Shown here piece by piece: positions 1 to 64,000 of a stretch of 64,000 nt of DNA. The position numbers and the translations under genes are program-made. Source of the DNA: a virus. The stretch lies in the IMG/VR virus record IMGVR_UViG_3300045988_082442, positions 96,001 through 160,000 of that record; one strand, 5' to 3'. Each line of letters starts with the position of its first letter. Within the stretch, counting starts at the first letter, position 1. Below the pieces are notes generated by a model. That model saw only the letters and a list, made by a program, of their open reading frames with translations. It was not told the DNA's origin and did not search any database.

Positions 1-44
1 TGGTATGGCTAGATTTTAGACTAGATAAACCAGCTTGGGCATTT

Positions 45-542
45 ATGGATGGAAAGGAAGCACAAATGCTTACTAATAAAGAAAGGGAAGCATTCATTAA
101 TGAGATACCTAAATTCCAAAAAGGTGGTTCATATAGAAAGACACACCCAATAGCACGTTCTGAATCAGATGATATAAGATGTATGATAGAACAGAAAGAA
201 AAAGAGATACGTCAACTAAAGGAAAAATTAAACCAGGAAGAAGATAAACATATAGAAGAGTTGTCAGAGAGATATAAAAAGTATCTTGATAAGAATAAGT
301 TACAAACATTTAACAAGTGCCTAGAGAAACTTAAAAATACTACAGATTATGTATTGTCAAAGGATTGTTTTTATACAAGAATACTTGGAACTGGTGTAAT
401 TATACTAGATAAAACAAACAATATTCCAGTGGGTATTTTACAACAATATAATAATGAATGCTGTGTTGAATTATTAGATGATGACGATATTAAAAGTCTA
501 ATTAGAAATAATCCAAAAATAAGAAATATGTTAGAAGAGTAG
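45..542 (+). CDS. hypothetical protein
   Basis: 165-aa ATG ORF, codirectional with all other genes; no recognisable motif. Confidence 0.45.
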   Translation: MDGKEAQMLTNKEREAFINEIPKFQKGGSYRKTHPIARSESDDIRCMIEQKEKEIRQLKEKLNQEEDKHIEELSERYKKYLDKNKLQTFNKCLEKLKNTTDYVLSKDCFYTRILGTGVIILDKTNNIPVGILQQYNNECCVELLDDDDIKSLIRNNPKIRNMLEE

Positions 543-582
543 TGGATTTCACTACTCTTAAAATTTTCTTAAAATATTTTAT

Positions 583-619
583 AAAAATGCTTGACAGAAT
601 TTAAAACTTATAATACAAT
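583..619 (+). promoter_or_regulatory. class-1 conserved phage promoter copy
   Basis: AAAAATGCTTGACAGAATTTAAAACTTATAA then TACAAT; TTGACA at 591-596, 17-nt spacer, -10-like hexamer 614-619; same cassette recurs at least 10 times. Confidence 0.7.
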
Positions 620-651
620 ATCAGCAGTTAAACAAAGGGAGGATTTATAAA

Positions 652-1017
652 ATGAATACAAAAGTTAATTTAGAAAGAGATTTACAAATAAGAAGAAAGG
701 TAATAGAAAACAGAAGAAAGAAAAAGCAAAAGATGATGTTAAGAAGATTGATATTGAAATTAGTTATTTTTGCATTATTTATGTTAGGAACAGTAACTGT
801 ATTTGCAGATTATACAAGTAATGATATTCCAGTTAATTATGATGGAGAATACTATACATATTCTGTTTCAAAAGGTGATAGACTTTGGGATATAGCTGAG
901 AAATCTTCTGAGAATAGAGATGTAAGAGAAGTTGTATATATCATAGAAAAGGATAATAACTTAAATGATGCAAACTTACATATAGGACAAGAACTAAAAT
1001 TAAGAAATAATTATTAA
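652..1017 (+). CDS. LysM-domain membrane protein
   Basis: RBS GGGAGG upstream; basic N-terminus plus TM (LILKLVIFALFMLGTVTVFA); LysM-like YSVSKGDRLWDIAEK...LHIGQELKL. Confidence 0.65.
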   Translation: MNTKVNLERDLQIRRKVIENRRKKKQKMMLRRLILKLVIFALFMLGTVTVFADYTSNDIPVNYDGEYYTYSVSKGDRLWDIAEKSSENRDVREVVYIIEKDNNLNDANLHIGQELKLRNNY

Positions 1018-1030
1018 GGGGTAGGTTTAT

Positions 1031-2962
1031 ATGATAATATTAGAATATGGAAGTGCAGAGATGCAACAGTTGGAACTTAATAGTATGTTTATCTCATTTC
1101 CAAAGGGAAGCCCTACATTTAATGAAGATAGATTAAAGATAAGTGGCTACTGGAATAGAGTGTATAATGCACAGACACATGAATGGGAAGTTCCATATAA
1201 CGATAAAACATTTAAAGATATTACTGATATGTATGGTATGGATAATATATATTTTAGAAATCCAGACCAAAAGCCAAGTAGACCTAGCATTGAGAAATTG
1301 AATAAGTATTTTGATAACTTTGATTGGGGTACTTACAAGCCATTTCCTTATCAGTTAGAGGGTATTGGTTATGGCTTAACTAAAAAGAACTGGATACTTG
1401 GTGATACTATGGGTTTAGGAAAATCTTTTCAGACAATACAGTTAGCAAGGGTACATAAAAAGAGAAGAGGAATAAAACATTGTTTAGTTATATGTTGTGT
1501 AAACTCATTAAAATATAACTGGGCAAATGAAATCAGTAAGTTTACAGATGAAAGTTCAATAATATTAGGAACAAGACCAGGTAAAACAGAGAAAACAAAG
1601 AATAAATTATATAATATGACAATAGAGGAAACAAAGGAACAAATAAAGAGTTGTCCTAAGGAGTTTTTCTGGATAATAAATGTTGAAAAGATAAGAGCAA
1701 CTAAAAAGGAAGAAAAGGCAGGAGATACCATTGTAGACGCTTTTAATAAACATATAGAAGATGGGCAATTAGGTATGATAATAATAGATGAAATTCACAT
1801 GTGTAGAAACCCACAGGCTCAACAAAGTAATATGCTAATGAATTTAGGTGTAAAGATTACAAGGGAAGTTGGAAGAAATGGAAAGACTATGGAAACTAGA
1901 AGGAACATGAATGTAATTAAGGTTGGTATGTCTGGTACATTAGTTGTAAACAATCCATTGAATTTATATGTACCAATGAAAGTAGTAGGATTAGTAACAT
2001 CTAATTATTGGGTATTTTGTAAAAGATATGTTATAAAGGATATATTTGGAGGTGTTAGTGGATTTCAAAATGTAGGAGAATTACAAGACATATTACATGC
2101 TTCATTTATTAGAAGGACAAAAGAAGAGGTAGCAAAAGATTTACCACCAGTAATATTTAAGGATGAAATACTAGAAATGTCTCCAGAGGAAGAAAAAGTA
2201 TTTAATGAGCTACAGGATGGTGTAAAAGAAGAAATTACAAGTTTAGCAACAGCAGATGATAACACTTTAATACAGACAAAATCATCAGGAAGGATAAATG
2301 ATAAGATTGATATTCCAACAGCAATAACAGCAGTAATAACAAGAATAAGACAGTTTTCAACACATACTGGTTTATTAAGTTCTAAAATACAGAAATCTAC
2401 AAAGTTTGAAAGATTAAGAGATATATTAGAAGAAGCTAGAATGAATGGAGAAAAAGTATTAGTATTTTGTCAGTTTACACAGGCAATAGATATAGCAAAA
2501 GAATATTTTAAAGACTTCAACCCAAAAATTATTGTAGGAGGAATGGGAAGTGAGGTAATGAATGTTGTAGCAGAGCATGAAAATTCAGAAGGGTTTAGTG
2601 TTATATTTGCACAAACACAAACATTAGGTGTTGGACATTCTTTACCAAATACATCTCAGGTTGTATTTCTAACATTATTATGGGATTATGCAACATTTGA
2701 ACAATGCTTTAATAGATGTCATAGAATAACAAGTAAAAGAAGTGTAACAGTAACAAATTTAATTATGAAGGATACTTATGATGAAGTTATATATGATAAG
2801 ATATATGCTAAAAAAGCAATGGGAGATGTTATAATAGATGAAAAGGAAATAGATGCAGCTATGCAGTATTTATCTAAATTAGGAATTGTATTCCAGGCTG
2901 GTGAAATTAAACAAGCAAATACATTACTATTAGATGATATAAGTAATACTATACAACAATAA
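1031..2962 (+). CDS. SNF2-family helicase
   Basis: Motif I LGDTMGLGKSFQTI, DExH-like IIIDEIH, motif III MSGTLVVNNPLNLY, C-terminal helicase domain (VLVFCQF, QTLGVGHSLP, QCFNRCHRI). Confidence 0.85.
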   Translation: MIILEYGSAEMQQLELNSMFISFPKGSPTFNEDRLKISGYWNRVYNAQTHEWEVPYNDKTFKDITDMYGMDNIYFRNPDQKPSRPSIEKLNKYFDNFDWGTYKPFPYQLEGIGYGLTKKNWILGDTMGLGKSFQTIQLARVHKKRRGIKHCLVICCVNSLKYNWANEISKFTDESSIILGTRPGKTEKTKNKLYNMTIEETKEQIKSCPKEFFWIINVEKIRATKKEEKAGDTIVDAFNKHIEDGQLGMIIIDEIHMCRNPQAQQSNMLMNLGVKITREVGRNGKTMETRRNMNVIKVGMSGTLVVNNPLNLYVPMKVVGLVTSNYWVFCKRYVIKDIFGGVSGFQNVGELQDILHASFIRRTKEEVAKDLPPVIFKDEILEMSPEEEKVFNELQDGVKEEITSLATADDNTLIQTKSSGRINDKIDIPTAITAVITRIRQFSTHTGLLSSKIQKSTKFERLRDILEEARMNGEKVLVFCQFTQAIDIAKEYFKDFNPKIIVGGMGSEVMNVVAEHENSEGFSVIFAQTQTLGVGHSLPNTSQVVFLTLLWDYATFEQCFNRCHRITSKRSVTVTNLIMKDTYDEVIYDKIYAKKAMGDVIIDEKEIDAAMQYLSKLGIVFQAGEIKQANTLLLDDISNTIQQ

Positions 2963-3006
2963 AATGTCTTAAAATTGAATCTCATTTGAAATAAGGAGGA
3001 TATATT

Positions 3007-3189
3007 ATGAGTGATTATTCAGAAAAAGGAATTTGTAGCATTTGTGGTAAGGAATATACAAATTGGGGAAATAATGCTTACCCAATAAATGATGGAAGAT
3101 GTTGTAATGATTGTAACACATCAAAAGTTATTCCAGCCAGATTAGGAAAATTATTAAACAAGGAGGAAAACGAAAATGAAAAAATGTAG
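3007..3189 (+). CDS. small zinc-ribbon protein
   Basis: 60 aa; CSICG...CCNDCN; RBS AAGGAGG upstream. Confidence 0.6.
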   Translation: MSDYSEKGICSICGKEYTNWGNNAYPINDGRCCNDCNTSKVIPARLGKLLNKEENENEKM

Positions 3190-3325
3190 TATTTGTGGTG
3201 AATATTTTGAAGAGTTTGGAAATAATGCTTACCCAATAAATGATGGGACATGCTGTGGTAAATGTAACGAAGAAGTAGTTATTCCAGCTAGACTAGAGAA
3301 ATTACTAAACAAGGGGGATAAATAA
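3176..3325 (+). CDS. small zinc-ribbon protein, tandem paralog of 3007..3189 (below the ORF-track size cutoff)
   Basis: Hand-translated MKKCSICGEYFEEFGNNAYPINDGTCCGKCNEEVVIPARLEKLLNKGDK; shares GNNAYPINDG.CC..CN...VIPARL..LLNK with the upstream ORF; RBS AAGGAGG 3161-3167. Confidence 0.6.
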   Translation: MKKCSICGEYFEEFGNNAYPINDGTCCGKCNEEVVIPARLEKLLNKGDK

Positions 3326-3327
3326 CT

Positions 3328-3570
3328 ATGTCAATGCATGTAAACATATATGGTGTACCAGATATTGATAGAGTGAATAAAGCTAAAGAAGCAAGAGATA
3401 TTATGAACAATCTAGGTATTAAGTATCCAAAAGAGCTAGATGATATAATAGAATCTGAGATAAAAATACCAATAACAAAAATAAATTCAGAATGGTCAGA
3501 TGACTATGCAGTAAGTGTGAAAGATATCCCAGATAATGTTTCAGCAATAGTATTTAGTGTTAGTTATTAA
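3328..3570 (+). CDS. hypothetical protein
   Basis: 80-aa ATG ORF, tightly packed after the previous stop. Confidence 0.5.
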   Translation: MSMHVNIYGVPDIDRVNKAKEARDIMNNLGIKYPKELDDIIESEIKIPITKINSEWSDDYAVSVKDIPDNVSAIVFSVSY

Positions 3571-3579
3571 AATGTTTAT

Positions 3580-3629
3580 AAGGATAATTTTACAATCCTT
3601 GCAGGAAACTGCAAACTGTGTAATTTGAT
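3580..3629 (+). ncRNA. CRISPR leader module L1 (two-hairpin element)
   Basis: AAGGAT-aattttaca-ATCCTT then GCAG-gaaa-CTGC then AAACTGTGTAATTTGAT, abutting the first repeat; 7 copies in the window with compensatory changes. Confidence 0.7.
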
Positions 3630-3797
3630 GTTTTATAGCTATGTAAAATGACACAGATGTGAAAGAATCCAACCCAATATAAAGTAGAACAAGGCGTTTT
3701 ATAGCTATGTAAAATGACACAGATGTGAAAGTTCTTTCTAATTTTAATGTCCTTATCATTAGTTTTATAGCTATGTAAAATGACACAGATGTGAAAG
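3630..3797 (+). CRISPR. mini-array 1: 3 repeats, 2 internal spacers of 30 nt
   Basis: Three identical copies of GTTTTATAGCTATGTAAAATGACACAGATGTGAAAG at 3630-3665, 3696-3731 and 3762-3797; spacers AATCCAACCCAATATAAAGTAGAACAAGGC and TTCTTTCTAATTTTAATGTCCTTATCATTA. Confidence 0.9.
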
Positions 3798-3929
3798 ATT
3801 ATGATATGGGAACTATAATGTGGTGTAGTAAGTATAAGGAAGGTCAAGAAGAATTATGCAACAAAGAATGCAGAAAGAGATGGTCTTATGAGTTAAATAT
3901 TTGTAGACCAGATAAGGAGGAATTAGAAA

Positions 3930-4178
3930 ATGGAAAATAGAACAAGTGGTTATGTAAATACAGTATCTAATTACGGTTGGGTTTGTCCAATATGTGGTAG
4001 CGTTTATAGTCCTACAACAGTAGAGTGCTACAAATGTAATAAAAGTATGACATCAAGCAGTACAACCATCGATTGGACTGGACCATCAAAGATTACAACA
4101 ATAAATCAGGATGAGATAGCTAGATATAATAATGATGGTACAAAGCATAAGAGAAGTTTAATAAAAGGGGGAAACTAG
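3930..4178 (+). CDS. small zinc-ribbon protein
   Basis: CPICG...CYKC; RBS AAGGAGG upstream. Confidence 0.55.
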   Translation: MENRTSGYVNTVSNYGWVCPICGSVYSPTTVECYKCNKSMTSSSTTIDWTGPSKITTINQDEIARYNNDGTKHKRSLIKGGN

Positions 4179-4179
4179 A

Positions 4180-4767
4180 ATGAAATCTGGTTCAAATAAT
4201 AAATCTAATATGAGAAGTAATATAAAGTTAGGTTTAATAAGTTTAGGTATAATTTTAGGTGTTATACTATTATTTGCCTGTATATTTGCAGGGACTAACA
4301 ACACAGTAATCAGTCTTGAAGAACAAATAAGTGAGAGTAAATCTAGTATAGGAATACAAGAAAAGAGAAGAGCAGATTTAATATGTAATTTAGTTGACAC
4401 TGTTGAAAGTTATAATAAGCATGAACACAACACTTTAGTAGATGTTGTTGAAGCAAGAAGTAAAGCAAATAATGGTGATTTGGCAGAAGCACAGGTTATT
4501 ATAACAGCATTAGCAGAACAGTACCCAGAATTAAAATCTAATGAAAACTATAAATCATTAATGACTGAGTTATCTGTAACAGAAAACTTAATAGCAGAAT
4601 ATAGAAATAATTATAATACACAGGTAAGACAATATAATAAATATGTAAAAGGATTTCCAAGTAGAATGATTTTAAATATTATGGGTTATGAAAAGATAGA
4701 TGCCACATATTTAGAATATGATGGATATGAAGATGCACCTAAAAATTTATTTAAAAATGAGGATTAG
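4180..4767 (+). CDS. lemA: LemA-family membrane protein
   Basis: N-terminal TM, then the LemA-typical core EEQISESKSSIGIQEKRRADLICNLVDTVESYNKHEHNTLVDVVEARS...YPELKSNENY...EYRNNYN. Confidence 0.8.
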   Translation: MKSGSNNKSNMRSNIKLGLISLGIILGVILLFACIFAGTNNTVISLEEQISESKSSIGIQEKRRADLICNLVDTVESYNKHEHNTLVDVVEARSKANNGDLAEAQVIITALAEQYPELKSNENYKSLMTELSVTENLIAEYRNNYNTQVRQYNKYVKGFPSRMILNIMGYEKIDATYLEYDGYEDAPKNLFKNED

Positions 4768-4770
4768 ACA

Positions 4771-5526
4771 ATGGATAATATTGTAGTTACTAAAAGGGAA
4801 ATCTTAATTACAATTATAATATCTTGTATTTTAATTGGAATAGGGATTTTAATATCTAGTTCAATTAAAAGTAATGTATATGAAGATAATGAGTGTTATT
4901 ATAAGTCATTAAAAATAGATAATGATGAAAATATGTATCAGTATGCACTAAGAACAAATGTTGGATATACATTAGTATCAGGTAAGATAAAAGCTGTAAA
5001 CCCTGTAAGTTCTGAAAGAATAGACGGTCAGTACTATTATATTAGGGAAGAAAAAGAAAGATATACAGAACATTCAAGAAGAGTATCTCATACAAAAACA
5101 GTTCCAGATGGTAAGGGTGGTGTAAAAACAGAAACATATTATACCACAGAATACTACTGGACATGGGATAATATAGACACTAATACATATCACACAGATA
5201 TGTTTAACTTTTTAGGTACTAATTATAATTATGATAAGATAAGGTTTAGTAAAGAAGTATATAAAGATACAGTAAAAGAAAGTTCTAAAATAAGGTATGT
5301 ATATTATGTAACACCAATAGAATTTGATGTAACTTTATTTACATTTATAACAGATAATGATATAACAGATGTACATGTATATTACTCAAAGATACCAGAA
5401 ATTATAGAAAATAAGCAGAAAGCAGGGACAGGTGCAGTAGCAGGTTTTTGGATTGCTTGGGTATTCATTATAGCACTTATAGATTTTGTATATGTAAGTT
5501 TAGAAAATAAATATTTGGAGGGGTAA
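4771..5526 (+). CDS. membrane protein (N- and C-terminal TM)
   Basis: TM segments ILITIIISCILIGIGILISS and AVAGFWIAWVFIIALIDFVYV; starts 4 nt after the lemA stop. Confidence 0.55.
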   Translation: MDNIVVTKREILITIIISCILIGIGILISSSIKSNVYEDNECYYKSLKIDNDENMYQYALRTNVGYTLVSGKIKAVNPVSSERIDGQYYYIREEKERYTEHSRRVSHTKTVPDGKGGVKTETYYTTEYYWTWDNIDTNTYHTDMFNFLGTNYNYDKIRFSKEVYKDTVKESSKIRYVYYVTPIEFDVTLFTFITDNDITDVHVYYSKIPEIIENKQKAGTGAVAGFWIAWVFIIALIDFVYVSLENKYLEG

Positions 5527-5529
5527 ACA

Positions 5530-6048
5530 TTGAGTACAACATATTATATGAGATTAAAAGATAATGGTAAGTTAGACAAAGTAAGATACCTAATATCTAT
5601 CACAGAAAGAATGATAAATTCTATATTAGAAACACAAGCAAGAGAATTGCATAATATAATACAGATAGATTTAGAGGAAGTATTGAATAAAGATGATTTT
5701 AATAAACAATTCTGTAATGCAGCAGATTGGTATGCTAGTTATCCAGATGAACCAGAAGATTATCATTTAAAAAAGGTATTTATGGAAGATATACCTAGTA
5801 TAGAGGTTAATATAGGTACAAATACAGGTAGTGGATTTCATTGGCATTTAAGTAGCTTAAAAGATGGTTATTATGATACAGAAGAAGTGGATACAGGATT
5901 CTGGAAAGATAAGAAATGTTTTAATATGCCAAGAAGTAAAGAACAGTTAGTTTCATTTATGAATACCTATAAAGATAAGGTAGAAATAGTAGATGAATAC
6001 GGAGAAGTATATACAGTAAAACAATTCTTAAAAAAGGTAAATGAGTGA
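5530..6048 (+). CDS. hypothetical protein
   Basis: 172-aa ORF with TTG start after GGAGGGG. Confidence 0.5.
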   Translation: MSTTYYMRLKDNGKLDKVRYLISITERMINSILETQARELHNIIQIDLEEVLNKDDFNKQFCNAADWYASYPDEPEDYHLKKVFMEDIPSIEVNIGTNTGSGFHWHLSSLKDGYYDTEEVDTGFWKDKKCFNMPRSKEQLVSFMNTYKDKVEIVDEYGEVYTVKQFLKKVNE

Positions 6049-6077
6049 TAAATTATCACTCATTTTTAAATCCTTTT

Positions 6078-6092
6078 GTAAAATATTAATGA
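6078..6092 (+). promoter_or_regulatory. class-2 (late-type) motif GTAAAATATTAATGA
   Basis: Exact 15-mer; 9 copies in the window, always intergenic. Confidence 0.55.
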
Positions 6093-6120
6093 AGAGAAAA
6101 AAAATTATATAATTTTTAAG

Positions 6121-6157
6121 AAAAATGCTTGACAGAATTTAAAACTTATAGTAGACT
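6121..6157 (+). promoter_or_regulatory. class-1 conserved phage promoter copy
   Basis: AAAAATGCTTGACAGAATTTAAAACTTATAG then TAGACT. Confidence 0.7.
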
Positions 6158-6192
6158 AAGTATAGTTAAAAATAATTTAGGAGGTTATTATA

Positions 6193-6801
6193 ATGAAAGA
6201 TGAACAAGGAATAATTGATTTAGTAAATAGCTGGTTAGGTGATGACGAAGATATTAGATATAGGGACGCAGATGAAGTAGCATCTGAATATGCAGATACT
6301 ATAATGGCTAGTGAAGATTTAGAAAACTATGGATACACAGACGAAGATAGAGATGAGATATATGACATTGTATCAGAAGCTGTAAATTCATATATGGACG
6401 AAGTATCTGACATATATGCTTTAGCTGAGAACTGGGATGGTAATATGGCTACTGATAAATTAGAAGAGGACGAATGGGAAGAAATATACAATAATGCACC
6501 AGATGTATATATTGAAGCATTACATTCAAGAGAGGAATTTGTAGTAAATAATTTTGAATGGGCATCAATTCCAGACCATGTATGGGAATATATAGAGGAC
6601 TGTGTAAGAGATAATATAGGATTTACAAGCCCAGAACCAGAAGTAGTAATTGATAATATCATAGTTAATGGTTCTTACGGTGATTTTGATGAGTTTAAAG
6701 ATGAAGACCAATCTGACGAAGATTTTATAGCAGAAAGAGAAGAAGAGGGAGATTATATTGATATATTCCCAGAAGATAGATTTATCATATATAGTTTATA
6801 A
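6193..6801 (+). CDS. highly acidic hypothetical protein
   Basis: 202 aa, very rich in D/E; RBS AGGAGG upstream. Confidence 0.55.
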   Translation: MKDEQGIIDLVNSWLGDDEDIRYRDADEVASEYADTIMASEDLENYGYTDEDRDEIYDIVSEAVNSYMDEVSDIYALAENWDGNMATDKLEEDEWEEIYNNAPDVYIEALHSREEFVVNNFEWASIPDHVWEYIEDCVRDNIGFTSPEPEVVIDNIIVNGSYGDFDEFKDEDQSDEDFIAEREEEGDYIDIFPEDRFIIYSL

Positions 6802-6812
6802 AGGAGGATATT

Positions 6813-7004
6813 ATGCCAGATAATTTTGATTTAGAAATGGATGTATCAGAGCATCTATTTAATATCATAAGTAATAATTTTGAGGGTGTAGATTTAAAAT
6901 CTGCATCAGATAAAATAAAAGCATGTATAGATGAGATAATAGGTAATGCTCTAAAAGAAAACTGTAAAACAACAGAAGATTTTACAGATTGGATGATGGG
7001 CTAA
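6813..7004 (+). CDS. hypothetical protein
   Basis: 63-aa ORF, RBS AGGAGG upstream. Confidence 0.5.
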   Translation: MPDNFDLEMDVSEHLFNIISNNFEGVDLKSASDKIKACIDEIIGNALKENCKTTEDFTDWMMG

Positions 7005-7020
7005 TATAAGAATATAATTT

Positions 7021-7050
7021 GAGGAAAGCAATAATGCTTTCCTCTTTTTT
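7021..7050 (+). terminator. intrinsic terminator
   Basis: GAGGAAAGCA-ataa-TGCTTTCCTC followed by TTTTTT. Confidence 0.8.
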
Positions 7051-7062
7051 ATTGTTTTAAAA

Positions 7063-7077
7063 GTAAAATATTAATGA
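7063..7077 (+). promoter_or_regulatory. class-2 (late-type) motif GTAAAATATTAATGA
   Basis: Exact 15-mer upstream of the small ORF and the endolysin/holin genes. Confidence 0.55.
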
Positions 7078-7120
7078 GATACATAAGTGTGTCTACATTT
7101 TCCATGAGGAGGTAGAAAAT

Positions 7121-7273
7121 ATGGAAGATAAAAAGAATTGGCTAGAGCCATCAGAAGTTTTAGAGTATGACCCAGCATTAGGTCAAGTATGTATGGATGA
7201 CCCAGAGAATGATTGGTCAGGAAAAATCAGTGATGGTGTTGGTGTAGATAATGATGAAACACCAGAAGGATAA
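7121..7273 (+). CDS. small acidic hypothetical protein (below the ORF-track cutoff)
   Basis: Hand-translated MEDKKNWLEPSEVLEYDPALGQVCMDDPENDWSGKISDGVGVDNDETPEG; RBS GAGGAGG at 7106-7112. Confidence 0.45.
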   Translation: MEDKKNWLEPSEVLEYDPALGQVCMDDPENDWSGKISDGVGVDNDETPEG

Positions 7274-7335
7274 TTGATAAAGGTTTAAAAATAAAGTTAG
7301 AGGTAGGGAATTTTTATATAAGGAGAGATGATAAT

Positions 7336-8520
7336 ATGGAAATAATACAATTGTTATGCCCATCAGACAAATATTCAATAAAATGCCCATATAGTATGAT
7401 ACCCCAAGGTATTACAATTCATAACACAGCTAATGACGCAAGTGCAAAAAATGAAGTTTCATATATGCTAACAAATAACAATAAAGTATCATATCATTTT
7501 GCAGTAGATGATGTTAGAGCAGTACAAGGTATTCCACTAGATAGAAATGCTTGGCATGCTGGTGATGGAGGAAATGGATTTGGTAATAGATATACAATAG
7601 GAATTGAAATCTGTTATTCAAAATCAGGTGGTGATAGATTCCACGCAGCAGAAAGAAATGGAGCTGAATTAACAGCAAGATTAATGTTACAATATGGATG
7701 GGGTATTTCTACAATTGGAACAAAAGTAGTAAATACACATCAATCAAGAAGTGGTAAATATTGCCCACATAGAACATTAGATGAAGGATTAGAAAGATTC
7801 TGGAATATGGTTAGAGAAAAATATGCTGAATTGTCTGGTCAACCAATACCTACACCAGCACCTACACCATCTGCACCAGCAATAAGTGGTGATTCATATT
7901 TAGTAAGAGTTACAACAGGAGCATTAAATATAAGAGCAGGAGCTGGAACACAATATGATATAACAGGATGTATTAGGGACAGAGGAACATATACAATAGT
8001 AGAAACAAATGGAGATTGGGGAAGATTAAAATCTGGTGCAGGATGGATTTGCTTGAGATATACAAGTAAAGGTTCAGGAAGCACAGCACCATCAACTCCA
8101 ACACAACCAGCAGGACACTATGTTGGTGAAAGTGTTACTATAAATGGTGTATATACATCATCAATGTCAACTAAAAAATTGAACCCAGCAGTAAAAACAG
8201 GAACAATTACTAAAATAGTAAATGGGGCAAATAACCCATATCTATTGAACAATGGTAATATTGGTTGGGTAAATGATTCTTGTATAGTAGGTGGAAATGG
8301 TGGAGGTTCATCCCAACCAGCTACACCAGCAGGATTTAGTAAAGGACAAAGAGTAACATTACTATCATCAGCAACTAGATACTGTACTGGACAAACAATA
8401 CCAGGTTCAGTAAAAGGTAAGACATATACAATAATGCAAGTTGGAAGTGGAAATACACACCCAGACGGAGTATTATTAAAAGAGATTATGTCTTGGGTAT
8501 ATAAGAAAGATGTTAGATAG
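7336..8520 (+). CDS. N-acetylmuramoyl-L-alanine amidase endolysin with SH3b-like cell-wall-binding repeats
   Basis: Amidase_2/PGRP-type motifs GITIHNTAN, SYHFAVDD, AWHAGDG, GIEIC, CPHR; Pro/Thr linkers; SH3b-like YLVRVTTGALNIRAGAGTQY...GDWGRLKSGAGWI. Confidence 0.9.
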   Translation: MEIIQLLCPSDKYSIKCPYSMIPQGITIHNTANDASAKNEVSYMLTNNNKVSYHFAVDDVRAVQGIPLDRNAWHAGDGGNGFGNRYTIGIEICYSKSGGDRFHAAERNGAELTARLMLQYGWGISTIGTKVVNTHQSRSGKYCPHRTLDEGLERFWNMVREKYAELSGQPIPTPAPTPSAPAISGDSYLVRVTTGALNIRAGAGTQYDITGCIRDRGTYTIVETNGDWGRLKSGAGWICLRYTSKGSGSTAPSTPTQPAGHYVGESVTINGVYTSSMSTKKLNPAVKTGTITKIVNGANNPYLLNNGNIGWVNDSCIVGGNGGGSSQPATPAGFSKGQRVTLLSSATRYCTGQTIPGSVKGKTYTIMQVGSGNTHPDGVLLKEIMSWVYKKDVR

Positions 8521-8533
8521 GAGGTAATGATTT

Positions 8534-8953
8534 ATGGATAACTTAAATCAAATAATCAATGCAATAATGCCTTATGTAGTTACAATAGTTACAGCCATAT
8601 TTGCTTATTTAGCAGTAAGAATAAAAACAAAACTAGAAGAAAAATTAAATACACAAGCAAAGAAAGAAGTAGCAGAAGCAACAGTAAACTATATTCAACA
8701 AGTATATTCTACATTAGATGGTAAAGGGAAATTACAAAAAGCATTAGAAACAGCAACTGAATGGCTAGAATCAAAAGGCATAAAAGTATCAGAAGCTGAA
8801 ATGACAATATTAATAGAAGCAGCAATTAAAGGTGCAAAAGAAGGATGGGCTACACAAAAAATTGCTGAGAATGATTTAATTATATCATCTGCACAGGTAC
8901 AAGCATTAGAAACAGAAACAACAGAATCAGAAACAACAGAAGAAACAAAATAA
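8534..8953 (+). CDS. putative holin (LL-H-like layout)
   Basis: 139 aa, single N-terminal TM IMPYVVTIVTAIFAYLAV, charged C-terminal tail; immediately downstream of the endolysin. Confidence 0.6.
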   Translation: MDNLNQIINAIMPYVVTIVTAIFAYLAVRIKTKLEEKLNTQAKKEVAEATVNYIQQVYSTLDGKGKLQKALETATEWLESKGIKVSEAEMTILIEAAIKGAKEGWATQKIAENDLIISSAQVQALETETTESETTEETK

Positions 8954-8967
8954 TATAAAATAAAGAT

Positions 8968-9000
8968 AAGATGGTTGTTATGACCATCTTATTTAGTTTT
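8968..9000 (+). terminator. intrinsic terminator
   Basis: AAGATGGT-tgttatg-ACCATCTT followed by a T-rich tract. Confidence 0.7.
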
Positions 9001-9004
9001 CTGG

Positions 9005-9019
9005 GTAAAATATTAATGA
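9005..9019 (+). promoter_or_regulatory. class-2 (late-type) motif GTAAAATATTAATGA
   Basis: Exact 15-mer, 31 nt upstream of a class-1 promoter. Confidence 0.5.
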
Positions 9020-9041
9020 TGATAGGTTTATAAAAATACAT

Positions 9042-9078
9042 AAAAATGCTTGACAGAATTTAAAACTTATAATAAAAT
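9042..9078 (+). promoter_or_regulatory. class-1 conserved phage promoter copy
   Basis: AAAAATGCTTGACAGAATTTAAAACTTATAA then TAAAAT. Confidence 0.7.
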
Positions 9079-9118
9079 ACATAAAGTAAAAAGAAATAAG
9101 AGGTTAGGAGGATTTATA

Positions 9119-12100
9119 ATGGATATTGGAAACGGAAAACCATTACATGAGATTATGGCATCTATATTAGGTGGAAACAAAGAAGATAATATTATTGGAA
9201 AACAAAATACAACAATGAAAGTAGATAAAGAAGTAAAGAAACCAGAAGAGGAAAAAGTAGATACAGCTGATATAATAAAATCAGCACCTACAAGACCAGA
9301 CCCAAATAAAGAAGAACAAGATGTTGATGGAGTAGCAGACGGAATATTAGTAGTAACAGACCCAGAGATAACAAGCGAGGAGTTTGAAGAAGTAGCAGAT
9401 GAATTACAAGGAATAGTAGATAATTCAGAAGCAGGAGAATTACCATATACAGATAAATATAAAGGTGACTATATATTATCTTGTCCGATATGTGGTGGAA
9501 CATTTGTAAGTGAGACATTATTAGATAGTGGAGAGGATACTTGCCCAATATGTTGTAAAATACCAGACGCATTTGTAGTAAGTGGCAGAATAGAGGGAGA
9601 AGAATCAGCAGATAGCCATGAAGATATACAAGATGATATAGACAATGAAGAAAATTTAGAAGAACCAGCAGAGGGGGAAGAAGAGCTACAAGAAGTAGAA
9701 CCAGAAATGGAAGAACCAGTAGAGGAAGAAGAACCAAATAAAAAAGAGAGTGTAAATATGGAAGGTAACAAATTAGAGGAAACAAAGAAACTACAAGAAG
9801 ATGAATATGATGATTATATAGAAAATGAGAAAGCATTAGCAAAAGAGTATAGCGAAAGAGTAAAAGGAAATATAACACAAGAAGCAAGAACAGCTTTCTA
9901 TGATTTAAAGGATATATTAGATACTGAAAGCAATGATACATCTGTAGATGGTTTCTATTTCCCATCAAAGGCAGTTGCAGTAATTGAAAATTCAAAAGCA
10001 CAATATCATCTAAATGGAAATATGGACTTAACAGTTGCAAATATATTAAATATGGTTGATGATAATGATTCAATAGAAGAAGCTATTGATGAATTATTTA
10101 CAGACTATAAAGCTGATAGTGCATTTAGTTGGGCAGACAATTTTATATCAATATTAGGTAAATTAAGTTTTGATTTAATTGAAGATGAAGATTGGGAAAT
10201 TTATGATTGGAATTATAAAGAAGATAGTGATGGGGATATAATTGAAGGTGCAGGTAAAATTGGTAATCAAGAATTTGTATTTGAAGCATCAAGAGAAGAT
10301 AATATGATAGATTTCTACGATTTTGAATCAGGAGAAACACTAGATATAACTGATGATGAATTATGCAACTATATTCTAGACCTACTTAATGGACTAGAAG
10401 AAAGTAAAAAGGTTGAAGGAGATTTATCAAAAGACCTTTATGGTGCTGAAGCAGATAAAAGAACATATAATAGATTACAAAACCTAGATATATACCTAGA
10501 AGAATATGAACAAGCTGTTGCAGATAAAGATGAAAGTAGAATTGAAACAGCAAAATCAAAAATAATGGGAAATATAGGATACTTAATTCCAGCATTAAAT
10601 ATAAAAGGTGGTGCTAAAGGACTAGTAGAATATATAAAGAACACAGAATTTGATTTTGAAAATAAATTTAAGGAAACAATTAATACTTTAAATCAATTTG
10701 CAGAAGAGTACAGAAAAGAATACGAAGAAAGTAAAAAAGTAACAGAAGATGCAGACGATTATGATGAAGAAAGTCAACAAATGTTTGATAAAGATACAGA
10801 TTTAATTAATGGATATTGCCAACAACTTCATAAACTATGCAAGGAAGCAGTTAATAACTTAAATACAAGTAACGATATACCAAGAATGAGTAAGGCATTT
10901 ATTGAAATTATACAAATGTATGCAGCTCAATTAGGTATGCCATTTAAAGCAACACTAGATATGTCAAATGGAACTGTTGTATTGGGTGAAAGTAAAAAAG
11001 TTGAAGGGAAGAAACTAACAGAAGAATATTATGAAGATGGTATCTATGCAGAAATAGAAGATGCATTAAGAGATGCTGGTTTTGATATTCAAAGATATTC
11101 TGATGCTGGTGTACTTACAAGAAACTTAGGCTGGATAGTTTATAATGAAAATGGAGAAAGAGCTGACTTATCTTGTGATGGAACCTACTTAGATGAGAAT
11201 AAAAAACTAACAGAAGGTGCAGATACAAGAGAAGCAACAGAAATATTTATAAATGGTTTAGACAAAGCAGTAAATACACAATCAATAGTAAATGCAGAAT
11301 GTATGGACGAGTTTTTCCAAAATGCAAAAGGAATATTGATGGAAGTTGCAGAAAACTATGATGACTATAAAGATACTCAAAGAGCAAGTTCATTAACAGA
11401 AAGTAAAGACCCAACATATATAGTATGTTCATACTATGATGAAAAACTACATGGACTAGAAGATGAATTAAAAACAGATGACTGGTCAGAAGTAGAAGAT
11501 TTTGCACATAGAAAACTAATGCAAGGAAATATGTTAGAAATAGAAAATACCAAAACAGGTAAGTATAGAAGAATAAACCCAGATGAATATGATGAAACAT
11601 TTGATGGGGAATTTATAGTAAGACCAGAAGAATTAGATGAAGCTAAAAAAGTAGAAGAGCTTATAAACAATATGTATGATTTCAATAAGGTAGAAGAAAG
11701 TAAAGAAAAGAAAGAAGAAGCAAGAGTACACAGAGTATTAAATAAAGGTGATAGATTTCAAAATAAAAATGGTGTAATAGCAACAATAATAGATGTTGAT
11801 AACGAACATTTATTAGACGGTCAACCACAAGTAACATATAAGTTTAATGATGGGGCAGCAAAATGTTACCCAATGAATAGTGTTAATGATATGCTAAATG
11901 ATTGTGGATATACTAAAATGGAAGAAAGTGAAAAAAGAACAGTAAAGACAGAATCAAGAGATAGAGTAGCAGAAAAACTACCTAGATTTATATATAATTT
12001 AACAAGTGATGCTGATGTAAAAGCATTTGGGGAATCAGCTTGGAGTGCAAATGAACCAACATCAAATGGTTTAGGAATAGTAGTATATGAAGTATATAGA

Positions 12101-13306
12101 AATGGTAAATCTACATTTACATCAAAAGATATAGCAGATGCTGTAATAAAAGAGTTTCCAGAATTAAGAGTATATGGTTGGGTATATAATGATAAAGGTG
12201 TAGTATTTACAAAGAAAGATACTAAAAAAGATGAACCAGAAAAAGTTGAAGAAAAGAAACCATTAGAAAAAGGACCATCTGGTGTGTTTGAAGATGCAGA
12301 TGCAAAATCATTTATAAGAGATATAGCAAACGCAGTAGGAAAGGCAAAAGAAGAAGCAAAAGGAGCTTCAATAGAAATGCCAACAACATGGGAACTAATG
12401 AACAATAATAGTATTATAGTATATGAGTTACCAATTAAATTTACAGGTGATGTAATAGGTTTAGGAGAAGAAATAGCAAAACAATTATATAATATAATTG
12501 GAAGTGCAAAAGTAACAGAAGTAAAATGTGTTCCAGAATCAACTAAAAAAGGAACAGTACTAACATTATCAGTAATAGGACCAGATATAGTAGCACAAAG
12601 TAAAGGTAAGAAAGAAGAAAAAGAAGAAGTAAATCAAGAAAAAGAAGTAAATCAAGAAAAAGAAGTAGAATCAAAGAAATTGACTGAATCAGAAGTTGTA
12701 TGGGATTCAGAACCAACTTATGTAGATAGTATAGATGACCCAGACTTTGTAGAGTGGTTTGAAAATAACAACTATGACGAATACTTAGAAGGAGAAGACG
12801 AAGAAACACAATTAAAAATAAAACAAGATTATCTTGAATCATATAACGAAGATATGAACTCAGCAGTAATGGATGACTGGCAAGAAACTATAATTCCTAA
12901 AATAGAGAATCAATTAGATACAGACGATTTAATAATTTTACAAGGTATAGCACAAACATGGAGGGGACAAGGGGAAGCTTGTAAGATTTTAAGAGGTATG
13001 GATGAATTTGAGAACTTAGTTGCAGATTATGATAATGTTAGACTTGAAGCAAACGATGAAAATGATTTAACTATTGATTTAGTACATCATGATGGAACAC
13101 ATTCTATGGCATTATATACATTTAATGATGATGTAGAAGGTGTTTACAATAAACTTATAGAATTAAATATAGATGGATTTAGTAATGATGAGTATGAAGA
13201 TTTTGATGATGCTTATTCATACTATGATGCAGCTGATTTCTTAGATTGTTTAGCAGACGGACATCAAGAAGAGATGAGAAAATTCTTAATACCAATTAAA
13301 TGGTAA
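9119..13306 (+). CDS. giant acidic multi-module protein, function unknown
   Basis: Likely start ATG 9119 (MDIGNGK) after AGGAGG; the track start at 9050 lies inside the promoter. About 1395 aa, very D/E rich, Cys4 knuckle CPICGG...CPICC, recurring ESKKVEG-like linker motif. Confidence 0.7.
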   Translation: MDIGNGKPLHEIMASILGGNKEDNIIGKQNTTMKVDKEVKKPEEEKVDTADIIKSAPTRPDPNKEEQDVDGVADGILVVTDPEITSEEFEEVADELQGIVDNSEAGELPYTDKYKGDYILSCPICGGTFVSETLLDSGEDTCPICCKIPDAFVVSGRIEGEESADSHEDIQDDIDNEENLEEPAEGEEELQEVEPEMEEPVEEEEPNKKESVNMEGNKLEETKKLQEDEYDDYIENEKALAKEYSERVKGNITQEARTAFYDLKDILDTESNDTSVDGFYFPSKAVAVIENSKAQYHLNGNMDLTVANILNMVDDNDSIEEAIDELFTDYKADSAFSWADNFISILGKLSFDLIEDEDWEIYDWNYKEDSDGDIIEGAGKIGNQEFVFEASREDNMIDFYDFESGETLDITDDELCNYILDLLNGLEESKKVEGDLSKDLYGAEADKRTYNRLQNLDIYLEEYEQAVADKDESRIETAKSKIMGNIGYLIPALNIKGGAKGLVEYIKNTEFDFENKFKETINTLNQFAEEYRKEYEESKKVTEDADDYDEESQQMFDKDTDLINGYCQQLHKLCKEAVNNLNTSNDIPRMSKAFIEIIQMYAAQLGMPFKATLDMSNGTVVLGESKKVEGKKLTEEYYEDGIYAEIEDALRDAGFDIQRYSDAGVLTRNLGWIVYNENGERADLSCDGTYLDENKKLTEGADTREATEIFINGLDKAVNTQSIVNAECMDEFFQNAKGILMEVAENYDDYKDTQRASSLTESKDPTYIVCSYYDEKLHGLEDELKTDDWSEVEDFAHRKLMQGNMLEIENTKTGKYRRINPDEYDETFDGEFIVRPEELDEAKKVEELINNMYDFNKVEESKEKKEEARVHRVLNKGDRFQNKNGVIATIIDVDNEHLLDGQPQVTYKFNDGAAKCYPMNSVNDMLNDCGYTKMEESEKRTVKTESRDRVAEKLPRFIYNLTSDADVKAFGESAWSANEPTSNGLGIVVYEVYRNGKSTFTSKDIADAVIKEFPELRVYGWVYNDKGVVFTKKDTKKDEPEKVEEKKPLEKGPSGVFEDADAKSFIRDIANAVGKAKEEAKGASIEMPTTWELMNNNSIIVYELPIKFTGDVIGLGEEIAKQLYNIIGSAKVTEVKCVPESTKKGTVLTLSVIGPDIVAQSKGKKEEKEEVNQEKEVNQEKEVESKKLTESEVVWDSEPTYVDSIDDPDFVEWFENNNYDEYLEGEDEETQLKIKQDYLESYNEDMNSAVMDDWQETIIPKIENQLDTDDLIILQGIAQTWRGQGEACKILRGMDEFENLVADYDNVRLEANDENDLTIDLVHHDGTHSMALYTFNDDVEGVYNKLIELNIDGFSNDEYEDFDDAYSYYDAADFLDCLADGHQEEMRKFLIPIKW

Positions 13307-13354
13307 TATAGATGTTATAATATATAGATGTTATAATATATAGATGTTATAATA
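13307..13354. repeat. 3 x 16-bp perfect tandem repeat TATAGATGTTATAATA
   Basis: Copies at 13307, 13323 and 13339, followed by the partial copy TATAGAGGTGATATA; each unit contains TGTTATAAT (extended -10-like). Confidence 0.9.
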
Positions 13355-13436
13355 TATAGAGGTGATATATTATGTTGAGAAGAGGAACTGTTTTCTAGGC
13401 AGGTAGTAAAACCCTGCTAGAAAGTAGGTGGACAAT

Positions 13437-13769
13437 ATGTCTAGGAGTTATAAAAGGTTTCCATTGTTTAGAGATAATCTATGGGGAAAATCAATGAAAT
13501 CAGGAAAGCAATACAGTAACAGAAAAATAAGAAGAAAGTTAAAAGATACTTCTATTGATGTTGGTAATGGCTCTGATTTTAAAAGATTTGGTTTAGATAA
13601 ATGGGATTTATACGAGTATAAATCTTATGAAACTAAACAGGATGCTATAGATAGATGGGAAGAAGACCAAGCAGAGATAGCAAATGGAGTAAACAGCTGG
13701 AAATCAAAATATAATACAACATTAGAAGAATCTTTAGTAGAATGGAAGAAGTCTTATAAATGTAAATAA
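13437..13769 (+). CDS. hypothetical basic protein
   Basis: ATG 13437 (MSRSYKRF) preceded by GTAGGTGG; sits immediately upstream of the large terminase, the position small terminases often occupy, but no motif was recognised. Confidence 0.5.
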   Translation: MSRSYKRFPLFRDNLWGKSMKSGKQYSNRKIRRKLKDTSIDVGNGSDFKRFGLDKWDLYEYKSYETKQDAIDRWEEDQAEIANGVNSWKSKYNTTLEESLVEWKKSYKCK

Positions 13770-13807
13770 GATAAGGAGGTATAGAAATATATCTCCTTTA
13801 ATTTTTT

Positions 13808-13822
13808 GTAAAATATTAATGA
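13808..13822 (+). promoter_or_regulatory. class-2 (late-type) motif GTAAAATATTAATGA
   Basis: Exact 15-mer 47 nt upstream of the terminase start. Confidence 0.55.
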
Positions 13823-13868
13823 AGAGGAATTAGTATAAATAAATATATTGAGAAGAGGTAGGTATTAT

Positions 13869-16800
13869 ATGAATGAACAATTAGACTTAATGACATCTTT
13901 ATCAATGGAAGAGTTAGAAGCAGTAAAAGAGATACTAAATGAAATATCAACAACAGGAAGTTCAGAAATGTATGATGCAATAAATTTAGCAGACTATGAA
14001 GAAATACCTGTTGACCTATGGACTTTTCTATCAAGAGATGATTTATTAGGAAAATATACAAATGGTGGTAAGGATATATATCAAACTTGGGTTAATGAGT
14101 TAAAATATGTTCATAACCCAGCAAACTTTGTAGACCAATGGGCTATTACAGGAAGTACAGGAACTGGTAAATCAACAGTTGCTACATATTCATTATGTTA
14201 TGAATTATATAAGCTTATGTGTTTAAAGAATCCAAATAGATTTTACTTAGGGGCAAATGAAACTATATGGTTTTTATTCTTTAACCTTAATTTAAAATTA
14301 GCAGAGAAGACTATGTGGGGAAAATTCCAGAAAGCATTACAAATGTCTCCTTGGTTCCTAGAAAGAGGAACAGTATCTGGAAAAACAAACTTAGTATATC
14401 AACCAAATAAAGATATAAAACTAGATATAGGTTCTACTGAGGAGCATGCTTTATCAGTAGCAGTACAATTCGCAGCAATGGATGAGATGTCTTTTGGAAG
14501 CAATGATAATGTTGAATATTTACAAACAGGAATGATGGCAATATATAATCAGTTATATCTTCGTTTATCTTCTCGTTTCTTATCAGCAGGAAGAATACAA
14601 GGTAGAATGTATCTTATATCTTCAGCTAAATCTACAAATGCTGTTTTAGAATCATTTATAAAAGATAATGAGGGACAACCAGGAATGCATGTAAGTAGAT
14701 ACAAACAGTGGGAGGTATTACCAGCATCAAAGTTTAGTGGTAAGTGGTTTAAATTAGCAGTTGGAAATGAATTATTAGAAAGTTATATAATGGGTGTAGA
14801 TGTTAGTGATGAAGATGTTAAAAATGTAGAAATGCAAGGATACCAAGTAATAGATGTACCATTAGAAATGATGAGAAGATTTGAGATGGACTTAAATAGA
14901 ACACTGATAGATACCTGTGGTATAGCAGTACAATCATCATATAAGTTTATTCCATATAGAATAATAGAACCATGTTTAGGAGATGGAATAAATCCATTTA
15001 AACAAGAGATTATAAAAACAGGTATGAAAGATAATATGCAGATAAAAGATTTCTTTGAACCAGAAATAGTACCAGAAATATTATATTCTAAAAAGTTATA
15101 TATACACTGTGACTTATCAAAATCAGGAGATATGACAGGAATAAGTTGTGTAGCAGTACTAGGATATAAGAACCAAGAAAGATATGATGCAGAAGGGAAT
15201 TTGAGTACACTAAAAGAAATGGTATTTAGGCATGTATTTAGTATAGGTCTACAATGTCCAGCAAATGATGAGTTAAGTATGATAAAAGTAAAAGACTTTA
15301 TACATTATCTAAAATATGATTTAGGGTGGAACATAGCAGGAGTAAGTTGTGATGGTTATCAGTCTTTAATGCTATTACAATCATTGAGATTAGATGGATT
15401 TACAACAAGTGAAGTATCTATGGATATTTTAAAGAATAAAGAATGTGTAGGTTATACATCTTTTAGAAATGCTTTACTAGAAAAAAGAATATATTTATTA
15501 AAGCTACATGAACTAATAAGAGAAATAACTAATCTGGAAAAGAATGAAACAACAGGTAAAATAGACCACCCACGCCAATGTCTTACTGGGGATACAAAAG
15601 TAAGAATGCTAGATGGCACTTCAAAAACAATGACAGATTTATTATTGGATTATCAAAATAATATTCCAAATTATGTATATAGTTTTAATGAGACAACACA
15701 TAAAATTGAACCAAATCTTATAAAGAAAGTTTGGCAGACAAGGTATGAAAAGTGTATATATGAAATAACATTAGATAATGATGAAATAATAAGATGCACC
15801 GAAAATCACCCATTTATGTTAAGAGATGGTCAATATATTGAAGCAAAAAATTTAAAGACTGATGATGCTTTAATGCCTTTATATACAAAATTAGCTGGAA
15901 AAGGTGGATTAAAAGATTACAGAATATATTATGAACCTATGGAGGGGAGATGGCATTTTGAACATACAAGATTTGACCCAATAAGGAAATTAAAAAGAAT
16001 CAAGGGTAATGTTACTCATCATGCAAACTATAATAAGTTGGACAATAGACCTATAAATCTAAAATATATTACAAAGGCAAAACACAGATGGATACACAAT
16101 AGACATCCAGGTAAGTATGAGAATTTGAAGAGAAGCAAGACTATTACAGAGTGGCATGCTCAAAATAAAAATAGTGTAGAGTATAAAGCAAGAAATGAAA
16201 AGTGCAGAATTGGTGTAATAAATTATTATGTAAACAATCCAGCTATCATGAATAAAAAAGTTAGTTCATTTAAAAATACAATTTCTAAACTCTCTACAGA
16301 AGAGCTTAGTAAAAAATTTGGAAAGAATAAAGGAAGACATTGGTACACTAACGGAGTTAATAATATGTTGCTATACCCAACAGATTTGGTTCCTGATGGT
16401 TATTTTAAGGGTAAGACACAAGATGGTAAATGGTACACTAATGGTGCTAAGACAATACTTGTAAAGGCAGCTGATGATATACCAGATGGATTTTATGCAG
16501 GAAGAACACTTGAATATAAAAATCACAAAGTAAAGAGCATAAGGGTTAGATATGGCTATGAAAAGGTATATGATTTAGAGGTGGAAAACAATCCCAATTT
16601 TGCTTTAGATGCTGGTGTTTTTGTGCATAATAGCACAACTATCAATAAAGAAACAGGAGAAAAGGTAAAATCAGTAGGTAAGGATATTAGTGATAGTTTA
16701 GGTGGAGCTGTATATAATGCAATATTATCAGTAAACCTAGATGAACTAGATTATTTAGACCAAAAGATATTGACTAACGATGGACAAGGAAATACTTATA

Positions 16801-17030
16801 TAAGAAGTCTATCAACAGAAAATGCAATAAATAAGAAATTTGGATTTACAGTAGATAGAATGGGTGTAGTACATCTTCAAGATACAGAAAAGAAAGAAAC
16901 AGATAAGCAAGAAGATATAAATGCAATAATAAGTGATGAAATGGAAAAATTAAAAGAACATAAGTCAACAGTAGAAACTGTAGACCCTAATAAATATTGG
17001 GGTAATAAAAGTGGAATGATTATAATATAG
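13869..17030 (+). CDS. terL: terminase large subunit, interrupted in frame by an intein
   Basis: Walker A GSTGTGKST, Walker B-like AAMDEMSF, nuclease-domain motifs HCDLSKSGD, SCDGYQS, GKDISDSLGGAVYNA; likely start ATG 13869 after AGAGGTAGG. Confidence 0.85.
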   Translation: MNEQLDLMTSLSMEELEAVKEILNEISTTGSSEMYDAINLADYEEIPVDLWTFLSRDDLLGKYTNGGKDIYQTWVNELKYVHNPANFVDQWAITGSTGTGKSTVATYSLCYELYKLMCLKNPNRFYLGANETIWFLFFNLNLKLAEKTMWGKFQKALQMSPWFLERGTVSGKTNLVYQPNKDIKLDIGSTEEHALSVAVQFAAMDEMSFGSNDNVEYLQTGMMAIYNQLYLRLSSRFLSAGRIQGRMYLISSAKSTNAVLESFIKDNEGQPGMHVSRYKQWEVLPASKFSGKWFKLAVGNELLESYIMGVDVSDEDVKNVEMQGYQVIDVPLEMMRRFEMDLNRTLIDTCGIAVQSSYKFIPYRIIEPCLGDGINPFKQEIIKTGMKDNMQIKDFFEPEIVPEILYSKKLYIHCDLSKSGDMTGISCVAVLGYKNQERYDAEGNLSTLKEMVFRHVFSIGLQCPANDELSMIKVKDFIHYLKYDLGWNIAGVSCDGYQSLMLLQSLRLDGFTTSEVSMDILKNKECVGYTSFRNALLEKRIYLLKLHELIREITNLEKNETTGKIDHPRQCLTGDTKVRMLDGTSKTMTDLLLDYQNNIPNYVYSFNETTHKIEPNLIKKVWQTRYEKCIYEITLDNDEIIRCTENHPFMLRDGQYIEAKNLKTDDALMPLYTKLAGKGGLKDYRIYYEPMEGRWHFEHTRFDPIRKLKRIKGNVTHHANYNKLDNRPINLKYITKAKHRWIHNRHPGKYENLKRSKTITEWHAQNKNSVEYKARNEKCRIGVINYYVNNPAIMNKKVSSFKNTISKLSTEELSKKFGKNKGRHWYTNGVNNMLLYPTDLVPDGYFKGKTQDGKWYTNGAKTILVKAADDIPDGFYAGRTLEYKNHKVKSIRVRYGYEKVYDLEVENNPNFALDAGVFVHNSTTINKETGEKVKSVGKDISDSLGGAVYNAILSVNLDELDYLDQKILTNDGQGNTYIRSLSTENAINKKFGFTVDRMGVVHLQDTEKKETDKQEDINAIISDEMEKLKEHKSTVETVDPNKYWGNKSGMIII
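15579..16631 (+). mobile_element. intein with HNH-type homing endonuclease insert (351 codons)
   Basis: HPRQ|CLTGDTKVRMLDG (block A, Cys1), ...YDLEVENNPNFALDAGVFVHN|S (block G, His-Asn plus Ser+1); internal THHANYNKLDNRPINLKYITKAKHRWIHN and two WYTNG repeats. Confidence 0.85.
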
Positions 17031-17033
17031 ATT

Positions 17034-17066
17034 AGAGGGGTAAACTGATACCCCTCTTTATTTTTG
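17034..17066 (+). terminator. intrinsic terminator
   Basis: AGAGGGG-taaactgata-CCCCTCT followed by TTATTTTT. Confidence 0.75.
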
Positions 17067-17081
17067 GTAAAATATTAATGA
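17067..17081 (+). promoter_or_regulatory. class-2 (late-type) motif GTAAAATATTAATGA
   Basis: Exact 15-mer directly after the terminator. Confidence 0.55.
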
Positions 17082-17099
17082 GGAGGTCGATTTTGTTTT

Positions 17100-17705
17100 A
17101 TGGGCATGTTAGTGAGAAATGACACATTAAGATTTAGGCAATATTTTAAAGAAGCTGTAAAATTGGTAGGTCTTTCAGTAGCTTATCAATGGGTAACAAA
17201 GCAAGAATATACAATACACTCAGAAAAGAACTTTGAGTATTCACAACCAATAAGAATGGATATAATATTAGATGAAAATCCAACAATAGAAACATTAAAT
17301 ACTTATGGCTGGTTATCAGAATTAGGAGATACTCTACCAATAATAGCACATATACCATTTAATACACCTAATTTAAAAGTAGGTTGTAGAATAACATTAG
17401 CAACAATAAAGGGTACAGATAGACCTAGAATATTTGAAATAACAAAGATAGGCTCTAACCTAGAATACCCAGATAGCTATACAGTAGCTTTAGCACCAGT
17501 ACTAGACCAATTTCCTCAAAGAAATCAATATACATTGGTTAATAACGAGAAAGTTAGTCAAGAAAAGAGTGAGTTCACATCAAAAGAACAAAATTCATCA
17601 TATACAACTAATACAGAGATTATAGATACAACACCAAAACAATTTATAGAGTGGGAAAACAATTATGAACTTATTAGTGATGAACCAAGTTCTTATAGTG
17701 AATAG
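17100..17705 (+). CDS. hypothetical protein (late region)
   Basis: 201-aa ORF downstream of a late motif. Confidence 0.5.
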   Translation: MGMLVRNDTLRFRQYFKEAVKLVGLSVAYQWVTKQEYTIHSEKNFEYSQPIRMDIILDENPTIETLNTYGWLSELGDTLPIIAHIPFNTPNLKVGCRITLATIKGTDRPRIFEITKIGSNLEYPDSYTVALAPVLDQFPQRNQYTLVNNEKVSQEKSEFTSKEQNSSYTTNTEIIDTTPKQFIEWENNYELISDEPSSYSE

Positions 17706-17719
17706 ATTGGAGATATAAT

Positions 17720-18193
17720 ATGTTAGTTAGAATGAGATTTGAAAACATAACTGAGGCAGAGCAGAATATGATTAGGGGGTTTTTAAATTGGTTGTGCAGT
17801 AAAATATTCATTTATCTAAACAGACCAGCAAATAGAAAAAGAATAGAAGCAAGACTAGATTATATTAAAAAAGTAAAATGGATAAACTGGGTAGGACCAA
17901 AAGATATTACTATTGATGACTTAATGAGTTCTATAAAGAAATGCTTTAAAATTAGAAAGAAGAAGGAACTTTGGGAAATATACTTTGATGATAGAGTTAT
18001 GATACCAAATACAAGGACACCTGTAACAAGATTTTTAAGATTTATGGATAGTGGGGATAATCTGGTAAAAGGAACAGGGATGATACAGTTTATCAAAAGA
18101 AAATTTACACATATACAGCTAAATAAATGGTGGGTTACTTATGTTATGTTAAAGACATCAGTTTACACATCAGGTAGAATAATATCAGATTAA
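17720..18193 (+). CDS. hypothetical protein
   Basis: 157-aa ORF; RBS GGAG upstream. Confidence 0.5.
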   Translation: MLVRMRFENITEAEQNMIRGFLNWLCSKIFIYLNRPANRKRIEARLDYIKKVKWINWVGPKDITIDDLMSSIKKCFKIRKKKELWEIYFDDRVMIPNTRTPVTRFLRFMDSGDNLVKGTGMIQFIKRKFTHIQLNKWWVTYVMLKTSVYTSGRIISD

Positions 18194-18204
18194 TAAGGAG
18201 GTAG

Positions 18205-18975
18205 ATGTTAAGAATGTCAGAGGCAAATATAGACAATAAAAATTTGCAACAACCAAATATAAAAGAGAGAGATGTATCTGTTTATGCTTATGATATAGCA
18301 GTAGTAAATGATTTTAGAGCAAGATTTAAACAGCCACCTATAACAGACAGTGATGTAAATAGTAATGTAATAATGGCAACACCAGACCAAGCATTTAGAA
18401 TATTAGGTGAAATGAGTAATGATAATATTGTAATGCCATTTATAAGTGTTCAAAGACTAAGCTGGCAATTAAACCTAGATAGACAAATGAGCCAAACATT
18501 CGTGGGTGATAAGGTAGTAATACAAAATCCAGATAACCCAAAGGAAAAGCTTGAAGTAAGGGCTCAAGTAATTCCTATAACAATAAACTGGCAATTAGAT
18601 GTATGGACAAGAGATAGAATAACAAATGATGCACTTGTAAGAGAAATACTATGGTATTACCATTTAAGACCTACACTACTTGTTAAAGTCTTGCATGGGC
18701 TAAATATGCTTCATACATTTAACATTATGTTCAATAGCGAGATAGAGGATAATAGTGATATTTATAATTCAAATAATAAAGGTAACATTGTAAGGTCAAC
18801 TTTAACTTTCTATTCAGAAGATTGTTACTTATGGAAAGCACATCATGAACCAATAGTAGGAATTGATGTTAATACTAATTTCTATTATGATGCAGCAACA
18901 AAGGAATATGAGGAGTTATATGGTGTTGGAAATAAAGACATAAAGAGCATAACAGGTATAGATACATTATTATAG
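18205..18975 (+). CDS. hypothetical protein (possibly structural)
   Basis: 256-aa ORF; RBS AAGGAGG upstream. Confidence 0.5.
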   Translation: MLRMSEANIDNKNLQQPNIKERDVSVYAYDIAVVNDFRARFKQPPITDSDVNSNVIMATPDQAFRILGEMSNDNIVMPFISVQRLSWQLNLDRQMSQTFVGDKVVIQNPDNPKEKLEVRAQVIPITINWQLDVWTRDRITNDALVREILWYYHLRPTLLVKVLHGLNMLHTFNIMFNSEIEDNSDIYNSNNKGNIVRSTLTFYSEDCYLWKAHHEPIVGIDVNTNFYYDAATKEYEELYGVGNKDIKSITGIDTLL

Positions 18976-18986
18976 GGGGTATAATT

Positions 18987-20540
18987 TTGGAATACATCAA
19001 GGTATGTAAGATATGTGGTAAGGAATTTAAAGCTAATAGAAAAGACCAAGAAATATGTAAAGATGAACACTATGCAAATTGTAGTATTTGTGGAAAGCCA
19101 ACAAAGCTAACTACACGAAAGCTTAGAGATTATTTAAAAGGTAATATGATAACTTGTTCAACAGAGTGTGCAAAACAAAAATCTAAAATAACTTGCATGA
19201 ACAGATATGGAAGAAGTACAACATTTGATATAGAAAAATCAAAACAAACAAAATTAAAAAGATATGGCAGTGAAACATATAACAATAGAGATAAGGCTTC
19301 AAATACAGTATTAGAGAAATATGGTGTCAATAATGTAAGTAAAGCAGAAGATATTAAGAATAAGATAAAAGATACAATGATAAAGAATCATGGTGTTAGT
19401 TGTACCTTTGAAATAGATGGATTTACAAAGCAGTCAGCAGAGGTAAAAAAGAAAAGGTATGGAGAACATTATGAACTTATTGGTAAGAAAATTAGCAATA
19501 GTTGGAACAATAAATCAGAAGAGGAAAAGCTAGATATAATAAACAGAATAAAAGATATAAAGGTTAAAAAGTATGGTTATTCTTATTATAATCTAAAAGA
19601 GGCAAGTAAAACAATGAATAGGAAATATGGTGTACCTTATTACTGTATGACAGATGATTGTAAGAATGCTAATGGATATATAATATCAAAGATAAATAAA
19701 GAGTTTAGTAAATTACTTTCAGATAACAATATAAATAATACATTAGAGTTTAAGATACAAAATATGTCTTATGATATAAAGGTTGAACCTAATATACTTA
19801 TAGAAATAAATCCAACTTATACACATAATAGTACCTACGGACCTATATTCAATAATCATAATTTAGAACCAAAGGATAAGAACTATCATCTAAATAAATC
19901 AAACTTAGCAACAGATAATGGTTATCATTGCATACACATATTTGACTGGGATAACTGGGATAAGATAATCAATATGCTTTTACCAAAGAGTTCTATATAT
20001 GCAAGAAAGTGTGATATAAAAGAAGTTAGTAAAGAGGAATGCAGTAACTTTGAGAATGAATATCATTTACAAGGTTATTGTAATAATCAGCAAGTTATGT
20101 TAGGATTATATTATAATAATGAACTTGTAGAACTAATGACATTTGGAAAGCCAAGGTATAATAAAAACTATGAGTGGGAATTGTTAAGACTTTGTTCACA
20201 TAAAGATTATAAGATTATAGGTGGGGCAGAAAAATTATTTATTTATTTTATAAGGAACTATAACCCAAAATCAATAATATCATACTGTGATTATAGCAAA
20301 TTTAGTGGGGATGTATATAACAGATTAGGATTTAAAAAGATGAAGAATAGCACACCAAGTAAACATTGGTATAATGGGAAACAGCATATTACAGATAACC
20401 TGTTAAGGCAGAGGGGTTATGACCAATTATTCAATACACATTATGGAAAAGGTACATCAAATGAACAACTTATGCTAGATAATGGTTTTGTAGAGATATA
20501 TGACTGTGGACAAATGACATTTATATGGAGCAGTGATTAG
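18987..20540 (+). CDS. homing-endonuclease-like protein (KYG/RYG-repeat N-terminus plus YHLQG/GGxxKLF C-terminal domain)
   Basis: Cys clusters CKICG/CSICG; repeats MNRYGRSTT, LKRYGSETY, LEKYGVNNV, KKRYGEHY, VKKYGYSYY, NRKYGVPYY; C-terminal YHLQGYC...GGAEKLFIYF...SYCDYSKFSG; paralog of 62458..>64000. Confidence 0.55.
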   Translation: MEYIKVCKICGKEFKANRKDQEICKDEHYANCSICGKPTKLTTRKLRDYLKGNMITCSTECAKQKSKITCMNRYGRSTTFDIEKSKQTKLKRYGSETYNNRDKASNTVLEKYGVNNVSKAEDIKNKIKDTMIKNHGVSCTFEIDGFTKQSAEVKKKRYGEHYELIGKKISNSWNNKSEEEKLDIINRIKDIKVKKYGYSYYNLKEASKTMNRKYGVPYYCMTDDCKNANGYIISKINKEFSKLLSDNNINNTLEFKIQNMSYDIKVEPNILIEINPTYTHNSTYGPIFNNHNLEPKDKNYHLNKSNLATDNGYHCIHIFDWDNWDKIINMLLPKSSIYARKCDIKEVSKEECSNFENEYHLQGYCNNQQVMLGLYYNNELVELMTFGKPRYNKNYEWELLRLCSHKDYKIIGGAEKLFIYFIRNYNPKSIISYCDYSKFSGDVYNRLGFKKMKNSTPSKHWYNGKQHITDNLLRQRGYDQLFNTHYGKGTSNEQLMLDNGFVEIYDCGQMTFIWSSD

Positions 20541-20550
20541 GAGGTAATAT

Positions 20551-21285
20551 ATGAAAGCATTATTTATAGGTGATGTTCATAATCATTCATATATGTTTAA
20601 AGATATAGAAAGATTAGATAAGGAATACAAATTCGATAGAATAATATTTCTAGGTGATTATGTAGATGACTGGTTGACAGACAATCATAATTCATTAGAA
20701 ACACTAAATACATTATTTAAGCTAAAAGAAAAAGAACCAGATAAATATACAATGCTTATTGGTAACCATGAACTATCATACTTAGGATTTCCTTGTAGTG
20801 GACATCATAAAGAATTAGAAGATTTAGTAGAACAGAAACTAAAAGAGAATATACATAATTTAGAATATTATACAGAAATAGAACTAGGTAATAAGACTTT
20901 TGTATGTTCACATGCAGGATTTACAAATGACTATATATGTCAGGTATTAGATATGTATGGAGAATGGAAACCAGTACTAGATGACTTACAGAAAACAAAA
21001 TTACAAAATCTAGTATATTTAAGATACTGTTCAAGAGCAAGGGGTGGTATGGATAGTTGTAGCTCATTTGTATGGACAGATAGAAGAGAGTTAATGTATT
21101 GTCCAGATAATTTGATAATACCATATCAAATAGTAGGACATACACCAGCATCAACAGTAGGTTCTTATATATCAGAATCAGAAGAACTATATTTTGTAGA
21201 TACACACTCAACATATAGGAATGGAGAACCTTATGGTGATAAATCATATTTAATGTATGATAAAGAATTTAAAATAGTTTATTAA
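20551..21285 (+). CDS. metallophosphoesterase (Ser/Thr phosphatase-like)
   Basis: GDVHN, GDYVDDW, GNHE, SHAG, GHT motifs in canonical order. Confidence 0.8.
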   Translation: MKALFIGDVHNHSYMFKDIERLDKEYKFDRIIFLGDYVDDWLTDNHNSLETLNTLFKLKEKEPDKYTMLIGNHELSYLGFPCSGHHKELEDLVEQKLKENIHNLEYYTEIELGNKTFVCSHAGFTNDYICQVLDMYGEWKPVLDDLQKTKLQNLVYLRYCSRARGGMDSCSSFVWTDRRELMYCPDNLIIPYQIVGHTPASTVGSYISESEELYFVDTHSTYRNGEPYGDKSYLMYDKEFKIVY

Positions 21286-21304
21286 AATTTAGGAGGTATT
21301 TAAA

Positions 21305-21667
21305 ATGTTTAAGATTTATAATAAAAGTAATAGAATAGTAGAGGTTTGTAGTAAAGTAATTCCATCTCAAACAGCATCAGCACCAATGGTAGATGCTTAT
21401 TATGAAGATGAAAAAGCAAGAATTGATAAATTAGTATCAATGGGTATTATCCAAAAAATAGATATGCCAGAAGTAGACGAATTAGAATTACAAAAAAGAC
21501 AGGCTGAGGAAGCAAGAATAGCATTAGAACAACAAGAGGCAGAAAATAGAAGAGTAGAGGAAGAAACTAGAAGAGCAGAAGAGGAAGCAAGAAAGATAGA
21601 AGAAGAATTAGCTAAATCAGAAACTAAAAAAGAATCTAAAAAGGCATCAAAGAAAGAAGAAAAATAG
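21305..21667 (+). CDS. hypothetical protein with charged coiled-coil tail
   Basis: 120 aa; C-terminal E/R/K-rich helix. Confidence 0.5.
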   Translation: MFKIYNKSNRIVEVCSKVIPSQTASAPMVDAYYEDEKARIDKLVSMGIIQKIDMPEVDELELQKRQAEEARIALEQQEAENRRVEEETRRAEEEARKIEEELAKSETKKESKKASKKEEK

Positions 21668-21690
21668 TAATAAGTTAGGAGGTTATAATA

Positions 21691-23220
21691 TTGGGAAAAA
21701 TAACATTATATCATAACACATCTAACGATATTGCTGTTAAAATAAGCAAAGAGGGTATAAAAGGTGGTATGCGATTACAGGCTTATGGAAAAGGCAGTGA
21801 GGCAGAAGGAGCTGGTATATGGTGTACCACTGTCAGGGGTTACGGATATGGTGGTGCAACTATAACATTTGAAGTAGATGAAAACGATGAAGATTTAATA
21901 GCACAAAATGATGACGAATACATCATATATAGAGATGTAGCACCAGAAGAGATAATAGATATAGATTTGGTAGTATCAACAATACCATCTAATAGAAATA
22001 GAAGAGATGCTACCACAACTTTAGAAAGTGATATACCTGATGCAGTAAAGATATTTGGAAAAGATAGAATTATATCAGTTTTTGGAAGTCATTCAAATTC
22101 ATTTGTAGAGCCATATAACCTAGAACAGTTAAAGCAACTTATGGAAACTGGTAATAAATATTGTAAAGGTAAAATAAAGTTAGATGAAAGTAAGTATAAT
22201 TTTTTGGCATATACATTTATAAATCATGTAAAGGTACCAATAGATGGTGCTGATACCAGAGAAGAACTAGAAGATAGATATGAGTATAGTGATGAAGTAT
22301 TTGTTGATGAAAATGATGATATACCAAATGCAAATTATTCAAAACAACAGAAATTAGAAGAAGCAAGTAGAAATGAATTATTAGCAAAAGCAAAAGCAGA
22401 AACAATAACAAGATATAATAAATCAGCAGGATATAAAGGGTTTAGTCTGGTTGATATTGATACAACAGCAATAAAGACCAGAGATTCAATAGTAATAACT
22501 AATAGAGTAGGAAACTACTTTGATACAATAGAGCTAGAAGATATATTGTATTGGGTAGGATTAGAAGTAGATGAAACACCAGATAAGAAAATGAATTTAG
22601 AAACAGTAAGAAGAGCTTTATTGGGAGCAATGGATGGTATGGATATAAAAGTTGATTGTAATTGTGGTGATTTTGTTTACAGATTTGCTTATATGGCAAC
22701 AGTATTAGAGTATAAATATGGTAAACCAGAAAACAGACCATCTAATATAACAAATCCTAATGCTTATGGAGCATTATGTAAGCATTTAATATCTTTATTA
22801 TCAAATAAGTCTTGGGTAAAACAAGTAGCTTCAACATTACAACAATGGATAATAGATGAAATAGACTGGGTTAGAAAGTATCTAAATGTAAAAGAAGAAG
22901 ACTTCAAGTTACCAGATGAGTATGCTAGACAATTAGGTAGACATGGTGCAATGAAGAAGTTCTGGGATAAACAACCAGATACAGATAATACAGATAGTAC
23001 AGAAAATACAGAAAATGAAGATACTGAAAATGATAATGTAGATAACAATGAACCTGATAACAAAGATGATGGTGCAGATTCAAGTGAGGTTGCCCCAGAA
23101 ACAAATAATAGTGAAGAAACAACAAATAATACACCTGATGAGAAATCAACCCTAAATAATCAAACAAATATGCCAAAAACATTTAGGGGTAACTCAGATG
23201 AAGAGTTAGAAGAAAAATAG
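21691..23220 (+). CDS. SWIM zinc-finger protein
   Basis: CNCGDFVYRF...GALCKHLISLL (CxC...CxH SWIM pattern); N/D/E/T-rich tail; TTG start after AGGAGG. Confidence 0.55.
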   Translation: MGKITLYHNTSNDIAVKISKEGIKGGMRLQAYGKGSEAEGAGIWCTTVRGYGYGGATITFEVDENDEDLIAQNDDEYIIYRDVAPEEIIDIDLVVSTIPSNRNRRDATTTLESDIPDAVKIFGKDRIISVFGSHSNSFVEPYNLEQLKQLMETGNKYCKGKIKLDESKYNFLAYTFINHVKVPIDGADTREELEDRYEYSDEVFVDENDDIPNANYSKQQKLEEASRNELLAKAKAETITRYNKSAGYKGFSLVDIDTTAIKTRDSIVITNRVGNYFDTIELEDILYWVGLEVDETPDKKMNLETVRRALLGAMDGMDIKVDCNCGDFVYRFAYMATVLEYKYGKPENRPSNITNPNAYGALCKHLISLLSNKSWVKQVASTLQQWIIDEIDWVRKYLNVKEEDFKLPDEYARQLGRHGAMKKFWDKQPDTDNTDSTENTENEDTENDNVDNNEPDNKDDGADSSEVAPETNNSEETTNNTPDEKSTLNNQTNMPKTFRGNSDEELEEK

Positions 23221-23285
23221 TAACATATTCTAATATAAAGTAGTATATAATATAAATATACTACTTTATTTTTTACTCCACTTGA

Positions 23286-23322
23286 AAAAATGCTTGACAA
23301 AATTTAAAACTTATGGTAAGCT
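23286..23322 (+). promoter_or_regulatory. class-1 conserved phage promoter copy
   Basis: AAAAATGCTTGACAAAATTTAAAACTTATGG then TAAGCT; preceded by the terminator-like hairpin AAAGTAGTATAT...ATATACTACTTT plus a T-run. Confidence 0.65.
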
Positions 23323-23357
23323 AGGAGAAGATAGAGATAGTATTGGGGGTTTTAATT

Positions 23358-23657
23358 ATGAAAAAAGTTTATTATATTTGTCATTGTGGCTCAGGAACCA
23401 CAGTATTTGAAAACTTAATAGAACTAATAAAGGAAGAAGGAAATAAATTATTATTTCATATAAATACTTATGACTGGGATTTAAACAAAGTAAGAACAAT
23501 AACATTAAGAGCAAAAAGAGTGAAAGTAACAGATTGGGATGGAAACATGGTAGATAGAATAGATTTCAGAAGTAGTAAAGAGCAATTTAGATATTCTTTT
23601 ATAAGAAAATATGAAATTGAAGATGATGTAGTACCAGAAAAGAGTATAATAAGATAA
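23358..23657 (+). CDS. hypothetical protein
   Basis: ATG 23358 (MKKVYYICHCG) after GGGGG. Confidence 0.5.
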   Translation: MKKVYYICHCGSGTTVFENLIELIKEEGNKLLFHINTYDWDLNKVRTITLRAKRVKVTDWDGNMVDRIDFRSSKEQFRYSFIRKYEIEDDVVPEKSIIR

Positions 23658-23672
23658 TTTAGAAAATTTATA

Positions 23673-23709
23673 AAAAATGCTTGACAAAATTTAAAACTTA
23701 TAATAACAT
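23673..23709 (+). promoter_or_regulatory. class-1 conserved phage promoter copy
   Basis: AAAAATGCTTGACAAAATTTAAAACTTATAA then TAACAT. Confidence 0.7.
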
Positions 23710-23740
23710 GTCAGCAGATAATTTATTGGAGGGATTTAAA

Positions 23741-24067
23741 ATGGATTTATTAAAATTAGAGAATGATACAATACAAAGATTGTATGAGGCATTTAAAGAT
23801 AATGATGGATTTACAGTAAAGGAAGATGAAAAGTATAAAAAGGCAACTGAAGAAATATTAGAATTAAATAAGAAAACAGATATACAAGAATTGATATATT
23901 TAAGAGATAATTTTGTTTACACAATTTCAGATTTAACACAAGCATCAAGAACATTAGAATCAATGTCTGATAAATATAGAAAGATGACGAATGTATGGAT
24001 GAATATGCTACAATATGTAACAACAGAAATAGATTGTAAATTATTCAAGTTAGGAGCTGATGTATAA
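23741..24067 (+). CDS. hypothetical protein
   Basis: ATG 23741 (MDLLKLEND) after GGAGGG; the track start at 23681 is inside the promoter. Confidence 0.55.
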   Translation: MDLLKLENDTIQRLYEAFKDNDGFTVKEDEKYKKATEEILELNKKTDIQELIYLRDNFVYTISDLTQASRTLESMSDKYRKMTNVWMNMLQYVTTEIDCKLFKLGADV

Positions 24068-24498
24068 TGAAATTGGTAATTAGTGATGGTGGAAGAAGTA
24101 AATATTTTAAGAAACCAAATGTAAGGGATTGTGTATGTAGAGCAATATGTAACGCAACTGGAAGAGATTACAAAGAAGTATATGACCTAATAAATGAAGA
24201 GGCAGGTAATGAAAGACCAAGTAAGAAAAGAAAAGGTGTAAGTACAGCAAGGAATGGAGTTTATAAAGATACAACTAAAAGAGTTATAGAAAAACGAATA
24301 GGCTGGAAATGGCACCCATTAATGAATATAGGAAGTGGTTGTAAAGTACATCTAAATAAAGAAGAATTACCAGGAGGAATACTAATATTACGATTATCAA
24401 AACATTTAACCTGTGTAAAAGATGGAGTTATATATGATACATTTGACTGTAGCAGAGAAGGAACAAGATGTGTATATGGTTACTGGAGTAAAAATTAA
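24067..24498 (+). CDS. hypothetical protein
   Basis: 143 aa; start overlaps the upstream stop (TAATG). Confidence 0.5.
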   Translation: MKLVISDGGRSKYFKKPNVRDCVCRAICNATGRDYKEVYDLINEEAGNERPSKKRKGVSTARNGVYKDTTKRVIEKRIGWKWHPLMNIGSGCKVHLNKEELPGGILILRLSKHLTCVKDGVIYDTFDCSREGTRCVYGYWSKN

Positions 24499-24514
24499 GG
24501 GGGAGGTGTTTCAG

Positions 24515-25150
24515 ATGGAAGAACAAGTATTTAGCTTTGAATATGAAGGTATGACATATTATTACAATAGGGTTGATAAGCCAGATAATATAATTTTAGA
24601 AAAAGACAGTAATAATAAAGATAAATTTATTGGTAGATTCAAATGCCCTAGATGTGGTGGTAAAGGACAATCAACTTGGAGACCTAGTATGGGAATTTGT
24701 TATATGTGTAGGGGTAAAGGTTATTATACTAATATACTAAATGTAACAAAGAATATAGAAACAGCAAAAAGAAGAATTGCTAGTAAGGTAGCCAAAAGAA
24801 GTAAACAAGAAGAAGAGAAGAGACAAGAATTATTAAATAAGAATATGGAATATGCAGTAAAAAGATATAGCGATGAATTTTATATAATACTTGATACATT
24901 AGAAACATCAACTTATAAGACAAGGGAATATCTAAAATCTAAAAAGGCAATGTGGAACCCAGACTGGATATGCTGGTGGATAAAAGCAGAAATAATGAAT
25001 GAGGAAGATTTTAAAGATTATAAAATTTGTAAGATACCAGTTAATACAGTTTTAAATGAATATAATAGAGTTGATAATGATAAAGTAAGACTTGTAGTAA
25101 CAAACTATTTAGATTGGCTAGATAAAAAGAGAGGTAAGGTGATAGTATGA
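24515..25150 (+). CDS. zinc-finger protein (DnaJ-like CxxCxGxG pair)
   Basis: ATG 24515 after GGGGGAGG; CPRCGGKGQ...CYMCRGKGY. Confidence 0.55.
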   Translation: MEEQVFSFEYEGMTYYYNRVDKPDNIILEKDSNNKDKFIGRFKCPRCGGKGQSTWRPSMGICYMCRGKGYYTNILNVTKNIETAKRRIASKVAKRSKQEEEKRQELLNKNMEYAVKRYSDEFYIILDTLETSTYKTREYLKSKKAMWNPDWICWWIKAEIMNEEDFKDYKICKIPVNTVLNEYNRVDNDKVRLVVTNYLDWLDKKRGKVIV

Positions 25151-25548
25151 AAAAGTTAGAGGTTAATTCTATAAAATTATTTTTAGGAGAACCAGTTGTT
25201 GAGTTTAATAGACCAGATGGTGGCAGAAGCATAAAGACAATATCATTACTAGATGATGAAGAAATAAATTTAACAAGGGATGTTTTAATTACTAGACTAC
25301 TACCAAGGTTAAACCATAAGAGAGGTTTAACAGTAAGAAAATCAAATAGAAAAGAAGATTTTGCTACAAAGATAAATAGGATAATAAGTCATAGAGAGGA
25401 TTTAACAAATAAACAAATTGCAGCAAGAGCTTCTATTTCAGAAAGATATTTAATTAAATTAAGAAAAGGTGAAACAGCAAACCCATCATTAAAGGTAATC
25501 TATAAATTAGCAGATGCATTAGAGTGTGATGCTGTTGAATTAGTATAG
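25147..25548 (+). CDS. XRE-type helix-turn-helix DNA-binding protein
   Basis: C-terminal LTNKQIAARASISERYLIKLRKGETANPSLKVIYKLADAL. Confidence 0.7.
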   Translation: MKKLEVNSIKLFLGEPVVEFNRPDGGRSIKTISLLDDEEINLTRDVLITRLLPRLNHKRGLTVRKSNRKEDFATKINRIISHREDLTNKQIAARASISERYLIKLRKGETANPSLKVIYKLADALECDAVELV

Positions 25549-25557
25549 GAGGTCATA

Positions 25558-25851
25558 ATGGAAATAGTTAAGACTTATACAGATATGAAAGAATATTTAG
25601 AAGAAGTAAATAAATCAAAGATAGATAAGATGTATAAGGAAGCAGTAGATGGAGCTTTAGAATCAGAAGTAGTAGAAGAGATGATAGCAAGAGCAGTAAC
25701 AGAAGTAGCTGACTCTGAGGCTGAATTAGATATATTGGAAGATTTATTTGTACACGATAAAGTAGATAAAAAAGAAGTAACACAAGCAAAAAGGAGACAT
25801 ACTAAAGCAAAGAACAATTTAGAATTACTTTTAAAAGATAGAAAAGATTAG
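25558..25851 (+). CDS. hypothetical acidic protein
   Basis: 97-aa ORF, RBS AGGAGG. Confidence 0.5.
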   Translation: MEIVKTYTDMKEYLEEVNKSKIDKMYKEAVDGALESEVVEEMIARAVTEVADSEAELDILEDLFVHDKVDKKEVTQAKRRHTKAKNNLELLLKDRKD

Positions 25852-25924
25852 GCATATAGTTTGTTGGTTAAAATATAAAAATGCCTAGAAATCGAATCTC
25901 ATAATAGGGAAGGGAGTGATATTT

Positions 25925-26512
25925 ATGAGTAAGTGCATATATTGTGGAAAAGAGTTTGAACCCACATCAGAATATAAGAATAGAAAAGCTTGTAGCAGAA
26001 GATGTTATATTGAGTGGAGAAGATTGAACTTATCAAAAGGTTTTACAGACAACCAATTTGAAAAGGGGCATAAGACATTTAATAAGGGAGTACCCCAAAA
26101 GGAATGGATGTCCGAAGAAAGCATGAAGAAATGTAGTAAAACACAGATACAAAATCAGAAAACAGCAGCTTCAAAGTTAAGTGAAGAAGAAGGCAGATTC
26201 TTACCCTACAATACAATGCAAAAAGGAACTGTTGTAAAAAGAGCAACAGTACATAAAGTAGGTAAGAATAAAGGTAAAATTGAATATAACTATTTTATAA
26301 ATATAGATTGGAAAGGTAATAGAAAGCCTGGAAATTTATACAAAAGGTATTTATGGGAGTTATATCATCAACAGGATTTACCAAAGGGTTATGTAGTTAT
26401 AACTGTTGATGGAGACCCAGATAATTTAGTTATAGATAATTTAGATATAATATCACGAAAAGAACTGTTAAGAAGAAACAATGGTGGTAAATTAGGAAGG
26501 AGATGGAATTAG
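25925..26512 (+). CDS. HNH homing endonuclease (HNH_3-like)
   Basis: ATG 25925 (MSKCIYCGKEF); C-terminal VITVDGDPDNLVIDNLDIISRKELL. Confidence 0.65.
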   Translation: MSKCIYCGKEFEPTSEYKNRKACSRRCYIEWRRLNLSKGFTDNQFEKGHKTFNKGVPQKEWMSEESMKKCSKTQIQNQKTAASKLSEEEGRFLPYNTMQKGTVVKRATVHKVGKNKGKIEYNYFINIDWKGNRKPGNLYKRYLWELYHQQDLPKGYVVITVDGDPDNLVIDNLDIISRKELLRRNNGGKLGRRWN

Positions 26513-27177
26513 TGAATAATTTAAAGTTTGCACAGTCAATAATAGACTTATTTAATGATAATTGGAAGCATAGTGCCAAGGTAGTGAATAAGGATATGAA
26601 TTTTATGTTTATAAACAATCCTACAGCAAAGGTGGAACTAAAGGAAGGTACATATCTAAATATAAACTGTGGAGATTGGATAAAAAATTCAGTAAGATAT
26701 TTTGATACAAAGATAACTGATAGTAAATCATTCCAAGAAGGATTTGATAATCTATGTAAATCTGTAATAGGAAGAGATTTTAAAATGTTTAGAGATGATG
26801 GAGAAACACATAGAGATTGGTTAGAATCATTTATCAATGAACAACATGGTAGTGGTGTATCATCATTGTTCTGGTTATATTATAATATAAAGGCATCAGA
26901 TATAAAGAATATAGTTATTGATAATATAGATGGGTTTTTACATTTTCTATCAATGAGGCAATTAGGACATACACTAAGAGAATTTGGTAAAGATTACAAA
27001 TTTATATTTTTAATGAATGAGTATGTACTATTTACAACTAGCATATTCGATATAGAAGATTTATATGTACTACGTGGGGATAAAATATCAAATATACAGG
27101 ATTGCACAGATAAAAAACTAACATTAGCACATAATATGGAAGCAATATTAAGAGCGATAGATAATAATGTTTTATAA
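26503..27177 (+). CDS. hypothetical protein
   Basis: 224-aa ORF. Confidence 0.5.
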   Translation: MELVNNLKFAQSIIDLFNDNWKHSAKVVNKDMNFMFINNPTAKVELKEGTYLNINCGDWIKNSVRYFDTKITDSKSFQEGFDNLCKSVIGRDFKMFRDDGETHRDWLESFINEQHGSGVSSLFWLYYNIKASDIKNIVIDNIDGFLHFLSMRQLGHTLREFGKDYKFIFLMNEYVLFTTSIFDIEDLYVLRGDKISNIQDCTDKKLTLAHNMEAILRAIDNNVL

Positions 27178-27206
27178 TAAAATAAAGTTTAGAGGGGGGA
27201 TTTAAA

Positions 27207-27383
27207 ATGGCAAAGAAAGTTACTGAAATAAAATTAACAGCTGCATCTATCTATGATAAGTTTGCAGATTCAAATGGGTTTGTTAGCCTAAGTTGTATAG
27301 AAAAATTAGGTTGGACAAAAGCAAAAGCAGAGGAAGAAGGACTAGTTATAAAAGAAACATATAAGACTTGTGAAAGGATATAA
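27207..27383 (+). CDS. small hypothetical protein (below the ORF-track cutoff)
   Basis: Hand-translated MAKKVTEIKLTAASIYDKF...TYKTCERI, 58 aa; RBS GAGGGGGG upstream. Confidence 0.5.
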   Translation: MAKKVTEIKLTAASIYDKFADSNGFVSLSCIEKLGWTKAKAEEEGLVIKETYKTCERI

Positions 27384-27385
27384 TT

Positions 27386-27682
27386 ATGAATAATGTTATA
27401 GATATTTCAAAAGCTAAGAATTTAGTACATAAAAAATCAAAGGAAGATGTTGTTAAAGAAGAACCCATTGGTAGTAATCCAATAACACCAGAAGATTTAA
27501 GAGAAGAAATTGAGGATGCTTTTCTAATGGGAAAACAAGAAGCAATTTATCAAACTGTTGCAACATTTTTATCTACACCAGAAGCAATAAATAATCATAT
27601 AACTGGTGTAAGGATTGCAGTTGAGAATGGTTATGTGAATTGTTATTGGGAATTTAACGGAGGTAATACAGATGGAAAATGA
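27386..27682 (+). CDS. hypothetical protein
   Basis: 98-aa ORF. Confidence 0.5.
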   Translation: MNNVIDISKAKNLVHKKSKEDVVKEEPIGSNPITPEDLREEIEDAFLMGKQEAIYQTVATFLSTPEAINNHITGVRIAVENGYVNCYWEFNGGNTDGK

Positions 27683-27992
27683 TGAAGTAAAAGATAGCGG
27701 AATTATAGGATGTTCCGAATTAGAAAGTCTACAACTAGAAGTAGAAGAACTTAGAAAAGACAAAAAAGGTTTACAAGAAGAAGTAGACAGTCTTGAAGAT
27801 GATTTGACTTATACAAGAGAAGAATTAGAAGATGCTGAGAATAAATTAGAGAAACTAGAATGTTTACCAGAAGAAATAAAGTCTGATTTATTCAATAATA
27901 TTCAGTTAAGATTAAGACAAGATGGCTTAATGACATCAGAATTAGAAGACTGGTTTGAGTTATATGATAAATTTTATATAGATAAAGTATAG
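27672..27992 (+). CDS. coiled-coil hypothetical protein
   Basis: 106 aa, heptad-like LQLEVEELRKDKKGLQEEVDSLEDDL. Confidence 0.5.
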   Translation: MENDEVKDSGIIGCSELESLQLEVEELRKDKKGLQEEVDSLEDDLTYTREELEDAENKLEKLECLPEEIKSDLFNNIQLRLRQDGLMTSELEDWFELYDKFYIDKV

Positions 27993-27995
27993 GAG

Positions 27996-28535
27996 TTGTT
28001 TGATTTGAATACAAAGGTAATAAACTTATTTGGCAATCCAGGAAGTGGTAAATCAACAACAGCTTCCTATTTATTTTCTGAGATGAAAGCATTAGGGATA
28101 GAAGTAGAATTGGTCACAGAAGTAGCAAAAGATTTAGTATGGGATGAAGATTGGAAAAGATTAAATAATCAAGTTTATATATTTAGCACACAGCTACAGA
28201 GAATAGATAGATTAGTAGGTAAGGTAGAATATATAATAACGGATTCACCTTTATTATTACAAATAGGTTATTATAAGCAAAGAGGTTTACCAGCACCAAA
28301 GCATTTCAAGAAATTATGTATAGCATACAATAAAAGATATAATAACATAAATATATGGTTGAAGAGTAATAAAGAGTTATCACAGATAGGAAGAGCAGAA
28401 TTAGATTTGGACCCAATGAAATATCTATCTACTATGGAATTTGATTATAAGACAGATTGTAGACATAGAAAAGAGATTTTAGAGTACATATTAGGAGGAA
28501 ATCAAGATGAGAAAGATAAGATTAGGATGGGCTAG
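27996..28535 (+). CDS. P-loop NTPase (AAA_28/dNK-like)
   Basis: Walker A GNPGSGKST, Walker B-like EYIITDSP. Confidence 0.65.
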   Translation: MFDLNTKVINLFGNPGSGKSTTASYLFSEMKALGIEVELVTEVAKDLVWDEDWKRLNNQVYIFSTQLQRIDRLVGKVEYIITDSPLLLQIGYYKQRGLPAPKHFKKLCIAYNKRYNNINIWLKSNKELSQIGRAELDLDPMKYLSTMEFDYKTDCRHRKEILEYILGGNQDEKDKIRMG

Positions 28536-28890
28536 AACATCAGAAGGTGGATTTTATGGTGTTGATATACAAGGTGATGATGCAATATTATTATGTTGTA
28601 ACAAATCAATATATGACGATGTTTCTGGTGATGAAAAAGTATTAAATGTAGTAGATGCTGAAGATATATGTGATATATTGAAACCTGGGGACTATGTAAA
28701 TGGTTGCAGAGTAGATGAAATAAATGTTAATGCTTTTGGTGGAACTATTTACTGCAATAATTATAAAGTTGTAATTCAGCCATCAGATGTTAAACAAGTT
28801 GTAACAAGGGAAAAGTTTAGTCAACAGACATTTGAACTTGAAAGAGCTTATAATAGGGTGAAAGAATTAGAATCTGGAAATGATGACTAA
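28507..28890 (+). CDS. hypothetical protein
   Basis: 127 aa; ATG 28507 after AGGAGGA. Confidence 0.5.
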   Translation: MRKIRLGWARTSEGGFYGVDIQGDDAILLCCNKSIYDDVSGDEKVLNVVDAEDICDILKPGDYVNGCRVDEINVNAFGGTIYCNNYKVVIQPSDVKQVVTREKFSQQTFELERAYNRVKELESGNDD

Positions 28891-28941
28891 AGTGCAATTT
28901 TATATTTTAAAGTGCAAAAATTGCACTTTAAAAATTTATTC

Positions 28942-28978
28942 AAAAATGCTTGACATAATTTAAAACTTATAATATACT
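28942..28978 (+). promoter_or_regulatory. class-1 conserved phage promoter copy driving CRISPR array 2
   Basis: AAAAATGCTTGACATAATTTAAAACTTATAA then TATACT; no ORF between it and the leader/array. Confidence 0.7.
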
Positions 28979-29008
28979 TATATAAGTTAAAGAATTTATA
29001 ATAAATAT

Positions 29009-29058
29009 AGAGGTAATTTTACAACCTCTGCAGAAAACTGCGAACTGTGTATTTTGAT
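29009..29058 (+). ncRNA. CRISPR leader module L2
   Basis: AGAGGT-aattttaca-ACCTCT, GCAG-aaaa-CTGC, GAACTGTGTATTTTGAT. Confidence 0.7.
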
Positions 29059-29160
29059 GTTTTATAGCTATATAGAATGGCACAGGTGTAAAAGTATACC
29101 ATTTTGGGCTTTCCAAATCTTCCTGTTTTATAGCTATATAGAATGGCACAGGTGTAAAAG
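29059..29160 (+). CRISPR. mini-array 2: 2 repeats, 1 internal 30-nt spacer (plus a degenerate repeat remnant near 29191-29220)
   Basis: GTTTTATAGCTATATAGAATGGCACAGGTGTAAAAG at 29059-29094 and 29125-29160; spacer TATACCATTTTGGGCTTTCCAAATCTTCCT; downstream ...ACATAGAATGGAATAG resembles the repeat core. Confidence 0.85.
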
Positions 29161-29215
29161 AAATTAGTTTCATGAGTTGTAGATATTTGGAATAAAACAT
29201 AGAATGGAATAGATT

Positions 29216-29773
29216 ATGAGTGATTTTAAATTTATATTGTATTTAGATATGGATGGTGTAACAGCATCATCAAGTTATATAATAAAGATACATAATTACA
29301 TAATAAATAAGGAAGATGAAAATAAAGACTGGGAATATAGAAACTTTATGCAAAATTGGTGTTTTCAGAAGGAAGCAGTAGAATGCTTAAATTCTATATA
29401 TGATATAATACCATATAAAATAGTTCTATCAACTACAAGAAGATTTGAACTGGATATAAATGGATGGAACACAGTATTTAAGATAAATAAGATTAAAGCA
29501 AAAATAATAGGAAGAACATCTAAATGTGCATTTGATAAGAATAAATATACTTGGAGAGAAGATGAGATATATAAATATCATTATATAGACCATGACCTAA
29601 AGGACGTACCATTGATAATAATAGATGACGATAGCTTTGATTTACAGAAGTTTGAAGATAAACTAATAAAGGTAGATGGTACAGAAGGACTAACAATGAA
29701 ATACTATAAAGAAATATTAGATAAATTATATAAACAAGGTATTATGTATAAGGGGGATAGTAATGAGTATTGA
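29216..29773 (+). CDS. HAD-superfamily hydrolase-like protein
   Basis: Motif I LDMDGV, motif II LSTTRR, acidic IIIDDD. Confidence 0.5.
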   Translation: MSDFKFILYLDMDGVTASSSYIIKIHNYIINKEDENKDWEYRNFMQNWCFQKEAVECLNSIYDIIPYKIVLSTTRRFELDINGWNTVFKINKIKAKIIGRTSKCAFDKNKYTWREDEIYKYHYIDHDLKDVPLIIIDDDSFDLQKFEDKLIKVDGTEGLTMKYYKEILDKLYKQGIMYKGDSNEY

Positions 29774-30041
29774 ACAAAAAGTTAAAGAGTATATAGATAA
29801 CTGGAATTTAGGAGAATTGTCTGAAAGAGAACTTATAGATTTTATAAATTCATCTGAATCAGATTTATTTACTGGAAAAGATGTTGAGGATAATGACATA
29901 TCTATAATTATAAATAAAGGTGTAAACATAGAGTATAGAACATATCAGTCAAATGGCTGGATAAGAATAAATAGATATGAATTAGCAGAAGATGATGAGG
30001 GAAATACTATAATTGTCGAATCAGAGTCTTATGATAAATAA
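29763..30041 (+). CDS. hypothetical protein
   Basis: 92-aa ORF. Confidence 0.5.
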   Translation: MSIEQKVKEYIDNWNLGELSERELIDFINSSESDLFTGKDVEDNDISIIINKGVNIEYRTYQSNGWIRINRYELAEDDEGNTIIVESESYDK

Positions 30042-30048
30042 TAAATAT

Positions 30049-30099
30049 AAGGGTAGTTTTACAATCCTTGCAAGAAATTGTGAACTGTGATATTTTGAT
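30049..30099 (+). ncRNA. CRISPR leader module L3
   Basis: AAGGGT-agttttaca-ATCCTT, GCAA-gaaa-TTGT, GAACTGTGATATTTTGAT. Confidence 0.7.
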
Positions 30100-30325
30100 G
30101 TTTTATAGCTATATAAAATGACACAGATGTGAAAGACACAATTGTTTAAATCTTTTAAAATTTGATGTTTTAGAGCTGTATAAAATAACACAGGTGTGAA
30201 AGGAACGATGTAACTTCTAACAATGAAAAGAGGTTTTAGAGCTGTATAAAATAACACAGGTGTGAAAGGCATTAGTTACTGTGTGTTTTGTTTTAGAGCT
30301 GTATAAAATAACACAAGCGTGAAAG
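30100..30325 (+). CRISPR. mini-array 3: 4 repeats of two subtypes; spacers 31, 30 and 21 nt (degenerate terminal repeat near 30353-30388)
   Basis: R1 GTTTTATAGCTATATAAAATGACACAGATGTGAAAG (30100); R2-R3 GTTTTAGAGCTGTATAAAATAACACAGGTGTGAAAG (30167, 30233); R4 differs only in its tail, ...ACACAAGCGTGAAAG (30290). Confidence 0.85.
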
Positions 30326-30390
30326 TATTTTGAAGATAGTGATGATGTTTTTTGTTTTATAAATATACAAAATATAATAAAATAATTTAA

Positions 30391-30427
30391 TAAAATACTT
30401 GACAAAATTTAAAACTTATTATAGAAT
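30391..30427 (+). promoter_or_regulatory. class-1 conserved phage promoter copy
   Basis: TAAAATACTTGACAAAATTTAAAACTTATTA then TAGAAT. Confidence 0.65.
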
Positions 30428-30455
30428 AGATACAGTTAAAAGAAGGAGGTGCTTT

Positions 30456-32003
30456 ATGGAAGATAGAGATAGAACAGAGCATGTATTCAAGAGTATAAAA
30501 TATCATTTGAATAAACTAAAAGACGCAAGACCAGAATATGAATTTTTAATGATAGCAGCACAGGGTAGTCAGAACTATAATTTAGATTTATATACAGAAG
30601 AATATAAATCAGATGTAGATACAGTAGCAATAGTATTACCCCCAGTAGAAGATATTATAAATAATGCACCATTTGTTAGTGAGACAATAATCTTAGGAAA
30701 TAATGAACATATAGATGTAAAAGATTTAAGACAAATAATAGAGTTATTTAAGAAACAGAATATTAAATACTTAGAGATATTATTTACTAAATTTAGAATA
30801 ATCAATAGTAAATATAAAGATGAAGTACTAGAGTTATTGAATAATGCTGATAATATAGCTAAATTAAACCCAAAGAAATTAGTAACTAGCTCATTTGGAA
30901 TGCAGTTAGAAAAGCATAAAGCATTAGAACATCCTTATGAGGGATTAAAAGAGAAAATATCTAAATATGGGTATGATGGAAAGCAATTACACCATATAAT
31001 AAGACTAACACATTTTGTAAATAGGTATATTAAAGACTTAGATTTTAGAAATGCAATGAACTTTGAAGATATAGATGATAATATATATAATGATTTAATA
31101 AAAGCTAAGTTAAATAAATATAGTTTAGATATGGCAAGAAGTGAGGCATTAACACAGACACAAAGATTAATGAACATAAAAGATGAGTTTGTATTATCTT
31201 ATAAAGACCTAGATACATCTAATACATTAGAGTTTCTAAGTACAATAAAGAATAAAATATTTAATAAATATCTTGAATACAAATTTACACCAGAAGATAA
31301 GATAGAAAAACCTATACTAATACCATCAGCAGATAGAATATTTGTAACATCTGATTTACATTTTGGGCATTCAAATATATTAAAATATGAACCTAAAAGA
31401 TGGGAACTAACAGGTACAACTGAATTAAAAGCAATAAGTGAAACATTAATAGATGAAGGATTTACAAATGAAGAAATATCTAATATGCCAGATGATTTAT
31501 GGGATAAATATAGAAATATAACCTGTAATAAATATATGGAAAAACATGATAAAGAACTTATTAGAAGATGGAATGAGAGAGTAAAAGAAGATGACCTTGT
31601 ATTTATATTAGGTGATTTATCTTTCAGAACTGGTACAGAAACAAATAAAATATTAAAACAGTTAAAAGGTAGAAAGGTATTGATAAAAGGTAATCATGAG
31701 AATATCTGGATGAATAAGAATGCTGACCTATCATTATTTGAAGAAATAGTCGATTATAAAGAGATAAAGGTAGATAAATGTATGTTTTGCATGTCACATT
31801 ATCCATTTAGAGTATGGAACCAACAGCATAATGGCTCAATACAATTATTTGGACATATACATAGTAATGAAACAACAAGCCATCCAATGAAAGAAGAAAT
31901 ACCTTATTCATATAATGTAGGTGTAGATGTAAATAATTATTATCCAGTAAGTCTAAAAGACTATGTAGTGACATCTAACTACTGTAATGAATTAGAGATA
32001 TAA
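30456..32003 (+). CDS. fusion protein: RlaP-like nucleotidyltransferase plus metallophosphoesterase
   Basis: ATG 30456 after AAGGAGG; N-terminal AAQGSQNYNLDL...SDVDT (PF10127-like); C-terminal SDLHFGH, LGDLS, GNHE, GHIH. Confidence 0.6.
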   Translation: MEDRDRTEHVFKSIKYHLNKLKDARPEYEFLMIAAQGSQNYNLDLYTEEYKSDVDTVAIVLPPVEDIINNAPFVSETIILGNNEHIDVKDLRQIIELFKKQNIKYLEILFTKFRIINSKYKDEVLELLNNADNIAKLNPKKLVTSSFGMQLEKHKALEHPYEGLKEKISKYGYDGKQLHHIIRLTHFVNRYIKDLDFRNAMNFEDIDDNIYNDLIKAKLNKYSLDMARSEALTQTQRLMNIKDEFVLSYKDLDTSNTLEFLSTIKNKIFNKYLEYKFTPEDKIEKPILIPSADRIFVTSDLHFGHSNILKYEPKRWELTGTTELKAISETLIDEGFTNEEISNMPDDLWDKYRNITCNKYMEKHDKELIRRWNERVKEDDLVFILGDLSFRTGTETNKILKQLKGRKVLIKGNHENIWMNKNADLSLFEEIVDYKEIKVDKCMFCMSHYPFRVWNQQHNGSIQLFGHIHSNETTSHPMKEEIPYSYNVGVDVNNYYPVSLKDYVVTSNYCNELEI

Positions 32004-32073
32004 AAATGTTCAGTAAGATGTTAATAAGAATGTAAGTAAGTTTTCTGGTATCTTGATAAAAACCAGAATATAT

Positions 32074-32146
32074 CTCCTTATGGTGTAATAGGCAAACACG
32101 CTACTGAGTGGTGGTAGAATTATAGGTTCGAGCCCTGTTGGGGAGG
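32074..32146 (+). ncRNA. tRNA-like element A (non-canonical anticodon loop, no encoded CCA)
   Basis: Acceptor CTCCTTA/TGGGGAG, D arm GTGT/ACAC, T arm ATAGG-TTCGAGC-CCTGT are good; anticodon stem CTACT/GGTAG closes the loop GAGTGGT, which lacks U33. Confidence 0.5.
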
Positions 32147-32180
32147 ATAAATTCTATATATAGAATAATGTGTTACGCAG

Positions 32181-32266
32181 TATCTGTATTATAAGGTGAC
32201 AAGTACACAGGACGCTGTGGAGGGTTTCAATTCCTGGTAGTTGATTAGGTCTACAAAATACAGATA
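32181..32266 (+). ncRNA. unassigned structured element B (10-bp closing stem)
   Basis: TATCTGTATT (32181-90) pairs with AATACAGATA (32257-66); internal hairpins CACAG-gacg-CTGTG and GTAG...CTAC; not foldable by eye as a tRNA. Confidence 0.35.
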
Positions 32267-32272
32267 TAATAT

Positions 32273-32344
32273 CAGGTGGTAGTTGATAGGAAAACACTTC
32301 TACTAATGTATGAAGAGATGCTGGTTCGAATCCAGCCCTCCTGA
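32273..32344 (+). ncRNA. tRNA-like element C (acceptor/T-arm minihelix intact, D and anticodon arms degenerate)
   Basis: Acceptor CAGGTGG/CCTCCTG (one U-U), T arm GCTGG-TTCGAAT-CCAGC; no convincing 5-bp anticodon stem or 7-nt loop. Confidence 0.45.
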
Positions 32345-32357
32345 CCTTTTCAAAAAT

Positions 32358-32443
32358 GCAAGTATATCTCAACGGCAGAGCAGCCTCCAGTTGGGGGTGA
32401 AAAGTAGCATACGATTGTGTAGGTTCGAATCCTACTACTTGCA
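32358..32443 (+). ncRNA. tRNA-like element D (long variable region, non-canonical anticodon arm, no CCA)
   Basis: Perfect acceptor GCAAGTA/TACTTGC, T arm GTAGG-TTCGAAT-CCTAC, D arm CTC-aacggca-GAG; the central region does not give a standard anticodon arm. Confidence 0.5.
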
Positions 32444-32446
32444 ACC

Positions 32447-32489
32447 TAAAAATGACACAGATGTAAAAGAATATATTCATAGGTTATAT
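32447..32489 (+). CRISPR. solitary crRNA-like unit: repeat 3' handle (23 nt) plus a 20-nt guide, flanked by tRNA-like D and tRNA-Trp
   Basis: TAAAAATGACACAGATGTAAAAG (32447-32469) matches the 3' part of the array repeats; followed by AATATATTCATAGGTTATAT, ending one base before tRNA-Trp position 1. Confidence 0.65.
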
Positions 32490-32564
32490 AGGAGCTTGGT
32501 GTCAATGGTAGCACGACAGTCTCCAAAACTGTGAGTGAGAGTTCAAATCTTTCAGCTCCTGCCA
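32490..32564 (+). tRNA. tRNA-Trp (anticodon CCA), CCA encoded
   Basis: Acceptor AGGAGCT/AGCTCCT, D arm GTGT/GCAC, anticodon arm ACAGT-CTCCAAA-ACTGT, T arm GAGAG-TTCAAAT-CTTTC, G73, CCA. Confidence 0.85.
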
Positions 32565-32778
32565 ACATATCAATAATTCTAAATAAAATAAAAATAATCA
32601 GATTGGGTTTGGTACACCTGTAAGTTTGGGTATAGATATGGTCCTAAAAGGTCAGTCTTGATTATGCACAGAGATGTGCTGGCGAACGGTGAATTATTGA
32701 TATAAACAGATTGGATTATAACCTCTATAAGTTCAAGATAGAATGGGCTTGAAATACAATCTGTCAGTAATTTAATAT

Positions 32779-32864
32779 GGGTAGTTGGGTGAGTGGCTAA
32801 AACCATCAGACTGTAAATCTGACCTCATTTGAGTTCCCTAGTTCGAATCTAGGACTACCCACCA
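32779..32864 (+). tRNA. tRNA-Tyr (anticodon GTA), long variable arm, CCA encoded
   Basis: Acceptor GGGTAGT/ACTACCC, anticodon arm TCAGA-CTGTAAA-TCTGA, variable arm CCTCATTTGAGTTC, T arm CCTAG-TTCGAAT-CTAGG, A73, CCA. Confidence 0.85.
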
Positions 32865-32868
32865 GTAA

Positions 32869-32918
32869 AAGGGCAATTTTACAGCCCTTGCAGGAAACTG
32901 TGAACTGTGTATTCTGAT
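32869..32918 (+). ncRNA. CRISPR leader module L4
   Basis: AAGGGC-aattttaca-GCCCTT, GCAG-gaaa-CTGT, GAACTGTGTATTCTGAT; begins 5 nt after the tRNA-Tyr CCA. Confidence 0.7.
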
Positions 32919-32919
32919 A

Positions 32920-33144
32920 TTTTTATAGCTATATGAAATAATACAGGTGTAAAAGTGTTCTAACTGTTTTAGAGTATAATCGTTTGTTTTACAGATATAT
33001 GAAATAACACAGGTGTAAAAGCTAGACTGTAAATCTGGTCTCATTTGAGTTACTTTGTAGTTATATGAAATAGCACAGATGTAAAATTGGATAATATGTT
33101 CTGAATTGTTTTATAGCTATACAGAAATGACATGGATGTAAGAG
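32920..33144 (+). CRISPR. mini-array 4: 4 diverged repeats; spacers 30, 30 and 20 nt; directly upstream of the effector gene
   Basis: R1 TTTTTATAGCTATATGAAATAATACAGGTGTAAAAG (32920), R2 GTTTTACAGATATATGAAATAACACAGGTGTAAAAG (32986), R3 ACTTTGTAGTTATATGAAATAGCACAGATGTAAAAT (33052), R4 GTTTTATAGCTATACAGAAATGACATGGATGTAAGAG (33108). Confidence 0.8.
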
Positions 33145-33201
33145 TTACGGCTAGGTATAGACATCAATAGTGATAAATAATTTATTTGGGGGTTAAAAAA
33201 A

Positions 33202-35007
33202 ATGAAAAGAAAAGAGTTAAACGAAGGAGTTCACTGTGTAGAATATGCTTTAATGCACATACCAGATGAATATAAGGAATTGTTAGAAAGACAATATAAT
33301 TATATGGAAGATTTCAAGAATGGCTTTATTAGTTATATGTGGAGATATATTTCAAAGCAACGAAAGGAAAACGAAGAATTTGATAAAGCCATGGCTGAAG
33401 TTAGATACTTAAATACAAAGGAAGGAAGAATTATAAAGAAGGATGAACGCTCTAATAGACTAAGTAAAGCATATACAACAATAGGTAATTTTGTAAAAGA
33501 AACAAAGTTATTAGATTCTGGAAGTAGACGAAAAGAATACTACAGTACAGTAAAAAATGTTTATTATGCTTGGATACCAGATGATAGTAGGTCTTATGCA
33601 ATAGATGATGTTTTATCAGCATTTGAAGTATTCTTCTTTGATAGGGGTAAAGCAGTATTCCAAAAGAAATATGGTCATACAAAAATATTACAATTTAAAC
33701 CAGCATACAGTAGAATGAAGAGTACTGGTGAAATCAATACAATAGTACAAACACCTAGCAGAGTTGTATTTGAAAATGGAAATCCTTATTTTGAAATGTG
33801 GGATTTAAGAGATTTAAAAGATATACCAGAAGAAGAATGTCAAAAAGGTAAAAGACATAGTAAGATAAGATTTAGAATGTATTGTAATGATAAAGATGAG
33901 TTACAAAGTTATATAAAAACAAACCCATACATAGGTGGAACTAAGTTATTAAGATACTGGAAGAAGGGAAAATGGAGATATAGAGTTCAATTAAACTTTG
34001 AAGCAATATCACCAGCAGTAAAACAAATGAGCAACGAAGAGCATATAATGGGAATAGACTTAGGTACAGAAACAATAGCTTGGGTAAGAGATGATGGAGA
34101 ACAAGCAATATGGGAGTTATCACCAGATACACCAAGGGTAACAGAAGAAATAAAGGAAATAGATGTATATTTAGATAATTCAAGAAGGGCTATGAATCCA
34201 GAATTATTTAGGGAAGATGGTACTAGAATAAGTAATAGGGAAGCTAGGGAATTAGGATTAGAAGAAAAGCATTCAAAAAGATATATAAAAGCAGCAGCAA
34301 GAAGAAAAGAATGTTTTAGATATTTAGGAGAAAAAAGAAAACTAAATAACAGAATCCTAGCTAAAAAGTTATTTGAATTAGGTAATGAGTTTCATATAGA
34401 AAATAATAAGGTTTCATCTTGGATGTTAAAAAGATGTCACATGGCTCTTAAAACAGCAATGAAATATGCTTCTGGAGCAAGAGCAAGTGATTATGGGAAA
34501 GTTGTAGCAGATAGAGCCCCAGGAATGATAGATGCAAGATTATCTCAATTAGCAGGACAAAAAGGACTTTCATACCATAAAATTGAGAAGATAGAAGGTT
34601 TTAAATGCACAGAATATAATCATTTTACGGATAAGAATGATTTATTCCAATATCTAAATGACAGAATTGTAGTATTAGATGTTGACAGTGTAAATGATGT
34701 CTATAAAGAGTTTATTACTGATTTTGGTGATACAATTACTGATTTAAAAATAGACGGAAAAGACATAATACTACAAAGAGATTTATATGCAGCAGCAAAA
34801 TTAGTTTATTGCACACCATATAAAGAAACTATTGTGAATAGTAAAGGTAGAAAGGTAGAAGTAACAAGATATAAATTTGATAGAGAAGGGTTTAGCAAAT
34901 TCTTTGTTGAGAAATTTTATCCAAAACATTTAGAGTATATAATGAATCTAAGGGCTGAGTTAGCTAATGGTAAGAAGCTAAGTGGTACTGTATTTGGTAA
35001 TATTTAA
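33202..35007 (+). CDS. compact TnpB/Cas12-like RuvC nuclease (putative type V-like single effector, 601 aa)
   Basis: RuvC-I HIMGIDLGTETIAW (D286), RuvC-II GNEFHIENNKVSSWM (E400), RuvC-III DIILQRDLYAAAKL (D527); TnpB-like order of basic helices between motifs; no CxxC zinc finger in the lid/Nuc region; flanked by array 4 and a solo leader. Confidence 0.75.
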   Translation: MKRKELNEGVHCVEYALMHIPDEYKELLERQYNYMEDFKNGFISYMWRYISKQRKENEEFDKAMAEVRYLNTKEGRIIKKDERSNRLSKAYTTIGNFVKETKLLDSGSRRKEYYSTVKNVYYAWIPDDSRSYAIDDVLSAFEVFFFDRGKAVFQKKYGHTKILQFKPAYSRMKSTGEINTIVQTPSRVVFENGNPYFEMWDLRDLKDIPEEECQKGKRHSKIRFRMYCNDKDELQSYIKTNPYIGGTKLLRYWKKGKWRYRVQLNFEAISPAVKQMSNEEHIMGIDLGTETIAWVRDDGEQAIWELSPDTPRVTEEIKEIDVYLDNSRRAMNPELFREDGTRISNREARELGLEEKHSKRYIKAAARRKECFRYLGEKRKLNNRILAKKLFELGNEFHIENNKVSSWMLKRCHMALKTAMKYASGARASDYGKVVADRAPGMIDARLSQLAGQKGLSYHKIEKIEGFKCTEYNHFTDKNDLFQYLNDRIVVLDVDSVNDVYKEFITDFGDTITDLKIDGKDIILQRDLYAAAKLVYCTPYKETIVNSKGRKVEVTRYKFDREGFSKFFVEKFYPKHLEYIMNLRAELANGKKLSGTVFGNI

Positions 35008-35017
35008 TATAAATTAT

Positions 35018-35089
35018 AGGGTAATTTTACAGCCCTTGCAGGAAACTGCAAATAAAATATCATTTTAAAGCTCTATGATATTGTAAAAG
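35018..35089 (+). ncRNA. solo leader module L5 plus truncated degenerate repeat
   Basis: AGGGT-aattttaca-GCCCT, GCAG-gaaa-CTGC, then ATTTTAAAGCTCTATGATATTGTAAAAG (35062-35089), which resembles the repeat ends. Confidence 0.6.
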
Positions 35090-35124
35090 AAACTGATTTA
35101 AAAATCAGTTTGTATATTCTTTTT
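35090..35124 (+). terminator. intrinsic terminator
   Basis: AAACTGATTT-aa-AAATCAGTTT followed by GTATATTCTTTTT. Confidence 0.65.
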
Positions 35125-35156
35125 ATATTTTTTGAATATTTTTTCATTTTAATTTC

Positions 35157-35192
35157 TTTCTATAGCTATTTAAAATACTATAGATATAGAGT
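35157..35192 (+). repeat. isolated degenerate CRISPR repeat
   Basis: TTTCTATAGCTATTTAAAATACTATAGATATAGAGT compared with GTTTTATAGCTATGTAAAATGACACAGATGTGAAAG (about three quarters identical by eye). Confidence 0.5.
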
Positions 35193-35228
35193 TAAAGACA
35201 TCCTATATACAAAGAAATATTCTAATTT

Positions 35229-35252
35229 AAAGGCAGAGAAATCTGCCTTTTT
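35229..35252 (+). terminator. intrinsic terminator
   Basis: AAAGGCAGA-gaaa-TCTGCCTTT continuing into TTTTT. Confidence 0.8.
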
Positions 35253-35261
35253 AATTTATTA

Positions 35262-35298
35262 AAAAATGCTTGACAAAATTTAAAACTTATACTATACT
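35262..35298 (+). promoter_or_regulatory. class-1 conserved phage promoter copy
   Basis: AAAAATGCTTGACAAAATTTAAAACTTATAC then TATACT. Confidence 0.7.
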
Positions 35299-35338
35299 TA
35301 TTATAATAAGATGTTAATATATAGGAGGGGTGATTATA

Positions 35339-35797
35339 ATGACAAATGATTTAATAATTAGAAAAATAAATAATATTGATATATACGATTTAGAAGATGA
35401 GCAGATATTTGAATTAAAAGATACAATAGTTAAAAATGTAAATTTAAAACAGTTAAGAGAATCAGTAAATAAAGCAGTCTTAAATTTATCAGGGGTTGGG
35501 GACCCTACTTGGAATGCAGACTTAAACTTCATAGCATTAGATAACCAGAAAAGATTAAATATAGTCTATATGCTTATAAGCAATTTGGAGATGTTTGAAA
35601 TTAGTGTTTCTAATATCAAGAAGAATAAATATGGTTGTGCAATGGATTCAGAACAGTCATTGAGATTTTTAGGAATAACAAAAGATTTAGTAGATACAGT
35701 CATCAAGTTTGGAGAGTTTAAAATAGATGAAGCATACCAGAATAAGCTAGAACTAGAAGAAAACAAGAGATTAGAATTAGAAGGAGGGAATAACTAA
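35339..35797 (+). CDS. hypothetical protein
   Basis: ATG 35339 (MTNDLIIRK) after AGGAGGGG. Confidence 0.5.
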   Translation: MTNDLIIRKINNIDIYDLEDEQIFELKDTIVKNVNLKQLRESVNKAVLNLSGVGDPTWNADLNFIALDNQKRLNIVYMLISNLEMFEISVSNIKKNKYGCAMDSEQSLRFLGITKDLVDTVIKFGEFKIDEAYQNKLELEENKRLELEGGNN

Positions 35798-35927
35798 TAG
35801 AACCAGATATGAAGAAGTTAGATTATGCTTACAAAGAAAATCAAAGAAAGAAGAATGTTAAAGAATATCAAGATAAGTTCTTTAAGAAAATAACAAAGAA
35901 TAAATACCAAGGAAAGAGGGTGTAAAT

Positions 35928-36146
35928 ATGCAGACATTGAATAAAATATTAAAATTAAAAGAAGATACTTATAATAAACTATTACAATCAGGAATTACAG
36001 TTGATTTAGCAAAGCAAGCATCTGAACTAACATATCAAATAAATGTATTAAGTGCAACACCAGAAGATTTAAAGAATGATGCTAATCTAAAAGCAGAATT
36101 TGAAAGATTTTGTAGGGAGGCACAAAATGATGAAAATAGGGGATAG
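35928..36146 (+). CDS. hypothetical protein
   Basis: 72-aa ORF. Confidence 0.45.
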   Translation: MQTLNKILKLKEDTYNKLLQSGITVDLAKQASELTYQINVLSATPEDLKNDANLKAEFERFCREAQNDENRG

Positions 36147-36312
36147 AATAATATCAGTAAGAACAGGTGAAACTGGTACTGTTGTTACAGGACCAGAAGA
36201 GATACTAGGTATAATAAATTACGGTATTGAGTTTGATAACCCAGAAGCAAGAAAGTTATTCAATCCATTTTATGTACCAGAAGAATTATTAGTAAGTTTA
36301 AAAGAATATTAG
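36127..36312 (+). CDS. hypothetical protein
   Basis: ATG 36127 (MMKIGDRIISV) after GGGAGG. Confidence 0.45.
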   Translation: MMKIGDRIISVRTGETGTVVTGPEEILGIINYGIEFDNPEARKLFNPFYVPEELLVSLKEY

Positions 36313-36325
36313 GGGGGGTATTGTT

Positions 36326-36703
36326 ATGATAATAGAAACAACATTTAATGATAATGATTTCACACATATATTAGATGAATATTGGAGTAGGTTTAGATTT
36401 GTAAATTATTACTATGGACTAGATAGAATAGAAGACCCAGCAGTATATAGAGATGCAAGAATAGATATGGAAAGCTTAATTGAAAAAGCAGTGTATAATG
36501 ATTTAGACCAAGAAGAATCAAAAAGGTTTTTATTATATATTAAAACCAGCATATTGGAATTTATAAAGGATAACTATCGAGATGATTATATATATTTAAG
36601 TGATAATTTTAAAGTTGCAATTAAGAAGTCAGTAGAAGATAAAAATTATAATGGAGAAATAGTATATTATTTCTTAACTAATAATGTATATATAACTATG
36701 TAG
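36326..36703 (+). CDS. hypothetical protein
   Basis: 125-aa ORF after GGGGGG. Confidence 0.5.
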   Translation: MIIETTFNDNDFTHILDEYWSRFRFVNYYYGLDRIEDPAVYRDARIDMESLIEKAVYNDLDQEESKRFLLYIKTSILEFIKDNYRDDYIYLSDNFKVAIKKSVEDKNYNGEIVYYFLTNNVYITM

Positions 36704-36743
36704 ATGTTATACTTATTAGATAAATAATATTGGAGGTAGAAAA

Positions 36744-37916
36744 GTGAATTTATTAGATAGTGTAGAAATTCAGAAATTAGAAGAGGATATAAAAAGATAT
36801 GCAAAAGCGTACTACGAGGGAAAAGCTCAAATCTCTGACTATGAGTTCGACAAACTTACAGATAGATTAAGAGATTTAAAACCAGACTCAACTGTATTAA
36901 GAACACCGGGATGGGGATATGAACAAACTGGTACAAAAGTAAAACATAAATATCAAATAGTTAAAAGTTTGGATAAGTGCAGAACATTTGATGAAATTCC
37001 AGAAAGATTTACAAATAAATCAGTAGCATTATCACCAAAACTAGATGGTCTTACAGGTGTATTCTATTATAAAAATGGTAGACTTATAAAAGCAATAACA
37101 AGAGGAAATGGAACAGAAGGCAAGGATATTACAGATAAAGCAAGACTAATAGTAGGTAATGAAATATTAGATAAGAACTTTACAGGTGGTGTTAGAGGTG
37201 AACTTGAAATTTCTAATACTAACTGGGAAATAATAAAGAGCAAATACCCAGAAGCTAAGAATGCAAGGAACTTATGTGCAGGTTGGATAAATTCAAAAGA
37301 CTATAATCCAGATGAAATAAAAATGATAGATTTTATTACTTATAAGGTAACTGGACAAGAAAGAGAAGAAGGAAAAGAAGATATATTTTATGATTTATCA
37401 AAAGTAGATAATATTGGTGAGATATGCTTTAATAGCAATCCAACTAAGTTTAATGTTATAGACTGGCTATCATATAACTTTAAAAATACAATACCAAAGG
37501 TACAAGCAACATTAACAAGAGATGGGTTTCAAGAATTTATGCAAAAGGTATTTACTGAATTTAAAACAAGTGATAGATATAATTTAGATTACGAACTAGA
37601 TGGTATTGTTATATCTGATATAGATGTAATATATCATAGAGCAGAAAATTCATATATTTATGATGAGTGTGCCTTTAAATTTGCAGCTGAATCTGCTGAG
37701 GCTAAGGTTACAGGAATTACTTGGAATATGACAAGAACACAAAGATTAGTTCCCATTGTTCAGTTTGAACCTGTATTTTTATCTGGTGCTGTTTTACAAA
37801 ATGCTACTGGACACAATGCAAAGTTTATATTAGATAATGAAATAAAAATTGGTTCTACTATTGAGATTTGCAGAAGTAATGAAGTAATTCCTTATATAAA
37901 GAAGGTAGTTGATTAA
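36744..37916 (+). CDS. ligA: NAD-dependent DNA ligase, N-terminal fragment (Ia, adenylation, OB domains)
   Basis: YYEGKAQISDYEFDKL (Ia), motif I SPKLDGLTGV, later ELDGIVI, OB end SNEVIPYIKKV; stops exactly before the expected Zn finger. Confidence 0.8.
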   Translation: MNLLDSVEIQKLEEDIKRYAKAYYEGKAQISDYEFDKLTDRLRDLKPDSTVLRTPGWGYEQTGTKVKHKYQIVKSLDKCRTFDEIPERFTNKSVALSPKLDGLTGVFYYKNGRLIKAITRGNGTEGKDITDKARLIVGNEILDKNFTGGVRGELEISNTNWEIIKSKYPEAKNARNLCAGWINSKDYNPDEIKMIDFITYKVTGQEREEGKEDIFYDLSKVDNIGEICFNSNPTKFNVIDWLSYNFKNTIPKVQATLTRDGFQEFMQKVFTEFKTSDRYNLDYELDGIVISDIDVIYHRAENSYIYDECAFKFAAESAEAKVTGITWNMTRTQRLVPIVQFEPVFLSGAVLQNATGHNAKFILDNEIKIGSTIEICRSNEVIPYIKKVVD

Positions 37917-37917
37917 T

Positions 37918-38679
37918 ATGTATGGTTATATCTATTTAGTGCATGACAGTCTAAATAATAGACATTATATAGGACAACACAAATGGACAAAGTATGAATT
38001 ATTAGACGAAGATTACACAAGAGGGTCTGAAAAAGCATTTAGAGATTCCCATGGATTTGATTTATTTAAGATAGACCCAAATTATTTAGGTTCAGGAAAA
38101 CATTTACAAAATGCAATTAAAAAATATGGTAAGAATTATTTTTATATACAAGATATACTTGATATTGCAGAAACAAAACAGGAGTTGAATAAAAAAGAGA
38201 AAGAATGTATTAGACATTATAAATATGTATTAGGTTATAATCTATACAATATTAGTGAGGGTGGTGATGGAGGATATACTGGTAAAGATATTAGTGGTAA
38301 GAATAACCCAATGTATGGAAAACATCATACAGAAGAAACTAAACAGAAATTAAGAGAAATTATGAAATCTAAGGATTTTGAATATTTTAAAACAGACCCT
38401 AGATTTAGACATTATGGCAAAGATAATGGAATGTATGGTAAAAATCATACTGAAGAATCAAAGGAGAGAAACAGGAAAAAACATTTAGGAAAGAAAGTAT
38501 CTGATGAAACAAGAAATAAAATGAGAAAATCACATAACCCAAATAATATGCCCCCAAATCTACAAGGATATAGAGGAATGAATAATGGAATAATATATAC
38601 AAAAATACCACCAGATAAAATAGATAAATACTTGAGTGATGGTTGGAAGTTTGGAAGAATTAAAAAGGAGGATAAATAA
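37918..38679 (+). mobile_element. free-standing GIY-YIG homing endonuclease gene splitting ligA
   Basis: MYGYIYLVHD...HYIGQ, YNISEGG, NUMOD3-like GKNNPMYGKHHTEETKQKL and GKDNGMYGKNHTEESKERN. Confidence 0.85.
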
Positions 38680-39566
38680 TGAATAGATGTGTAAATTTAG
38701 AAGAGAGTGAATATTTACCTACACAATGCCCAGCCTGTGGACATAATTTGGAGTGGGTTGGTGTTGATTTAAAATGTGTAAACACAGAATGTCCACATAT
38801 AGCAGAGAGTGATTTGGAACAGTGGTGTACTATTGTAGGAGAAACAGATGGGTTAGCATGGGTAACAATGAAGCAATATTTAGATAAATTCAATATACAT
38901 AATACAGATGATTTATATAAGAATATAAATACAATGATAGCTACATTACAAGGTGGTAATGCTTCTATAACAGATAAAAAGATTGTAGAGTTTCTAAATA
39001 AGTTATATAAAGATATGATACCAGTAGAAAAAGCATTGATGGGATTAAATATACCAAGATTAAGTGAACAGACAGCAAAATTATTAAATAAAGAGAAAGA
39101 GTTAGTACATGATTTAATGACAATAGGTTCTCAATATACTACTGTAAAGGATAGAGATATGATTTCTATTCCAGATACATTAAAGAATAAACTATTAGGA
39201 TTAGTTAAAGAAGCAACAACAGAATCTATATTAAGTAATTTAGGAAAGTTGAACACACTACATTATTTATATGAACAAGATACACCTAGAATTATATTCA
39301 ATGACAATACTGATGAAATTATAAAGGTTGCTGTTACTGGCTCATTAGAGAGTATGAAAAGAAGTGCTTTTGAGAAGTATATACAAAGTTATGGATATGA
39401 ATTATCTAGTAGTATTAAATCTTGTAAATATTTAATAACTAATAATCCGAACAGTGGTTCAAGCAAGAATAAAGATGCCCAAAAATATGGTGTTGAAATC
39501 ATAACTGAAAAAGAATTTTTAGATAAATTAGGTAAGGTAACTACTAAATCTAATACATTGTTTTAA
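38679..39566 (+). CDS. ligA: NAD-dependent DNA ligase, C-terminal fragment (Zn finger, HhH, BRCT)
   Basis: CPACGHNLEW...CVNTECPH, then a helical region, then BRCT-like VAVTGSLESMKR...YLITNNPNSGSSKNKDAQKYGVEIITEKEF. Confidence 0.8.
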   Translation: MNRCVNLEESEYLPTQCPACGHNLEWVGVDLKCVNTECPHIAESDLEQWCTIVGETDGLAWVTMKQYLDKFNIHNTDDLYKNINTMIATLQGGNASITDKKIVEFLNKLYKDMIPVEKALMGLNIPRLSEQTAKLLNKEKELVHDLMTIGSQYTTVKDRDMISIPDTLKNKLLGLVKEATTESILSNLGKLNTLHYLYEQDTPRIIFNDNTDEIIKVAVTGSLESMKRSAFEKYIQSYGYELSSSIKSCKYLITNNPNSGSSKNKDAQKYGVEIITEKEFLDKLGKVTTKSNTLF

Positions 39567-39575
39567 GGTATAAAG

Positions 39576-39626
39576 AGGGTTTTTACAAATTTATAACAAT
39601 TTTATAACAAATTTTGTAAAAACCCT
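39576..39626 (+). terminator. long hairpin (14-bp stem) after ligA, overlapping the next promoter's -35
   Basis: AGGGTTTTTACAAA ... TTTGTAAAAACCCT; the loop carries the direct repeat TTATAACA x2. Confidence 0.5.
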
Positions 39627-39654
39627 TGACATTTTTTAAAACTTATAATAATAT
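39618..39654 (+). promoter_or_regulatory. class-1 promoter variant
   Basis: AAAAACCCTTGACATTTTTTAAAACTTATAA then TAATAT. Confidence 0.6.
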
Positions 39655-39681
39655 AAGCAAAGAGGTAGGAGGTGTAACACA

Positions 39682-42432
39682 ATGGGAAATTTATTTAATT
39701 TATTGAACAATCCACCTAAAAGTGAGTTACCAAAGTATTTGAAAGGAATTACAAAATCAGTTGATATTGAAAACTGTAGAACAATGGTAAATACATTTGT
39801 AGAAGGAGTTAATTTTACAGGGGATAAGTTAATTCAATATTGTATATCAAATAACATACCTTATTTTACAAGAGGTGAATATGATGTATTTACACTAGAA
39901 GAAGTTGAATATATAATAAATGATTTGAATACATTAAAAGCTTTAGAACTCGTTTTTGATGATTTTAAAAAGAAATTTCCAAAAAGACATATAGATATGT
40001 CATTAGAACAGTTTAAGAAGAAACTGTTAAAACTAGATTTAATAAAAGATGGAGAGGAGTTGAACAAATATATGAGGTACACAAATGATACAGTAGAGTA
40101 TGTCAGAAGATTAGGTACAGAACATACAATAGAAGAATGTTTGGAAATAATAAAAGTAGACAAACCTGAATTATCAATGACAGCAGATAGACTAAATGAG
40201 ATGAAGGATAGATACTTAATCAAATTTGTTAAAGATGAGGGGATGTTTACAGAATCACAGATTGAAATGATAAAAGTATTAGCAAGAACAGAAACAGTCA
40301 AAAATACATATTTAAGAATGAGAGAGTTATATGGAATACCATGTGGATACTTAGAGTTTATTGAACAAATAAGTAGATTAAAGGCATTATCAATATATAA
40401 CATTGGTACTATAACTACACATTTAACACCATTTGAAGAAGCATATATAGAGGAATTATTAGTTTCAGAAGATAGTAATGCTGTACTATATTCTAAATTT
40501 AATAAAGCATTTCCTAATAAATATCAATATCTACAATTTGTGAAATATTTAAACGAAATTAAAACATCAAAATACAGTAATAATGAAAGCACAAACAATG
40601 ATAAATATAAAGATTTAGAAAAACTTTTAGAATCATTTAAAGGGGAAAAGACAATACAAGAATGTTTAGATGAAGCACAGAAAGATGAAAGATTTAAAGA
40701 TTGTAATTATAAATCTATTTACAACTTTATACACAGAAGAAATATACCATTTAAACAAGCAAAAAAAGGAAGAGTAGCAGGTACAAAGAATATAGATAAA
40801 AAGGATAAGACAGTATCAAGAGCTAAGGGCAGAAAGAGCATACTAGATGATATTTATGATGATTTAGTTGAAACTTTAAGTAGGGTATCAATACCAAAAA
40901 CAATTATAGAATTAAAAGAAAGATATCCAGAGAAAGCAGATAGATTAAGTTATGGTTTAATAATGCACTATGCAAAAAATCATAATATTAAAACTAAAAA
41001 GGAGACACCAGAGGAAAGACAAGATAGAATGAATAAGATGAGAGGCATAAGGGGAACAAAGAAACAGGAACAGACACAATCAAAAGATGGTAAAGTAGAT
41101 GGTAGACAAGAATTGTCTAATAAGATTTATGATGACTTAAAATCATTGTGTAAAGATTATACAAAAATGGAATGCTTAAATATTATTCGTAAGAAATACA
41201 ATGTAGACTATACTGAGACTTATATACCAAATCTAATGAATAGAAAAGGAAAACTAAAATTTAAAGTATATACAGAGTTTACAGATGATATGAAAAAGAC
41301 AATAAGTGAATTAGAAGGAACAGTAGGAAATAAGGTAAATTTATATAGGAAATTTGCAAAAGTATATCCAGGTGCTGTGTCATTAAGACAATTTTGTAAT
41401 ATGTATAATGACATGGAAAAGGCATCAGAGGAAGATACAATACATAATACAGATACTATTGGGGTATCTGCAGATGAAATTGAAAGTAAACCTATTGTAG
41501 AACCAGTTACAGAACATATAGATACAATACCAGTTAAGGAAGAAGAGCATACTGAATTTGTTGAATCAATCCAACAAAAACAACCAGTACCTGTGGAAAA
41601 ATATCAACCAATAATAGATGAGGTAAATGCAACATTTGAAAGAAAATGTAGACAGTTAGGAGTATCAGAAGATACACATCAACATACAGATGAAATCATA
41701 AAAGCATTAGGTACTATTATACAATATGCAGATAGCAAGAAACTAAACAGAATATTAAATGACCATGAAGATATATTAGAGCAATATAGAAGAGAAGTGG
41801 AACATGAAATTGAAATAGAACCTTGGTCAGATGGTGATTCTTATTGTCATAATAAATTAAAAGCAATAGGAATGAGAAGAAGAGAAGTTAAATATGCTAG
41901 AGATGACATTAATGTAATGAAAGAATTACTTGACAATATAAATACTAATATTGAACTTTATAAAAAGACATTAGAAGATTTAGAGGAGAAAAAGTTACAA
42001 AGAGAGAACTCAATATTTATTCCATTGGTGGATTCATCAATGGTAGACAGACTAGATTGGTGTAAACATGCATCTTTAAGAAGCAAAAGAGCTTATACCC
42101 CAATACTAACAACTAATGCAAAGGAAGATAGAATAAAAAGATATAAAGCACAAGGAGACAGAGATTTATGGGTAGAAAAAGAACAGACACAACCTGTATT
42201 TCAAGATAATGTAAGTAAGTCAAATAAAAATTCCCATTTAAAATCAACATATAGAGTTAAGGCAGAATTTATGGTTTTAAAAGGAAACCCTTTTGTAAAT
42301 AAATATTATGATGTTGTAACAACTAATGAAGATTTAGCAAAGGACAAAGCAATAGAGTATTTTGACTTAATAAGCTCAAATAATAATAATGCAAAATATC
42401 AAATAGTATCTGTAACAAGATTAAATAGATAA
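39682..42432 (+). CDS. large hypothetical protein (916 aa)
   Basis: RBS AGGAGG; recurrent short module T(I/M)(E/Q)ECL..(I/A); no catalytic motif recognised. Confidence 0.6.
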   Translation: MGNLFNLLNNPPKSELPKYLKGITKSVDIENCRTMVNTFVEGVNFTGDKLIQYCISNNIPYFTRGEYDVFTLEEVEYIINDLNTLKALELVFDDFKKKFPKRHIDMSLEQFKKKLLKLDLIKDGEELNKYMRYTNDTVEYVRRLGTEHTIEECLEIIKVDKPELSMTADRLNEMKDRYLIKFVKDEGMFTESQIEMIKVLARTETVKNTYLRMRELYGIPCGYLEFIEQISRLKALSIYNIGTITTHLTPFEEAYIEELLVSEDSNAVLYSKFNKAFPNKYQYLQFVKYLNEIKTSKYSNNESTNNDKYKDLEKLLESFKGEKTIQECLDEAQKDERFKDCNYKSIYNFIHRRNIPFKQAKKGRVAGTKNIDKKDKTVSRAKGRKSILDDIYDDLVETLSRVSIPKTIIELKERYPEKADRLSYGLIMHYAKNHNIKTKKETPEERQDRMNKMRGIRGTKKQEQTQSKDGKVDGRQELSNKIYDDLKSLCKDYTKMECLNIIRKKYNVDYTETYIPNLMNRKGKLKFKVYTEFTDDMKKTISELEGTVGNKVNLYRKFAKVYPGAVSLRQFCNMYNDMEKASEEDTIHNTDTIGVSADEIESKPIVEPVTEHIDTIPVKEEEHTEFVESIQQKQPVPVEKYQPIIDEVNATFERKCRQLGVSEDTHQHTDEIIKALGTIIQYADSKKLNRILNDHEDILEQYRREVEHEIEIEPWSDGDSYCHNKLKAIGMRRREVKYARDDINVMKELLDNINTNIELYKKTLEDLEEKKLQRENSIFIPLVDSSMVDRLDWCKHASLRSKRAYTPILTTNAKEDRIKRYKAQGDRDLWVEKEQTQPVFQDNVSKSNKNSHLKSTYRVKAEFMVLKGNPFVNKYYDVVTTNEDLAKDKAIEYFDLISSNNNNAKYQIVSVTRLNR

Positions 42433-42494
42433 TGTGAATACATCTAACAGTACATATTTGTTAGATGTATATTTTATATATAGGAGGATTTAAT

Positions 42495-43289
42495 ATGGGA
42501 ATAGATTATAAAACAATAAGTCATGAATTACCAGACAATTTATTATGGCTGGAAGATAGAACAATATTACTAACAAAGGCAGGTTCATACATATATGGGA
42601 CAAACATAGAAACATCAGATACAGACTATAAAGGTGTTTGTATCCCACCAAAAGAATATTATTTAGGTTTAAAATCAATAAATGAATATAATAAATCTGG
42701 TGGTAAAAACTTTGGTGAAAGAAATACCAAAGATGATATAGATATAGTTGTATGTCATATAAATAAGTTTGTAAGAGATGCTATGAATGGTATTCCAAAT
42801 AATTTAGATATACTATTTTGTAGAGATGAGGATGTAATTTATATGGATGATTTTGGTAAGGAGTTAAGAGATTTTAGACATGAGTTCTTATCAAAAGAAG
42901 TATTCAAAAAGTTCTCAGGTTACGCTTTATCACAAAAACATAAAATAGAGACTAAAAAGAATCATGGAACTGGAAGAAGAGAATTAGTAGAAGAATTTGG
43001 GTATGACTGTAAATTTGCTTATCATGCTGTAAGACTAATATTAGGTGCAACAGAAATATTAGAAACACATGATTATCATTCATATAGACCAGAAAGGGAA
43101 TGGTTAGTAGAAATAAGAAAAGGTAAATATACACTAGAAGAAATATTTGATATAATAGAAGATTTAGATGCAAAACTAAAAAGTGCTTATGAAACAAGTA
43201 CATTAAGAGAAAAACCAGATTATCATAAAATAAATAAATGGCTAATAGGTTTAAATGAAAGAGCATTGAATTATGACTTTAAAAGGTAG
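42495..43289 (+). CDS. RlaP-like nucleotidyltransferase (PF10127-type)
   Basis: ATG 42495 after AGGAGG; KAGSYIYGTNIETSDTDYKGVCIPP... Confidence 0.6.
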   Translation: MGIDYKTISHELPDNLLWLEDRTILLTKAGSYIYGTNIETSDTDYKGVCIPPKEYYLGLKSINEYNKSGGKNFGERNTKDDIDIVVCHINKFVRDAMNGIPNNLDILFCRDEDVIYMDDFGKELRDFRHEFLSKEVFKKFSGYALSQKHKIETKKNHGTGRRELVEEFGYDCKFAYHAVRLILGATEILETHDYHSYRPEREWLVEIRKGKYTLEEIFDIIEDLDAKLKSAYETSTLREKPDYHKINKWLIGLNERALNYDFKR

Positions 43290-43380
43290 TCAGCTGCCGT
43301 CAGGATTCCCTAGAAATGATTTTAAATGTTTAGACATAAAATTATAAGGTTGTAAATAAAATAGTCTTAAATATTGTTCA

Positions 43381-43417
43381 AAAAATGCTTGACAAAACTT
43401 AAAACTTATAGTATATT
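43381..43417 (+). promoter_or_regulatory. class-1 conserved phage promoter copy
   Basis: AAAAATGCTTGACAAAACTTAAAACTTATAG then TATATT. Confidence 0.7.
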
Positions 43418-43445
43418 TATAGAAACGAAGGGAGATGGGTTTTAA

Positions 43446-44213
43446 ATGGGAAATTCAAGAATAAAAACATTAAGTGATAGAATGAAAGATTATGAGTTAG
43501 CATCTGATTACAGACTAACAAAGAAAACACCTGTAATAGTGAGAATAGATGGTAAATCATTTCACACCTTTACAAAAGGATTAGATAAACCTTTTGATAG
43601 TATATTATCAGAAGCAATGAACTATGTTTGTAGAAAATTAGTAGAAACAGTACAGGGCTGTAAGTTTGCATATACACAATCAGATGAGATAAGTTTATTA
43701 TTAACAGATTGGGATAAATCAACAACAGATTGTTATTTTGATTATAGGGTACAGAAAATGGTATCAGTATTAGCTTCAGCAGCAACTATGTATTTTAATC
43801 AGTATATAGTATCAAGAGTTTTATACTGGCAAAAAGGAGAGTCAGAATTATCAGAAAAGTTATTTGATAAATGGGCTGCAAAAGCTGGTTGTGCAATGTT
43901 TGATGCAAGAGCATATAATTTGCCAAAAGAAGAAGTATGTAATTACTTTATATGGAGACAAGAAGATGCAAGCAGAAATTCTATACAGTCATTAGGCAGA
44001 AGTAGATTTTCATTTAAGCAAATGTTAAATAAAAAGAACAATGAAGTACAAGATATGCTGTTTAATGAATATGGTATAAATTGGAATCGTATAGATACTA
44101 AATGGAAAAGAGGATTTGCAGTATGTAGAGATAAAGATGGTATAAAATCAGACTTTGAGATACCATTATTTAAAAAAGATAGAGCATTTATAGACAAATA
44201 TCTTATAGTATAA
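43446..44213 (+). CDS. Thg1-like protein (tRNA-His guanylyltransferase family, 3'-5' nucleotidyltransferase)
   Basis: VIVRIDGKSFHTFTKG, AYTQSDEISLLL, and the later FDARAYNLP...NYFIWRQEDASRNS typical of Thg1/TLP. Confidence 0.8.
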   Translation: MGNSRIKTLSDRMKDYELASDYRLTKKTPVIVRIDGKSFHTFTKGLDKPFDSILSEAMNYVCRKLVETVQGCKFAYTQSDEISLLLTDWDKSTTDCYFDYRVQKMVSVLASAATMYFNQYIVSRVLYWQKGESELSEKLFDKWAAKAGCAMFDARAYNLPKEEVCNYFIWRQEDASRNSIQSLGRSRFSFKQMLNKKNNEVQDMLFNEYGINWNRIDTKWKRGFAVCRDKDGIKSDFEIPLFKKDRAFIDKYLIV

Positions 44214-44242
44214 GATGTTTATAATGATGAAAGGATATAAAA

Positions 44243-44392
44243 ATGTTTATATGTGATAAATGTAGAACTTGTAGTAAGTTTCCATTTTGCACAGTAACAG
44301 AGAGTAAAGATGGAAATTGTGGTGAATATTCCAAAAGAAATATTTACAAGTTTATAGAAGATAAATTAAAAGATATTGAGAATAAGAGGTAG
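44243..44392 (+). CDS. small Cys-rich protein (below the ORF-track cutoff)
   Basis: Hand-translated MFICDKCRTCSKFPFCTVTESKDGNCGEYSKRN..., 49 aa. Confidence 0.4.
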   Translation: MFICDKCRTCSKFPFCTVTESKDGNCGEYSKRNIYKFIEDKLKDIENKR

Positions 44393-44395
44393 AAC

Positions 44396-45013
44396 ATGCT
44401 TGAATTAGAGTTATATGGACGTTGTTATAAAAAGAATAACAATATAAAAATAAATAAAGGTATTACAGTTTTAACTGGACCAAATGGGTGTGGTAAATCT
44501 TATGCTTGTCAGCAAATAAGAGATTACCTAAAAGAAAATAATAAGAAAGTATATTTTGTAGATGTATATTCAGAGGGTAAAACTATATCACAACAATATT
44601 TAGAATATGGAGATATGGAATCATTAGCAAAGCATACAGTAGCATCAGAAGGTCAAAGAGTATTTGATACACTTATAGATAATCATGCATCAAAATTAGG
44701 GGAATTTGTTAGACAACTAATAGATAATAACCTAAAAGAAGGATATATAATTATAGATGGTGCTGATAGTGGTGTTAGTATTGATTTAATGATGTCATTG
44801 AGAAGTTTATTTAGTATGATAGAAGAGGATTGTGTAGACAGTGGAATAGATATATACATAATTATAACTTCAAATAGTTTTGAATTATGTAGAAATTACG
44901 ACTGTATCTGGATACCTACAATGGAACATTATAAAAGAGGAGATGAAGCAGATGCCTATGATTTGTGGAGACACCAATATGAAAAAATCTACAAAGAAAG
45001 AAACAAGAAATAA
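44396..45013 (+). CDS. P-loop ATPase
   Basis: Walker A GPNGCGKS, Walker B-like YIIIDGADSG. Confidence 0.6.
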   Translation: MLELELYGRCYKKNNNIKINKGITVLTGPNGCGKSYACQQIRDYLKENNKKVYFVDVYSEGKTISQQYLEYGDMESLAKHTVASEGQRVFDTLIDNHASKLGEFVRQLIDNNLKEGYIIIDGADSGVSIDLMMSLRSLFSMIEEDCVDSGIDIYIIITSNSFELCRNYDCIWIPTMEHYKRGDEADAYDLWRHQYEKIYKERNKK

Positions 45014-45269
45014 GATTGTAGAAGAATATAAAAGAATATACAGTAGAAAGTATAGAAGAGCTCATTATAAGAGTAAATGGGTATTACAATCTGGTAATCA
45101 ACTAGCAGAAGAAGATTTTAAATCTTGGTGTCAAGAATCAAAAGTTATAATGAGAAAGCATAAAGTTGGATTAATTACTGATGATGATATGTTGGGGTAT
45201 ATAAATAAATGGATAGAACAAGATGTTAAGATAAAAGAAGAAATAGATATACTTGCTTTGAGCAAGTAA
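44979..45269 (+). CDS. basic hypothetical protein
   Basis: Probable start ATG 44979 (MKKSTKKETRNK); the track start at 44880 would overlap the upstream gene by 134 nt. Confidence 0.45.
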   Translation: MKKSTKKETRNKIVEEYKRIYSRKYRRAHYKSKWVLQSGNQLAEEDFKSWCQESKVIMRKHKVGLITDDDMLGYINKWIEQDVKIKEEIDILALSK

Positions 45270-45276
45270 TAGATAT

Positions 45277-45309
45277 AAGGGTAATTTTATAACCCTTGCA
45301 GGAAACTGC
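45277..45309 (+). ncRNA. solo leader module L6 (no intact repeat follows)
   Basis: AAGGGT-aattttata-ACCCTT, GCAG-gaaa-CTGC; then GAACTATTTTTAATAGATATAAAAGC, only a faint repeat remnant. Confidence 0.6.
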
Positions 45310-45390
45310 GAACTATTTTTAATAGATATAAAAGCTTTTTTCGATACCCCAATTTATAAGATAAATAAAACAGAATAGAGGTAGGAAGTT

Positions 45391-47859
45391 ATGAGAAATT
45401 TAGTAGTATTAAGAGGATGCCCAGGTGCAGGGAAATCAACTTGGATAAAAGAAAATGGTTTAGAGCCTTATACATTATGTCCAGATACAATAAGGACAAT
45501 GGTAAGTGCTCCAGTATATACAGAAGAACATGATACTGAGATGACTATATCTCAGCAAAATGAAACTTATACATGGAATTTATTATTTGAATTACTTGAA
45601 AATAGAATGAAGAATGGTGATTTTACAGTAATAGATGCAACACATAGCAGGTCATCAGATTTTAGTAGATATAACGATTTATGTTCTACATATAGATATA
45701 GAAGATATACTGTATCATTTACAGATGTACCAGAAGAAGTATGTAAACAAAGAAATCTGGAAAGAGATGCCTATAAACAGGTACCACCTGAAGTTATAGA
45801 AAAGATGTATGCTAGATTTGCAACACAAAATAAAACAAGTGGATGGACAGAAATTCCAAGAGATAAATTCTGGGAAGTATTTAGTAATAAAGTGTTTGAT
45901 TTTAATAAGTATGAAAAAGTTCATATATTTGGTGATATTCATGGATGTTATGACCCACTAGAACAATATATAGTAGATAGCTATAATGGAGATGATGTAC
46001 ATGAAGATTTAAGCCCAGAAACATTAAAGAATTTATTAAATAAAGATGAGGCTTATATATTTGTAGGTGATTACTTAGATAGAGGATTACAAAATAAAGA
46101 AGTTTTAAAATTTATGATTTCAATATGTCAATTAGATAATGTTTTATGCTTAGAGGGAAATCACGAAAGATATTTATGGTATTGGGCTAATGAACAAGAT
46201 AATGAAATAAGAAGTAAAGAGTTCTTTAATCATACAGTACCACAAATAAGAGGTATATCTCCATCTGATATAAGACAATTTTATAGAAAATTAGGACAAA
46301 TGGCATTATTTACATTTAATAATGAAACATATTTTGTAACACATGGTGGATTATCATTATTACCAGAACACTTACCATTAGTATCAACAAATTGTCTAAT
46401 AAATGGTACAGGAAGATTTAAGTTTCCAATAGATGAAAGATATACAGAAAATATGCAAGGTAAAAATGTATTACAAGTACATGGTCATAGAAATATGGAA
46501 TGTGATTATAAAGGAAAACTACCTTTATCATTCTCACTAGAAGATAGAGTTGAGTTTGGTGGTAATTTTGTAGTATTAGAAATAAATGAGAAAGGTAATT
46601 ACTTCCATAGAATAAAGAATGATACATTTAGGGAACCTGATTATGACAATAAAGAAGAAGAAATAATACCAGCATTTGATATGACAATGGACAATATTGT
46701 AGAAAGAATGAGATTGAATAAGAACATAAAAGAAACAGTGCTACCAGATGGTATATCATCTTTTAACTTTACTAGACAAGCATTTGAAAAAGATAGATGG
46801 AACTCAGAAACAGTTAAAGCAAGGGGATTATTTATAGATACTGAAAACAATAAAATAGTTGCAAGAGGATATGAGAAGTTCTTTAATATAAATGAACAAG
46901 AAAACTGTAAATTATTTAATCTAAAATCATTATTTAATACAGGATTACCTGTAATTGCATATAAGAAGTATAATGGATTTTTAGGAATATTAAGTTATTA
47001 TCATGATGAGTTAAAATTCCATTCAAAATCTACTAATATAGGTGATTATGCAAACTACTTTAAAGACCTATTTTATAAAAGATTTACTGACAAACAAATA
47101 GATATGATTACAGATTATTTAAAGAATAATAATGTATCAATGGTATTTGAAGTTATAGACATAGACAATGACCCACATATCATAGAAGAAAAAGAAAGCA
47201 GAGTAGTTTTATTAGATATAATCAGAAATGAAGTAGAGTTTAGCAGATTACCTTATGACCAGTTATTACTTTTAGCAAACTTATGGGGAATAAAAGAAGA
47301 TGGTGTAAAACAAATATATAAAGAATTTACATCATACAGAGAGTTGACTGAGTTCTATGAAATACATAAAGATGATAAAAACTTTAATGATATTGATATA
47401 GAAGGAGTTGTAATAGAATGTGGTAACTTTATGACAAAGCTTAAATTTAATTATTATAGATTCTGGAAGGGTATGAGAAGTGTTGCAGAAAAATTACAAA
47501 GTGGAAGAGATAATGTAAAATTAAGTATGTTATACAATGCAACTGCAAACTATTTCTATAAGTTTGTAAAAGATATGGTAGAAGAAAAACAGTTAGAACT
47601 TCTAAAAATAAAAGATACATTAGGATTGGGAGATATAAATGCTGGTGATTTAAGAAGAGCAGAATTAGACTTTGAAAATAATATGATTACAATTCATAAA
47701 AGAGATAGAAGAGCTTATTATATAGGAAATGATATTACAGCAGAAAATGTTATTACAGCAACAACAACCCCAGAAATAATGAACAAACTATCAGAACTAC
47801 AAAAATCAAAGGATATAATAACATTAAGAAACGAATATTATAGAAATGGTGGTGTTTAA
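45391..47859 (+). CDS. Pnkp-like RNA repair enzyme (polynucleotide kinase, metallophosphatase, RNA ligase)
   Basis: Walker A GCPGAGKST; GDIHGC, GDYLDRG, GNHE, HGH; ligase motif I AYKKYNGFLG; the same domain order as bacterial Pnkp. Confidence 0.75.
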   Translation: MRNLVVLRGCPGAGKSTWIKENGLEPYTLCPDTIRTMVSAPVYTEEHDTEMTISQQNETYTWNLLFELLENRMKNGDFTVIDATHSRSSDFSRYNDLCSTYRYRRYTVSFTDVPEEVCKQRNLERDAYKQVPPEVIEKMYARFATQNKTSGWTEIPRDKFWEVFSNKVFDFNKYEKVHIFGDIHGCYDPLEQYIVDSYNGDDVHEDLSPETLKNLLNKDEAYIFVGDYLDRGLQNKEVLKFMISICQLDNVLCLEGNHERYLWYWANEQDNEIRSKEFFNHTVPQIRGISPSDIRQFYRKLGQMALFTFNNETYFVTHGGLSLLPEHLPLVSTNCLINGTGRFKFPIDERYTENMQGKNVLQVHGHRNMECDYKGKLPLSFSLEDRVEFGGNFVVLEINEKGNYFHRIKNDTFREPDYDNKEEEIIPAFDMTMDNIVERMRLNKNIKETVLPDGISSFNFTRQAFEKDRWNSETVKARGLFIDTENNKIVARGYEKFFNINEQENCKLFNLKSLFNTGLPVIAYKKYNGFLGILSYYHDELKFHSKSTNIGDYANYFKDLFYKRFTDKQIDMITDYLKNNNVSMVFEVIDIDNDPHIIEEKESRVVLLDIIRNEVEFSRLPYDQLLLLANLWGIKEDGVKQIYKEFTSYRELTEFYEIHKDDKNFNDIDIEGVVIECGNFMTKLKFNYYRFWKGMRSVAEKLQSGRDNVKLSMLYNATANYFYKFVKDMVEEKQLELLKIKDTLGLGDINAGDLRRAELDFENNMITIHKRDRRAYYIGNDITAENVITATTTPEIMNKLSELQKSKDIITLRNEYYRNGGV

Positions 47860-47860
47860 T

Positions 47861-48076
47861 ATGGGGTTAATAGGATACTATATATCTAACCTATTGTGTA
47901 ATATACTTATACTAGCAATGGTTGTAGTGGTGTTGATTATTTCAATACCACTTGCAGTTATAATATCATTATGTGAGGTTGTAGGTACATTAGGTATATT
48001 CCTAAATAAGTTATTAGATAGCCTTATTCAGAAAACAGATAATTTAATAAAAGTATTAAAAACAAAGGAGAATTAG
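47861..48076 (+). CDS. small membrane protein
   Basis: ATG 47861; two hydrophobic segments. Confidence 0.5.
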   Translation: MGLIGYYISNLLCNILILAMVVVVLIISIPLAVIISLCEVVGTLGIFLNKLLDSLIQKTDNLIKVLKTKEN

Positions 48077-48078
48077 AA

Positions 48079-48258
48079 ATGGAAGATTGGTTAAATAGAA
48101 TTGTAAAATGTCCATGGTGTAAGCAAGATGTTAGAGATGGTGATAGAATTTGGTTAGATGGGGAATGCCTATGTCCAGAATGCTATCAGCATAAAAGACA
48201 GAAATATGATGACTTAAAAAGAAGTGGTTATGAACAAGCAAAGAAAGAATCAAGGTAA
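48079..48258 (+). CDS. small zinc-ribbon protein (below the ORF-track cutoff)
   Basis: Hand-translated MEDWLNRIVKCPWCKQ...CLCPECYQHK..., 59 aa; RBS AAGGAG. Confidence 0.5.
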   Translation: MEDWLNRIVKCPWCKQDVRDGDRIWLDGECLCPECYQHKRQKYDDLKRSGYEQAKKESR

Positions 48259-48275
48259 TACAGAGGAGTGATATT

Positions 48276-48815
48276 ATGTTTATAGGAAAAGAGTTAAGAA
48301 GTGTAAAAACTGGAAAACAAATATTAGTACCATTTTGTAATGAATGTAATTCACAGAATATAGAAACTATACAAGTATGTCGTAACTGTGGCTCGCATAA
48401 TATAAAGGTAGACTGGCAAGATGATAGAAGCATAAAAGATGAATATGAGGATAGATGTGCTTATATCTATAAATGTGATTCATGTGGGGAAGAATATGAT
48501 GGATTACAACATGCTAATGTTATATCTTATTCAACAGGTGAATTTATAAGTGGGGAATCTGAATATTCAGAAAAGAAATACAGCATGAAGAGAGATTTAT
48601 GTCCAAAGTGTACTAAAATGCTTATCAACACATTAAATGCTAGAATAGAAGAAATTATAGATGAGGATAATGTTATGAATATAGCAGATAATATCACAGA
48701 TAAAACAGAAACTAAAGAAAGTGAACAATGTCAAACCTGTGCAAAATATGAATATTGCACAATGAGAAAAGATAAAGAGTTCTGTTATGAATATGATAGA
48801 GAGGGTGATTTATAA
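48276..48815 (+). CDS. multi-zinc-ribbon protein
   Basis: CNECN...CRNCG, CDSCG, CPKC, CQTC. Confidence 0.5.
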   Translation: MFIGKELRSVKTGKQILVPFCNECNSQNIETIQVCRNCGSHNIKVDWQDDRSIKDEYEDRCAYIYKCDSCGEEYDGLQHANVISYSTGEFISGESEYSEKKYSMKRDLCPKCTKMLINTLNARIEEIIDEDNVMNIADNITDKTETKESEQCQTCAKYEYCTMRKDKEFCYEYDREGDL

Positions 48816-49186
48816 TGAGTTTTGCAGTAACTGGTTTGACACATTGTTCTAGTTGTGGAACACCATTAGGCATGAACGAATATGGATATTGTGCAAGTTG
48901 TCAGGAAAAGATAGATAAACAAAAAGAAAAGGATAAAAAACAACATGAGAAAGATATGTTTAAAGCAGAAATTTTAGGCGAGGTTAAAGAAGTTCTAAAC
49001 AAGAACATATTAGATGAATTAGCTAAAATGAGAGGTACTATAAATGAGATGAATATACCAACTAGAAAACCAGATGATATAGATTGGGATAGATGGTATG
49101 CAGATATTGGGCAACAGGTAGTATCAGAATCATTAAAAGGTAATAAATGTATCTTAGTAAATTTTATCAATAATAAAAATAAATAA
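48815..49186 (+). CDS. zinc-ribbon protein
   Basis: CSSCG...CASCQ. Confidence 0.5.
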   Translation: MSFAVTGLTHCSSCGTPLGMNEYGYCASCQEKIDKQKEKDKKQHEKDMFKAEILGEVKEVLNKNILDELAKMRGTINEMNIPTRKPDDIDWDRWYADIGQQVVSESLKGNKCILVNFINNKNK

Positions 49187-49193
49187 TAAATAT

Positions 49194-49243
49194 AAGGATA
49201 ATTTTACAATCCTTACAGGAAACTGTGAACTGTGTAATTTAAT
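49194..49243 (+). ncRNA. CRISPR leader module L7
   Basis: AAGGAT-aattttaca-ATCCTT, ACAG-gaaa-CTGT (compensatory relative to GCAG/CTGC), GAACTGTGTAATTTAAT. Confidence 0.7.
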
Positions 49244-49673
49244 ATCCTATAGCTATATAAAATGACACAGATGTGAAAGTATTGCAACATTAAAATACCC
49301 TATTTTTGGGGTTTTATGGCTATATAAAATAACACAGATGTGAAAGAGGGATTTTGTTTTGTTAGCATTTATTTCTGTTTTATAGCTATATAAAATGACA
49401 CAGATGTGAAAGTCTGGAACAAATCTTGAAAAGTCCAGCTTTGTTTTATGGCTATATAAAATAACACAGGTGTGAAATAATTCAAAGTATTGTTCAAATA
49501 GTTTCTGTGTTTTATAGTTATATAAAATGACACAGATGTGAAAGGAATACTAAAATAAAGTAGCAATTGAGCTAGTTCTATAGCTATATAAAATGACACA
49601 GATATGAAAGTTAAGCTCATGAATGATAGCAACAATAGTTTTATAGATATATAAGAAGCAGAAAGGAGAAAAT
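49244..49673 (+). CRISPR. mini-array 5: 6 good repeats plus a degenerate terminal repeat; spacers 31, 30, 30, 30, 30 and 27 nt
   Basis: Repeats at 49244, 49311, 49377, 49443, 49509, 49575 (for example GTTTTATAGCTATATAAAATGACACAGATGTGAAAG at 49377); terminal GTTTTATAGATATATAAGAAGCAGAAAGGAGAAAAT at 49638. Confidence 0.9.
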
Positions 49674-49676
49674 TAA

Positions 49677-50111
49677 ATGAAAGAAAGATTAATATGTGAT
49701 TTAAAGGAAGCAATGAAGAATAAAGATGTAATTGCTAAAAATACAATACAAAGTATTAGGGCTTCTATACTACAGTATGAAAAAGATAATCATACAGAAG
49801 CAACTAATAAACAAATAGAGGATATATTGGTTAAAGAAAGGAAGAAAAGAGTAGATGCATTAGAACAATTCCAAAAAGCAAATAGGGAAGATTTAATACA
49901 TCAAACAGAAATGGAAATACAAATAATAGAGGGATATTTACCAGAGCAAATGTCAGAAGAAGAAATAAGAGAAAGACTATCTGAAACAATATCTCAAATG
50001 AATGCTGATAAATCAATGTTTGGACAAATAATGAAAATGGCAAAAGAAGAATTTGGAAATACAGCAGATGGTAAGACACTTAGTACAATATTGAAAGAAT
50101 TATTAAACTAA
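49677..50111 (+). CDS. GatB/YqeY-domain protein
   Basis: Full-length YqeY-like pattern: LKEAMKNKD...IRASILQYEKD...VKERKKRVDALEQFQKANREDL...EIQIIEGYLP...MFGQIMKMAKEEFGNTADGKTLSTILKELL. Confidence 0.8.
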   Translation: MKERLICDLKEAMKNKDVIAKNTIQSIRASILQYEKDNHTEATNKQIEDILVKERKKRVDALEQFQKANREDLIHQTEMEIQIIEGYLPEQMSEEEIRERLSETISQMNADKSMFGQIMKMAKEEFGNTADGKTLSTILKELLN

Positions 50112-50133
50112 TAAATATTGAGGGGGTTAAATA

Positions 50134-51057
50134 ATGAGTGAAGATGCAGTAAGTAAGATGAGGGATATAATGGATAGATTTGCAAAAATTTATACACCAG
50201 AATATCTAGCAGAATTAAGCTTAAGGAGTTATATAGAAGATAGAGAATATCCAGAAAACTTCTCAAACTGGTACCCACATATATTAAATTTTGGAAAATT
50301 TAGTAATGCAGAGGTTATATCTAATCAAATATTGACACATGGGCAAGTAGAAATATTACAAGAAACAGATGATATAAACAATGTAAATTGGGATAAATGT
50401 GCAGAAGTATTTAAACCTACATTGGATGTAATGAAACCAAATGTAATATATAGTATAAAGAATGGTTGCTTTTCAAATAAGTTTGACTTTGAAACCTGTG
50501 TTACAGATAAGAGAGACTTTGTAGAGAAAATGTGGAAAATAAATTATGCATCATCAATGTTTGAAACAGGTGGATATACAGAAGTAGTAGTTAGAAAATA
50601 TATACCATCAGACCCAAGTAAGTATTTAACTATATATAATGGTATGCCTTTAAGAACAGAGGTTAGAGTATTTTATAATATGATAACAAAGAAAATAGAA
50701 TACATAAAAGATTACTGGGATTATGATTACTGTGTTGACAATATACATAACTTAACAGATAAAGTAGCCTTTAACTATTTTCATAATAAAATGGCTATGA
50801 GTAGTGATTTGGTTATAAATCTTTTTAGACATGAGGCAGAACTAGATAAAGTAAAAGATTTCATAATAGACAATATTGAAACATTAAGATTTGATGGGGA
50901 GCTAGGTAAGATAGAACCTATATGGAGTATTGACTTTATGTATGATGCTGATACAGAAGATGTTTATTTAATTGATATGGCAAGAGGGTTTAGGTCAGCA
51001 TATTGGGATGTAAATCTATTAAGTAAAGAAACACAGGAGGAATTACAAAAGAGGTAG
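50134..51057 (+). CDS. hypothetical protein, possibly ATP-grasp-like
   Basis: C-terminal WSIDFMYDADTEDVYLIDMARG resembles phage ATP-grasp (R2K-type) ends; weak. Confidence 0.4.
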   Translation: MSEDAVSKMRDIMDRFAKIYTPEYLAELSLRSYIEDREYPENFSNWYPHILNFGKFSNAEVISNQILTHGQVEILQETDDINNVNWDKCAEVFKPTLDVMKPNVIYSIKNGCFSNKFDFETCVTDKRDFVEKMWKINYASSMFETGGYTEVVVRKYIPSDPSKYLTIYNGMPLRTEVRVFYNMITKKIEYIKDYWDYDYCVDNIHNLTDKVAFNYFHNKMAMSSDLVINLFRHEAELDKVKDFIIDNIETLRFDGELGKIEPIWSIDFMYDADTEDVYLIDMARGFRSAYWDVNLLSKETQEELQKR

Positions 51058-51086
51058 AATAATATACTAAAATGGAGGTAATTTAT

Positions 51087-52088
51087 ATGAGTAAGGGTAT
51101 TGAAGAAAGTAAAAGTATTGAAGAAGTAAAAGATACTAGAGATAACAGAAAGTCTAAAATAAATATGACAAAACTGTTAGGCAGTATTAGTGGAATTAAG
51201 GTAAATCAAAACAGGAGTGAGAAAGTTTCAGTTTATAGAATTACTGGGAAAGATGGTAAAAAGGTGATTTTATCATCAAGACAGCTAGTTTCAAATAGCA
51301 TATCTAAGTTTAAAGAAACTTATTCTTATTTTTGGAGTAAGTTAGCTGAGTATGGACCTAAAGAATTTAAGGCAGAGGTTATAGCAGAATTTCCAGCAAA
51401 GTATCCAGATAGTGATACAAAAAATGTAAGAGGTATAAAAAGTAGGATAGAAAAGATTATCTGGGATGAATTAGCATTTTATAATTTAAATCCCAATTAT
51501 GTTGTAAGGGGGAGCAACAGAACTGGTTATACACCCCTATTTATTAGTGTTGTAAATTATCACAAAACAGATATGCAAGAAGAGTCTAAGGTTATAGCAG
51601 ATAAAGCAGGTATAAGTGAATCTGAGATAAGTTTAATAGTAAATGGTAAAAAGGGTAATTGTCAACCTATGGAACTTATATCAAATAATGGTAACATACC
51701 TTATTGTTATATAAAAACAGCGTTAAATAATACCAAATCTAGTGAGGTAGATAATAATGCAGATAGTACTGAGGTTATAAATGCTAGTAATGAAGCAGAT
51801 ATTAAAATAAGTCAGACACCAGATAAGTTTATATATGAGGTTAAAGATGGTGCAATATCTGAATATAGGGTATTAAATAAAAAACAATGTACCTTATATT
51901 ATTTAGATAGACCATTAAATGGAAAAACAATATTAGAGGAAGATAAGATATTAGAAAATGCTTTATTATTTACAAATAGGGAAGAAGCTGAGAATATGTT
52001 AAATAATCAAATTGATGAATTTAATAAAAGAATAAGTGGTTTGCCAAGGTGGTTTGTAAAGAAAGCATTATCAAAGGAGGAAAACTAA
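51087..52088 (+). CDS. hypothetical protein
   Basis: ATG 51087 (MSKGIEESK) after GGAGG. Confidence 0.5.
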   Translation: MSKGIEESKSIEEVKDTRDNRKSKINMTKLLGSISGIKVNQNRSEKVSVYRITGKDGKKVILSSRQLVSNSISKFKETYSYFWSKLAEYGPKEFKAEVIAEFPAKYPDSDTKNVRGIKSRIEKIIWDELAFYNLNPNYVVRGSNRTGYTPLFISVVNYHKTDMQEESKVIADKAGISESEISLIVNGKKGNCQPMELISNNGNIPYCYIKTALNNTKSSEVDNNADSTEVINASNEADIKISQTPDKFIYEVKDGAISEYRVLNKKQCTLYYLDRPLNGKTILEEDKILENALLFTNREEAENMLNNQIDEFNKRISGLPRWFVKKALSKEEN

Positions 52089-52345
52089 TGTCAAAGAACA
52101 ATTCATATAAAATAGGTGATAAGTTTTATAGATATAATAAAAAGACAAAAGAATTAGAAGAATTAGAGATAGCCAACATACAATATGTCTTTAATAAGAA
52201 AATAGGTTCTAGGGCGAATTTCACAACAGATGAAATACATAAATTGTTAGAGGATGGAGTAGTAACAAATAATATTGATATTCTAAAAAGAGAGGCAATA
52301 TCAAAATTAGAGGAACAGTTTGGAATAAAACTAAAAGAAGTATAA
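52088..52345 (+). CDS. hypothetical protein
   Basis: ATG 52088 (MSKNNSYKIG) after AAGGAGG. Confidence 0.5.
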   Translation: MSKNNSYKIGDKFYRYNKKTKELEELEIANIQYVFNKKIGSRANFTTDEIHKLLEDGVVTNNIDILKREAISKLEEQFGIKLKEV

Positions 52346-52358
52346 GGGGGTTATAATT

Positions 52359-52820
52359 ATGAGTGATTCAAAAGTATGGGTAAATTTAAAAGAAGTATGT
52401 GATATAGCAGAATTAAAACCAGACCAAATGATATGGTGTATAGGAGATGATGGAGATTTTCTAACAGAAGCACACTCTATAAAAGAAACAATAGGAAGTT
52501 TTGATTGGAATGGTATTCAATTTGCATTAGTATCATCAGGTAATGAAAAAGATGAAGGTGAAAAAGTAATAGCAGAGGAAAACCCAGATAAAACAGTAGA
52601 ACCAAGTGCAGATGGATTTCAAATATCTAAAAGAAGAACCAGACAGGCAGTAAAGATATTTAAAGGTGCAGATAGTGAAATATTAGAAGAGAAGATAAAT
52701 GAGTTCTTAGATACTTTATCAGAAGTAGTAAATATAAAATATTCAACATCTGTTGCATCAAGAGGAAATGTAGATGTTATGATGTATTCTGTTTTAATTC
52801 ACTATCTAAAGGAGGATTAA
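52359..52820 (+). CDS. hypothetical protein
   Basis: 153-aa ORF. Confidence 0.5.
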   Translation: MSDSKVWVNLKEVCDIAELKPDQMIWCIGDDGDFLTEAHSIKETIGSFDWNGIQFALVSSGNEKDEGEKVIAEENPDKTVEPSADGFQISKRRTRQAVKIFKGADSEILEEKINEFLDTLSEVVNIKYSTSVASRGNVDVMMYSVLIHYLKED

Positions 52821-52823
52821 TCA

Positions 52824-53273
52824 ATGGGGATGTATGATACAATAAACCCTGCATTAGCAAAAAGAATAATAACACATTGTCCTATTTGTGATAAGTACCT
52901 ATATAATAGTGATGATGTAGAATGGCAAACAAAATGTTTTAGTAATATTTTAAAAGAAATAAATTTAGAGGATATACATCGTGATACATTTGAAATGCAT
53001 GTAATATGCCCTAATTGTAATCAATATTTTAGTATAGACGTAAATTTAAAAGAAGGTAATTTTACTGCACAGAGTAACTTTGATTTTGATGTAGGGGATA
53101 CCTATATTAGACCTTTTGAAGATACATCTTTAACATCAGATTATATAGTTTTAAAAAGTCAAAGGCTATTCAATAATGGTATTAAAGAATGGCTAGAGTT
53201 AAATTCAGTAGATATATGTGATATGGAAGGATTTTATATTATACCTAAATCAGTATTAAATAAAAATGCTTGA
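52824..53273 (+). CDS. zinc-ribbon protein
   Basis: CPICD...CPNCN; RBS AAGGAGGA. Confidence 0.5.
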   Translation: MGMYDTINPALAKRIITHCPICDKYLYNSDDVEWQTKCFSNILKEINLEDIHRDTFEMHVICPNCNQYFSIDVNLKEGNFTAQSNFDFDVGDTYIRPFEDTSLTSDYIVLKSQRLFNNGIKEWLELNSVDICDMEGFYIIPKSVLNKNA

Positions 53274-53328
53274 CAGAAAAATACTTGACAAAAAAATGCT
53301 TGACATAATATCAAATTTATTATATAAT
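53262..53328 (+). promoter_or_regulatory. triple TGCTTGACA / ACTTGACA -35 cluster ending in a consensus TTGACA-17-TATAAT promoter
   Basis: TTGACA at 53270, 53285 and 53300 (15-nt phasing); the third is followed by 17 nt and TATAAT at 53323-53328. Confidence 0.7.
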
Positions 53329-53412
53329 ACAATTAGGGAATGTAAATCCCCAAGAAATGATATTATATAAGTATATAGAATACTATGTCAGATGTAAGGA
53401 GGTGTAATACAA

Positions 53413-53928
53413 ATGGAAGGAAAAAGAGGTAGACCTAGAAAAGGTGTCATCATAGAAAAGGATATAGAATATTCTAATGCAAGAGTAAAAATAGCACATT
53501 ATGTAAGAAGAAACAATATAGAAAAGAAATGTGTAATATGTGGTAAAGAAGGAGAAATAATGCACAATAGAGAAAATCCATATATGATAGCATTTATCTG
53601 TAACGAATGTAGAAAAGACCCAAAGAAAGAAAAGTTAGCAGAGAAAAGAAGATTTGATATTAGAAATAAAGTATCTAAAAAAGGTACACATATATTAAAA
53701 ACAAGTACAGATGAGTATATTACAAAAGTAGTGGACGATTATCTAAAAGATGTATTACCAATTAGAGAATATTGTGATAAAATAGGGGTTTCTAATAGAC
53801 AATTCCATACAATATTAAACAGATATAAAGAGATACATCCAAATCAACCAGTAGATGACTTTATAAAAAGTCATAGAAATACAGTACACAGAAAGAGAAT
53901 AGAAGCATATAAACAAGTAGATGTATAA
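53413..53928 (+). CDS. putative DNA-binding regulator (AT-hook-like N-terminus, Zn ribbon, C-terminal HTH)
   Basis: KRGRPRKG; CVICG...CNECR; IREYCDKIGVSNRQFHTILNRYKE. Confidence 0.5.
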   Translation: MEGKRGRPRKGVIIEKDIEYSNARVKIAHYVRRNNIEKKCVICGKEGEIMHNRENPYMIAFICNECRKDPKKEKLAEKRRFDIRNKVSKKGTHILKTSTDEYITKVVDDYLKDVLPIREYCDKIGVSNRQFHTILNRYKEIHPNQPVDDFIKSHRNTVHRKRIEAYKQVDV

Positions 53929-53937
53929 TTAGATAAA

Positions 53938-53969
53938 ATTGTAGATAAAAAATATCTACAATTTTTTTA
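53938..53969 (+). terminator. intrinsic terminator
   Basis: ATTGTAGATA-aaaaa-TATCTACAAT followed by TTTTTTT. Confidence 0.8.
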
Positions 53970-53978
53970 TTTTATCTA

Positions 53979-54007
53979 TTGACAAATAAAAATATCTATT
54001 ATATAAT
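53979..54007 (+). promoter_or_regulatory. consensus sigma-A-type promoter with flanking AAATATC/GATATTT palindromes
   Basis: TTGACA (53979-84), 17 nt, TATAAT (54002-07); downstream AAATATCTAAAAAGATATTTAAGATATTT. Confidence 0.7.
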
Positions 54008-54067
54008 ACAACCAGAGTTAAAAATATCTAAAAAGATATTTAAGATATTTATTAGGAGGTAGTATTT

Positions 54068-54976
54068 ATGAAAGAAAAGAAATTAGTGATTACGCCAGAA
54101 AAGTATAATTGGAGAGAGGAAGGATTTAACTTTACAAAGGTATTAAAATTAGAGTGTTTTAGAGAGGATAAACCTTTAATAATAGTAAAACAACCAAAGA
54201 CATGGGCAGGATTAGCAAGGGAAGTAATAAGAACATTTGACTATATAATAGAAGCAGAAGTTCAAAACAATCAAATGCTATTTATGGACAAGTTTAATGA
54301 AGCATTACATGGGGTAATAAAAGAATCAGGAGTAAGACCAAATACAAGTTTTTCAGAAGATTTATTTATATTTCCAACTAATGCAGAAATAAATACATCA
54401 AGAGGAATATATCCAGACCATTTACATAGTACAGTTTATATGAATAATGCAAATAGCTTATTAAAGATATTTGAAATACCAGATTCAACATTGTCAGCAT
54501 ATATAACAGCAGTATATAGTGGAGAAGTTGTGTGGGTTATAAATGCACTTATAAAAGCATTAGCTCAATATGATGTTAAAGTAGTAATAACATATATGGA
54601 TAGAGAAAAAGTAAACACAGAAAAACCAGTTCAAATGAGTATAGATGAGATAGAAACAAATAATGAGGAAAAAGTAGAAGATAAATCATTGAAAGAACAA
54701 CTAAATGATATAATAACAACACTAGAAATAGTAGCAGATGCATCTAGTGAAAAACTAAAAAGAACAGTAACATCAGCTAATGAGATAGACTTAGCAAATA
54801 GGGAGATGAGATTAGCATTAAGCCATCCAGAAGAAACAGACAATGAACTATTAAATGAGTATCAAAAATCAATAGATGAGGGAAGTATATCAATGTTAGA
54901 AAATATGGCATATTTAAGGGCATCAATATATTGTATTAAGACTAATTTAAACAATATAAAAGAACTTCTTTCTTAA
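54068..54976 (+). CDS. hypothetical protein
   Basis: 302-aa ORF after AGGAGG. Confidence 0.55.
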   Translation: MKEKKLVITPEKYNWREEGFNFTKVLKLECFREDKPLIIVKQPKTWAGLAREVIRTFDYIIEAEVQNNQMLFMDKFNEALHGVIKESGVRPNTSFSEDLFIFPTNAEINTSRGIYPDHLHSTVYMNNANSLLKIFEIPDSTLSAYITAVYSGEVVWVINALIKALAQYDVKVVITYMDREKVNTEKPVQMSIDEIETNNEEKVEDKSLKEQLNDIITTLEIVADASSEKLKRTVTSANEIDLANREMRLALSHPEETDNELLNEYQKSIDEGSISMLENMAYLRASIYCIKTNLNNIKELLS

Positions 54977-54996
54977 TCATAGATAATATAAAGTTG

Positions 54997-55011
54997 GTAA
55001 AATATTAATGA
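54997..55011 (+). promoter_or_regulatory. class-2 (late-type) motif GTAAAATATTAATGA
   Basis: Exact 15-mer upstream of the tail-fibre gene. Confidence 0.55.
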
Positions 55012-55046
55012 GGAATATGTAAAACCTCATTAATATTTTTTATTTT
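55004..55046 (+). terminator. intrinsic terminator whose 5' arm is the late motif
   Basis: ATTAATGAGG-aatatgtaaaa-CCTCATTAAT followed by ATTTTTTATTTT. Confidence 0.65.
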
Positions 55047-55063
55047 GTAAAGGAGAGTGTAGA

Positions 55064-58000
55064 ATGGCATCAGTTACAACACCAACTATAAATAAGATAA
55101 TTAGATTAAAGAATTATGATTTACTAGGTACACAATGTAAGAAATACAATATGTATATGTGCCTAGATACACTTCAATTATGGTATGACGAATCTGATTC
55201 AAAGAGAGTATTATATGCCTATGTAGGGGTAGACACAGTAAATGATTTACAGAAAAATTTAATACCAGAATTAGGAACAACATATTACTGTTGGGAGAGT
55301 AATTCATTATGGTTATGGATGAACAGATGGATATGTTTATATACAGATGGTAAATACCCTAGTGCATATAGAACAGATAACGGTTATATAGAAGAAGTAT
55401 ATTTAAGTGATGACCAACCAACAATAGTAGATAATAATGGATTATTGAGAGATGGCTCTGTTGTTGTTAGGGATGCTAATAGAATAATCAAAGGTAGATT
55501 ATATATAAGTGATAGCATGGATAATCTAGTTATATCATCATATTTAGGTGGTGGTGTAAGAATACTTCCAAATGGTGCATTCTCAAGTGATGGGGAATTA
55601 TACATAGATGATGATGCTAGAGCATATATTAGGGGAGAATGGAATGTAAGAAACCATGAAATTTATGTAGACTATACAGAAAAGCCAAATGAGGATAAAA
55701 ATGAATATAGAGATAGTACACATAGATATAGAGTATGGCATGAAGGAAACCTAAAATTATCTAGCTTTGATTTAACAGGAGAGAATATTTATAATAAGAT
55801 TATAGATGCACAAAAGAATGGAACATTACCAGACCCATTAGTATTAAATGTAGATAGATTAAATGGATTACATTCAACAGATTTTGCATTGAAGAGTCAT
55901 GTGCATACAACTAGCGAAATATCAGACTTTAAGGAAGCAACAGAAGCAGCAGCAGAAGCAGTATTAAAGAATAGATTAACAAATATGATATTCAAAGGTG
56001 CAAAAATAACATGGGTAGAAGCATCAAAGAAGTTTATGTTAAGTACAGATAACTTCATATTAACATTAACAGGTGGAGTTACAGGACAAGGTACTGTTAC
56101 AAATAATACAAATACAACAATAGCAGTAACAGTAGACCCAAATAAACATAAGCACAAAGATATAACTGATAGATTAGATAAATTAGAAAAAGGTGGAGGA
56201 GCAGACTTATCAAACTACTATAATAAACAAGAGGTAGATAAAAATATAAGTGATATGTTCTCAGCAACACCAATACAAGGAAAAGCATTATTAGTAGATA
56301 AAAATAAGAATTTACCAGGAAATGCTTTAACAGCAAGTGATTTAGACCATGATACGGAATTAGAATTAGATGGAGATATAACAGGAGCAGTTACATTTGG
56401 TTATGATTTAACTAGATTAACATTAACAACAGATGCATCAAAAATAGTATCAGATACAGCAACAGCAGGAAAAGCATTAAAATTAGATAGTAATGCAGAA
56501 TTACCAGCAACCTCATATAAAGCGAAACAATTAGACCATGATATAGAATTTAATATAGCAGGAGCAGTAACTGGAAGAGCAACATTAGATACATCTCAAT
56601 CATCATTTACAATAAATACAACAATACCAGCAGGCTCAAAGATACTAACAAAAGATGATTTAGGTGTAACAGTAGCATCATTAGGAAGTGATGGAAAAGT
56701 ATTAAGTTCACAATTACCAGATACAGCAATAGGTGGTATGAAAATAGTAGATACATGGTCAGGAGGAATAGCACCAAGTACAAAGCCAGGAGAAGGTAAT
56801 GTATGGTATGTAGATACAGACTGCACATTTAATGGAAAGAGCTATAAAGCAGGGGACTGGATTTATTATCATAATTCAAGTTGGAATAGAGCAGACTTAG
56901 GAGTAAGTGTTAAATCTGTAAATGGAAAATCAGGAGAAAGTATTACACTAACACCAGCAGATGTAAAAGCAATATCAGAAGATTATATAGACTATACAAT
57001 AGGTGCAGATATACCACAAAATAAAATAGTAGTCACAGATAAAGATAGGCATATAGCAGGAGCAACAGTTGATAAATTAACAAAAGAATTTTCAATAGGA
57101 AGTACTAATGGGGATGTTTCAATAAGTGCAACAAAGAGTACAAATTTAAAAACAGATGGCTCAAAGAACTTAAATTTAACAATGGAAATAACACAGGATG
57201 GATATGATAACATAGCAAAAAATGTTAGAAGAGATATAAAAAACAATAATTCAAATGTACCATTTAGAAAGAATTTGAACTTTGTTGACTTTGCCATAGC
57301 AGATGATAGTGGAACGAATACAGTTACAATTAAACCTGATTATACTAATGTTGATGAAATATTATATTTTAATGGAACGCTTACAGATGATTTTAAGAAA
57401 AGATTAACTAATAACTATTATAATAAAAATGACAGACCTTTTTATATAGCATATAGAGATGCTAACAATAGAATACAATTAGTTGGAATAAATGGAAGTA
57501 TTGCAGACGCAGCAGATAATACAACTATTTCTATACCAACAGGAGAATACTCTACAGTATTAGAAAGTAATAAAGTTATAACTAAAGTAGCAACAGCTAA
57601 TATAACATTTGATTCTGGTGGGAATATATCTAATTTTACAATAACAAGAACTAATTCAACAGAGGCATTACCAATATCTGGTGGTACATTAACAGGAAAT
57701 ATAACATTATCAAAATCATCAGGAGATGTAAGTTATTATGCCAAAAGAAGTGATACAGGAACTCAAGTTTGGATGGGTATAGGTTCAGGTGGTGTTAATC
57801 ATGGATTATACTCTAATAAGTTAAATAAATGGATGGTATATGCAGATGCAACAAATGTTTATCTAAATGGAAATGCCACATCAGCAACAAAAGCAACTCA
57901 AGATAGTGATGGAAATGCAATAAATACAACATATTTGAAAAAGTCAGGTGGCACAATGACAGGTACTATTACAACAAGAGCACTAACACCATCAGCAAAC

Positions 58001-58159
58001 AATACTTATAGTGTAGGAACAAGTAGTGCGAGATATAGTAATGGTTACTTTACAAATACAAATACAACAAATCTAATTGTAAATGGAAGAAAAGTATTTC
58101 TACAAAGTGGTACACCATCAGGAGCATCAAATGGTGATATATGGATAGTAACAAAGTAG
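55064..58159 (+). CDS. tail fibre protein
   Basis: 1031 aa, G/T/N/S-rich; internal repeats LDHDTELELDGDITGAVT / LDHDIEFNIAGAVTG; late motif upstream. Confidence 0.65.
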   Translation: MASVTTPTINKIIRLKNYDLLGTQCKKYNMYMCLDTLQLWYDESDSKRVLYAYVGVDTVNDLQKNLIPELGTTYYCWESNSLWLWMNRWICLYTDGKYPSAYRTDNGYIEEVYLSDDQPTIVDNNGLLRDGSVVVRDANRIIKGRLYISDSMDNLVISSYLGGGVRILPNGAFSSDGELYIDDDARAYIRGEWNVRNHEIYVDYTEKPNEDKNEYRDSTHRYRVWHEGNLKLSSFDLTGENIYNKIIDAQKNGTLPDPLVLNVDRLNGLHSTDFALKSHVHTTSEISDFKEATEAAAEAVLKNRLTNMIFKGAKITWVEASKKFMLSTDNFILTLTGGVTGQGTVTNNTNTTIAVTVDPNKHKHKDITDRLDKLEKGGGADLSNYYNKQEVDKNISDMFSATPIQGKALLVDKNKNLPGNALTASDLDHDTELELDGDITGAVTFGYDLTRLTLTTDASKIVSDTATAGKALKLDSNAELPATSYKAKQLDHDIEFNIAGAVTGRATLDTSQSSFTINTTIPAGSKILTKDDLGVTVASLGSDGKVLSSQLPDTAIGGMKIVDTWSGGIAPSTKPGEGNVWYVDTDCTFNGKSYKAGDWIYYHNSSWNRADLGVSVKSVNGKSGESITLTPADVKAISEDYIDYTIGADIPQNKIVVTDKDRHIAGATVDKLTKEFSIGSTNGDVSISATKSTNLKTDGSKNLNLTMEITQDGYDNIAKNVRRDIKNNNSNVPFRKNLNFVDFAIADDSGTNTVTIKPDYTNVDEILYFNGTLTDDFKKRLTNNYYNKNDRPFYIAYRDANNRIQLVGINGSIADAADNTTISIPTGEYSTVLESNKVITKVATANITFDSGGNISNFTITRTNSTEALPISGGTLTGNITLSKSSGDVSYYAKRSDTGTQVWMGIGSGGVNHGLYSNKLNKWMVYADATNVYLNGNATSATKATQDSDGNAINTTYLKKSGGTMTGTITTRALTPSANNTYSVGTSSARYSNGYFTNTNTTNLIVNGRKVFLQSGTPSGASNGDIWIVTK

Positions 58160-58172
58160 GAGGTAGGTAAAT

Positions 58173-58928
58173 ATGGCTTTACAAGAAGTAACTACATTTG
58201 GAGCAACAGGTTATACACCTTATCATAATCATGCATCTACAACTACCTATGATGTACAAAGTAATTTAAGGGTTAGAAATGGACCAGGAGTTAATTACAC
58301 ACAATTATATTACAGATACCCAGGAGATTGGTGGACAGTTGCAGAAAACTATAATGGATGGTGTAGGGTACCAAATGCAAATGAATGGACATCTAATTCA
58401 TATATGAGTAACCCAAACCCATCTCAGCCAACACCAGGTGAGTTTAGAGTAAATTCATTTAAAGTAACAGCAACCAGAGAAACTGCAAGTACAAAGCAAA
58501 TATCTGTAAAGTATGAATGGTGGTGGAATAATGTAGGTGGTACAACAGAAACTTATTATCATTGGAGAGTATATTGCTTTGCACGTAAAAATGGTGGTGA
58601 GGCACAGTATAATATTCACGGAGATACACAAAGCATAGGTAGAGATGGTAGTGGTTATTTTACAGAAACATGGACAATGGACGAAACATCTGGAAATACT
58701 ACATTACACTTTGGTAATTATGGTGTATGGTACACAAGTTATGGTGGTTATTGGAATCCTGGGGGTGGTGTAGGAAATAGCTTTACATTTAATATACCAA
58801 AGTACCAACCAAGCCCAGTAAGACAATTAGTAAATGGTACCTGGGAAACAATACCTATTAGACATACATCAGATAATTCAAATGTAGTAATAAAACAATT
58901 CAATGGTTCAAGTTGGATAGATTTATAG
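58173..58928 (+). CDS. SH3b-like domain protein (tail/host-binding associated)
   Basis: N-terminal LRVRNGPGVNYTQLYYRYPGDWWTVAENYNGWCRV. Confidence 0.5.
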   Translation: MALQEVTTFGATGYTPYHNHASTTTYDVQSNLRVRNGPGVNYTQLYYRYPGDWWTVAENYNGWCRVPNANEWTSNSYMSNPNPSQPTPGEFRVNSFKVTATRETASTKQISVKYEWWWNNVGGTTETYYHWRVYCFARKNGGEAQYNIHGDTQSIGRDGSGYFTETWTMDETSGNTTLHFGNYGVWYTSYGGYWNPGGGVGNSFTFNIPKYQPSPVRQLVNGTWETIPIRHTSDNSNVVIKQFNGSSWIDL

Positions 58929-58936
58929 AATATGAA

Positions 58937-58967
58937 AAAGACTACAAATAATGTAGTCTTTATTTTT
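58937..58967 (+). terminator. intrinsic terminator
   Basis: AAAGACTACA-aataa-TGTAGTCTTT followed by ATTTTT. Confidence 0.8.
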
Positions 58968-58968
58968 A

Positions 58969-58983
58969 GTAAAATATTAATGA
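58969..58983 (+). promoter_or_regulatory. class-2 (late-type) motif GTAAAATATTAATGA
   Basis: Exact 15-mer, 2 nt after the terminator. Confidence 0.55.
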
Positions 58984-59013
58984 GTAATAAGTATTATAGA
59001 AAGGAGATTATAT

Positions 59014-61218
59014 ATGGCAGATGTTTGGTGTGATAATGGTTGGCATACTGGTGGAGCACCTAGAAGAAAAGTATCTGGAACTTTAAGTGCTAATTATTCA
59101 GGTTTAACCATAAGTGCTTCTTTTAGTGGAAATCAAGTATTAACTGCTTCAGGTTTCTCTTCAATGTCAGATACAGCAAGACTTTACATAGATGGTAATC
59201 AGGTTGGCAGTACAACAGTTGCAATGACTGGTGGTGGAATATCTATGTCAGGTTCTTTAAATGTAGGTGCTGGAAATCATACAATTTCAGTAACTATGGA
59301 ATGTCCTGATGTTACAAATGGAAGACATTGTTCTGCCAGTCTAAGGGGACCTATAACTATTGGTTCATTAACATTATATGTACCAGACCCATATTCTCCC
59401 CCTTCTTATGATATATGGAGTGCTACCCAAATTGTAAAGGTTGATAGGGATAAAGTAGATGTAAACTATAAAATAGATGGTGGTACAAATGGACTTGATT
59501 GGGTTATTGCAAGAGTAGACGGTGTAAAGGATTTTAATGCAAGTAAAAATAAAGGTGGTTCTTTATGGACATCTTTCTACCCAACATGGGGTGATGGCTT
59601 TAGACATGGAAGCTCTTATAATGTTAGAATAAGATTTAGCGATAATCATGCAGAATATCAAACAGGACATAAGACCTTTTATACATATCAAGAACCTAAA
59701 CTTACAGGAGTATCTGTAAGTCCATCATCTGCAAATGCACAAAACCAATCTATAACATTTACACAATCAGGAATAAACGATAGAGCTTGGTCAACATTAG
59801 AACAAAAATTCTATACATTAGCACATTGTACAGCTGGTGGTTCAAATGTAGGTAATGGATGGACACAAGTAGGTACAGTGGGAAACAATGCTTCATTTAC
59901 ATTAAACGGAGCATCATTAAGGGGATTTGTACCAAAGGCTTATGATAATCAAACAGTAACAATGCATGTTAAAAGAAGGAACAGTTCAGCAAACTGGGAA
60001 AGTGCAGAGCAAACTTGCACATTTAAAGTTATATATAGACCTCAAAAAGGTGTAACCTGTGCTAATACATCATACAAGAAGAATAACTCATTTGGTGCTG
60101 CAGTAGGTAAGGGGGCATTAGTAATAAATGATAATACTACAACTGGAATACATATATCTTGGAATTATGATACAACAACATCTGATGCAGGATATACACA
60201 GGGTTATAGAATAAGATTATATAATACATCTAAAGTAGTAGTAAAAACATATTATACATCTAGCAAGAACTATACAATACCTAAAGCAGATATACCTAAA
60301 ATGCAGAATACTTATATAGATATAACTCCATATTTTGCAAATGACCAAAGTAGTGTTGCTTCATCAGCTGTTGCAGGAAATTATTGGTATTTTGCAAACC
60401 CAGTTAAATGTGATTTTGTAGTGTTGGCTACTAAATTGAGCAAACCAACAATAACATACCCAGTAGAAGGAAGTGAGTGGATAAATACAAAATTTAGAGT
60501 TTGTTTCCAATTACCATCAGATGGAGATAAGGGTGCAGAACTAGAAACATATCATTATGAGGATATAGAGGTAAGTGTAAATGGAAAAGTATTTAGAATG
60601 ACATCAAATCCAGAAGGTTTAACATCTGGTGGAGTTCAAGCAGCTGGAGCATTTAGTTCAACAGCATCAAATTTAACATATACAAAAAAGATAGTTGTTG
60701 CACCATTTAAAGCATCTAATTTCCCTACAGCATCAACATATCAAATAAGGGTAAGAGTTAAAAAGAAATATACAACAGTAAAGAATAACTGGAGCCCATG
60801 GAGTGATGTTAGAACATTTAGAGTAAAGACAGCTACATTTACACCAGCAGTAGGAGATATAATTTATGCTTCCCACTATAATGATTCTAAAAAGGTTATA
60901 GATAGGGTAAGAAAAACATATAGTGTAGCTTGGAATACAAAACCATCAGATGTAGCAAGAGGAACAGAGATATTAAGAACACAATATCCATATACAAATT
61001 TATATAGTATTATTGTTGATACTAAAAAGAAAGTAAATAACTATGCAACATTTGATTCTTCTCAAACATCTGTAAAATTTGATAGCACAAATGCAATACA
61101 AGAAAACTTTACACAATATGTTGAATTGGTAACAGCAGCGAGTAATGAAAGCAAGTCTGATGCAAGTGGTAGAAACTATATGAGAATAGTTTACGATAGA
61201 TGCAACAAGTTAATTTAG
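59014..61218 (+). CDS. large structural protein (Ig/FN3-like repeats likely; receptor-binding candidate)
   Basis: 734 aa, beta-rich composition, late motif upstream. Confidence 0.5.
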   Translation: MADVWCDNGWHTGGAPRRKVSGTLSANYSGLTISASFSGNQVLTASGFSSMSDTARLYIDGNQVGSTTVAMTGGGISMSGSLNVGAGNHTISVTMECPDVTNGRHCSASLRGPITIGSLTLYVPDPYSPPSYDIWSATQIVKVDRDKVDVNYKIDGGTNGLDWVIARVDGVKDFNASKNKGGSLWTSFYPTWGDGFRHGSSYNVRIRFSDNHAEYQTGHKTFYTYQEPKLTGVSVSPSSANAQNQSITFTQSGINDRAWSTLEQKFYTLAHCTAGGSNVGNGWTQVGTVGNNASFTLNGASLRGFVPKAYDNQTVTMHVKRRNSSANWESAEQTCTFKVIYRPQKGVTCANTSYKKNNSFGAAVGKGALVINDNTTTGIHISWNYDTTTSDAGYTQGYRIRLYNTSKVVVKTYYTSSKNYTIPKADIPKMQNTYIDITPYFANDQSSVASSAVAGNYWYFANPVKCDFVVLATKLSKPTITYPVEGSEWINTKFRVCFQLPSDGDKGAELETYHYEDIEVSVNGKVFRMTSNPEGLTSGGVQAAGAFSSTASNLTYTKKIVVAPFKASNFPTASTYQIRVRVKKKYTTVKNNWSPWSDVRTFRVKTATFTPAVGDIIYASHYNDSKKVIDRVRKTYSVAWNTKPSDVARGTEILRTQYPYTNLYSIIVDTKKKVNNYATFDSSQTSVKFDSTNAIQENFTQYVELVTAASNESKSDASGRNYMRIVYDRCNKLI

Positions 61219-61232
61219 TAAAATATTAATGA
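61218..61232 (+). promoter_or_regulatory. class-2 (late-type) motif GTAAAATATTAATGA
   Basis: Exact 15-mer overlapping the upstream stop codon. Confidence 0.55.
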
Positions 61233-61260
61233 ATGAAATTTTAATAAAGGAGAGGTTGAA

Positions 61261-62301
61261 ATGATAAAAGATTATAGTAAAGTACCTCGTACATTTAGTG
61301 TTACAAATAACACAGGAGCAGACAAGGAGATAGATTTAAGATTTATCAAATTAGTAGTTAAAAATGAAGAAACAATATCTGTAAAAGTAGAGGTAAGCGA
61401 ACACCTTGCATTATTTACAGCAAGAGCAAATGAATTAGGTTTAGAGTTAGGAGAACCAGCAACAGAAGTAACTGATGAAGCTTCTATGAAAGAAGCATTA
61501 GTAGATGAAAATGTTAAAGAAGTTGTATTGTCAGCAGATTTAGAATTAGCAGAAGCATTAGTACCTACACATGATATAACAATAGATGGTAATGGAAAAA
61601 CAATAACATCTACTAAAAGAATCGCAAATGCTGAAGGTGTTACAGTTGAATTAAAAAATGTTAATGTAAATGTTACAGAAGACACAGCAGTTAGAGCATC
61701 AAAAGGTGGAAAAGTAATTATAGGAAGTGATGCTAAAATAACTAACACAAAAGGTTGGGGTGTAACAGCATTTGAAGAAGGAACAACAGTAGAAATAAAT
61801 GGAACTATTGAAACTGGTTCAGAACCTTGTATTGCAGGAAATGGTTCAGCAGGTAAAGGAAATACAAATATAGTAATAAATGAAGGAGCTAAATTAGTGT
61901 CTGATGATATAACTATATTCATACCACAAGACGGAACAGTTACAATCAATGGTGGTGAAATAGTAGGTAAAACTGCAATAGGTATAAAAGCAGGTACACT
62001 TAACATAAATGGTGGTACATTGACAGCAAATGGTGAAAAAGTAGAAACACCAAAAGCAAATAACAATGGTATGGCTGCTTGGGGAGATACAATAGCAATA
62101 GAAGTAAATAAAGGATATGCTGGTGGAAAAACAGATAAGAACATCAAAGTAAATGTATCAGACAAAGCAGTATTAACTTCAGCAAACGCAGAAGTAATAA
62201 GAGAATTCAACCCACTAAAAGAAACAATATCAACAGAAGTAACAGGTGCTTATGCAAATAAAGAAGAAGTTGCAGAAAACATATTTGTATATACAAAATA
62301 A
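61261..62301 (+). CDS. structural protein with beta-helix-like G/N/T repeats
   Basis: IDGNGKTITST, VEINGTIETG, VTINGGEIVG, LNINGGTLTANG periodicity; RBS AAGGAGAGG. Confidence 0.55.
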   Translation: MIKDYSKVPRTFSVTNNTGADKEIDLRFIKLVVKNEETISVKVEVSEHLALFTARANELGLELGEPATEVTDEASMKEALVDENVKEVVLSADLELAEALVPTHDITIDGNGKTITSTKRIANAEGVTVELKNVNVNVTEDTAVRASKGGKVIIGSDAKITNTKGWGVTAFEEGTTVEINGTIETGSEPCIAGNGSAGKGNTNIVINEGAKLVSDDITIFIPQDGTVTINGGEIVGKTAIGIKAGTLNINGGTLTANGEKVETPKANNNGMAAWGDTIAIEVNKGYAGGKTDKNIKVNVSDKAVLTSANAEVIREFNPLKETISTEVTGAYANKEEVAENIFVYTK

Positions 62302-62319
62302 TAATGAAATAGATATATG

Positions 62320-62356
62320 AACAAGGGATATGTAATAGTATCCCTTGTTTTATTAT
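62320..62356 (+). terminator. intrinsic terminator
   Basis: AACAAGGGA-tatgtaatagta-TCCCTTGTT followed by TTATTATTT. Confidence 0.7.
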
Positions 62357-62359
62357 TTG

Positions 62360-62374
62360 GTAAAATACTAATGT
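62360..62374 (+). promoter_or_regulatory. class-2 motif variant GTAAAATACTAATGT
   Basis: 13/15 match to the late motif. Confidence 0.4.
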
Positions 62375-62457
62375 AAAGGAAATTTAAGGAGGAGGTAATC
62401 AAATGGCAAATTCAGTAGCATATTATGCTAAGATGTTGTAGTAAGTAGGAGGAAGAG

Positions 62458-64000
62458 ATGGGTAATAATAGAGTAAAGCTAAATGACAAGATTTTGTCAG
62501 ATGAGGAGTTAAAGAACGAGATAATAAAATATTATATAAATAATAATCATACAATACAAGAAACAGCAGATTACTTTGACGTGAATATAACAACCATTAC
62601 TAGAAAGTTAAAGAAGTTCAAAATTAGAAAATCAAAAGAACTTATAGAAGAATCTAAAAAGATGAGAAATAGAGAAAAATATGGTGTAGATTACCCTCTA
62701 CAATTAGAAGAGACTACAAGGAAAAGGGAGCAAACCAATTTAGAGAAATATGGTTATAAAAATCAATTTCAAAGACCAGATATAATAGAAGATATACAAG
62801 ATGCTAGAAGTGAAAAGATGGACAAGATTGTATCTAAAACAAAAGATACTTGGAATAAAAGATACGGTGGGCATCCATTATCAAATAAAGGGGTACAGCT
62901 TAAAGCAAAACAAACTAACTTAAAAAGATATGGTGTAGAATATTCATCCCAAAATGATGATATAAAGAAGAGGAAGAAAATTTCCAGAATAAAATACTTT
63001 GAGGAAAATTCAGAAGAATATAATCTGTTAAGAGATAAAGAGAGATTTAAACAAATAGTATTAAGTATTCCTTACGAAGAAAGAACATCAACATCATGTG
63101 CAGAAAAAATGGGCATACATACAACTACATTTAATAAGTGGTTTAAGCTTCATAATCTTAAAGAAGAGATTTCAATGAACTTTCAAAGAAGTAGACAGGA
63201 ACAAGAAATAACAGAATATATAAAATCATTTTATACAGGTATTGTAATAAATAACTATAAGCTAGATATGGAACTAGACATTTATTTACCAGAATTAAAA
63301 TTAGGAATAGAGTTTAATGGAACATATTATCATGATGTGGAACATAAAGGAAAAGGTTACCATCAAGAGAAATCATTCTATTTTAAAGAAAAAGGAATAT
63401 TTGTATATCATATATATGAATGGGAATGGGAAGATGATATAAAAAGAGAAATAATAAAAAATAGTTTAAGAAGAATGATACTAAACGATAACAAAGTTAT
63501 CTATGCAAGAAAATGTGAACTTAAAGAAGTAGGTTCATCTGAATCATCTAAATTCTTAAATCAATATCATATACAAGGTAATGTAAATGCAACTATAAGA
63601 TATGGTTTATATTATGAAGATACCCTTGTAGAGATAATGACATTTTCAAAAGCAAGATATACAGACGGATATGAAATAATAAGATTGTGTTCTAAATCAG
63701 ATATAAATGTAGTAGGTGGAACAGAAAGATTATTTAAGCATTTTATAGAACAATATAATCCTAGTAGAATTATCTCATATTGTAACATAGATAAGTTTAA
63801 GGGAACAATATATGAGAAAGTAGGCATGAAGCTGGACAAGATAAATCCACCAAATTATAAATGGGTAAATTGTAATGATAATGATGTTAAGTCAAGATAC
63901 CAATGTCAAAAGCATCTAATAAGGGAAGATGAAAATGATACTAGAACTGAATCAGAAATTATGAAATCAAGAGGATATATAAAAGTAGAAGACGCTGGGA
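62458..64000 (+). CDS. homing-endonuclease-like protein, paralog of 18987..20540 (3' partial, runs off the window)
   Basis: Frame hand-checked open from ATG 62458 (after AGGAGG) to the window end; HTH-like IQETADYFDVNITTITRKLKK, KYG/RYG repeats, LDIYLPELKLGIEFNG...H, YHIQGN...GGTERLFKHF...SYCNIDKFKG. Confidence 0.6.
   Translation, partial: MGNNRVKLNDKILSDEELKNEIIKYYINNNHTIQETADYFDVNITTITRKLKKFKIRKSKELIEESKKMRNREKYGVDYPLQLEETTRKREQTNLEKYGYKNQFQRPDIIEDIQDARSEKMDKIVSKTKDTWNKRYGGHPLSNKGVQLKAKQTNLKRYGVEYSSQNDDIKKRKKISRIKYFEENSEEYNLLRDKERFKQIVLSIPYEERTSTSCAEKMGIHTTTFNKWFKLHNLKEEISMNFQRSRQEQEITEYIKSFYTGIVINNYKLDMELDIYLPELKLGIEFNGTYYHDVEHKGKGYHQEKSFYFKEKGIFVYHIYEWEWEDDIKREIIKNSLRRMILNDNKVIYARKCELKEVGSSESSKFLNQYHIQGNVNATIRYGLYYEDTLVEIMTFSKARYTDGYEIIRLCSKSDINVVGGTERLFKHFIEQYNPSRIISYCNIDKFKGTIYEKVGMKLDKINPPNYKWVNCNDNDVKSRYQCQKHLIREDENDTRTESEIMKSRGYIKVEDAG

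Follow-up and report, generated by a model that had tools for sequence, protein, structure and literature searches.

A solitary CRISPR repeat fragment in the tRNA cluster of a gut phage encoding a compact Cas12-like protein

Organisation of the locus

The window, the whole 64,000-nucleotide stretch of viral DNA analysed here, derives from a metagenome assembly of the human gut (ENA ERZ28663717, ZEEV15-1 scaffold_17), in which the scaffold containing it measures 213,644 bp; the window has a G+C content of 29% and carries nearly all of its long ORFs on the + strand. It contains a cluster of tRNAs, the gene of a 601-aa Cas12-like effector, and five small CRISPR arrays, whose repeat is 36 nt long (GTTTTATAGCTATRTAAAATGACACAGATGTGAAAG) and whose spacers measure ~30 nt (Table 1). 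Upstream of the tRNA cluster, the ORF at 30456-32003 encodes a member of the calcineurin-like phosphoesterase family, which has many phage homologues. Within the cluster, between a tRNA-like element (D) and tRNA-Trp, lies a fragment of the CRISPR repeat (the handle) followed by 20 nt in the position of a guide.

Table 1. Features of the tRNA cluster, the neighbouring CRISPR array and the effector gene, in window coordinates
Feature	Position	Strand	Remarks
tRNA-like element D	32358..32443	+	Rfam tRNA model 38.7 bits; ARAGORN tRNA-???
ACC linker, D discriminator base to repeat fragment	32444..32446	+	ATC in sister strain L026
Solitary repeat fragment (handle), 3′ 21-23 nt of 36-nt CRISPR repeat	32447..32469	+	
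20 nt in guide position, AATATATTCATAGGTTATAT	32470..32489	+	
Canonical tRNA-Trp (cca)	32490..32564	+	CCA encoded; ARAGORN and Rfam, 54.8 bits
Array 4 leader: hairpin 1, hairpin 2 (GAAA loop), anti-repeat	32868..32915	+	Starts 4 nt after tRNA-Tyr
CRISPR array 4, 4 repeats	32920..33144	+	Immediately upstream of effector gene
601-aa Cas12-like effector	33202..35007	+	RuvC residues D286, E400, D527
Further leader copies	3579-3626, 29008-29055, 30048-30095, 49193-49240, 35016-35088, 45276-45335		

The boundaries that a preliminary description of this DNA had drawn for the end of D, the linker, the repeat piece, the 20 nt and the start of tRNA-Trp all hold, the last being placed at the same base by both ARAGORN and Rfam. 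The repeat pattern AATGACACAGATGTRAAAG matches the last 19 nt of the fragment (TAAAAATGACACAGATGTAAAAG) with 0 mismatches; at up to three mismatches it occurs 19 times in the window, where shuffles predict 0.19, and apart from the fragment all of these matches (18) fall inside the five arrays. Over its full length the fragment agrees with the best array repeats at 20 of 23 positions, the array repeats being equally close among themselves, and over 21 nt it shows one difference, which is polymorphic; array 4 lies ~450 nt downstream. The 17 nt on its 5′ side (ACTACTTGCAACCTAAA) share nothing with the 5′ half of the repeat, which makes the orphan truly a 3′ fragment, as had been proposed. The handle stands directly 5′ of the 20 nt on the strand used by all arrays and, as a repeat-like match of at least 16 bp outside the arrays and within a CRISPR-cas locus, it belongs among the solitary repeat units. 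The earlier comparison of this layout with tRNA-gRNA designs is borne out on both sides, with an intact D acceptor stem and T arm upstream and a canonical tRNA downstream. An assembly artefact was considered and is unlikely, as both flanks are syntenic with those of a sister strain (L026) and a second assembly is identical: a contig from the Logan assembly of run ERR1137060 (L014) has 100% identity over 1211 nt, the two samples possibly not being independent.

Under the Rfam model, D has normal acceptor, D and T arms, and 32 nt replace the 17-nt anticodon arm. A stem of 5-6 bp, with a loop of 4 nt at its tip (in one register as many as 6 nt), occupies the site of the anticodon loop, the variable region of ~20 nt is unpaired, and ARAGORN gives the element a span of 32357-32446. 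D is not a decoding tRNA. It has been kept with compensatory changes in three related loci (L010 1145-1231, L023 8821-8908 and L024 8991-9077). In IMG/VR, the sole match of a DNA pattern taken from its 3′ end was an unrelated phage tRNA-Tyr, and a more specific D pattern gave 0 matches. The variable region (UUGUGU) was also considered as an anti-repeat acting in cis on the handle, and rejected: it is ancestral, it belongs to the T-stem junction, and it is present in strains that have no handle.

Several more tRNA-like elements without a usable anticodon occur in the same clusters, for example 'Ile(aat)' at 32273-32346 of the window; punctuation of the transcript and a decoy function are both possibilities for the role of such elements. 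Most relatives also have, between tRNAs, a conserved element that is not itself a tRNA (AGGTGACAAGTACACAGGACGCTGTGGAGGGTTTCAATTCC…; window 32183-32260, L010 100-165, L023 7985-8050, L001 8905-8975); it is missing from L026 and is probably a tRNA remnant or a further small RNA. An ATAT-like motif is found 5′ of most tRNAs in these phages.

A compact Cas12-like effector

The effector gene begins 713 nt downstream of the orphan unit and is flanked by arrays on both sides. The protein has no Pfam family and no match among PDB sequences. In a Foldseek search of the PDB, its AlphaFold model, of moderate quality (pLDDT 66), was closest to Cas12m2 (8hhl, E=5.7e-9, probability 1.0, with TM-scores of only ~0.3), followed by Cas12f, Cas12o, Cas12p and CasLambda, the probability being 1.0 to both Cas12m and Cas12f. 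Its RuvC D-E-D triad, its predicted TnpB-like fold and the adjoining arrays are those expected of a Cas12 protein; no named subtype fits by Pfam or PDB sequence, and we treat it as an unnamed compact type V effector. No terminator was predicted from 31900 to 33250, a segment that takes in the tRNA cluster and array 4 and reaches the effector gene.

The effector family is small, with 8 clusters recovered by word search and ~20 full-length representatives at 50% identity. A single-protein search of IMG/VR found no relatives and an alignment search of the same database found one locus (L015); none were found in GTDB genomes, and JGI metagenomes contributed five distant loci, 0 of 5 having a D-handle unit. 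In the family alignment, about half of the members have the RuvC-I aspartate replaced by N (in one case H) and the RuvC-II glutamate by D or R. Members without RuvC catalytic residues may bind without cutting; the window effector keeps D-E-D.

Leader-encoded tracr-like RNAs

A conserved leader of ~47 nt precedes every array. To describe its structure, leaders of the window and of seven related loci, each with its first repeat (27 pairs), were aligned together with one fused unit, and base pairs were counted for a structure specified by the analyst. Across these 28 aligned units, hairpin 1 was 100% paired, with four of its five pairs compensatory; hairpin 2, which has a GNRA-type loop, was 95% paired (three of five compensatory); and a pseudoknot between the loop of hairpin 1 (UUUUAC) and the final bases of the repeat (GUAAAA) was 99% paired (three of six compensatory), U-A having turned into C-G in two cases. 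The covariation score of the whole structure was reached by 0 of 500 shuffles, and slid registers all scored far lower. The 14 nt that follow hairpin 2 form an anti-repeat, whose longest Watson-Crick run has a mean of 8.25 with its own repeat and 5.2 with the repeats of others (as high in 0 of 10,000 permutations); L015, which has two arrays with different repeats, has a matching anti-repeat for each. Together, the covariation and the matching of anti-repeat to repeat identify the leader as a small tracr-like RNA.

The orphan handle retains both segments through which a repeat would dock on this RNA, namely the anti-repeat-binding segment AAAATGACACAG (32449-32460) and the pseudoknot segment GTAAAA (32463-32468), the partner of the leader hairpin loop, and it pairs with the window leaders as well as the array repeats do. 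The anti-repeat duplex in the window phage is short, consisting of 6 bp, a mismatch and 4 bp. With both docking segments kept, a released RNA is predicted to be competent for loading, and this is our best argument on its behalf. The preliminary description had pictured an RNA with the architecture of a mature type V crRNA. With a tracr-like leader in every array the system does not look crRNA-only, and the 46-nt RNA would need that partner in trans.

Two leader copies in the window are attached to single repeats. The one at 35016-35088, right after the effector stop codon, joins a leader to a single divergent repeat that ends GTAAAAG and has a co-varied anti-repeat pair (AATATCAT : ATGATATT); after it comes a terminator-like hairpin (AAACTGATTT-AAAA-ATCAGTTT), and at ~35155-35192 there is a second degenerate repeat. 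In the other, at 45276-45335, a TTT loop links the leader anti-repeat to a short repeat-like handle (CTATT-TTT-AATAG-ATATAAAAG), giving a single-guide-like layout just upstream of an 822-aa ORF at 45391.

Origin of the handle and of the 20 nt

The closest relative, L026, is a contig of the Logan assembly SRR29381478 that was found through a homologue 98% identical to the flanking phosphoesterase. It is near-identical to the window from the tRNA-like 'Ile' through D, and again from the 20 nt to past tRNA-Trp, and the difference falls exactly at the handle. After D, the window reads ACC TAAAAATGA CACAGATGTAAAAG AATATATTCATAGGTTATAT, whereas L026 reads ATC TAAATATGA ATATATTGAGAAGGTACAACTT AATATATTCATAGGTTATAT and then continues into tRNA-Trp; across the junction its allele is …GGTACAACTT joined directly to AATATATTCATAGGTTATAT, with ACAACTT as the 5′ flank of the 20 nt and no repeat. 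In L026, this region folds into a 15-bp hairpin (-14 kcal/mol, z = -4.9) in which the 20 nt pair with the upstream GAATATATT, the identical 20 nt consisting of the 3′ arm of the hairpin and an ATAT-type pre-tRNA leader. The supposed ready-made guide thus stands before tRNA-Trp in a strain without any handle, and is ancestral local sequence rather than an acquired spacer.

More distant relatives place the change in the window lineage. L010 and L024 have a hairpin after D with the same loop (GAAGGTACAAC) and a stem that is different yet complementary, and parsimony makes the hairpin the ancestral state and the handle the derived one; in L023 the next tRNA-like element follows D directly. The arrangement that had been likened to an engineered design is not conserved in these phages. 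The D-handle arrangement is absent from L026, L010, L023 and L024, so the conservation by which functional solitary repeats are recognised is lacking, and its absence from the closest sister strain leaves no sign of purifying selection. The unit is known from one lineage, represented by the window's own scaffold and the one identical contig; L025, whose contig ends inside the cluster, and L028, whose contig ends 35 nt after the gene, yielded no tRNA region. The post-D sequence of L010 was considered as a degenerate handle plus guide, and this was rejected once L024 and L026 showed a conserved hairpin there, with a stem that is varied but complementary.

The analyses above show the anatomy of the unit, its derived origin and its pairing modules. 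Judged by the comparison of strains, the handle is a young patch that is not conserved and that took the place of 22-27 nt, with short homologies at both junctions, and the unit as a whole is a young, lineage-specific solitary repeat unit rather than a conserved, purpose-built guide.

Targets of the guide and of the spacers

The preliminary description had recommended a database search for a protospacer, and no outside target for the 20-mer emerged from the window, IMG/VR, INPHARED phages or the related loci, the GTDB matches being at chance level. At up to five mismatches there was no near match elsewhere in the 64-kb window and no convincing promoter match, the rest of the genome (~150 kb) lying outside this search, and IMG/VR gave 0 matches. 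In 596 Gb of GTDB genomes, two exact matches were found, in a Chlorobiota MAG and an Oceanobacillus MAG; these taxa are unrelated, two is about the number estimated to arise by chance, and both matches are judged to be chance. Among related loci, the nearest partial match covers 15/16 nt in the phosphoesterase gene of L001 and is not significant (E=0.12 for that query, 23 queries tried). All 20 window spacers were without a match in INPHARED phages, and a comparison of all array regions with all related loci gathered gave no spacer-protospacer pair except for tRNA-Tyr, so that no usable pair was available from which to derive a PAM. Sister phages that lack the handle provide the one match known for the guide, at this same locus. 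As a repeat that lands beside old sequence automatically 'targets' the ancestral allele, this match is not evidence of selection or function.

Little weight attaches to the agreement in length, pointed out in the preliminary description, between the 20 nt and two short spacers, the one in array 3 being 21 nt long and leader-like. By eye, this spacer (30269-30289) reads as a degenerate copy of the leader anti-repeat (ACTGTGT…TTT). The 20-nt spacer of array 4 (33088-33107), beside the effector, is shared with L001 9888-9907 (17/17 nt), which is unusual for an acquired spacer, and both short spacers may be leader remnants.

Three other spacers were of note in their own right. Spacer 33022-33051 of array 4 consists of tRNA-Tyr anticodon and variable-arm sequence, aligning over 28 nt with two mismatches to the phage's own tRNA-Tyr at 32808-32835 (26/30 of the spacer overall) and also resembling the tRNA-Tyr of L010, L005, L015 and L016; its differences keep the anticodon stem paired, and it therefore seems to target the tRNA-Tyr gene of another element, although a search of IMG/VR with this spacer gave 0 matches. 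Spacer 49413-49442 is held in common with L010 1592-1614 (23/23 nt), in a phage whose effector is just 52-53% identical to that of the window phage, implying either a conserved target or an exchange of arrays. In array 1, the first 16 nt of a spacer (3732-3747) match perfectly the phage's own 157-aa ORF (17961-17946, - strand; E=0.001 in a local search, 5′ flank TCCTTC), and this spacer may be a partial self-target.

Guide units among the tRNAs of related phages

In the window (tRNA-Tyr), L005, L015 and L016, leaders begin at a distance of a few nt to ~65 nt from the 3′ end of a tRNA or tmRNA, and in L005, 27 nt separate the last repeat of an array from tRNA-Thr. This terminal 'spacer' (2770-2796) repeats exactly, in its first 16 nt, the D-arm region of tRNA-Thr (2804-2819), and it could be a duplication scar or a self-matching guide.

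The most striking analogue of the window unit lies in L015 (IMGVR_UViG_3300035498_000724), a distant relative whose effector is 46% identical, where a fused unit occupies 1722-1810 between tRNA-Cys and tRNA-Phe. It consists, in order, of hairpin 1, hairpin 2, the anti-repeat TATATTAG, a 3-nt loop, CTAATATA-GTACTAAAGG, and a 22-nt guide that abuts position 1 of tRNA-Phe, and it folds as expected. Private compensatory changes are present in both the anti-repeat duplex and the pseudoknot, where C-G replaces the U-A of the arrays, and the unit accordingly seems to be under selection as an RNA. In IMG/VR the L015 guide has no match but itself. As a leader-handle-guide fusion that evolved independently, this unit argues that guide units among tRNAs recur in the phage family. 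Taken together, the interleaving of tRNAs and leaders, the L015 fusion, and the run of sequence free of predicted terminators make it credible that tRNA processing punctuates guide RNAs in this phage family. In respect of the earlier idea of tRNA-released guides, the recurrence of tRNA-embedded units stands in its favour, and the particular arrangement in the window is not conserved. The leader-encoded mini-tracr with its pseudoknot, and the tRNA-flanked single-guide fusion of L015, are more robust discoveries than the window orphan.

Proposed mechanism and alternative explanations

The explanation to which we give about an even chance is that the unit was born by recombination, that its RNA would be processed and loadable, and that any function would be at most sibling-directed or regulatory. 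A CRISPR repeat of the phage itself would have been the source of a 19-21-nt patch, copied from its 3′ end probably via short homologies (TAAA(A/T)ATGA on the left, AAT on the right), and this patch would have taken the place of the 5′ arm and loop of the older hairpin between D and tRNA-Trp. In a poly-tRNA transcript, RNase P would cut at the 5′ end of tRNA-Trp, and RNase Z, or RNase E plus trimming, would cut near the 3′ end of D, freeing an RNA of ~43-46 nt that comprises the repeat handle and the 20 nt. General tRNA biology leads to the expectation that the RNase P cut sets the 3′ end of the RNA upstream. At the other end, the 3′ trailer of D begins ACC (or CCU, by the ends that ARAGORN assigns); in Bacillus, RNase Z can be inhibited by an encoded C74-C75, and with a trailer of this type the 5′ end of the released RNA may be ragged. 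Carrying both leader-pairing segments on its handle, the freed RNA should assemble with the leader tracr-like RNA and the 601-aa Cas12-like protein. The layout would thus very plausibly yield a crRNA-like RNA through tRNA processing. Its transcription, its processing sites, its loading onto the protein and any effect on a target are what we infer from this arrangement. As the only match of the guide is the sister locus, a function, if there is one, would be sibling-directed or regulatory rather than classical spacer immunity.

If the unit were instead a neutral recombination scar, with a repeat fragment pasted by chance between tRNAs and an RNA that is a by-product, not loaded or without effect, and due to decay, one would not expect the handle to be free of damage wherever it pairs with the leader RNA, to lie in the right orientation inside the predicted transcription unit of the effector, and to have both boundaries at predicted processing sites, nor would analogous tRNA-flanked units be expected in L015 with compensatory changes that indicate selection. 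A scar would, on the other hand, fit the absence of the unit from four relatives, a guide made of pre-existing sequence, and the searches of the window, IMG/VR, INPHARED phages and related loci that gave no target (with GTDB at chance level), CRISPR repeats recombine readily, and many solitary repeat units have been ascribed to spurious repeat duplication (10.1101/2023.03.03.530964). We consider this explanation possible, if somewhat unlikely.

A regulator or decoy of the kind put forward for solitary repeat units and RNA anti-CRISPRs, whose RNA would bind the effector or titrate the leader tracr-like RNA and so tune the phage's own Cas12, or else an RNA that guides cleavage-free binding at a partial match, is improbable on present evidence. 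Standalone repeats with regulatory roles are widespread, also beside cas12a (10.1101/2023.03.03.530964), the genome has the two further leader-attached single-repeat units at 35016-35088 and 45276-45335, and a 20-nt guide is short beside 30-nt spacers; against this, no partial promoter match was found at up to five mismatches within 64 kb of the 214-kb genome, and the sister strain L026 does not conserve the unit. Still less probable is a dedicated crRNA against an external target in a host or foreign element, with a guide selected for that target and maturation by tRNA processing alone, for while the layout matches engineered tRNA-gRNA designs and engineered tRNA-flanked Cas12a crRNAs do work (PMC6037731, PMC7502738), the 20 nt are older than the handle, their last 4-5 nt are a generic pre-tRNA leader motif, no protospacer appeared in the searches (the 15/16 match in L001 being non-significant), and the system appears to need a tracr-like partner.

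A bolder extension of the recombination-born unit would combine it with the recurrence of such units in this family of huge gut phages: natural tRNA-guide-tRNA cassettes, the L015 fusion included, would mature guides for the phage's own Cas12 through the host tRNA machinery, and the window guide would spare its carrier, in which the repeat occupies the PAM side, and would recognise the uninserted sibling allele at co-infection. This is a long shot.

Relationship to known systems

Mini-arrays and solitary repeat units of viruses were reportedly described in 2019 by Faure, Medvedeva and co-workers, and polycistronic tRNA-gRNA arrays are said to have been engineered by Xie et al. in 2015. Solitary repeat units and their recombinational origin are already known, as are natural single-guide RNAs for Cas9, and for standalone repeat-like elements in CRISPR-cas loci a recombinational origin is accepted (Shmakov et al. 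2023, 10.1101/2023.03.03.530964). Like them, the window unit is a repeat-derived sequence of at least 16 nt, outside arrays and inside a cas locus, from which a crRNA-like RNA is expected; unlike them, it consists of the 3′ half of the repeat alone, is not conserved in the closest relative, and has tRNA-type structures on both sides instead of a second repeat or a terminator.

With engineered tRNA-gRNA arrays and tRNA-flanked Cas12a crRNAs (PMC6037731, PMC7502738), it shares a guide placed between tRNA structures, with a 3′ end that abuts tRNA +1. It differs from the engineered arrays in being natural, in having an upstream element without an anticodon and a guide of incidental local sequence, and in probably needing a separate tracr-like RNA. 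A literature search, in which journal coverage was incomplete, found no description of natural tRNA-flanked guide units.

The viral sgRNAs that phages encode for Cas9 (10.64898/2026.06.01.729453, 10.64898/2026.06.03.729762) are likewise natural anti-repeat/repeat fusions and have the layout of L015 1722-1810 and window 45276-45335, but the published RNAs hijack or inhibit a host Cas9, whereas the present units are part of a Cas12-like system that the phage itself encodes; tRNA flanking goes unmentioned in 10.64898/2026.06.01.729453. The tracrRNA and omegaRNA scaffolds of compact Cas12 and TnpB proteins (Cas12p, 10.1101/2025.01.20.633832) also combine an anti-repeat duplex with a pseudoknot that engages the final bases of the repeat, and the predicted fold of the window effector is nearest to Cas12m, Cas12f and Cas12p. 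In contrast to those systems, the scaffold here is of ~47 nt and lies in the array leader, on the same strand and before every array, and the window effector has no sequence-level match to the solved Cas12 proteins.

Conclusions and perspectives

The comparison with the sister strain has caught a solitary repeat unit at birth, and provides direct evidence on the origin of such units; it also illustrates that a newborn unit automatically targets the ancestral allele. Apart from the orphan unit, an uncharacterised compact Cas12 family of ~600 aa, with a leader-encoded tracr-like RNA of ~47 nt and natural single-guide fusions, has come to light and is of practical interest for small genome editors. 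If release by RNase P and RNase Z, followed by loading, proves true, the window unit would be the first natural counterpart found of the tRNA-gRNA engineering design, and would mean that a phage can outsource the maturation of its guides to host tRNA enzymes. Were guides of this kind also to spare their carrier and recognise uninserted siblings, the consequences for these phages could include allele-specific exclusion, or a homing, gene-drive-like spread of the cassette through recombinational repair.

Follow-up and report, generated by a model that had tools for sequence, protein, structure and literature searches.

A tRNA-Tyr-like spacer in an array of a putative phage-encoded type V-like CRISPR system

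Described relatives and the layout of the locus

Phage-encoded spacers have been reported whose targets are competing phages or host genes for translation and transcription (PMC7162821). The locus described here resembles the CRISPR-Cas systems of huge phages (Al-Shayeb et al. 2020, PMC7162821) in its large phage carrier, its compact arrays and its miniature TnpB-derived effector. Adaptation genes were also seen in neither: among the 47 mid-sized ORFs scanned in the window (the whole 64-kb stretch of DNA that was analysed), no Cas1, Cas2 or Cas4 was detected. The huge phage with a spacer against sigma70 offers a parallel, since here too a spacer corresponds to a core translation component of which the phage has its own copy. 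Unlike in those systems, the apparent target here is a tRNA gene instead of a protein gene, the match is 29/30 instead of perfect, the effector differs in sequence from anything with a solved structure, and the arrays are interleaved with tRNA genes, each with a structured leader.

The locus also resembles viral mini-CRISPR arrays, which carry one to five spacers, are scattered in the viral genome and likely serve virus exclusion (PMC11656645). Classical mini-arrays depend on the repeats and Cas proteins of the host, and their targets are mostly close relatives (PMC11656645), whereas this phage encodes its own effector, and the phage contigs matching the spacer discussed below are unrelated to it over the 6-7 kb regions compared.

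The phage genome is 214 kb in size, was recovered from a human gut sample and contains lysis and structural genes. Five arrays in the window share a common 36-nt repeat and 30-nt spacers. The relevant features are as follows.

3630..3797, + strand: array 1, three repeats and two spacers, leader at about 3581-3629
29059..29160, + strand: array 2, two repeats and one spacer, leader at about 29010-29058
30100..30325, + strand: array 3, four repeats and three spacers (the last 21 nt), leader at about 30051-30099
32446..32489, + strand: solitary 3' half-repeat (CTAAAAATGACACAGATGTAAAAG) followed by 20 nt
32779..32864, + strand: resident phage tRNA-Tyr(GTA), A-type allele (ARAGORN; Rfam 58.6 bits)
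32865..32919, + strand: array 4 leader, two hairpins and an anti-repeat-like segment
32920..33144, + strand: array 4, four repeats and three spacers
33022..33051, + strand: spacer 2 of array 4, tRNA-Tyr-like, covering the anticodon arm and variable arm in tRNA sense
33202..35007, + strand: TnpB/Cas12-like putative effector, 601 aa (PHROG, fold and RuvC-like motifs)
49244..49610, + strand: array 5, six repeats and five spacers, leader at about 49195-49243

In array 4, repeats at 32920-32955, 32986-33021, 33052-33087 and 33108-33144 (the last 37 nt) enclose spacers at 32956-32985, 33022-33051 and 33088-33107 (the last 20 nt). Spacer 2 lies between the second and third of these repeats at the 30-nt spacing, in agreement with its original assignment to this array. 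Array 4 displays regular repeats and spacers, an adjoining effector gene and spacers that vary between close strains. The repeat-end stem was 82% paired versus 76.5% in shuffles, and 0 of 500 shuffles reached 82%. In L042/L043 the effector is 99% identical and the flank is 98.7% identical from the terminal repeat onward, and the equivalent array carries entirely different spacers, indicating that the arrays turn over. Five relatives (L033, L035, L036, L040 and L041) have the same array architecture, and in all of them the synteny with the effector ORF, which starts 57 nt after array 4, was kept.

The same leader element precedes all five window arrays and is also present in front of the relatives' arrays; both of its stems and its anti-repeat show covariation. 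The array 4 leader begins directly after the CCA end of tRNA-Tyr and consists of hairpin 1 (32870-32888), hairpin 2 (32890-32901, with a GAAA loop) and the anti-repeat-like segment (32905-32913, CTGTGTATT). Across arrays the leader anti-repeat co-varies with repeat positions 17-26, and the leaders appear tracrRNA-like. The solitary half-repeat unit exactly fills the space between the tRNA at 32357-32446 and tRNA-Trp, which starts at 32490; this unit and the anti-repeat covariation point indirectly to a guide handle that lies 5' of the spacer. A promoter-like TTGACA/TATAAT is found upstream of the array 2 leader, and no terminator-like site was found between tRNA-Tyr and array 4. Rfam returned only tRNAs, and no CRISPR-DR family for the repeat even when E values up to 1 were admitted in 31950-33250.

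A putative effector with a Cas12-like fold

The effector matched PHROG_506 at 3e-11 and, weakly, NF040570 TnpB. Searches against the PDB with both the single sequence and a profile gave no meaningful match, and only the fold search placed the protein. The top Foldseek matches of its AlphaFold model were Cas12m2 (8hhl, 3.4e-8), AsCas12f (6e-8), Cas12o and CasLambda; the matches were almost exclusively Cas12, TnpB and Fanzor proteins, with TM-scores of 0.25-0.29. The model shows a WED-REC-RuvC order, with pLDDT below 50 for residues 396-537 in the RuvC half. RuvC-like motifs were recognized as GIDLG (D286), IENN (E at about 398) and QRDLYAA (D at about 527), and this D/E/D triad was largely conserved in the family alignment, one member having N for the first D. 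A single effector with a split RuvC-like D/E/D, as in type V systems, is thus present, the RuvC half of its model being of low confidence. The system may be regarded as an uncharacterised compact type V-like system encoded by the phage. A word-indexed search of 5.8 billion proteins found only 8 homologues of the effector, and megablast of 28900-35100 against GenBank phages revealed no relative.

The effector shares with Cas12m and Cas12f/Cas14 its size of about 600 aa, the modelled domain order and the best Foldseek matches, and the system shares the 36-nt repeat and carriage on a mobile element. It differs from them in that it has no detectable similarity to any PDB chain, the TM-scores being low as given above, and in that the stretch from RuvC-II to RuvC-III shows no evident CxxC zinc-finger motif. 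A tracr-like element occurs here in cis in each leader, whereas Cas12m is generally regarded as tracr-independent. The RuvC triad of Cas12m2 is non-canonical (PMC10442227), and the D/E/D here looks canonical. Membership in type V-M (Cas12m) was rejected, as there is no sequence match, the triad appears canonical and only the fold resembles Cas12m.

Homing crRNAs were also considered. CAST I-F and V-K elements insert beside tRNA genes by means of atypical crRNAs with diverged repeats (PMC11656645). The present locus shares with them a compact type V-like effector, a tRNA-gene-related guide and an atypical repeat; of the five arrays, the one closest to the effector holds the tRNA-like spacer, which is followed by the most diverged repeat. 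On these grounds spacer 2 could steer all or part of the element to a tRNA gene that serves as its site of insertion or attachment. We consider this highly improbable, as no TnsB, TnsC, TniQ or integrase was found among the window ORFs scanned (Pfam, PHROG, NCBIfam and PADLOC), the RuvC motifs are conserved, unlike in Cas12k, the guide would lie inside the tRNA gene and not beside it, and the element is a lytic-type jumbo phage whose genome carries lysis and structural genes. The CAST class was rejected on the absence of tnsB, tnsC and tniQ from the 64-kb window and on the conserved RuvC motifs.

Spacer 2 and the two tRNA-Tyr alleles

Spacer 2 (CTAGACTGTAAATCTGGTCTCATTTGAGTT) aligned without gaps to the segment at 32806-32835 of the resident tRNA-Tyr (TCAGACTGTAAATCTGACCTCATTTGAGTT) at 26/30, with mismatches at positions 1, 2, 17 and 18. 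The sequences, coordinates and differences were all as originally described. The second-best placement of the spacer on either strand of the window reached 19/30, none of 200 shuffles exceeded 22/30, and about 2e-7 matches of at least 26/30 are expected by chance. The two segments lie 216 nt apart on the same strand, with 157 nt between the end of the tRNA-Tyr gene and spacer 2. The 5' border of the spacer is the first base of the anticodon stem and its 3' border is the last base before the T stem, and the similarity to tRNA-Tyr ends exactly at both borders. All four differences had been presented as converting one paired anticodon stem into another. This holds for pair 1-17 (tRNA 27-43), where U-A became C-G, the sole true two-sided compensatory change. 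At position 2 only one side changed, from C to U, which leaves a U.G wobble, and position 18 is the first nucleotide of the variable region, outside the stem.

The pattern YYAGACTGTAAATCTGRYCTCATTTGAGTT, which can catch an exact CTAGA/TCTGG stem with the matching variable arm, was scanned in IMG/VR, JGI/ENA metagenome contigs and 185,579 GTDB species genomes. It detected 32 loci, all of them tRNA-Tyr genes and none within an array. The 30/30 protospacer that had been predicted for spacer 2 was not found in any of the three collections. Two natural tRNA-Tyr alleles were found instead, an A-type (TCAGA...TCTGAC) and a B-type (CCAGA...TCTGGT). The A-type is carried on the chromosome of Clostridium sp. 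CAG:571-like gut bacteria, and the resident phage gene shares 83/86 positions with the tRNA-Tyr on the chromosomes of Clostridium sp. CAG:571 and related MAGs. The B-type matches spacer 2 at 29/30, has the same variable arm and, in every sampled case, mismatches at guide position 2. It was found in three phage contigs (L001, L002 and L019) and six Clostridia contigs (L004, L006, L023, L024, L025 and L028). In the IMG/VR phage contigs L001 and L002 (175 kb and 83 kb) it sits in tRNA clusters, as it does in L019; the B-type phage contigs carry phage-type RNA and DNA ligase genes and had no protein homology to this phage over the 6-7 kb regions compared. In the sister Clostridia MAG contigs L004, L023, L024, L025 and L028 the allele is chromosomal, with tRNA-Met/tRNA-Tyr synteny.

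The absence of the CTAGA/TCTGG stem from every tRNA-Tyr had been named as an outcome that would speak against the original prediction. This objection falls away because the exact stem-loop was found in 14 IMG/VR phage contigs, always in tRNA-Tyr-like sequence and with other variable arms, and 13 of the 14 matches lie within ARAGORN-called tRNA-Tyr genes. The U28.G42 stem is, judging from these genes, a natural one.

Three of the four differences between spacer 2 and the resident gene are exactly those of the B-type, for which P = 3.6e-5 under random decay of the resident sequence. This match establishes, at the level of sequence, a foreign tRNA-Tyr allele as the source of spacer 2, not a decayed copy of the resident gene, and it bears out the earlier proposal of a real, different tRNA-Tyr. 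The competing explanation is that a piece of the resident gene recombined into array 4 from 216 nt upstream and then decayed, for which the proximity and common strand of the two segments and the overall degeneracy of array 4 could be cited. It is effectively refuted: besides the B-type substitutions, the closest relative of the spacer is the B-type (29/30 versus 26/30 for the resident segment), the similarity spans exactly 30 nt, one spacer, and is absent from both flanks, and the alleles carry different bases directly 5' of the protospacer (A in the resident gene, G in the B-type).

A foreign-derived spacer could nevertheless be a neutral bystander that has drifted by one base in a decaying array and has no present function. 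The array 4 repeats are the most diverged of the five arrays, with 6, 6 and 9 differences from the consensus in 36 positions and an insertion in the terminal repeat; the repeat downstream of spacer 2 is the one with 9. The unit could be old and inactive, given these degenerate repeats. In addition, the spacer has one mismatch to every sampled target, is absent from the 99%-related strain and is a single case among 66 family spacers. On the other hand, the repeat upstream of spacer 2 has a 3' half (AAATAACACAGGTGTAAAAG) that agrees with the family motif at every position, and the array 4 substitutions largely preserve repeat-end pairing (C7-G30 in repeat 2, G6.U31 and U10.G27 in repeat 3). Moreover, a neutral spacer beside such diverged repeats should have drifted by more than 1/30, and array 4 directly adjoins the effector gene. 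We regard a relic as unlikely, on a par with the guide against the phage's own host that is discussed below. In L045, the only other contig with an identical effector, the whole 5,050 bp of the contig, including spacer 2, were 100% identical, with no variant.

Candidate targets of the guide

We favour, at a probability of about 0.53, the reading that spacer 2 is a foreign, B-lineage-derived guide of the phage type V-like system, aimed most likely at rival phages. The spacer would have been taken from a B-type (CCAGA...TCTGGT) tRNA-Tyr or a close U28 variant. Transcription of array 4 would be on the + strand, probably along with the tRNA cluster that precedes it, and processing would yield a guide in which the spacer follows the 3' part of its upstream repeat. 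As this guide would have the same sense as the tRNA, it is expected to base-pair with the gene's template DNA strand but not with the tRNA. Once loaded, the effector may cut or block DNA bearing a B-lineage tRNA-Tyr gene, and the likeliest targets would be co-infecting rival phages that carry tRNAs; the conserved tRNA segment could give a single guide a broad reach. The resident gene would escape because of the four mismatches at guide positions 1, 2, 17 and 18 and the different base directly 5' of the protospacer. Sparing by these four mismatches is plausible under type V seed logic. By the same logic, the PAM-proximal mismatch of the B-type at position 2 could cripple targeting. The PAM of type V systems is typically T-rich, and the 5' flank AACCG is unlike that.

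Spacer 2 matches phage contigs and bacterial chromosomes equally, at 29/30, so that a bacterial target would be equally compatible with the sequence, the 29/30 allele being chromosomal in several Clostridia MAGs. The guide is probably aimed at rival phages or at other bacteria while sparing its own phage. The identity of the resident tRNA-Tyr to the A-type chromosomal gene points to A-type bacteria as the host, against whose gene the guide matches at just 26/30, and the host is probably not the target.

If the host instead carried a B-type gene, the guide could cut or silence it while the phage supplied a guide-resistant A-type tRNA-Tyr, as a form of host takeover or tRNA conflict. Several observations are consistent with such a host-directed role, among them the chromosomal 29/30 30-mer in Clostridia L004, L023, L024, L025 and L028. 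There are also precedents: a huge phage targets host sigma70 and encodes its own copy, and another phage directs a catalytically impaired Cas14 at host glycyl-tRNA synthetase (PMC7162821). The phage further possesses an extensive tRNA/RNA repair kit (a Pnkp-Rnl1 fusion, Thg1, RlaP and HAD_SAK_2), which indicates that tRNAs are clearly contested in this system. Cas12m, the best structural match, binds DNA and blocks transcription (PMC10442227, PMC11013384). Against this role, the 83/86 identity to the A-type suggests an A-type host with a 26/30 guide match and a different -1 base, the guide has the mismatch at position 2, no other spacer matches the fetched bacterial loci, and the RuvC triad looks canonical and not Cas12m-like. 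We consider a host-directed guide unlikely.

A more elaborate and slightly less probable version is RNA-guided tRNA replacement, in which the effector would bind or cut a B-lineage tRNA-Tyr gene, either the cell's own or one brought in by a co-infecting phage. The phage would supply the guide-resistant tRNA-Tyr together with its full tRNA-repair kit, and tyrosine decoding in the cell would be made phage-dependent. The guide would come from a natural tracr-repeat-spacer transcript and would be freed by tRNA processing enzymes.

The transcribed spacer might also act as an RNA decoy for a nuclease or modification enzyme directed at tRNA-Tyr, with no DNA targeting involved. Its borders are those of the anticodon arm plus variable arm, it is in tRNA sense and the phage has invested heavily in tRNA repair. 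This possibility is very slight. The tRNA-like hairpin is weakened by the C-to-U change, the anticodon stem is not what the spacer forms in its minimum-free-energy fold (-3.6 kcal/mol versus -5.7 for the B-type), and folds of spacer 2 and of the repeat-spacer-repeat unit did not stand out from shuffles. A 30-nt unit in array register is more simply explained as a spacer, the coincidence of borders would arise by chance roughly 1 time in 57, and no such unit occurs in the other family arrays.

Among the 66 spacers of the window and the five relatives, spacer 2 alone is tRNA-like, which, within this family, is in keeping with the earlier remark that a tRNA gene is an unusual target. The 22-24-nt cores of five other window spacers, scanned individually in IMG/VR, gave no protospacer. 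Likewise, blastn of the 14 window and 52 family spacers against 50,697 GenBank phage records gave no match, and a BLAST comparison of all spacers with the window and with each locus fetched detected no cross-targeting. The claim of rival phages as targets consequently relies on spacer 2 and on precedent. An overlapping pair of spacers on opposite strands (L040 and L041) had inconsistent 5' flanks.

As far as can be read from the sequence, the locus would provide a new example of a phage-borne CRISPR system, here compact and type V-like, aimed at a translation gene. Should the guide prove active, this would be a natural example of a virus that turns CRISPR on a tRNA gene and retains an immune allele for itself, and the known phage strategy of targeting host or rival translation components would then include tRNA genes as well as protein genes. 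A single guide that matches a conserved part of a tRNA could be effective against many unrelated rivals. The co-varying tracr-like leader fused before every array follows the same order as engineered single-guide RNAs, and the arrays and single handle-guide units between tRNA genes resemble engineered tRNA-gRNA arrays. The effector family, the leader fusion and the tRNA-embedded arrays may be of use in the search for compact genome-editing tools.

Speaking against the favoured reading, the sampled B-type carriers with a stated source were mostly of animal origin (water-buffalo rumen and rabbit), and the phage came from the human gut.

The tRNA-Tyr-like spacer and its source

The presence of a tRNA-Tyr-like spacer was confirmed by its coordinates, its match and its array context. 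As claimed in the original prediction, spacer 2 of array 4 aligned without gaps to the resident tRNA-Tyr, the phage's own gene, at 26/30 positions, with mismatches at positions 1, 2, 17 and 18. The aligned segment sits within tRNA-Tyr(GTA) at 32779-32864, called by both ARAGORN and Rfam (58.6 bits).

33022-33051, + strand: spacer 2 of array 4, CTAGACTGTAAATCTGGTCTCATTTGAGTT
32806-32835, + strand: aligned segment of the resident tRNA-Tyr, TCAGACTGTAAATCTGACCTCATTTGAGTT
32920, 32986, 33052 and 33108, + strand: starts of the array 4 repeats, separated by spacers of 30, 30 and 20 nt

Because the second-best placement across the window was 19/30, the best match in 200 shuffled windows never exceeded 22/30 and the expected number of matches as good as 26/30 was ~2e-7, the match is not due to chance. 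The spacer covers exactly the anticodon arm and variable arm, and the similarity stops at both spacer borders. The proposed compensatory changes in the anticodon stem were found at pair 1-17 (tRNA 27-43), altered on both sides from U-A to C-G, and did not extend to the other differences: at position 2, C is replaced by U on one side only and the stem still pairs there through a U.G wobble, and position 18 lies outside the stem, as the first base of the variable region.

A pattern that admits the spacer as well as the resident sequence was run against IMG/VR, metagenome contigs and GTDB genomes, the last limited to one per species. All matches (32/32) were tRNA-Tyr genes, in two alleles.

Natural tRNA-Tyr alleles
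A-type: anticodon arm TCAGA...TCTGAC; preceding base A; 26/30 to the spacer; carried by Clostridium sp. CAG:571, many Clostridia MAGs and, in phage, the resident gene
B-type: anticodon arm CCAGA...TCTGGT; preceding base G; 29/30 to the spacer, with a mismatch only at position 2; carried by other Clostridia contigs (L004, L006, L023, L024, L025, L028) and, within an Asn-Tyr-Thr tRNA cluster, by phage contigs L001 (175 kb), L002 (83 kb) and L019

Bacterial copies of both alleles adjoined tRNA-Met wherever neighbouring sequence was present (contig L006 ends too early), and the B-type phage contigs also encoded phage-type RNA and DNA ligase genes. One further contig (L013) was intermediate between the alleles. 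Three of the four spacer-resident differences were exactly the A-to-B differences, an outcome with a probability of 81/2,219,805 = 3.6e-5 under decay of a resident copy. Together with the similarity ending at the spacer borders, this led us to reject a decayed resident copy, leaving local duplication highly improbable, and places the origin of the spacer in a foreign, B-lineage tRNA-Tyr gene. The predicted source, a different tRNA-Tyr and not a mutated resident copy, was thus borne out.

The perfect protospacer sought under the same prediction was not recovered: no 30/30 match occurred in IMG/VR, the metagenome contigs or the GTDB species genomes. The overall interpretation is supported in part, for the foreign origin (29/30 to B-type) and not for an exact target in the collections scanned. 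A tRNA-Tyr with the spacer's stem does exist, since the 17-nt stem-loop CTAGACTGTAAATCTGG, U.G wobble included, was found in 14 IMG/VR contigs, always in tRNA-Tyr-like sequence (14/14) and in 13/14 within an ARAGORN-called tRNA-Tyr; the variable arms of these genes all differ from that of the spacer (19-22/30 overall). Given these 14 contigs, a genuine tRNA-Tyr gene matching the spacer in full, absent from the sampled collections, is plausible; the alternative is a B-type spacer that drifted by one base.

In both phage tRNA-Tyr genes, at 32840-32856 of the window (A-type) and 836-852 of L001 (B-type), the T-stem TGG...CCA of the bacterial counterparts is changed to TAG...CTA, and the resulting A-U pair in place of G-C may be a phage-specific feature.

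Array architecture, guide geometry and the effector

The 36-nt repeat of array 4 (consensus GTTTTATAGCTATATAAAATGACACAGATGTGAAAG) builds four further arrays, and the + strand carries all genes, tRNAs and arrays.

3630, 29059, 30100 and 49244, + strand: starts of the other four arrays sharing the 36-nt repeat
3581-3629, 29010-29058, 30051-30099, 32865-32919 and 49195-49243, + strand: array leaders of conserved structure, ~50-60 nt
32446-32489, + strand: solitary 3' half-repeat CTAAAAATGACACAGATGTAAAAG followed by the 20-mer AATATATTCATAGGTTATAT, between two tRNA genes
33202-35007, + strand: putative effector ORF, 601 aa, beginning 57 nt downstream of array 4

This layout is common to related phage contigs (L033, 195 kb; L035, from IMG/VR, 70 kb; L036-L039; L040; L041), in which arrays built from 36-nt repeats with 30-nt spacers are numerous, lie amid tRNA clusters and flank the effector gene. 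In a strain with a 99% identical effector (L042, L043), the spacers of the corresponding array were wholly different beside flanking DNA 98.7% identical to the window from the terminal repeat on. Therefore, spacers turn over: the arrays form a genuine, dynamic system, and the tRNA-like spacer is specific to its strain. A scan of 47 mid-sized window ORFs revealed no Cas1, Cas2 or Cas4.

Across 73 distinct repeats, the repeat ends (positions 2-12 with 25-35) paired at 82%, far exceeding slid registers and compared with 76.5% in shuffles, of which 0/500 reached 82%. The 3' half of the repeat preceding spacer 2 is intact. The array 4 leader starts immediately 3' of the tRNA-Tyr CCA end, and no terminator-like site was found between them. 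A structured leader precedes every array in the family, including L033, L035, L036, L040 and L041, and consists of hairpin 1 with co-varying stems (AAGGGC/GCCCTT, AAGGAT/ATCCTT, GAGGT/ACCTC, CAGGC/GTCTG), hairpin 2 with a 4-bp stem, a GNRA-like loop and strong covariation (GCAG-GAAA-CTGC, GCGG-GAAG-CCGC, GCGC-GAAG-GCGC, ACGC-GCAA-GCGT), and a ~10-nt anti-repeat that complements repeat positions 17-26 and co-varies with its cognate repeat.

Leader anti-repeats and repeat positions 17-26
Window: CTGTGTaATTT; AAATgACACAG
L033: TATGTAATTT; AAATTACATA
L035:4757: TGTGTTAAAT; ATTTAACACA
L035:5735: TATGTTATT; AATAACATA
L036:5030: TATGTAAAAT; ATTTTACATA

By its covariation, the leader resembles a tracrRNA joined in cis to each array, giving naturally the tracr-repeat-spacer order of engineered Cas12 single guides. 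The solitary half-repeat unit exactly fills the gap from the 3' end of one tRNA to the 5' end of tRNA-Trp, similar to engineered tRNA-gRNA units, and its ends would come from RNase Z and RNase P; its 20-mer had no second match within the window. The half-repeat and the leader indicate that the functional handle would be the 3' part of the repeat followed by the spacer, a type V geometry. Being of tRNA sense, the guide could pair with the template DNA strand and not with tRNA-Tyr itself. A role as RNA decoy is given very little weight.

Solitary repeats also occur after tRNAs in L033 (5905), and others are present in L035 (8248, 8555). The last spacer is cut to 20-21 nt before a degenerate terminal repeat in arrays 3 (30269-30289) and 4 (33088-33107), and related phages have short terminal spacers of 17-27 nt. 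Two related-phage spacers (L040 3168-3197, L041 1066-1095) appear to derive from opposite strands of one target, where they overlap by 12 nt; they share 20 nt at 95% identity as reverse complement, which hints that a common target region has been sampled repeatedly.

The effector ORF had no match in Pfam, and its sequence found nothing in the PDB, profile search included; it matched PHROG_506 'transposase' (3e-11), with a further, weak match to NF040570, a TnpB model. An AlphaFold model from a nine-sequence alignment had a mean pLDDT of 64, good in the N-terminal half and poor in the RuvC half. Nearly all its Foldseek matches in the PDB were Cas12, TnpB or Fanzor, the best being Cas12m2 (3.4e-8) and Cas12f at low TM-scores (0.25-0.29). 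The predicted fold thus appears similar to Cas12m/Cas12f, without sequence-level membership. The RuvC-like motifs (GIDLG, IENN, QRDLYAA) look canonical and in this differ from Cas12m2 (PMC10442227). The family is small, with 8 homologues in 5.8 billion proteins by word-indexed search and, with an E-value cutoff of 1e-30, 28 representative clusters in 1.84 billion; these grade into a wider group of proteins of ~500 aa, and among eight sampled a few had weak OrfB_IS605 or Cas12f-TNB matches. A CAST-type homing guide was rejected, as the window yielded no transposition genes and the effector keeps its RuvC motifs; the homing reading carries very little weight.

In two relatives (L033 10001-11831, L035 6351-8169) the effector gene is broken at a common position, leaving overlapping ORFs of ~480 and ~153 aa, which suggests a conserved frameshift or a two-part protein.

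Candidate targets and possible sparing of the resident tRNA-Tyr

The B-type allele occurs in unrelated phages and in sister bacteria, and the sequence fits either as target. Exclusion of rival tRNA-carrying phages is our leading reading, with a probability of about 0.5-0.55. Huge-phage CRISPR systems target competing phages, and some target host sigma70 or glycyl-tRNA synthetase (PMC7162821). The B-type phages showed no protein similarity to the window phage in the compared regions. Host-directed targeting is unlikely: the resident gene matches the A-type chromosomal gene at 83/86 and B-type genes at 76-77/86, and is quite unlike the tRNA-Tyr genes of related phages, which points to an A-type host, poorly matched by the guide.

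In the resident gene, the guide would meet mismatches at both PAM-proximal positions (type V geometry assumed) and at 17 and 18, and the base adjoining the protospacer also differs; sparing of the resident tRNA-Tyr is therefore plausible. By the same type V logic, the position 2 mismatch of the sampled B-type alleles makes efficient targeting less likely, and nothing else speaks as strongly against the guide acting on those sequences today. A functionless relic is about as unlikely as host targeting. Five other window spacers had no protospacer in IMG/VR, nor did pooled window and family spacers in GenBank phages and the compared loci; thus the searches run yielded no PAM, and tied the system to no target genome a second time. 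That only the conserved-gene spacer is recognisable is expected from detection bias.

The finding belongs with known phage-encoded CRISPR systems against rivals or host translation components. New are the putative target class, a tRNA gene of which the phage keeps its own, diverged allele; an effector family with a Cas12m/Cas12f-like predicted fold lacking sequence-level membership; and the co-varying tracr-like leader on each array, with arrays embedded among tRNA genes.

Other features of the window

The window lies within a human-gut metagenome scaffold of 213,644 bp (ENA ERZ28663717), with phage lysis, tail and terminase-like genes.

29216-29773, 30399-32003, 36744-37916, 42465-43289, 43446-44213 and 45391-47859: RNA/tRNA repair toolkit

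This dense toolkit, comprising a HAD_SAK_2 protein, a nucleotidyltransferase-phosphoesterase, an NAD-dependent DNA ligase, RlaP, Thg1 (tRNA-His guanylyltransferase) and a fusion of polynucleotide kinase, phosphatase and T4 Rnl1-type RNA ligase, suggests that the host attacks tRNAs.

The tRNA calls at 32273-32346 and 32357-32446 are both odd, one being a tRNA-Ile with anticodon AAT and the other a 90-nt call with a long variable arm and a two-base anticodon (ARAGORN; Rfam 38.7 bits); similar unassignable tRNAs lie beside arrays in L036 and L035. A ~120-nt non-tRNA element between tRNA genes, without a match in Rfam, is conserved at 32148-32272 and in L036 (8862-8996), with the core AAGGTGACAA...GGTTTCAATTCCT.G.T.G.TGATTAG and copies 77% identical by pairwise alignment. 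The 1060-aa ORF at 13848-17030 contains intein splicing domain and HNH endonuclease-like segments, an insert interrupting a protein whose PHROG matches, to terminase large subunit and helicase, are weak. A promoter-like motif, AAAAATGCTTGACA(A/T)AATTTAAAACTTAT(A/T)ATA, recurs at 28940-28985, 30395-30435 and 53262-53305, the last with three tandem 15-nt copies of the core AAAAATGCTTGACAA; one copy is predicted to drive array 2, and another lies ahead of the gene that follows array 3.

Follow-up and report, generated by a model that had tools for sequence, protein, structure and literature searches.

The question raised by this locus is whether the 601-aa protein encoded at positions 33202..35007 (+ strand, ATG start) of the window, that is, of the whole 64,000-nt stretch of viral DNA analysed here, serves an RNA-guided system and, if so, which known system it most resembles. 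A first-pass annotation had described it as the only candidate effector of the region, belonging either to a new phage-specific type V lineage or to a TnpB under domestication, and this description is supported, since every computational test that we ran agrees with it. Most likely, we are dealing with a new compact RNA-guided (type V-like) system, intermediate between the guide RNA of a transposon and a CRISPR array.

The gene encodes a TnpB-derived RuvC protein without a zinc finger. Its RuvC motifs, GIDLGTETIA (D286), EFHIENNKVSSW (E400) and ILQRDLYAAAKL (D527), do form a triad in the order that had been claimed, but D286 and E400 are not conserved throughout its family. In tblastn searches the matches were annotated IS200/IS605 OrfB/TnpB genes of Clostridium and Geobacillus phages, with E values down to 6e-19, and the 'transposase' family PHROG 506 matched the protein at 3e-11. 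A search with the family profile retrieved 526 proteins at E≤1e-10. Among those sampled from the profile matches, the nearest proteins outside the family were divergent TnpBs, and a score gap divides the family from them. The family itself consists of about 14 clusters among 1.8 billion representatives, found in phage contigs only, and a protein-pattern scan of 185,579 species genomes revealed no relative. Pfam gave no match to the 601-aa protein, and the NCBIfam model guided_TnpB scored it at 17 bits, below the curated cut-off of 100; the best family member reached 1.2e-9 with this model, yet also stayed under the cut-off. The NCBIfam Cas12 models matched neither the protein nor its family members, and PDB sequence searches, both with the single sequence and with the profile, yielded no match at E≤10, any solved Cas12 chain included. 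Only partial matches were reported by PADLOC, to Cas12f (4.1e-7, 194 aa) and to Cas12u3 (6.3e-6). The HMM comparison proposed in the first-pass annotation has, in short, found TnpB homology, yet no named Cas12 or TnpB model claims this protein. As for its size, 601 aa is small as had been remarked, but not the smallest, the solved Cas12f, TnpB and Cas12p chains having 340-530 residues.

An AlphaFold model built on 16 sequences (pLDDT 84.6) superseded an earlier one built on 8, which was poor in the RuvC-II/III region (pLDDT 65). In Foldseek searches the model matched Cas12f, Cas12m and TnpB structures with E values down to 4.7e-11. The best structural match was AsCas12f (E 4.7e-11, TMt 0.62, where TMt and TMq are the TM-scores normalised to the target and to the query, respectively). 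Cas12m2 was also among the best matches (TMq 0.47), and TnpB structures fell in a TMt range of 0.56-0.60, ISDra2 TnpB being at 0.60. The fold matches to AsCas12f, Cas12m2 and ISDra2 TnpB were full-length. LaTranC showed a weak fold match (E 2e-6), below that of Cas12f, and the matches of CasLambda and Cas12p were weaker than those of Cas12f and Cas12m. The predicted topology is a bilobed WED-REC-RuvC fold, with WED/REC at residues ~1-280, as had been suspected for the N-terminal part, RuvC at ~280-535, which includes a TNB-like insert devoid of Cys, and a C-terminal domain at ~536-601. The modelling and structure search that had been proposed thus returned a fold of the TnpB/Cas12 superfamily, and by both sequence and fold the protein is a true member of it.

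The gene is part of one operon, which begins at a phage consensus sigma-70-type promoter (30399..30427, +; TTGACA-17-TAGAAT, 11/12 match), a conserved box present in 11 copies (family D5), and continues through a 534-aa ORF, tRNA genes, array 4 and the effector gene to the intrinsic terminator that ends the unit (35229-35250, +). The tRNA cluster (32073..32864, +) comprises five genes: His, Ile, one further, Trp and Tyr. The 3' end of tRNA-Tyr lies 4 nt ahead of hairpin 1 (H1) of leader 4, so that tRNA processing probably sets the 5' end of this leader. Leader 4 (32867..32919, +) was recognised by a covariance-model match at 32867-32955 (69.9 bits; the bit scores of the other leaders are also covariance-model matches) and contains H1 (32869-32889, +; AAGGGC/AATTTTACA/GCCCTT), hairpin 2 or H2 (32890-32901, +; GCAG-GAAA-CTGT) and an anti-repeat (32906-32915, +). 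It opens array 4 (32920..33145, +), which has four partly degenerate 36-nt repeats at 32920, 32986, 33052 and 33110. Past the gene, a solo leader (35015..35095, +; 50.5 bits) starts 10 nt after the effector stop codon; it keeps H1 (35017-35037) and H2 (35038-35049), has lost its anti-repeat and carries one degenerate, shortened repeat at ~35064-35091, 3' of both hairpins. Related phages have an array at this downstream site, and the element is its decayed copy. Between it and the terminator lie a hairpin with a T-run (35092-35125, +) and, as direct reading of the sequence showed, another decayed stretch that resembles the repeat (~35152-35190, +). The surroundings reported for the gene, namely a tRNA cluster and array 4 upstream and a solo leader and decayed repeats downstream, are therefore present.

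In all, the window holds five leader-array modules, often directly behind tRNA genes. Besides that of array 4, these are leader 1 with array 1 (3578..3827, +; 3 repeats at 3630, 3696 and 3762; 80.6 bits), leader 2 with array 2 (29007..29190, +; 2 repeats; 72.8 bits), leader 3 with array 3 (30047..30355, +; 4 repeats at 30100, 30167, 30233 and 30290; 71.9 bits) and leader 5 with array 5 (49192..49640, +; 6 repeats; 76.4 bits). A second solo leader (45275..45334, +; 52.6 bits) has H1 and H2 intact, a degenerate anti-repeat and no array. A consensus promoter is located directly upstream of leader 2 (28950-28978), which supports transcription of the + strand. All genes lie on the + strand. When 20 kb of the window were compared with GenBank phages by megablast, nothing matched, and hence this phage has no close sequenced relative among them.

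Each module starts with a leader of about 50 nt in which two covarying hairpins, H1 and then H2 with its GNRA-type loop, precede an anti-repeat of 10 nt. Within the repeat, nt 17-26 pair with this anti-repeat and nt 30-35 with the H1 loop; through these two contacts the leader and the 3' two-thirds of the repeat form a bipartite pseudoknotted scaffold, placed immediately 5' of the 30-nt spacer. Over 25 arrays, H1 was 98% paired with compensatory changes in 4 of 6 pairs, H2 100% paired (3 of 4) and the anti-repeat:repeat helix 92% paired (5 of 10), figures that overstate independence because the covarying sequences are related by descent. None of 500 shuffles reached the observed pairing, and slid controls gave 31-46%. 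The pair that repeat nt 30 forms with the H1 loop varies among the arrays (GC in 9, CG in 8, UA in 5, UG in 2 and another combination in 1), and a leader matches the array it opens more closely than the remaining arrays of its phage. G-U pairs are confined to the + strand, as in H1, where 19 of the 25 arrays have one; together with the position of the promoter, they suggest that leader-array RNA is expressed. What defines a tracrRNA, a structured RNA whose anti-repeat covaries with the repeat, is found here with the anti-repeat fused in cis to the array as its leader.

Two other arrangements of the RNA were considered and rejected. A minus-strand or Cas9 sgRNA-like reading of the arrays was dismissed in view of the +-specific G-U pairs, the promoter that precedes leader 2 and the orientation of all the genes. 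Folding of the repeat on itself over its whole length (nt 2-13 with 24-35) was discarded since the pair counts back only the outer part of such a hairpin, whereas nt 25 and nt 30 were seen to covary with the leader. The outer stem of the repeat (nt 2-8 with 29-35) competes with the pairing of the H1 loop.

The association of gene and modules extends beyond the window. Of 12 independent loci, 11 were scanned for guide modules, the twelfth being L030/L031 (contigs of ~2.3 kb with the 99%-identical protein P0001), and all 11 had modules within 2 kb of the gene. Taken alone, such adjacency is weaker evidence than the number of loci suggests, because these phages are rich in arrays (L001 has 7 in 21 kb) and synteny is inherited. 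The conserved adjacency of a RuvC effector to a repeat-spacer array that is expected of type V systems is thus observed, across proteins of 32-55% identity, and in most loci modules are found on both sides of the gene. Arrays with a period of 66 nt (36-nt repeat, 30-nt spacer) are present in the window and in L001, L003, L007, L008, L009, L024, L025, L026 and L028; near the gene of L029 there are mostly single leader-repeat-guide units. In nine of the ten loci in which the region past the stop codon was available, a leader begins there at a distance of about 10 nt, a site that by analogy is the position of the omega-RNA of TnpB. In L028, the most divergent branch, a different 36-nt repeat and a different leader are combined with the same 66-nt period, and protein and repeat diverge together across the loci. 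The position of the gene is syntenic across related, diverged phages; its flanks, a 520-aa ORF upstream and a DNA ligase gene downstream, are shared with L003. Contigs of these phages include ERZ27316952 k141_881638, IMGVR_UViG_3300045988_152035 and ERZ1643247 NODE-38.

The lack of a CxxC...CxxC zinc finger between RuvC-II and RuvC-III, first noticed in the window protein, is common to the 16 family members compared, none of which has CxxC pairs in this region; a (C/S)TYNHFT motif occupies the place of the finger. Its loss alone is not exclusive to the family, given that TnpB branches without a zinc finger are already known. The canonical D-E-D triad is kept by the window protein and six other members. 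In the other nine, the Asp of RuvC-I is replaced by Asn or His, and their RuvC-II has Asp in eight cases and Ser in P0020; in P0009 the glutamate column of RuvC-II is Arg with an Asp beside it. The QRD of RuvC-III is the sole invariant motif (16 of 16), and in one subclade, that of L001, L009 and L024, a +1 frameshift, for which CCA-CGG-A is the candidate site, is required for the RuvC-III part, so that a truncated form without it would be the default product. Since the RuvC-I Asp is replaced in nine of the 16 members, cleavage is not a conserved property of the family, and a DNA-binding or RNA-processing role is possible for some of them.

These replacements in RuvC-I and RuvC-II, along with the frameshift, favour an RNA-guided but non-cutting system, whose protein, guided by the same leader-array RNAs, would bind DNA and thereby silence transcription like Cas12m, Cas12c or TldR, or would use RuvC only for the processing of pre-crRNA. 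It is also in keeping with such a role that an Asn-type member (L029) still has leader-guide modules and that Cas12m2 figures among the best structural matches. However, the triad is intact in the window protein and in six others, the QRD of RuvC-III never varies, and the Asn/Asp combination might itself be catalytic, rearranged RuvC sites having been described for TnpB clades. On balance we regard a system that does not cut as rather unlikely.

Whether the arrays depend on this protein at all can be judged from their distribution and from the other genes present. No cas1, cas2, cas4 or other effector was detected among the 40 ORFs of at least 150 aa in the window, so the 601-aa protein holds its place as sole candidate effector, and the precomputed Pfam annotation of related loci contained no adaptation genes. 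The adaptation module is optional in type V systems and absent from many subtypes. No protospacers for 93 spacers were found in GenBank phages, nor for three spacers searched as exact patterns in IMG/VR. Comparison of all spacers with the window and the related loci produced a single match, tRNA-Tyr-like: the second spacer of array 4 (33022-33051) resembles tRNA-Tyr genes. The repeat is absent from cellular genomes: among those of 185,579 species its pattern turned up 8 times, as isolated single matches at chance level and never as an array. Rfam revealed no CRISPR-DR or tracrRNA match. The 36-nt repeat, the 30-nt spacer and the GTTTTAG... start are reminiscent of type II arrays, phages can encode guide mimics of Cas9, and the arrays are scattered over the genome, mostly far from the gene; they could then be mini-arrays whose RNAs are taken up by a Cas effector of the host or serve as decoys against it, with the TnpB-like gene as a mere neighbour that has a separate function. 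Yet the leader sits at the stop codon of the gene in nearly every locus available for inspection, repeat and leader change along with the protein in L028, and a scaffold 5' of the guide with a bipartite anti-repeat is the layout of type V and TnpB, not of Cas9, all of which makes a host effector highly improbable. It is hardly credible, finally, that the gene encodes a plain mobile TnpB of the IS200/IS605 or IS607 type which, along with its omega-RNA, was inserted by chance beside unrelated arrays. Its closest annotated relatives are indeed IS200/IS605 OrfB 'transposases' of Clostridium phages, PHROG 506 carries the label transposase and the RNA element overlaps the 3' end region of the gene like an omega-RNA, but no TnpA, serine recombinase or other transposase domain was found among the 40 ORFs of at least 150 aa, and the gene lacks transposon ends, occurs once in 64 kb and keeps its place in diverged phages. 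The phage-only family of about 14 clusters also stands apart from the nearest TnpBs by a score gap, and the downstream RNA leads into multi-spacer arrays, whereas a transposon end would define only one guide.

A domesticated, phage-borne descendant of TnpB can nevertheless be compared with TnpB and its omega-RNA in IS200/IS605 elements such as ISDra2, with which the present system shares RuvC-core homology, the WED-REC-RuvC fold and an xRDxxAA-type RuvC-III motif, a structured RNA that begins at the gene's 3' end and has its scaffold 5' of the guide, and a pseudoknot-type contact adjoining the guide. Unlike the TnpB of IS200/IS605 elements, which comes with TnpA, transposon ends and further copies, the phage protein is about 200 aa larger, with an expanded REC/WED part and a C-terminal domain, and has lost the C4 zinc finger. 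The guide-proximal segment of the scaffold is here reiterated into 36/30-nt multi-spacer arrays, and extra leader-array modules are scattered over the phage genome. The likeness to Cas12f (V-F) consists in the best structural match, a weak Cas12f HMM match, a compact effector, short arrays and adaptation genes missing in many loci. In the published structures of Cas12f, a separate tracr part of the guide scaffold pairs with the repeat in two segments, whereas here the tracr-like part is the leader of every array and is matched to the repeat variant of that array. Moreover, identity to Cas12f is only 10-12%, no Cas12f model is significant over the full length, the zinc finger is missing and the phage system has been found in phage contigs only.

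TranC/Cas12-U (V-U) systems, TnpB lineages that CRISPR arrays captured independently, have an equivalent evolutionary status and are similar in their TnpB-sized protein, 32-38-nt repeats, short arrays (median ~5 repeats) and lack of an adaptation module, and some TranC/V-U clades are phage-borne. The idea developed for TranC, that the omega-RNA was split or duplicated into tracrRNA and crRNA, fits the leader-plus-repeat layout seen here. In contrast, the protein has no detectable sequence similarity to the solved LaTranC chain and its fold matches that chain less well than Cas12f. The family may already belong to an unnamed V-U or TranC clade of published surveys. Cas12j/CasPhi, CasLambda, Cas12p and Cas12r are, like the present protein, single compact RuvC effectors encoded by large phages without cas1/cas2 and with a presumed role in conflicts between mobile elements; however, no solved Cas12 chain is matched in sequence, and to our knowledge those systems occupy one locus per genome and not many leader-array modules. 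Cas-delta (867-936 aa) and Cas12r of Thermus phages were also considered in the literature comparison, and neither matched. No description of a leader-tracr fused in cis to every array, or of tRNA-linked modules, was found in the literature searched. A parallel for the leader comes from Cas9 and Cas13 arrays, for which a leader segment complementary to the first repeat and covarying with it is described (PMC13187072). The leader is complementary to the repeat and covaries with it here too, but it contains a pair of conserved hairpins as well and meets the repeat a second time, through its H1 loop at the repeat's 3' end. It also exists in solo copies and is found at the stop codon of the effector. 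These features suit a protein-bound scaffold better than a simple blocking hairpin.

We therefore consider it probable that the 601-aa protein is a domesticated, phage-borne TnpB descendant acting as the single effector of an adaptation-less, type V-like CRISPR system. Guide RNAs would be transcribed from the leader-array modules on the + strand, and the leader and the 3' part of the repeat would form a tracr-like scaffold whose tracr part is fused in cis to the array. The protein presumably binds this leader-repeat scaffold, the spacer then directing it to complementary DNA, which the intact RuvC triad of this phage suggests would be cut. The likely targets would be competing phages, other mobile elements or the host.

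A more specific version of the same proposal can be put forward tentatively, namely that this phage lineage keeps a living intermediate between the omega-RNA of TnpB and a CRISPR-tracrRNA system. Every array would open with its own cis-fused tracr module, an omega-RNA-like pseudoknotted scaffold, and having its own tracr in cis would make the first unit a natural single-guide RNA, with the later units acting as crRNAs that borrow the leader. The modules would have multiplied across the genome behind tRNA genes, from which host tRNA-processing enzymes would release them. The outcome would be a multi-locus, adaptation-free RNA-guided nuclease system with a 601-aa effector in a phage, and subclades may have adopted an Asn/Asp active site or put expression under the control of a frameshift.

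If confirmed, this would represent an independent, phage-only capture of TnpB by CRISPR-like arrays, and its RNA architecture would show the passage from omega-RNA to tracrRNA plus crRNA with the tracr part still attached and co-evolving with the repeat of each array. A compact 601-aa effector without a zinc finger, with a guide scaffold of ~75-90 nt that can be read from natural sequence, also has prospects as a tool, and the natural tRNA-guide arrays resemble those engineered for multiplexing. The Asn-type and frameshifted relatives, as far as their sequences tell, may offer natural contrasts between cleaving and non-cleaving versions. For the phages themselves, with genomes of ~100-210 kb, many small arrays and no adaptation genes, these features point to RNA-guided warfare against other phages or the host.

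The effector ORF was found as annotated (33202..35007, + strand, ATG start, 601 aa), and the surroundings claimed for it by the first-pass annotation were recovered as well. Upstream lie five tRNA genes (32073-32864) and array 4, a leader with a four-repeat, partly degenerate array (32867-33145); downstream, a solo leader without an intact array (35015-35095) starts 10 nt past the stop codon, with decayed repeat-like stretches and a terminator behind it. The gene is also, as had been proposed, the only candidate effector: cas1, cas2, cas4 and a second effector are all absent from the 40 ORFs of at least 150 aa in the window. A Pfam search with the protein gave no match, the NCBI guided_TnpB model scored 17 bits (cut-off 100), PADLOC Cas models gave only partial Cas12f and Cas12u3 matches, and sequence searches picked up no solved Cas12 or TnpB chain with a threshold as loose as E<=10. 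In spite of these absent or sub-cut-off models, homology to TnpB is secure at the sequence level: the protein matched PHROG 506 'transposase' (3e-11) and, by tblastn, annotated IS200/IS605 OrfB/TnpB genes in the Clostridium phages c-st and phiCD211 and in Geobacillus virus E3, with E-values down to 6e-19. When 5.8 billion proteins were searched by word index, only 8 relatives came up; a profile run exhaustively against 1.84 billion representatives defined a family of about 14 full-length clusters plus fragments. Past this family the profile scores fall steeply, from about 1e-41 to 3e-32, and the next proteins, of about 500 aa and matched in the RuvC core only, are divergent, sub-threshold TnpBs.

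The AlphaFold model and structure search proposed earlier returned matches to Cas12f, Cas12m2 and TnpB. The model, built from 16 sequences (pLDDT 84.6, pTM 0.75), was matched over its full length at 10-12% identity by AsCas12f (E 4.7e-11, TM-score 0.62 normalised to the target), Cas12m2 (0.47, normalised to the query) and ISDra2 TnpB (0.60, normalised to the target), with weaker E-values and TM-scores for Cas12p, Fanzor2 and LaTranC. Among viral predicted structures, only TnpB-like 'transposases' resembled it. Because homology and fold matches are combined with sub-threshold or partial family-model scores, the effector is a member of the compact class of the TnpB/Cas12 superfamily that no named family claims among the models and solved structures compared.

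The three RuvC motifs given in the first-pass annotation are all present, with D286, E400 and D527, and the interval between RuvC-II and RuvC-III is, as had been noted, devoid of CxxC pairs. These are absent there from all 16 full-length relatives too (16/16), a conserved (C/S)TYNHFT standing in their place in the alignment. The window protein carries the canonical triad, and the RuvC-III QRD is invariant across the 16 members; the RuvC-I aspartate is kept in seven, replaced by Asn in eight and by His in one. In eight of these nine Asn/His members Asp also replaces the RuvC-II glutamate (Ser in family protein P0020), and family protein P0009 shows Arg in the glutamate column with an adjoining Asp. 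Because of the Asn-type relatives, in which leader-guide modules are still kept, a non-cleaving role of the effector in DNA binding or RNA processing retains a low probability. The homolog on each of three contigs, all from separate samples, requires a +1 shift at one common site, GCT CCA C/GG AAT, where a rare CGG codon is created (L001 at about 11354-11375, L009 at about 7695, L024 at about 11345). Frame 0 reaches a stop after 466-481 aa, while the C-terminal 153 aa, including RuvC-III, are supplied by the +1 frame; the window reads CCA GGA at this point with its frame intact. The site is a candidate for programmed +1 frameshifting, which would yield truncated and full-length products.

We looked for arrays around homologs (32-55% identical) on phage-like contigs, the longest 195 kb, from ENA, Logan, NCBI, IMG/VR and JGI. 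The window itself holds five arrays with 36-nt repeats and 30-nt spacers and seven conserved leader copies, two of them solo. Guide modules were located near the gene, mostly on both sides, in every locus examined (L001, L003, L007, L008, L009, L024, L025, L026, L028 and L029); nine have window-type arrays, and the repeat sequence diverges along with the protein. L028 (32% identity) is the most divergent branch: its arrays (10241-10540, 11906-12078, 13800-13965) share the 66-nt period but have a 36-nt repeat (GTTATAGTATAACCAAAAATAGTAGGAGTGTAAAGG) and a conserved leader of their own, and there is no leader after the stop codon of its homolog. A covariance model of the leader plus first repeat placed a leader about 10 nt past the stop codon in the window and in L001, L003, L007, L009, L024, L025, L026 and L029, the same position as that of TnpB omega-RNA; Cas12 arrays usually occupy it as well. 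L029 encodes an Asn-type member accompanied at 1892-2751 by mostly single, omega-RNA-like units of leader, partial repeat and guide rather than by arrays.

The leader was analyzed in 25 arrays from six phages, with a register-fixed alignment for the pair counts. It consists of a hairpin H1 (6-bp stem, loop AAUUUUANA), a hairpin H2 (4-bp stem, GNRA-type loop), three or four nucleotides, a 10-nt anti-repeat complementary to the repeat, and a linker of 3-30 nt before the repeat. H1 is paired in 98% of the alignment cells with compensatory changes at 4/6 pairs, H2 in 100% with changes at 3/4 (GCAG/CUGC, GCGC/GCGC, GCGG/CCGC, ACGG/CCGU), and the anti-repeat with repeat nt 17-26 in 92% with changes at 5/10. 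None of 500 shuffles reached the observed pairing, and slid controls gave 31-46%. Each anti-repeat tracks the repeat variant of its own array, even inside one phage (for example UAUGUAAUUU, UGUGUUAAAU and UAUGUAAAAU versus the repeats AAAUUACAUA, AUUUAACACA and AUUUUACAUA). The last nucleotides of the repeat (nt 30-35) pair with the H1 loop; the single variable pair of this helix is GC in 9 arrays, CG in 8, UA in 5, UG in 2 and other in 1, and the alternative partner within the repeat is paired in only 17/25. G-U pairs are frequent, on the + strand only, with GU at one H1 position in 19/25 arrays. From these anti-repeat and H1-loop pairings, the leader is predicted to touch the spacer-proximal two-thirds of the repeat via two helices, with a pseudoknot adjoining the guide. 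Scaffold pairing of this kind follows the omega-RNA or tracrRNA:crRNA logic of published TnpB/Cas12f structures; in the present system each array has the tracr part as its leader. In many cases, among them window array 4 and several of the arrays in L001, L009 and L024, the leader starts a few nucleotides past the 3' end of a tRNA, and this spacing suggests release by tRNA processing. Some leaders carry the anti-repeat in two or three tandem copies (L001 7855-7884, L009 8178-8247, L024 13099-13177), such as TATGTAATTT three times before the 6-repeat array of L001. The solo leader at 45275-45334, just 5' of the RNA ligase/kinase gene, has intact H1 and H2, a degenerate anti-repeat and then a T-run, and is either what remains of an array that was lost or a tracr-like RNA standing on its own.

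That the arrays are host-Cas-dependent mini-arrays or Cas9 guide mimics is unlikely, because the repeat was not found in cellular genomes, the modules carry the scaffold 5' and the guide 3', and a leader sits at the effector stop codon. Across 185,579 species genomes the degenerate repeat pattern occurred as 8 isolated matches and never as an array; in IMG/VR it retrieved arrays on phage contigs 193-209 kb long. Rfam had no entry matching repeat or leader. As far as the sequence tells, an ordinary mobile TnpB can be excluded, and identity as a mobile IS was rejected, since the gene is single-copy, lacks TnpA and has conserved flanking genes.

In the mechanism proposed, the effector would be expressed from a single operon that starts with a promoter at 30399, comprises a 534-aa ORF, the tRNAs, leader 4/array 4, the effector and the decayed leader unit, and ends with a terminator at 35229. 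The protein would bind the leader:repeat scaffold, the 30-nt spacer 3' of it would serve as guide and, D286/E400/D527 being intact, complementary DNA would be cut. Spacer 2 of array 4 (33022-33051), the one informative spacer, matches the phage's own tRNA-Tyr at 26/28 positions (32808-32835) and those of L001 (6909-6935) and L009 (2090-2115) with three mismatches. This hints at conflict among related phages; the spacer could be a guide against the tRNA gene of a rival phage, or it could be a local duplication of the neighbouring tRNA. No other protospacer was found for 93 spacers against GenBank phages and 3 spacers in IMG/VR.

GC content is low (about 29%) in the window, a segment of a phage genome in which every gene is on the + strand, with genes for an amidase, a T4 gp15-like protein and DNA ligase besides RNA-repair and tRNA-related ones. 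A conserved box of about 44 nt (AAAAATGCTTGACAnAATTTAAAACTTATAAT), probably the phage early or middle promoter consensus, occurs in 11 copies, all on the + strand (579-622, 6117-6160, 9038-9081, 23282, 23669, 28938, 30387, 35258, 39614, 43377, 53288), and a consensus phage promoter lies directly 5' of leader 2. Several guide modules are interspersed with a dense RNA-repair/tRNA toolkit: HAD_SAK_2 (29216-29773), RlaP (42465-43289), a Thg1-like tRNA-His guanylyltransferase (43446-44213), a kinase-phosphatase-RNA ligase fusion (45391-47859) and the five tRNAs, one of which (32357-32446) has an anticodon that ARAGORN could not assign. The NAD-dependent DNA ligase, a single 670-aa ORF in L003, is seemingly split (36744-39566) into adenylation and OB domains (36744-37916) and a BRCT part (38679-39566) by a GIY-YIG/NUMOD3 SegE-like homing endonuclease ORF (37909-38679). 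The 1060-aa ORF at 13848-17030 includes, at residues 589-928, an intein splicing domain (Pfam E 2.2e-22). A 137-nt direct repeat pair of 77% identity (3034-3170 and 3185-3321) closely precedes leader 1, and where a 1418-aa ORF ends, the 16-nt unit ATATAGATGTTATAAT is repeated perfectly in tandem about 3.4 times (13306-13367).

Surveys already infer about 50 independent TnpB captures by CRISPR arrays, along with 40 Cas12-U groups and over 20 clades of TranC, and some of these are in phages; one more capture is no new category. In the literature searched we found no description of a cis-fused, array-specific tracr-like leader, of such leaders multiplied throughout a phage genome at sites behind tRNA genes, or of a zinc-finger-less 601-aa effector. 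Of the results obtained here, the architecture of the guide RNA is the most informative.
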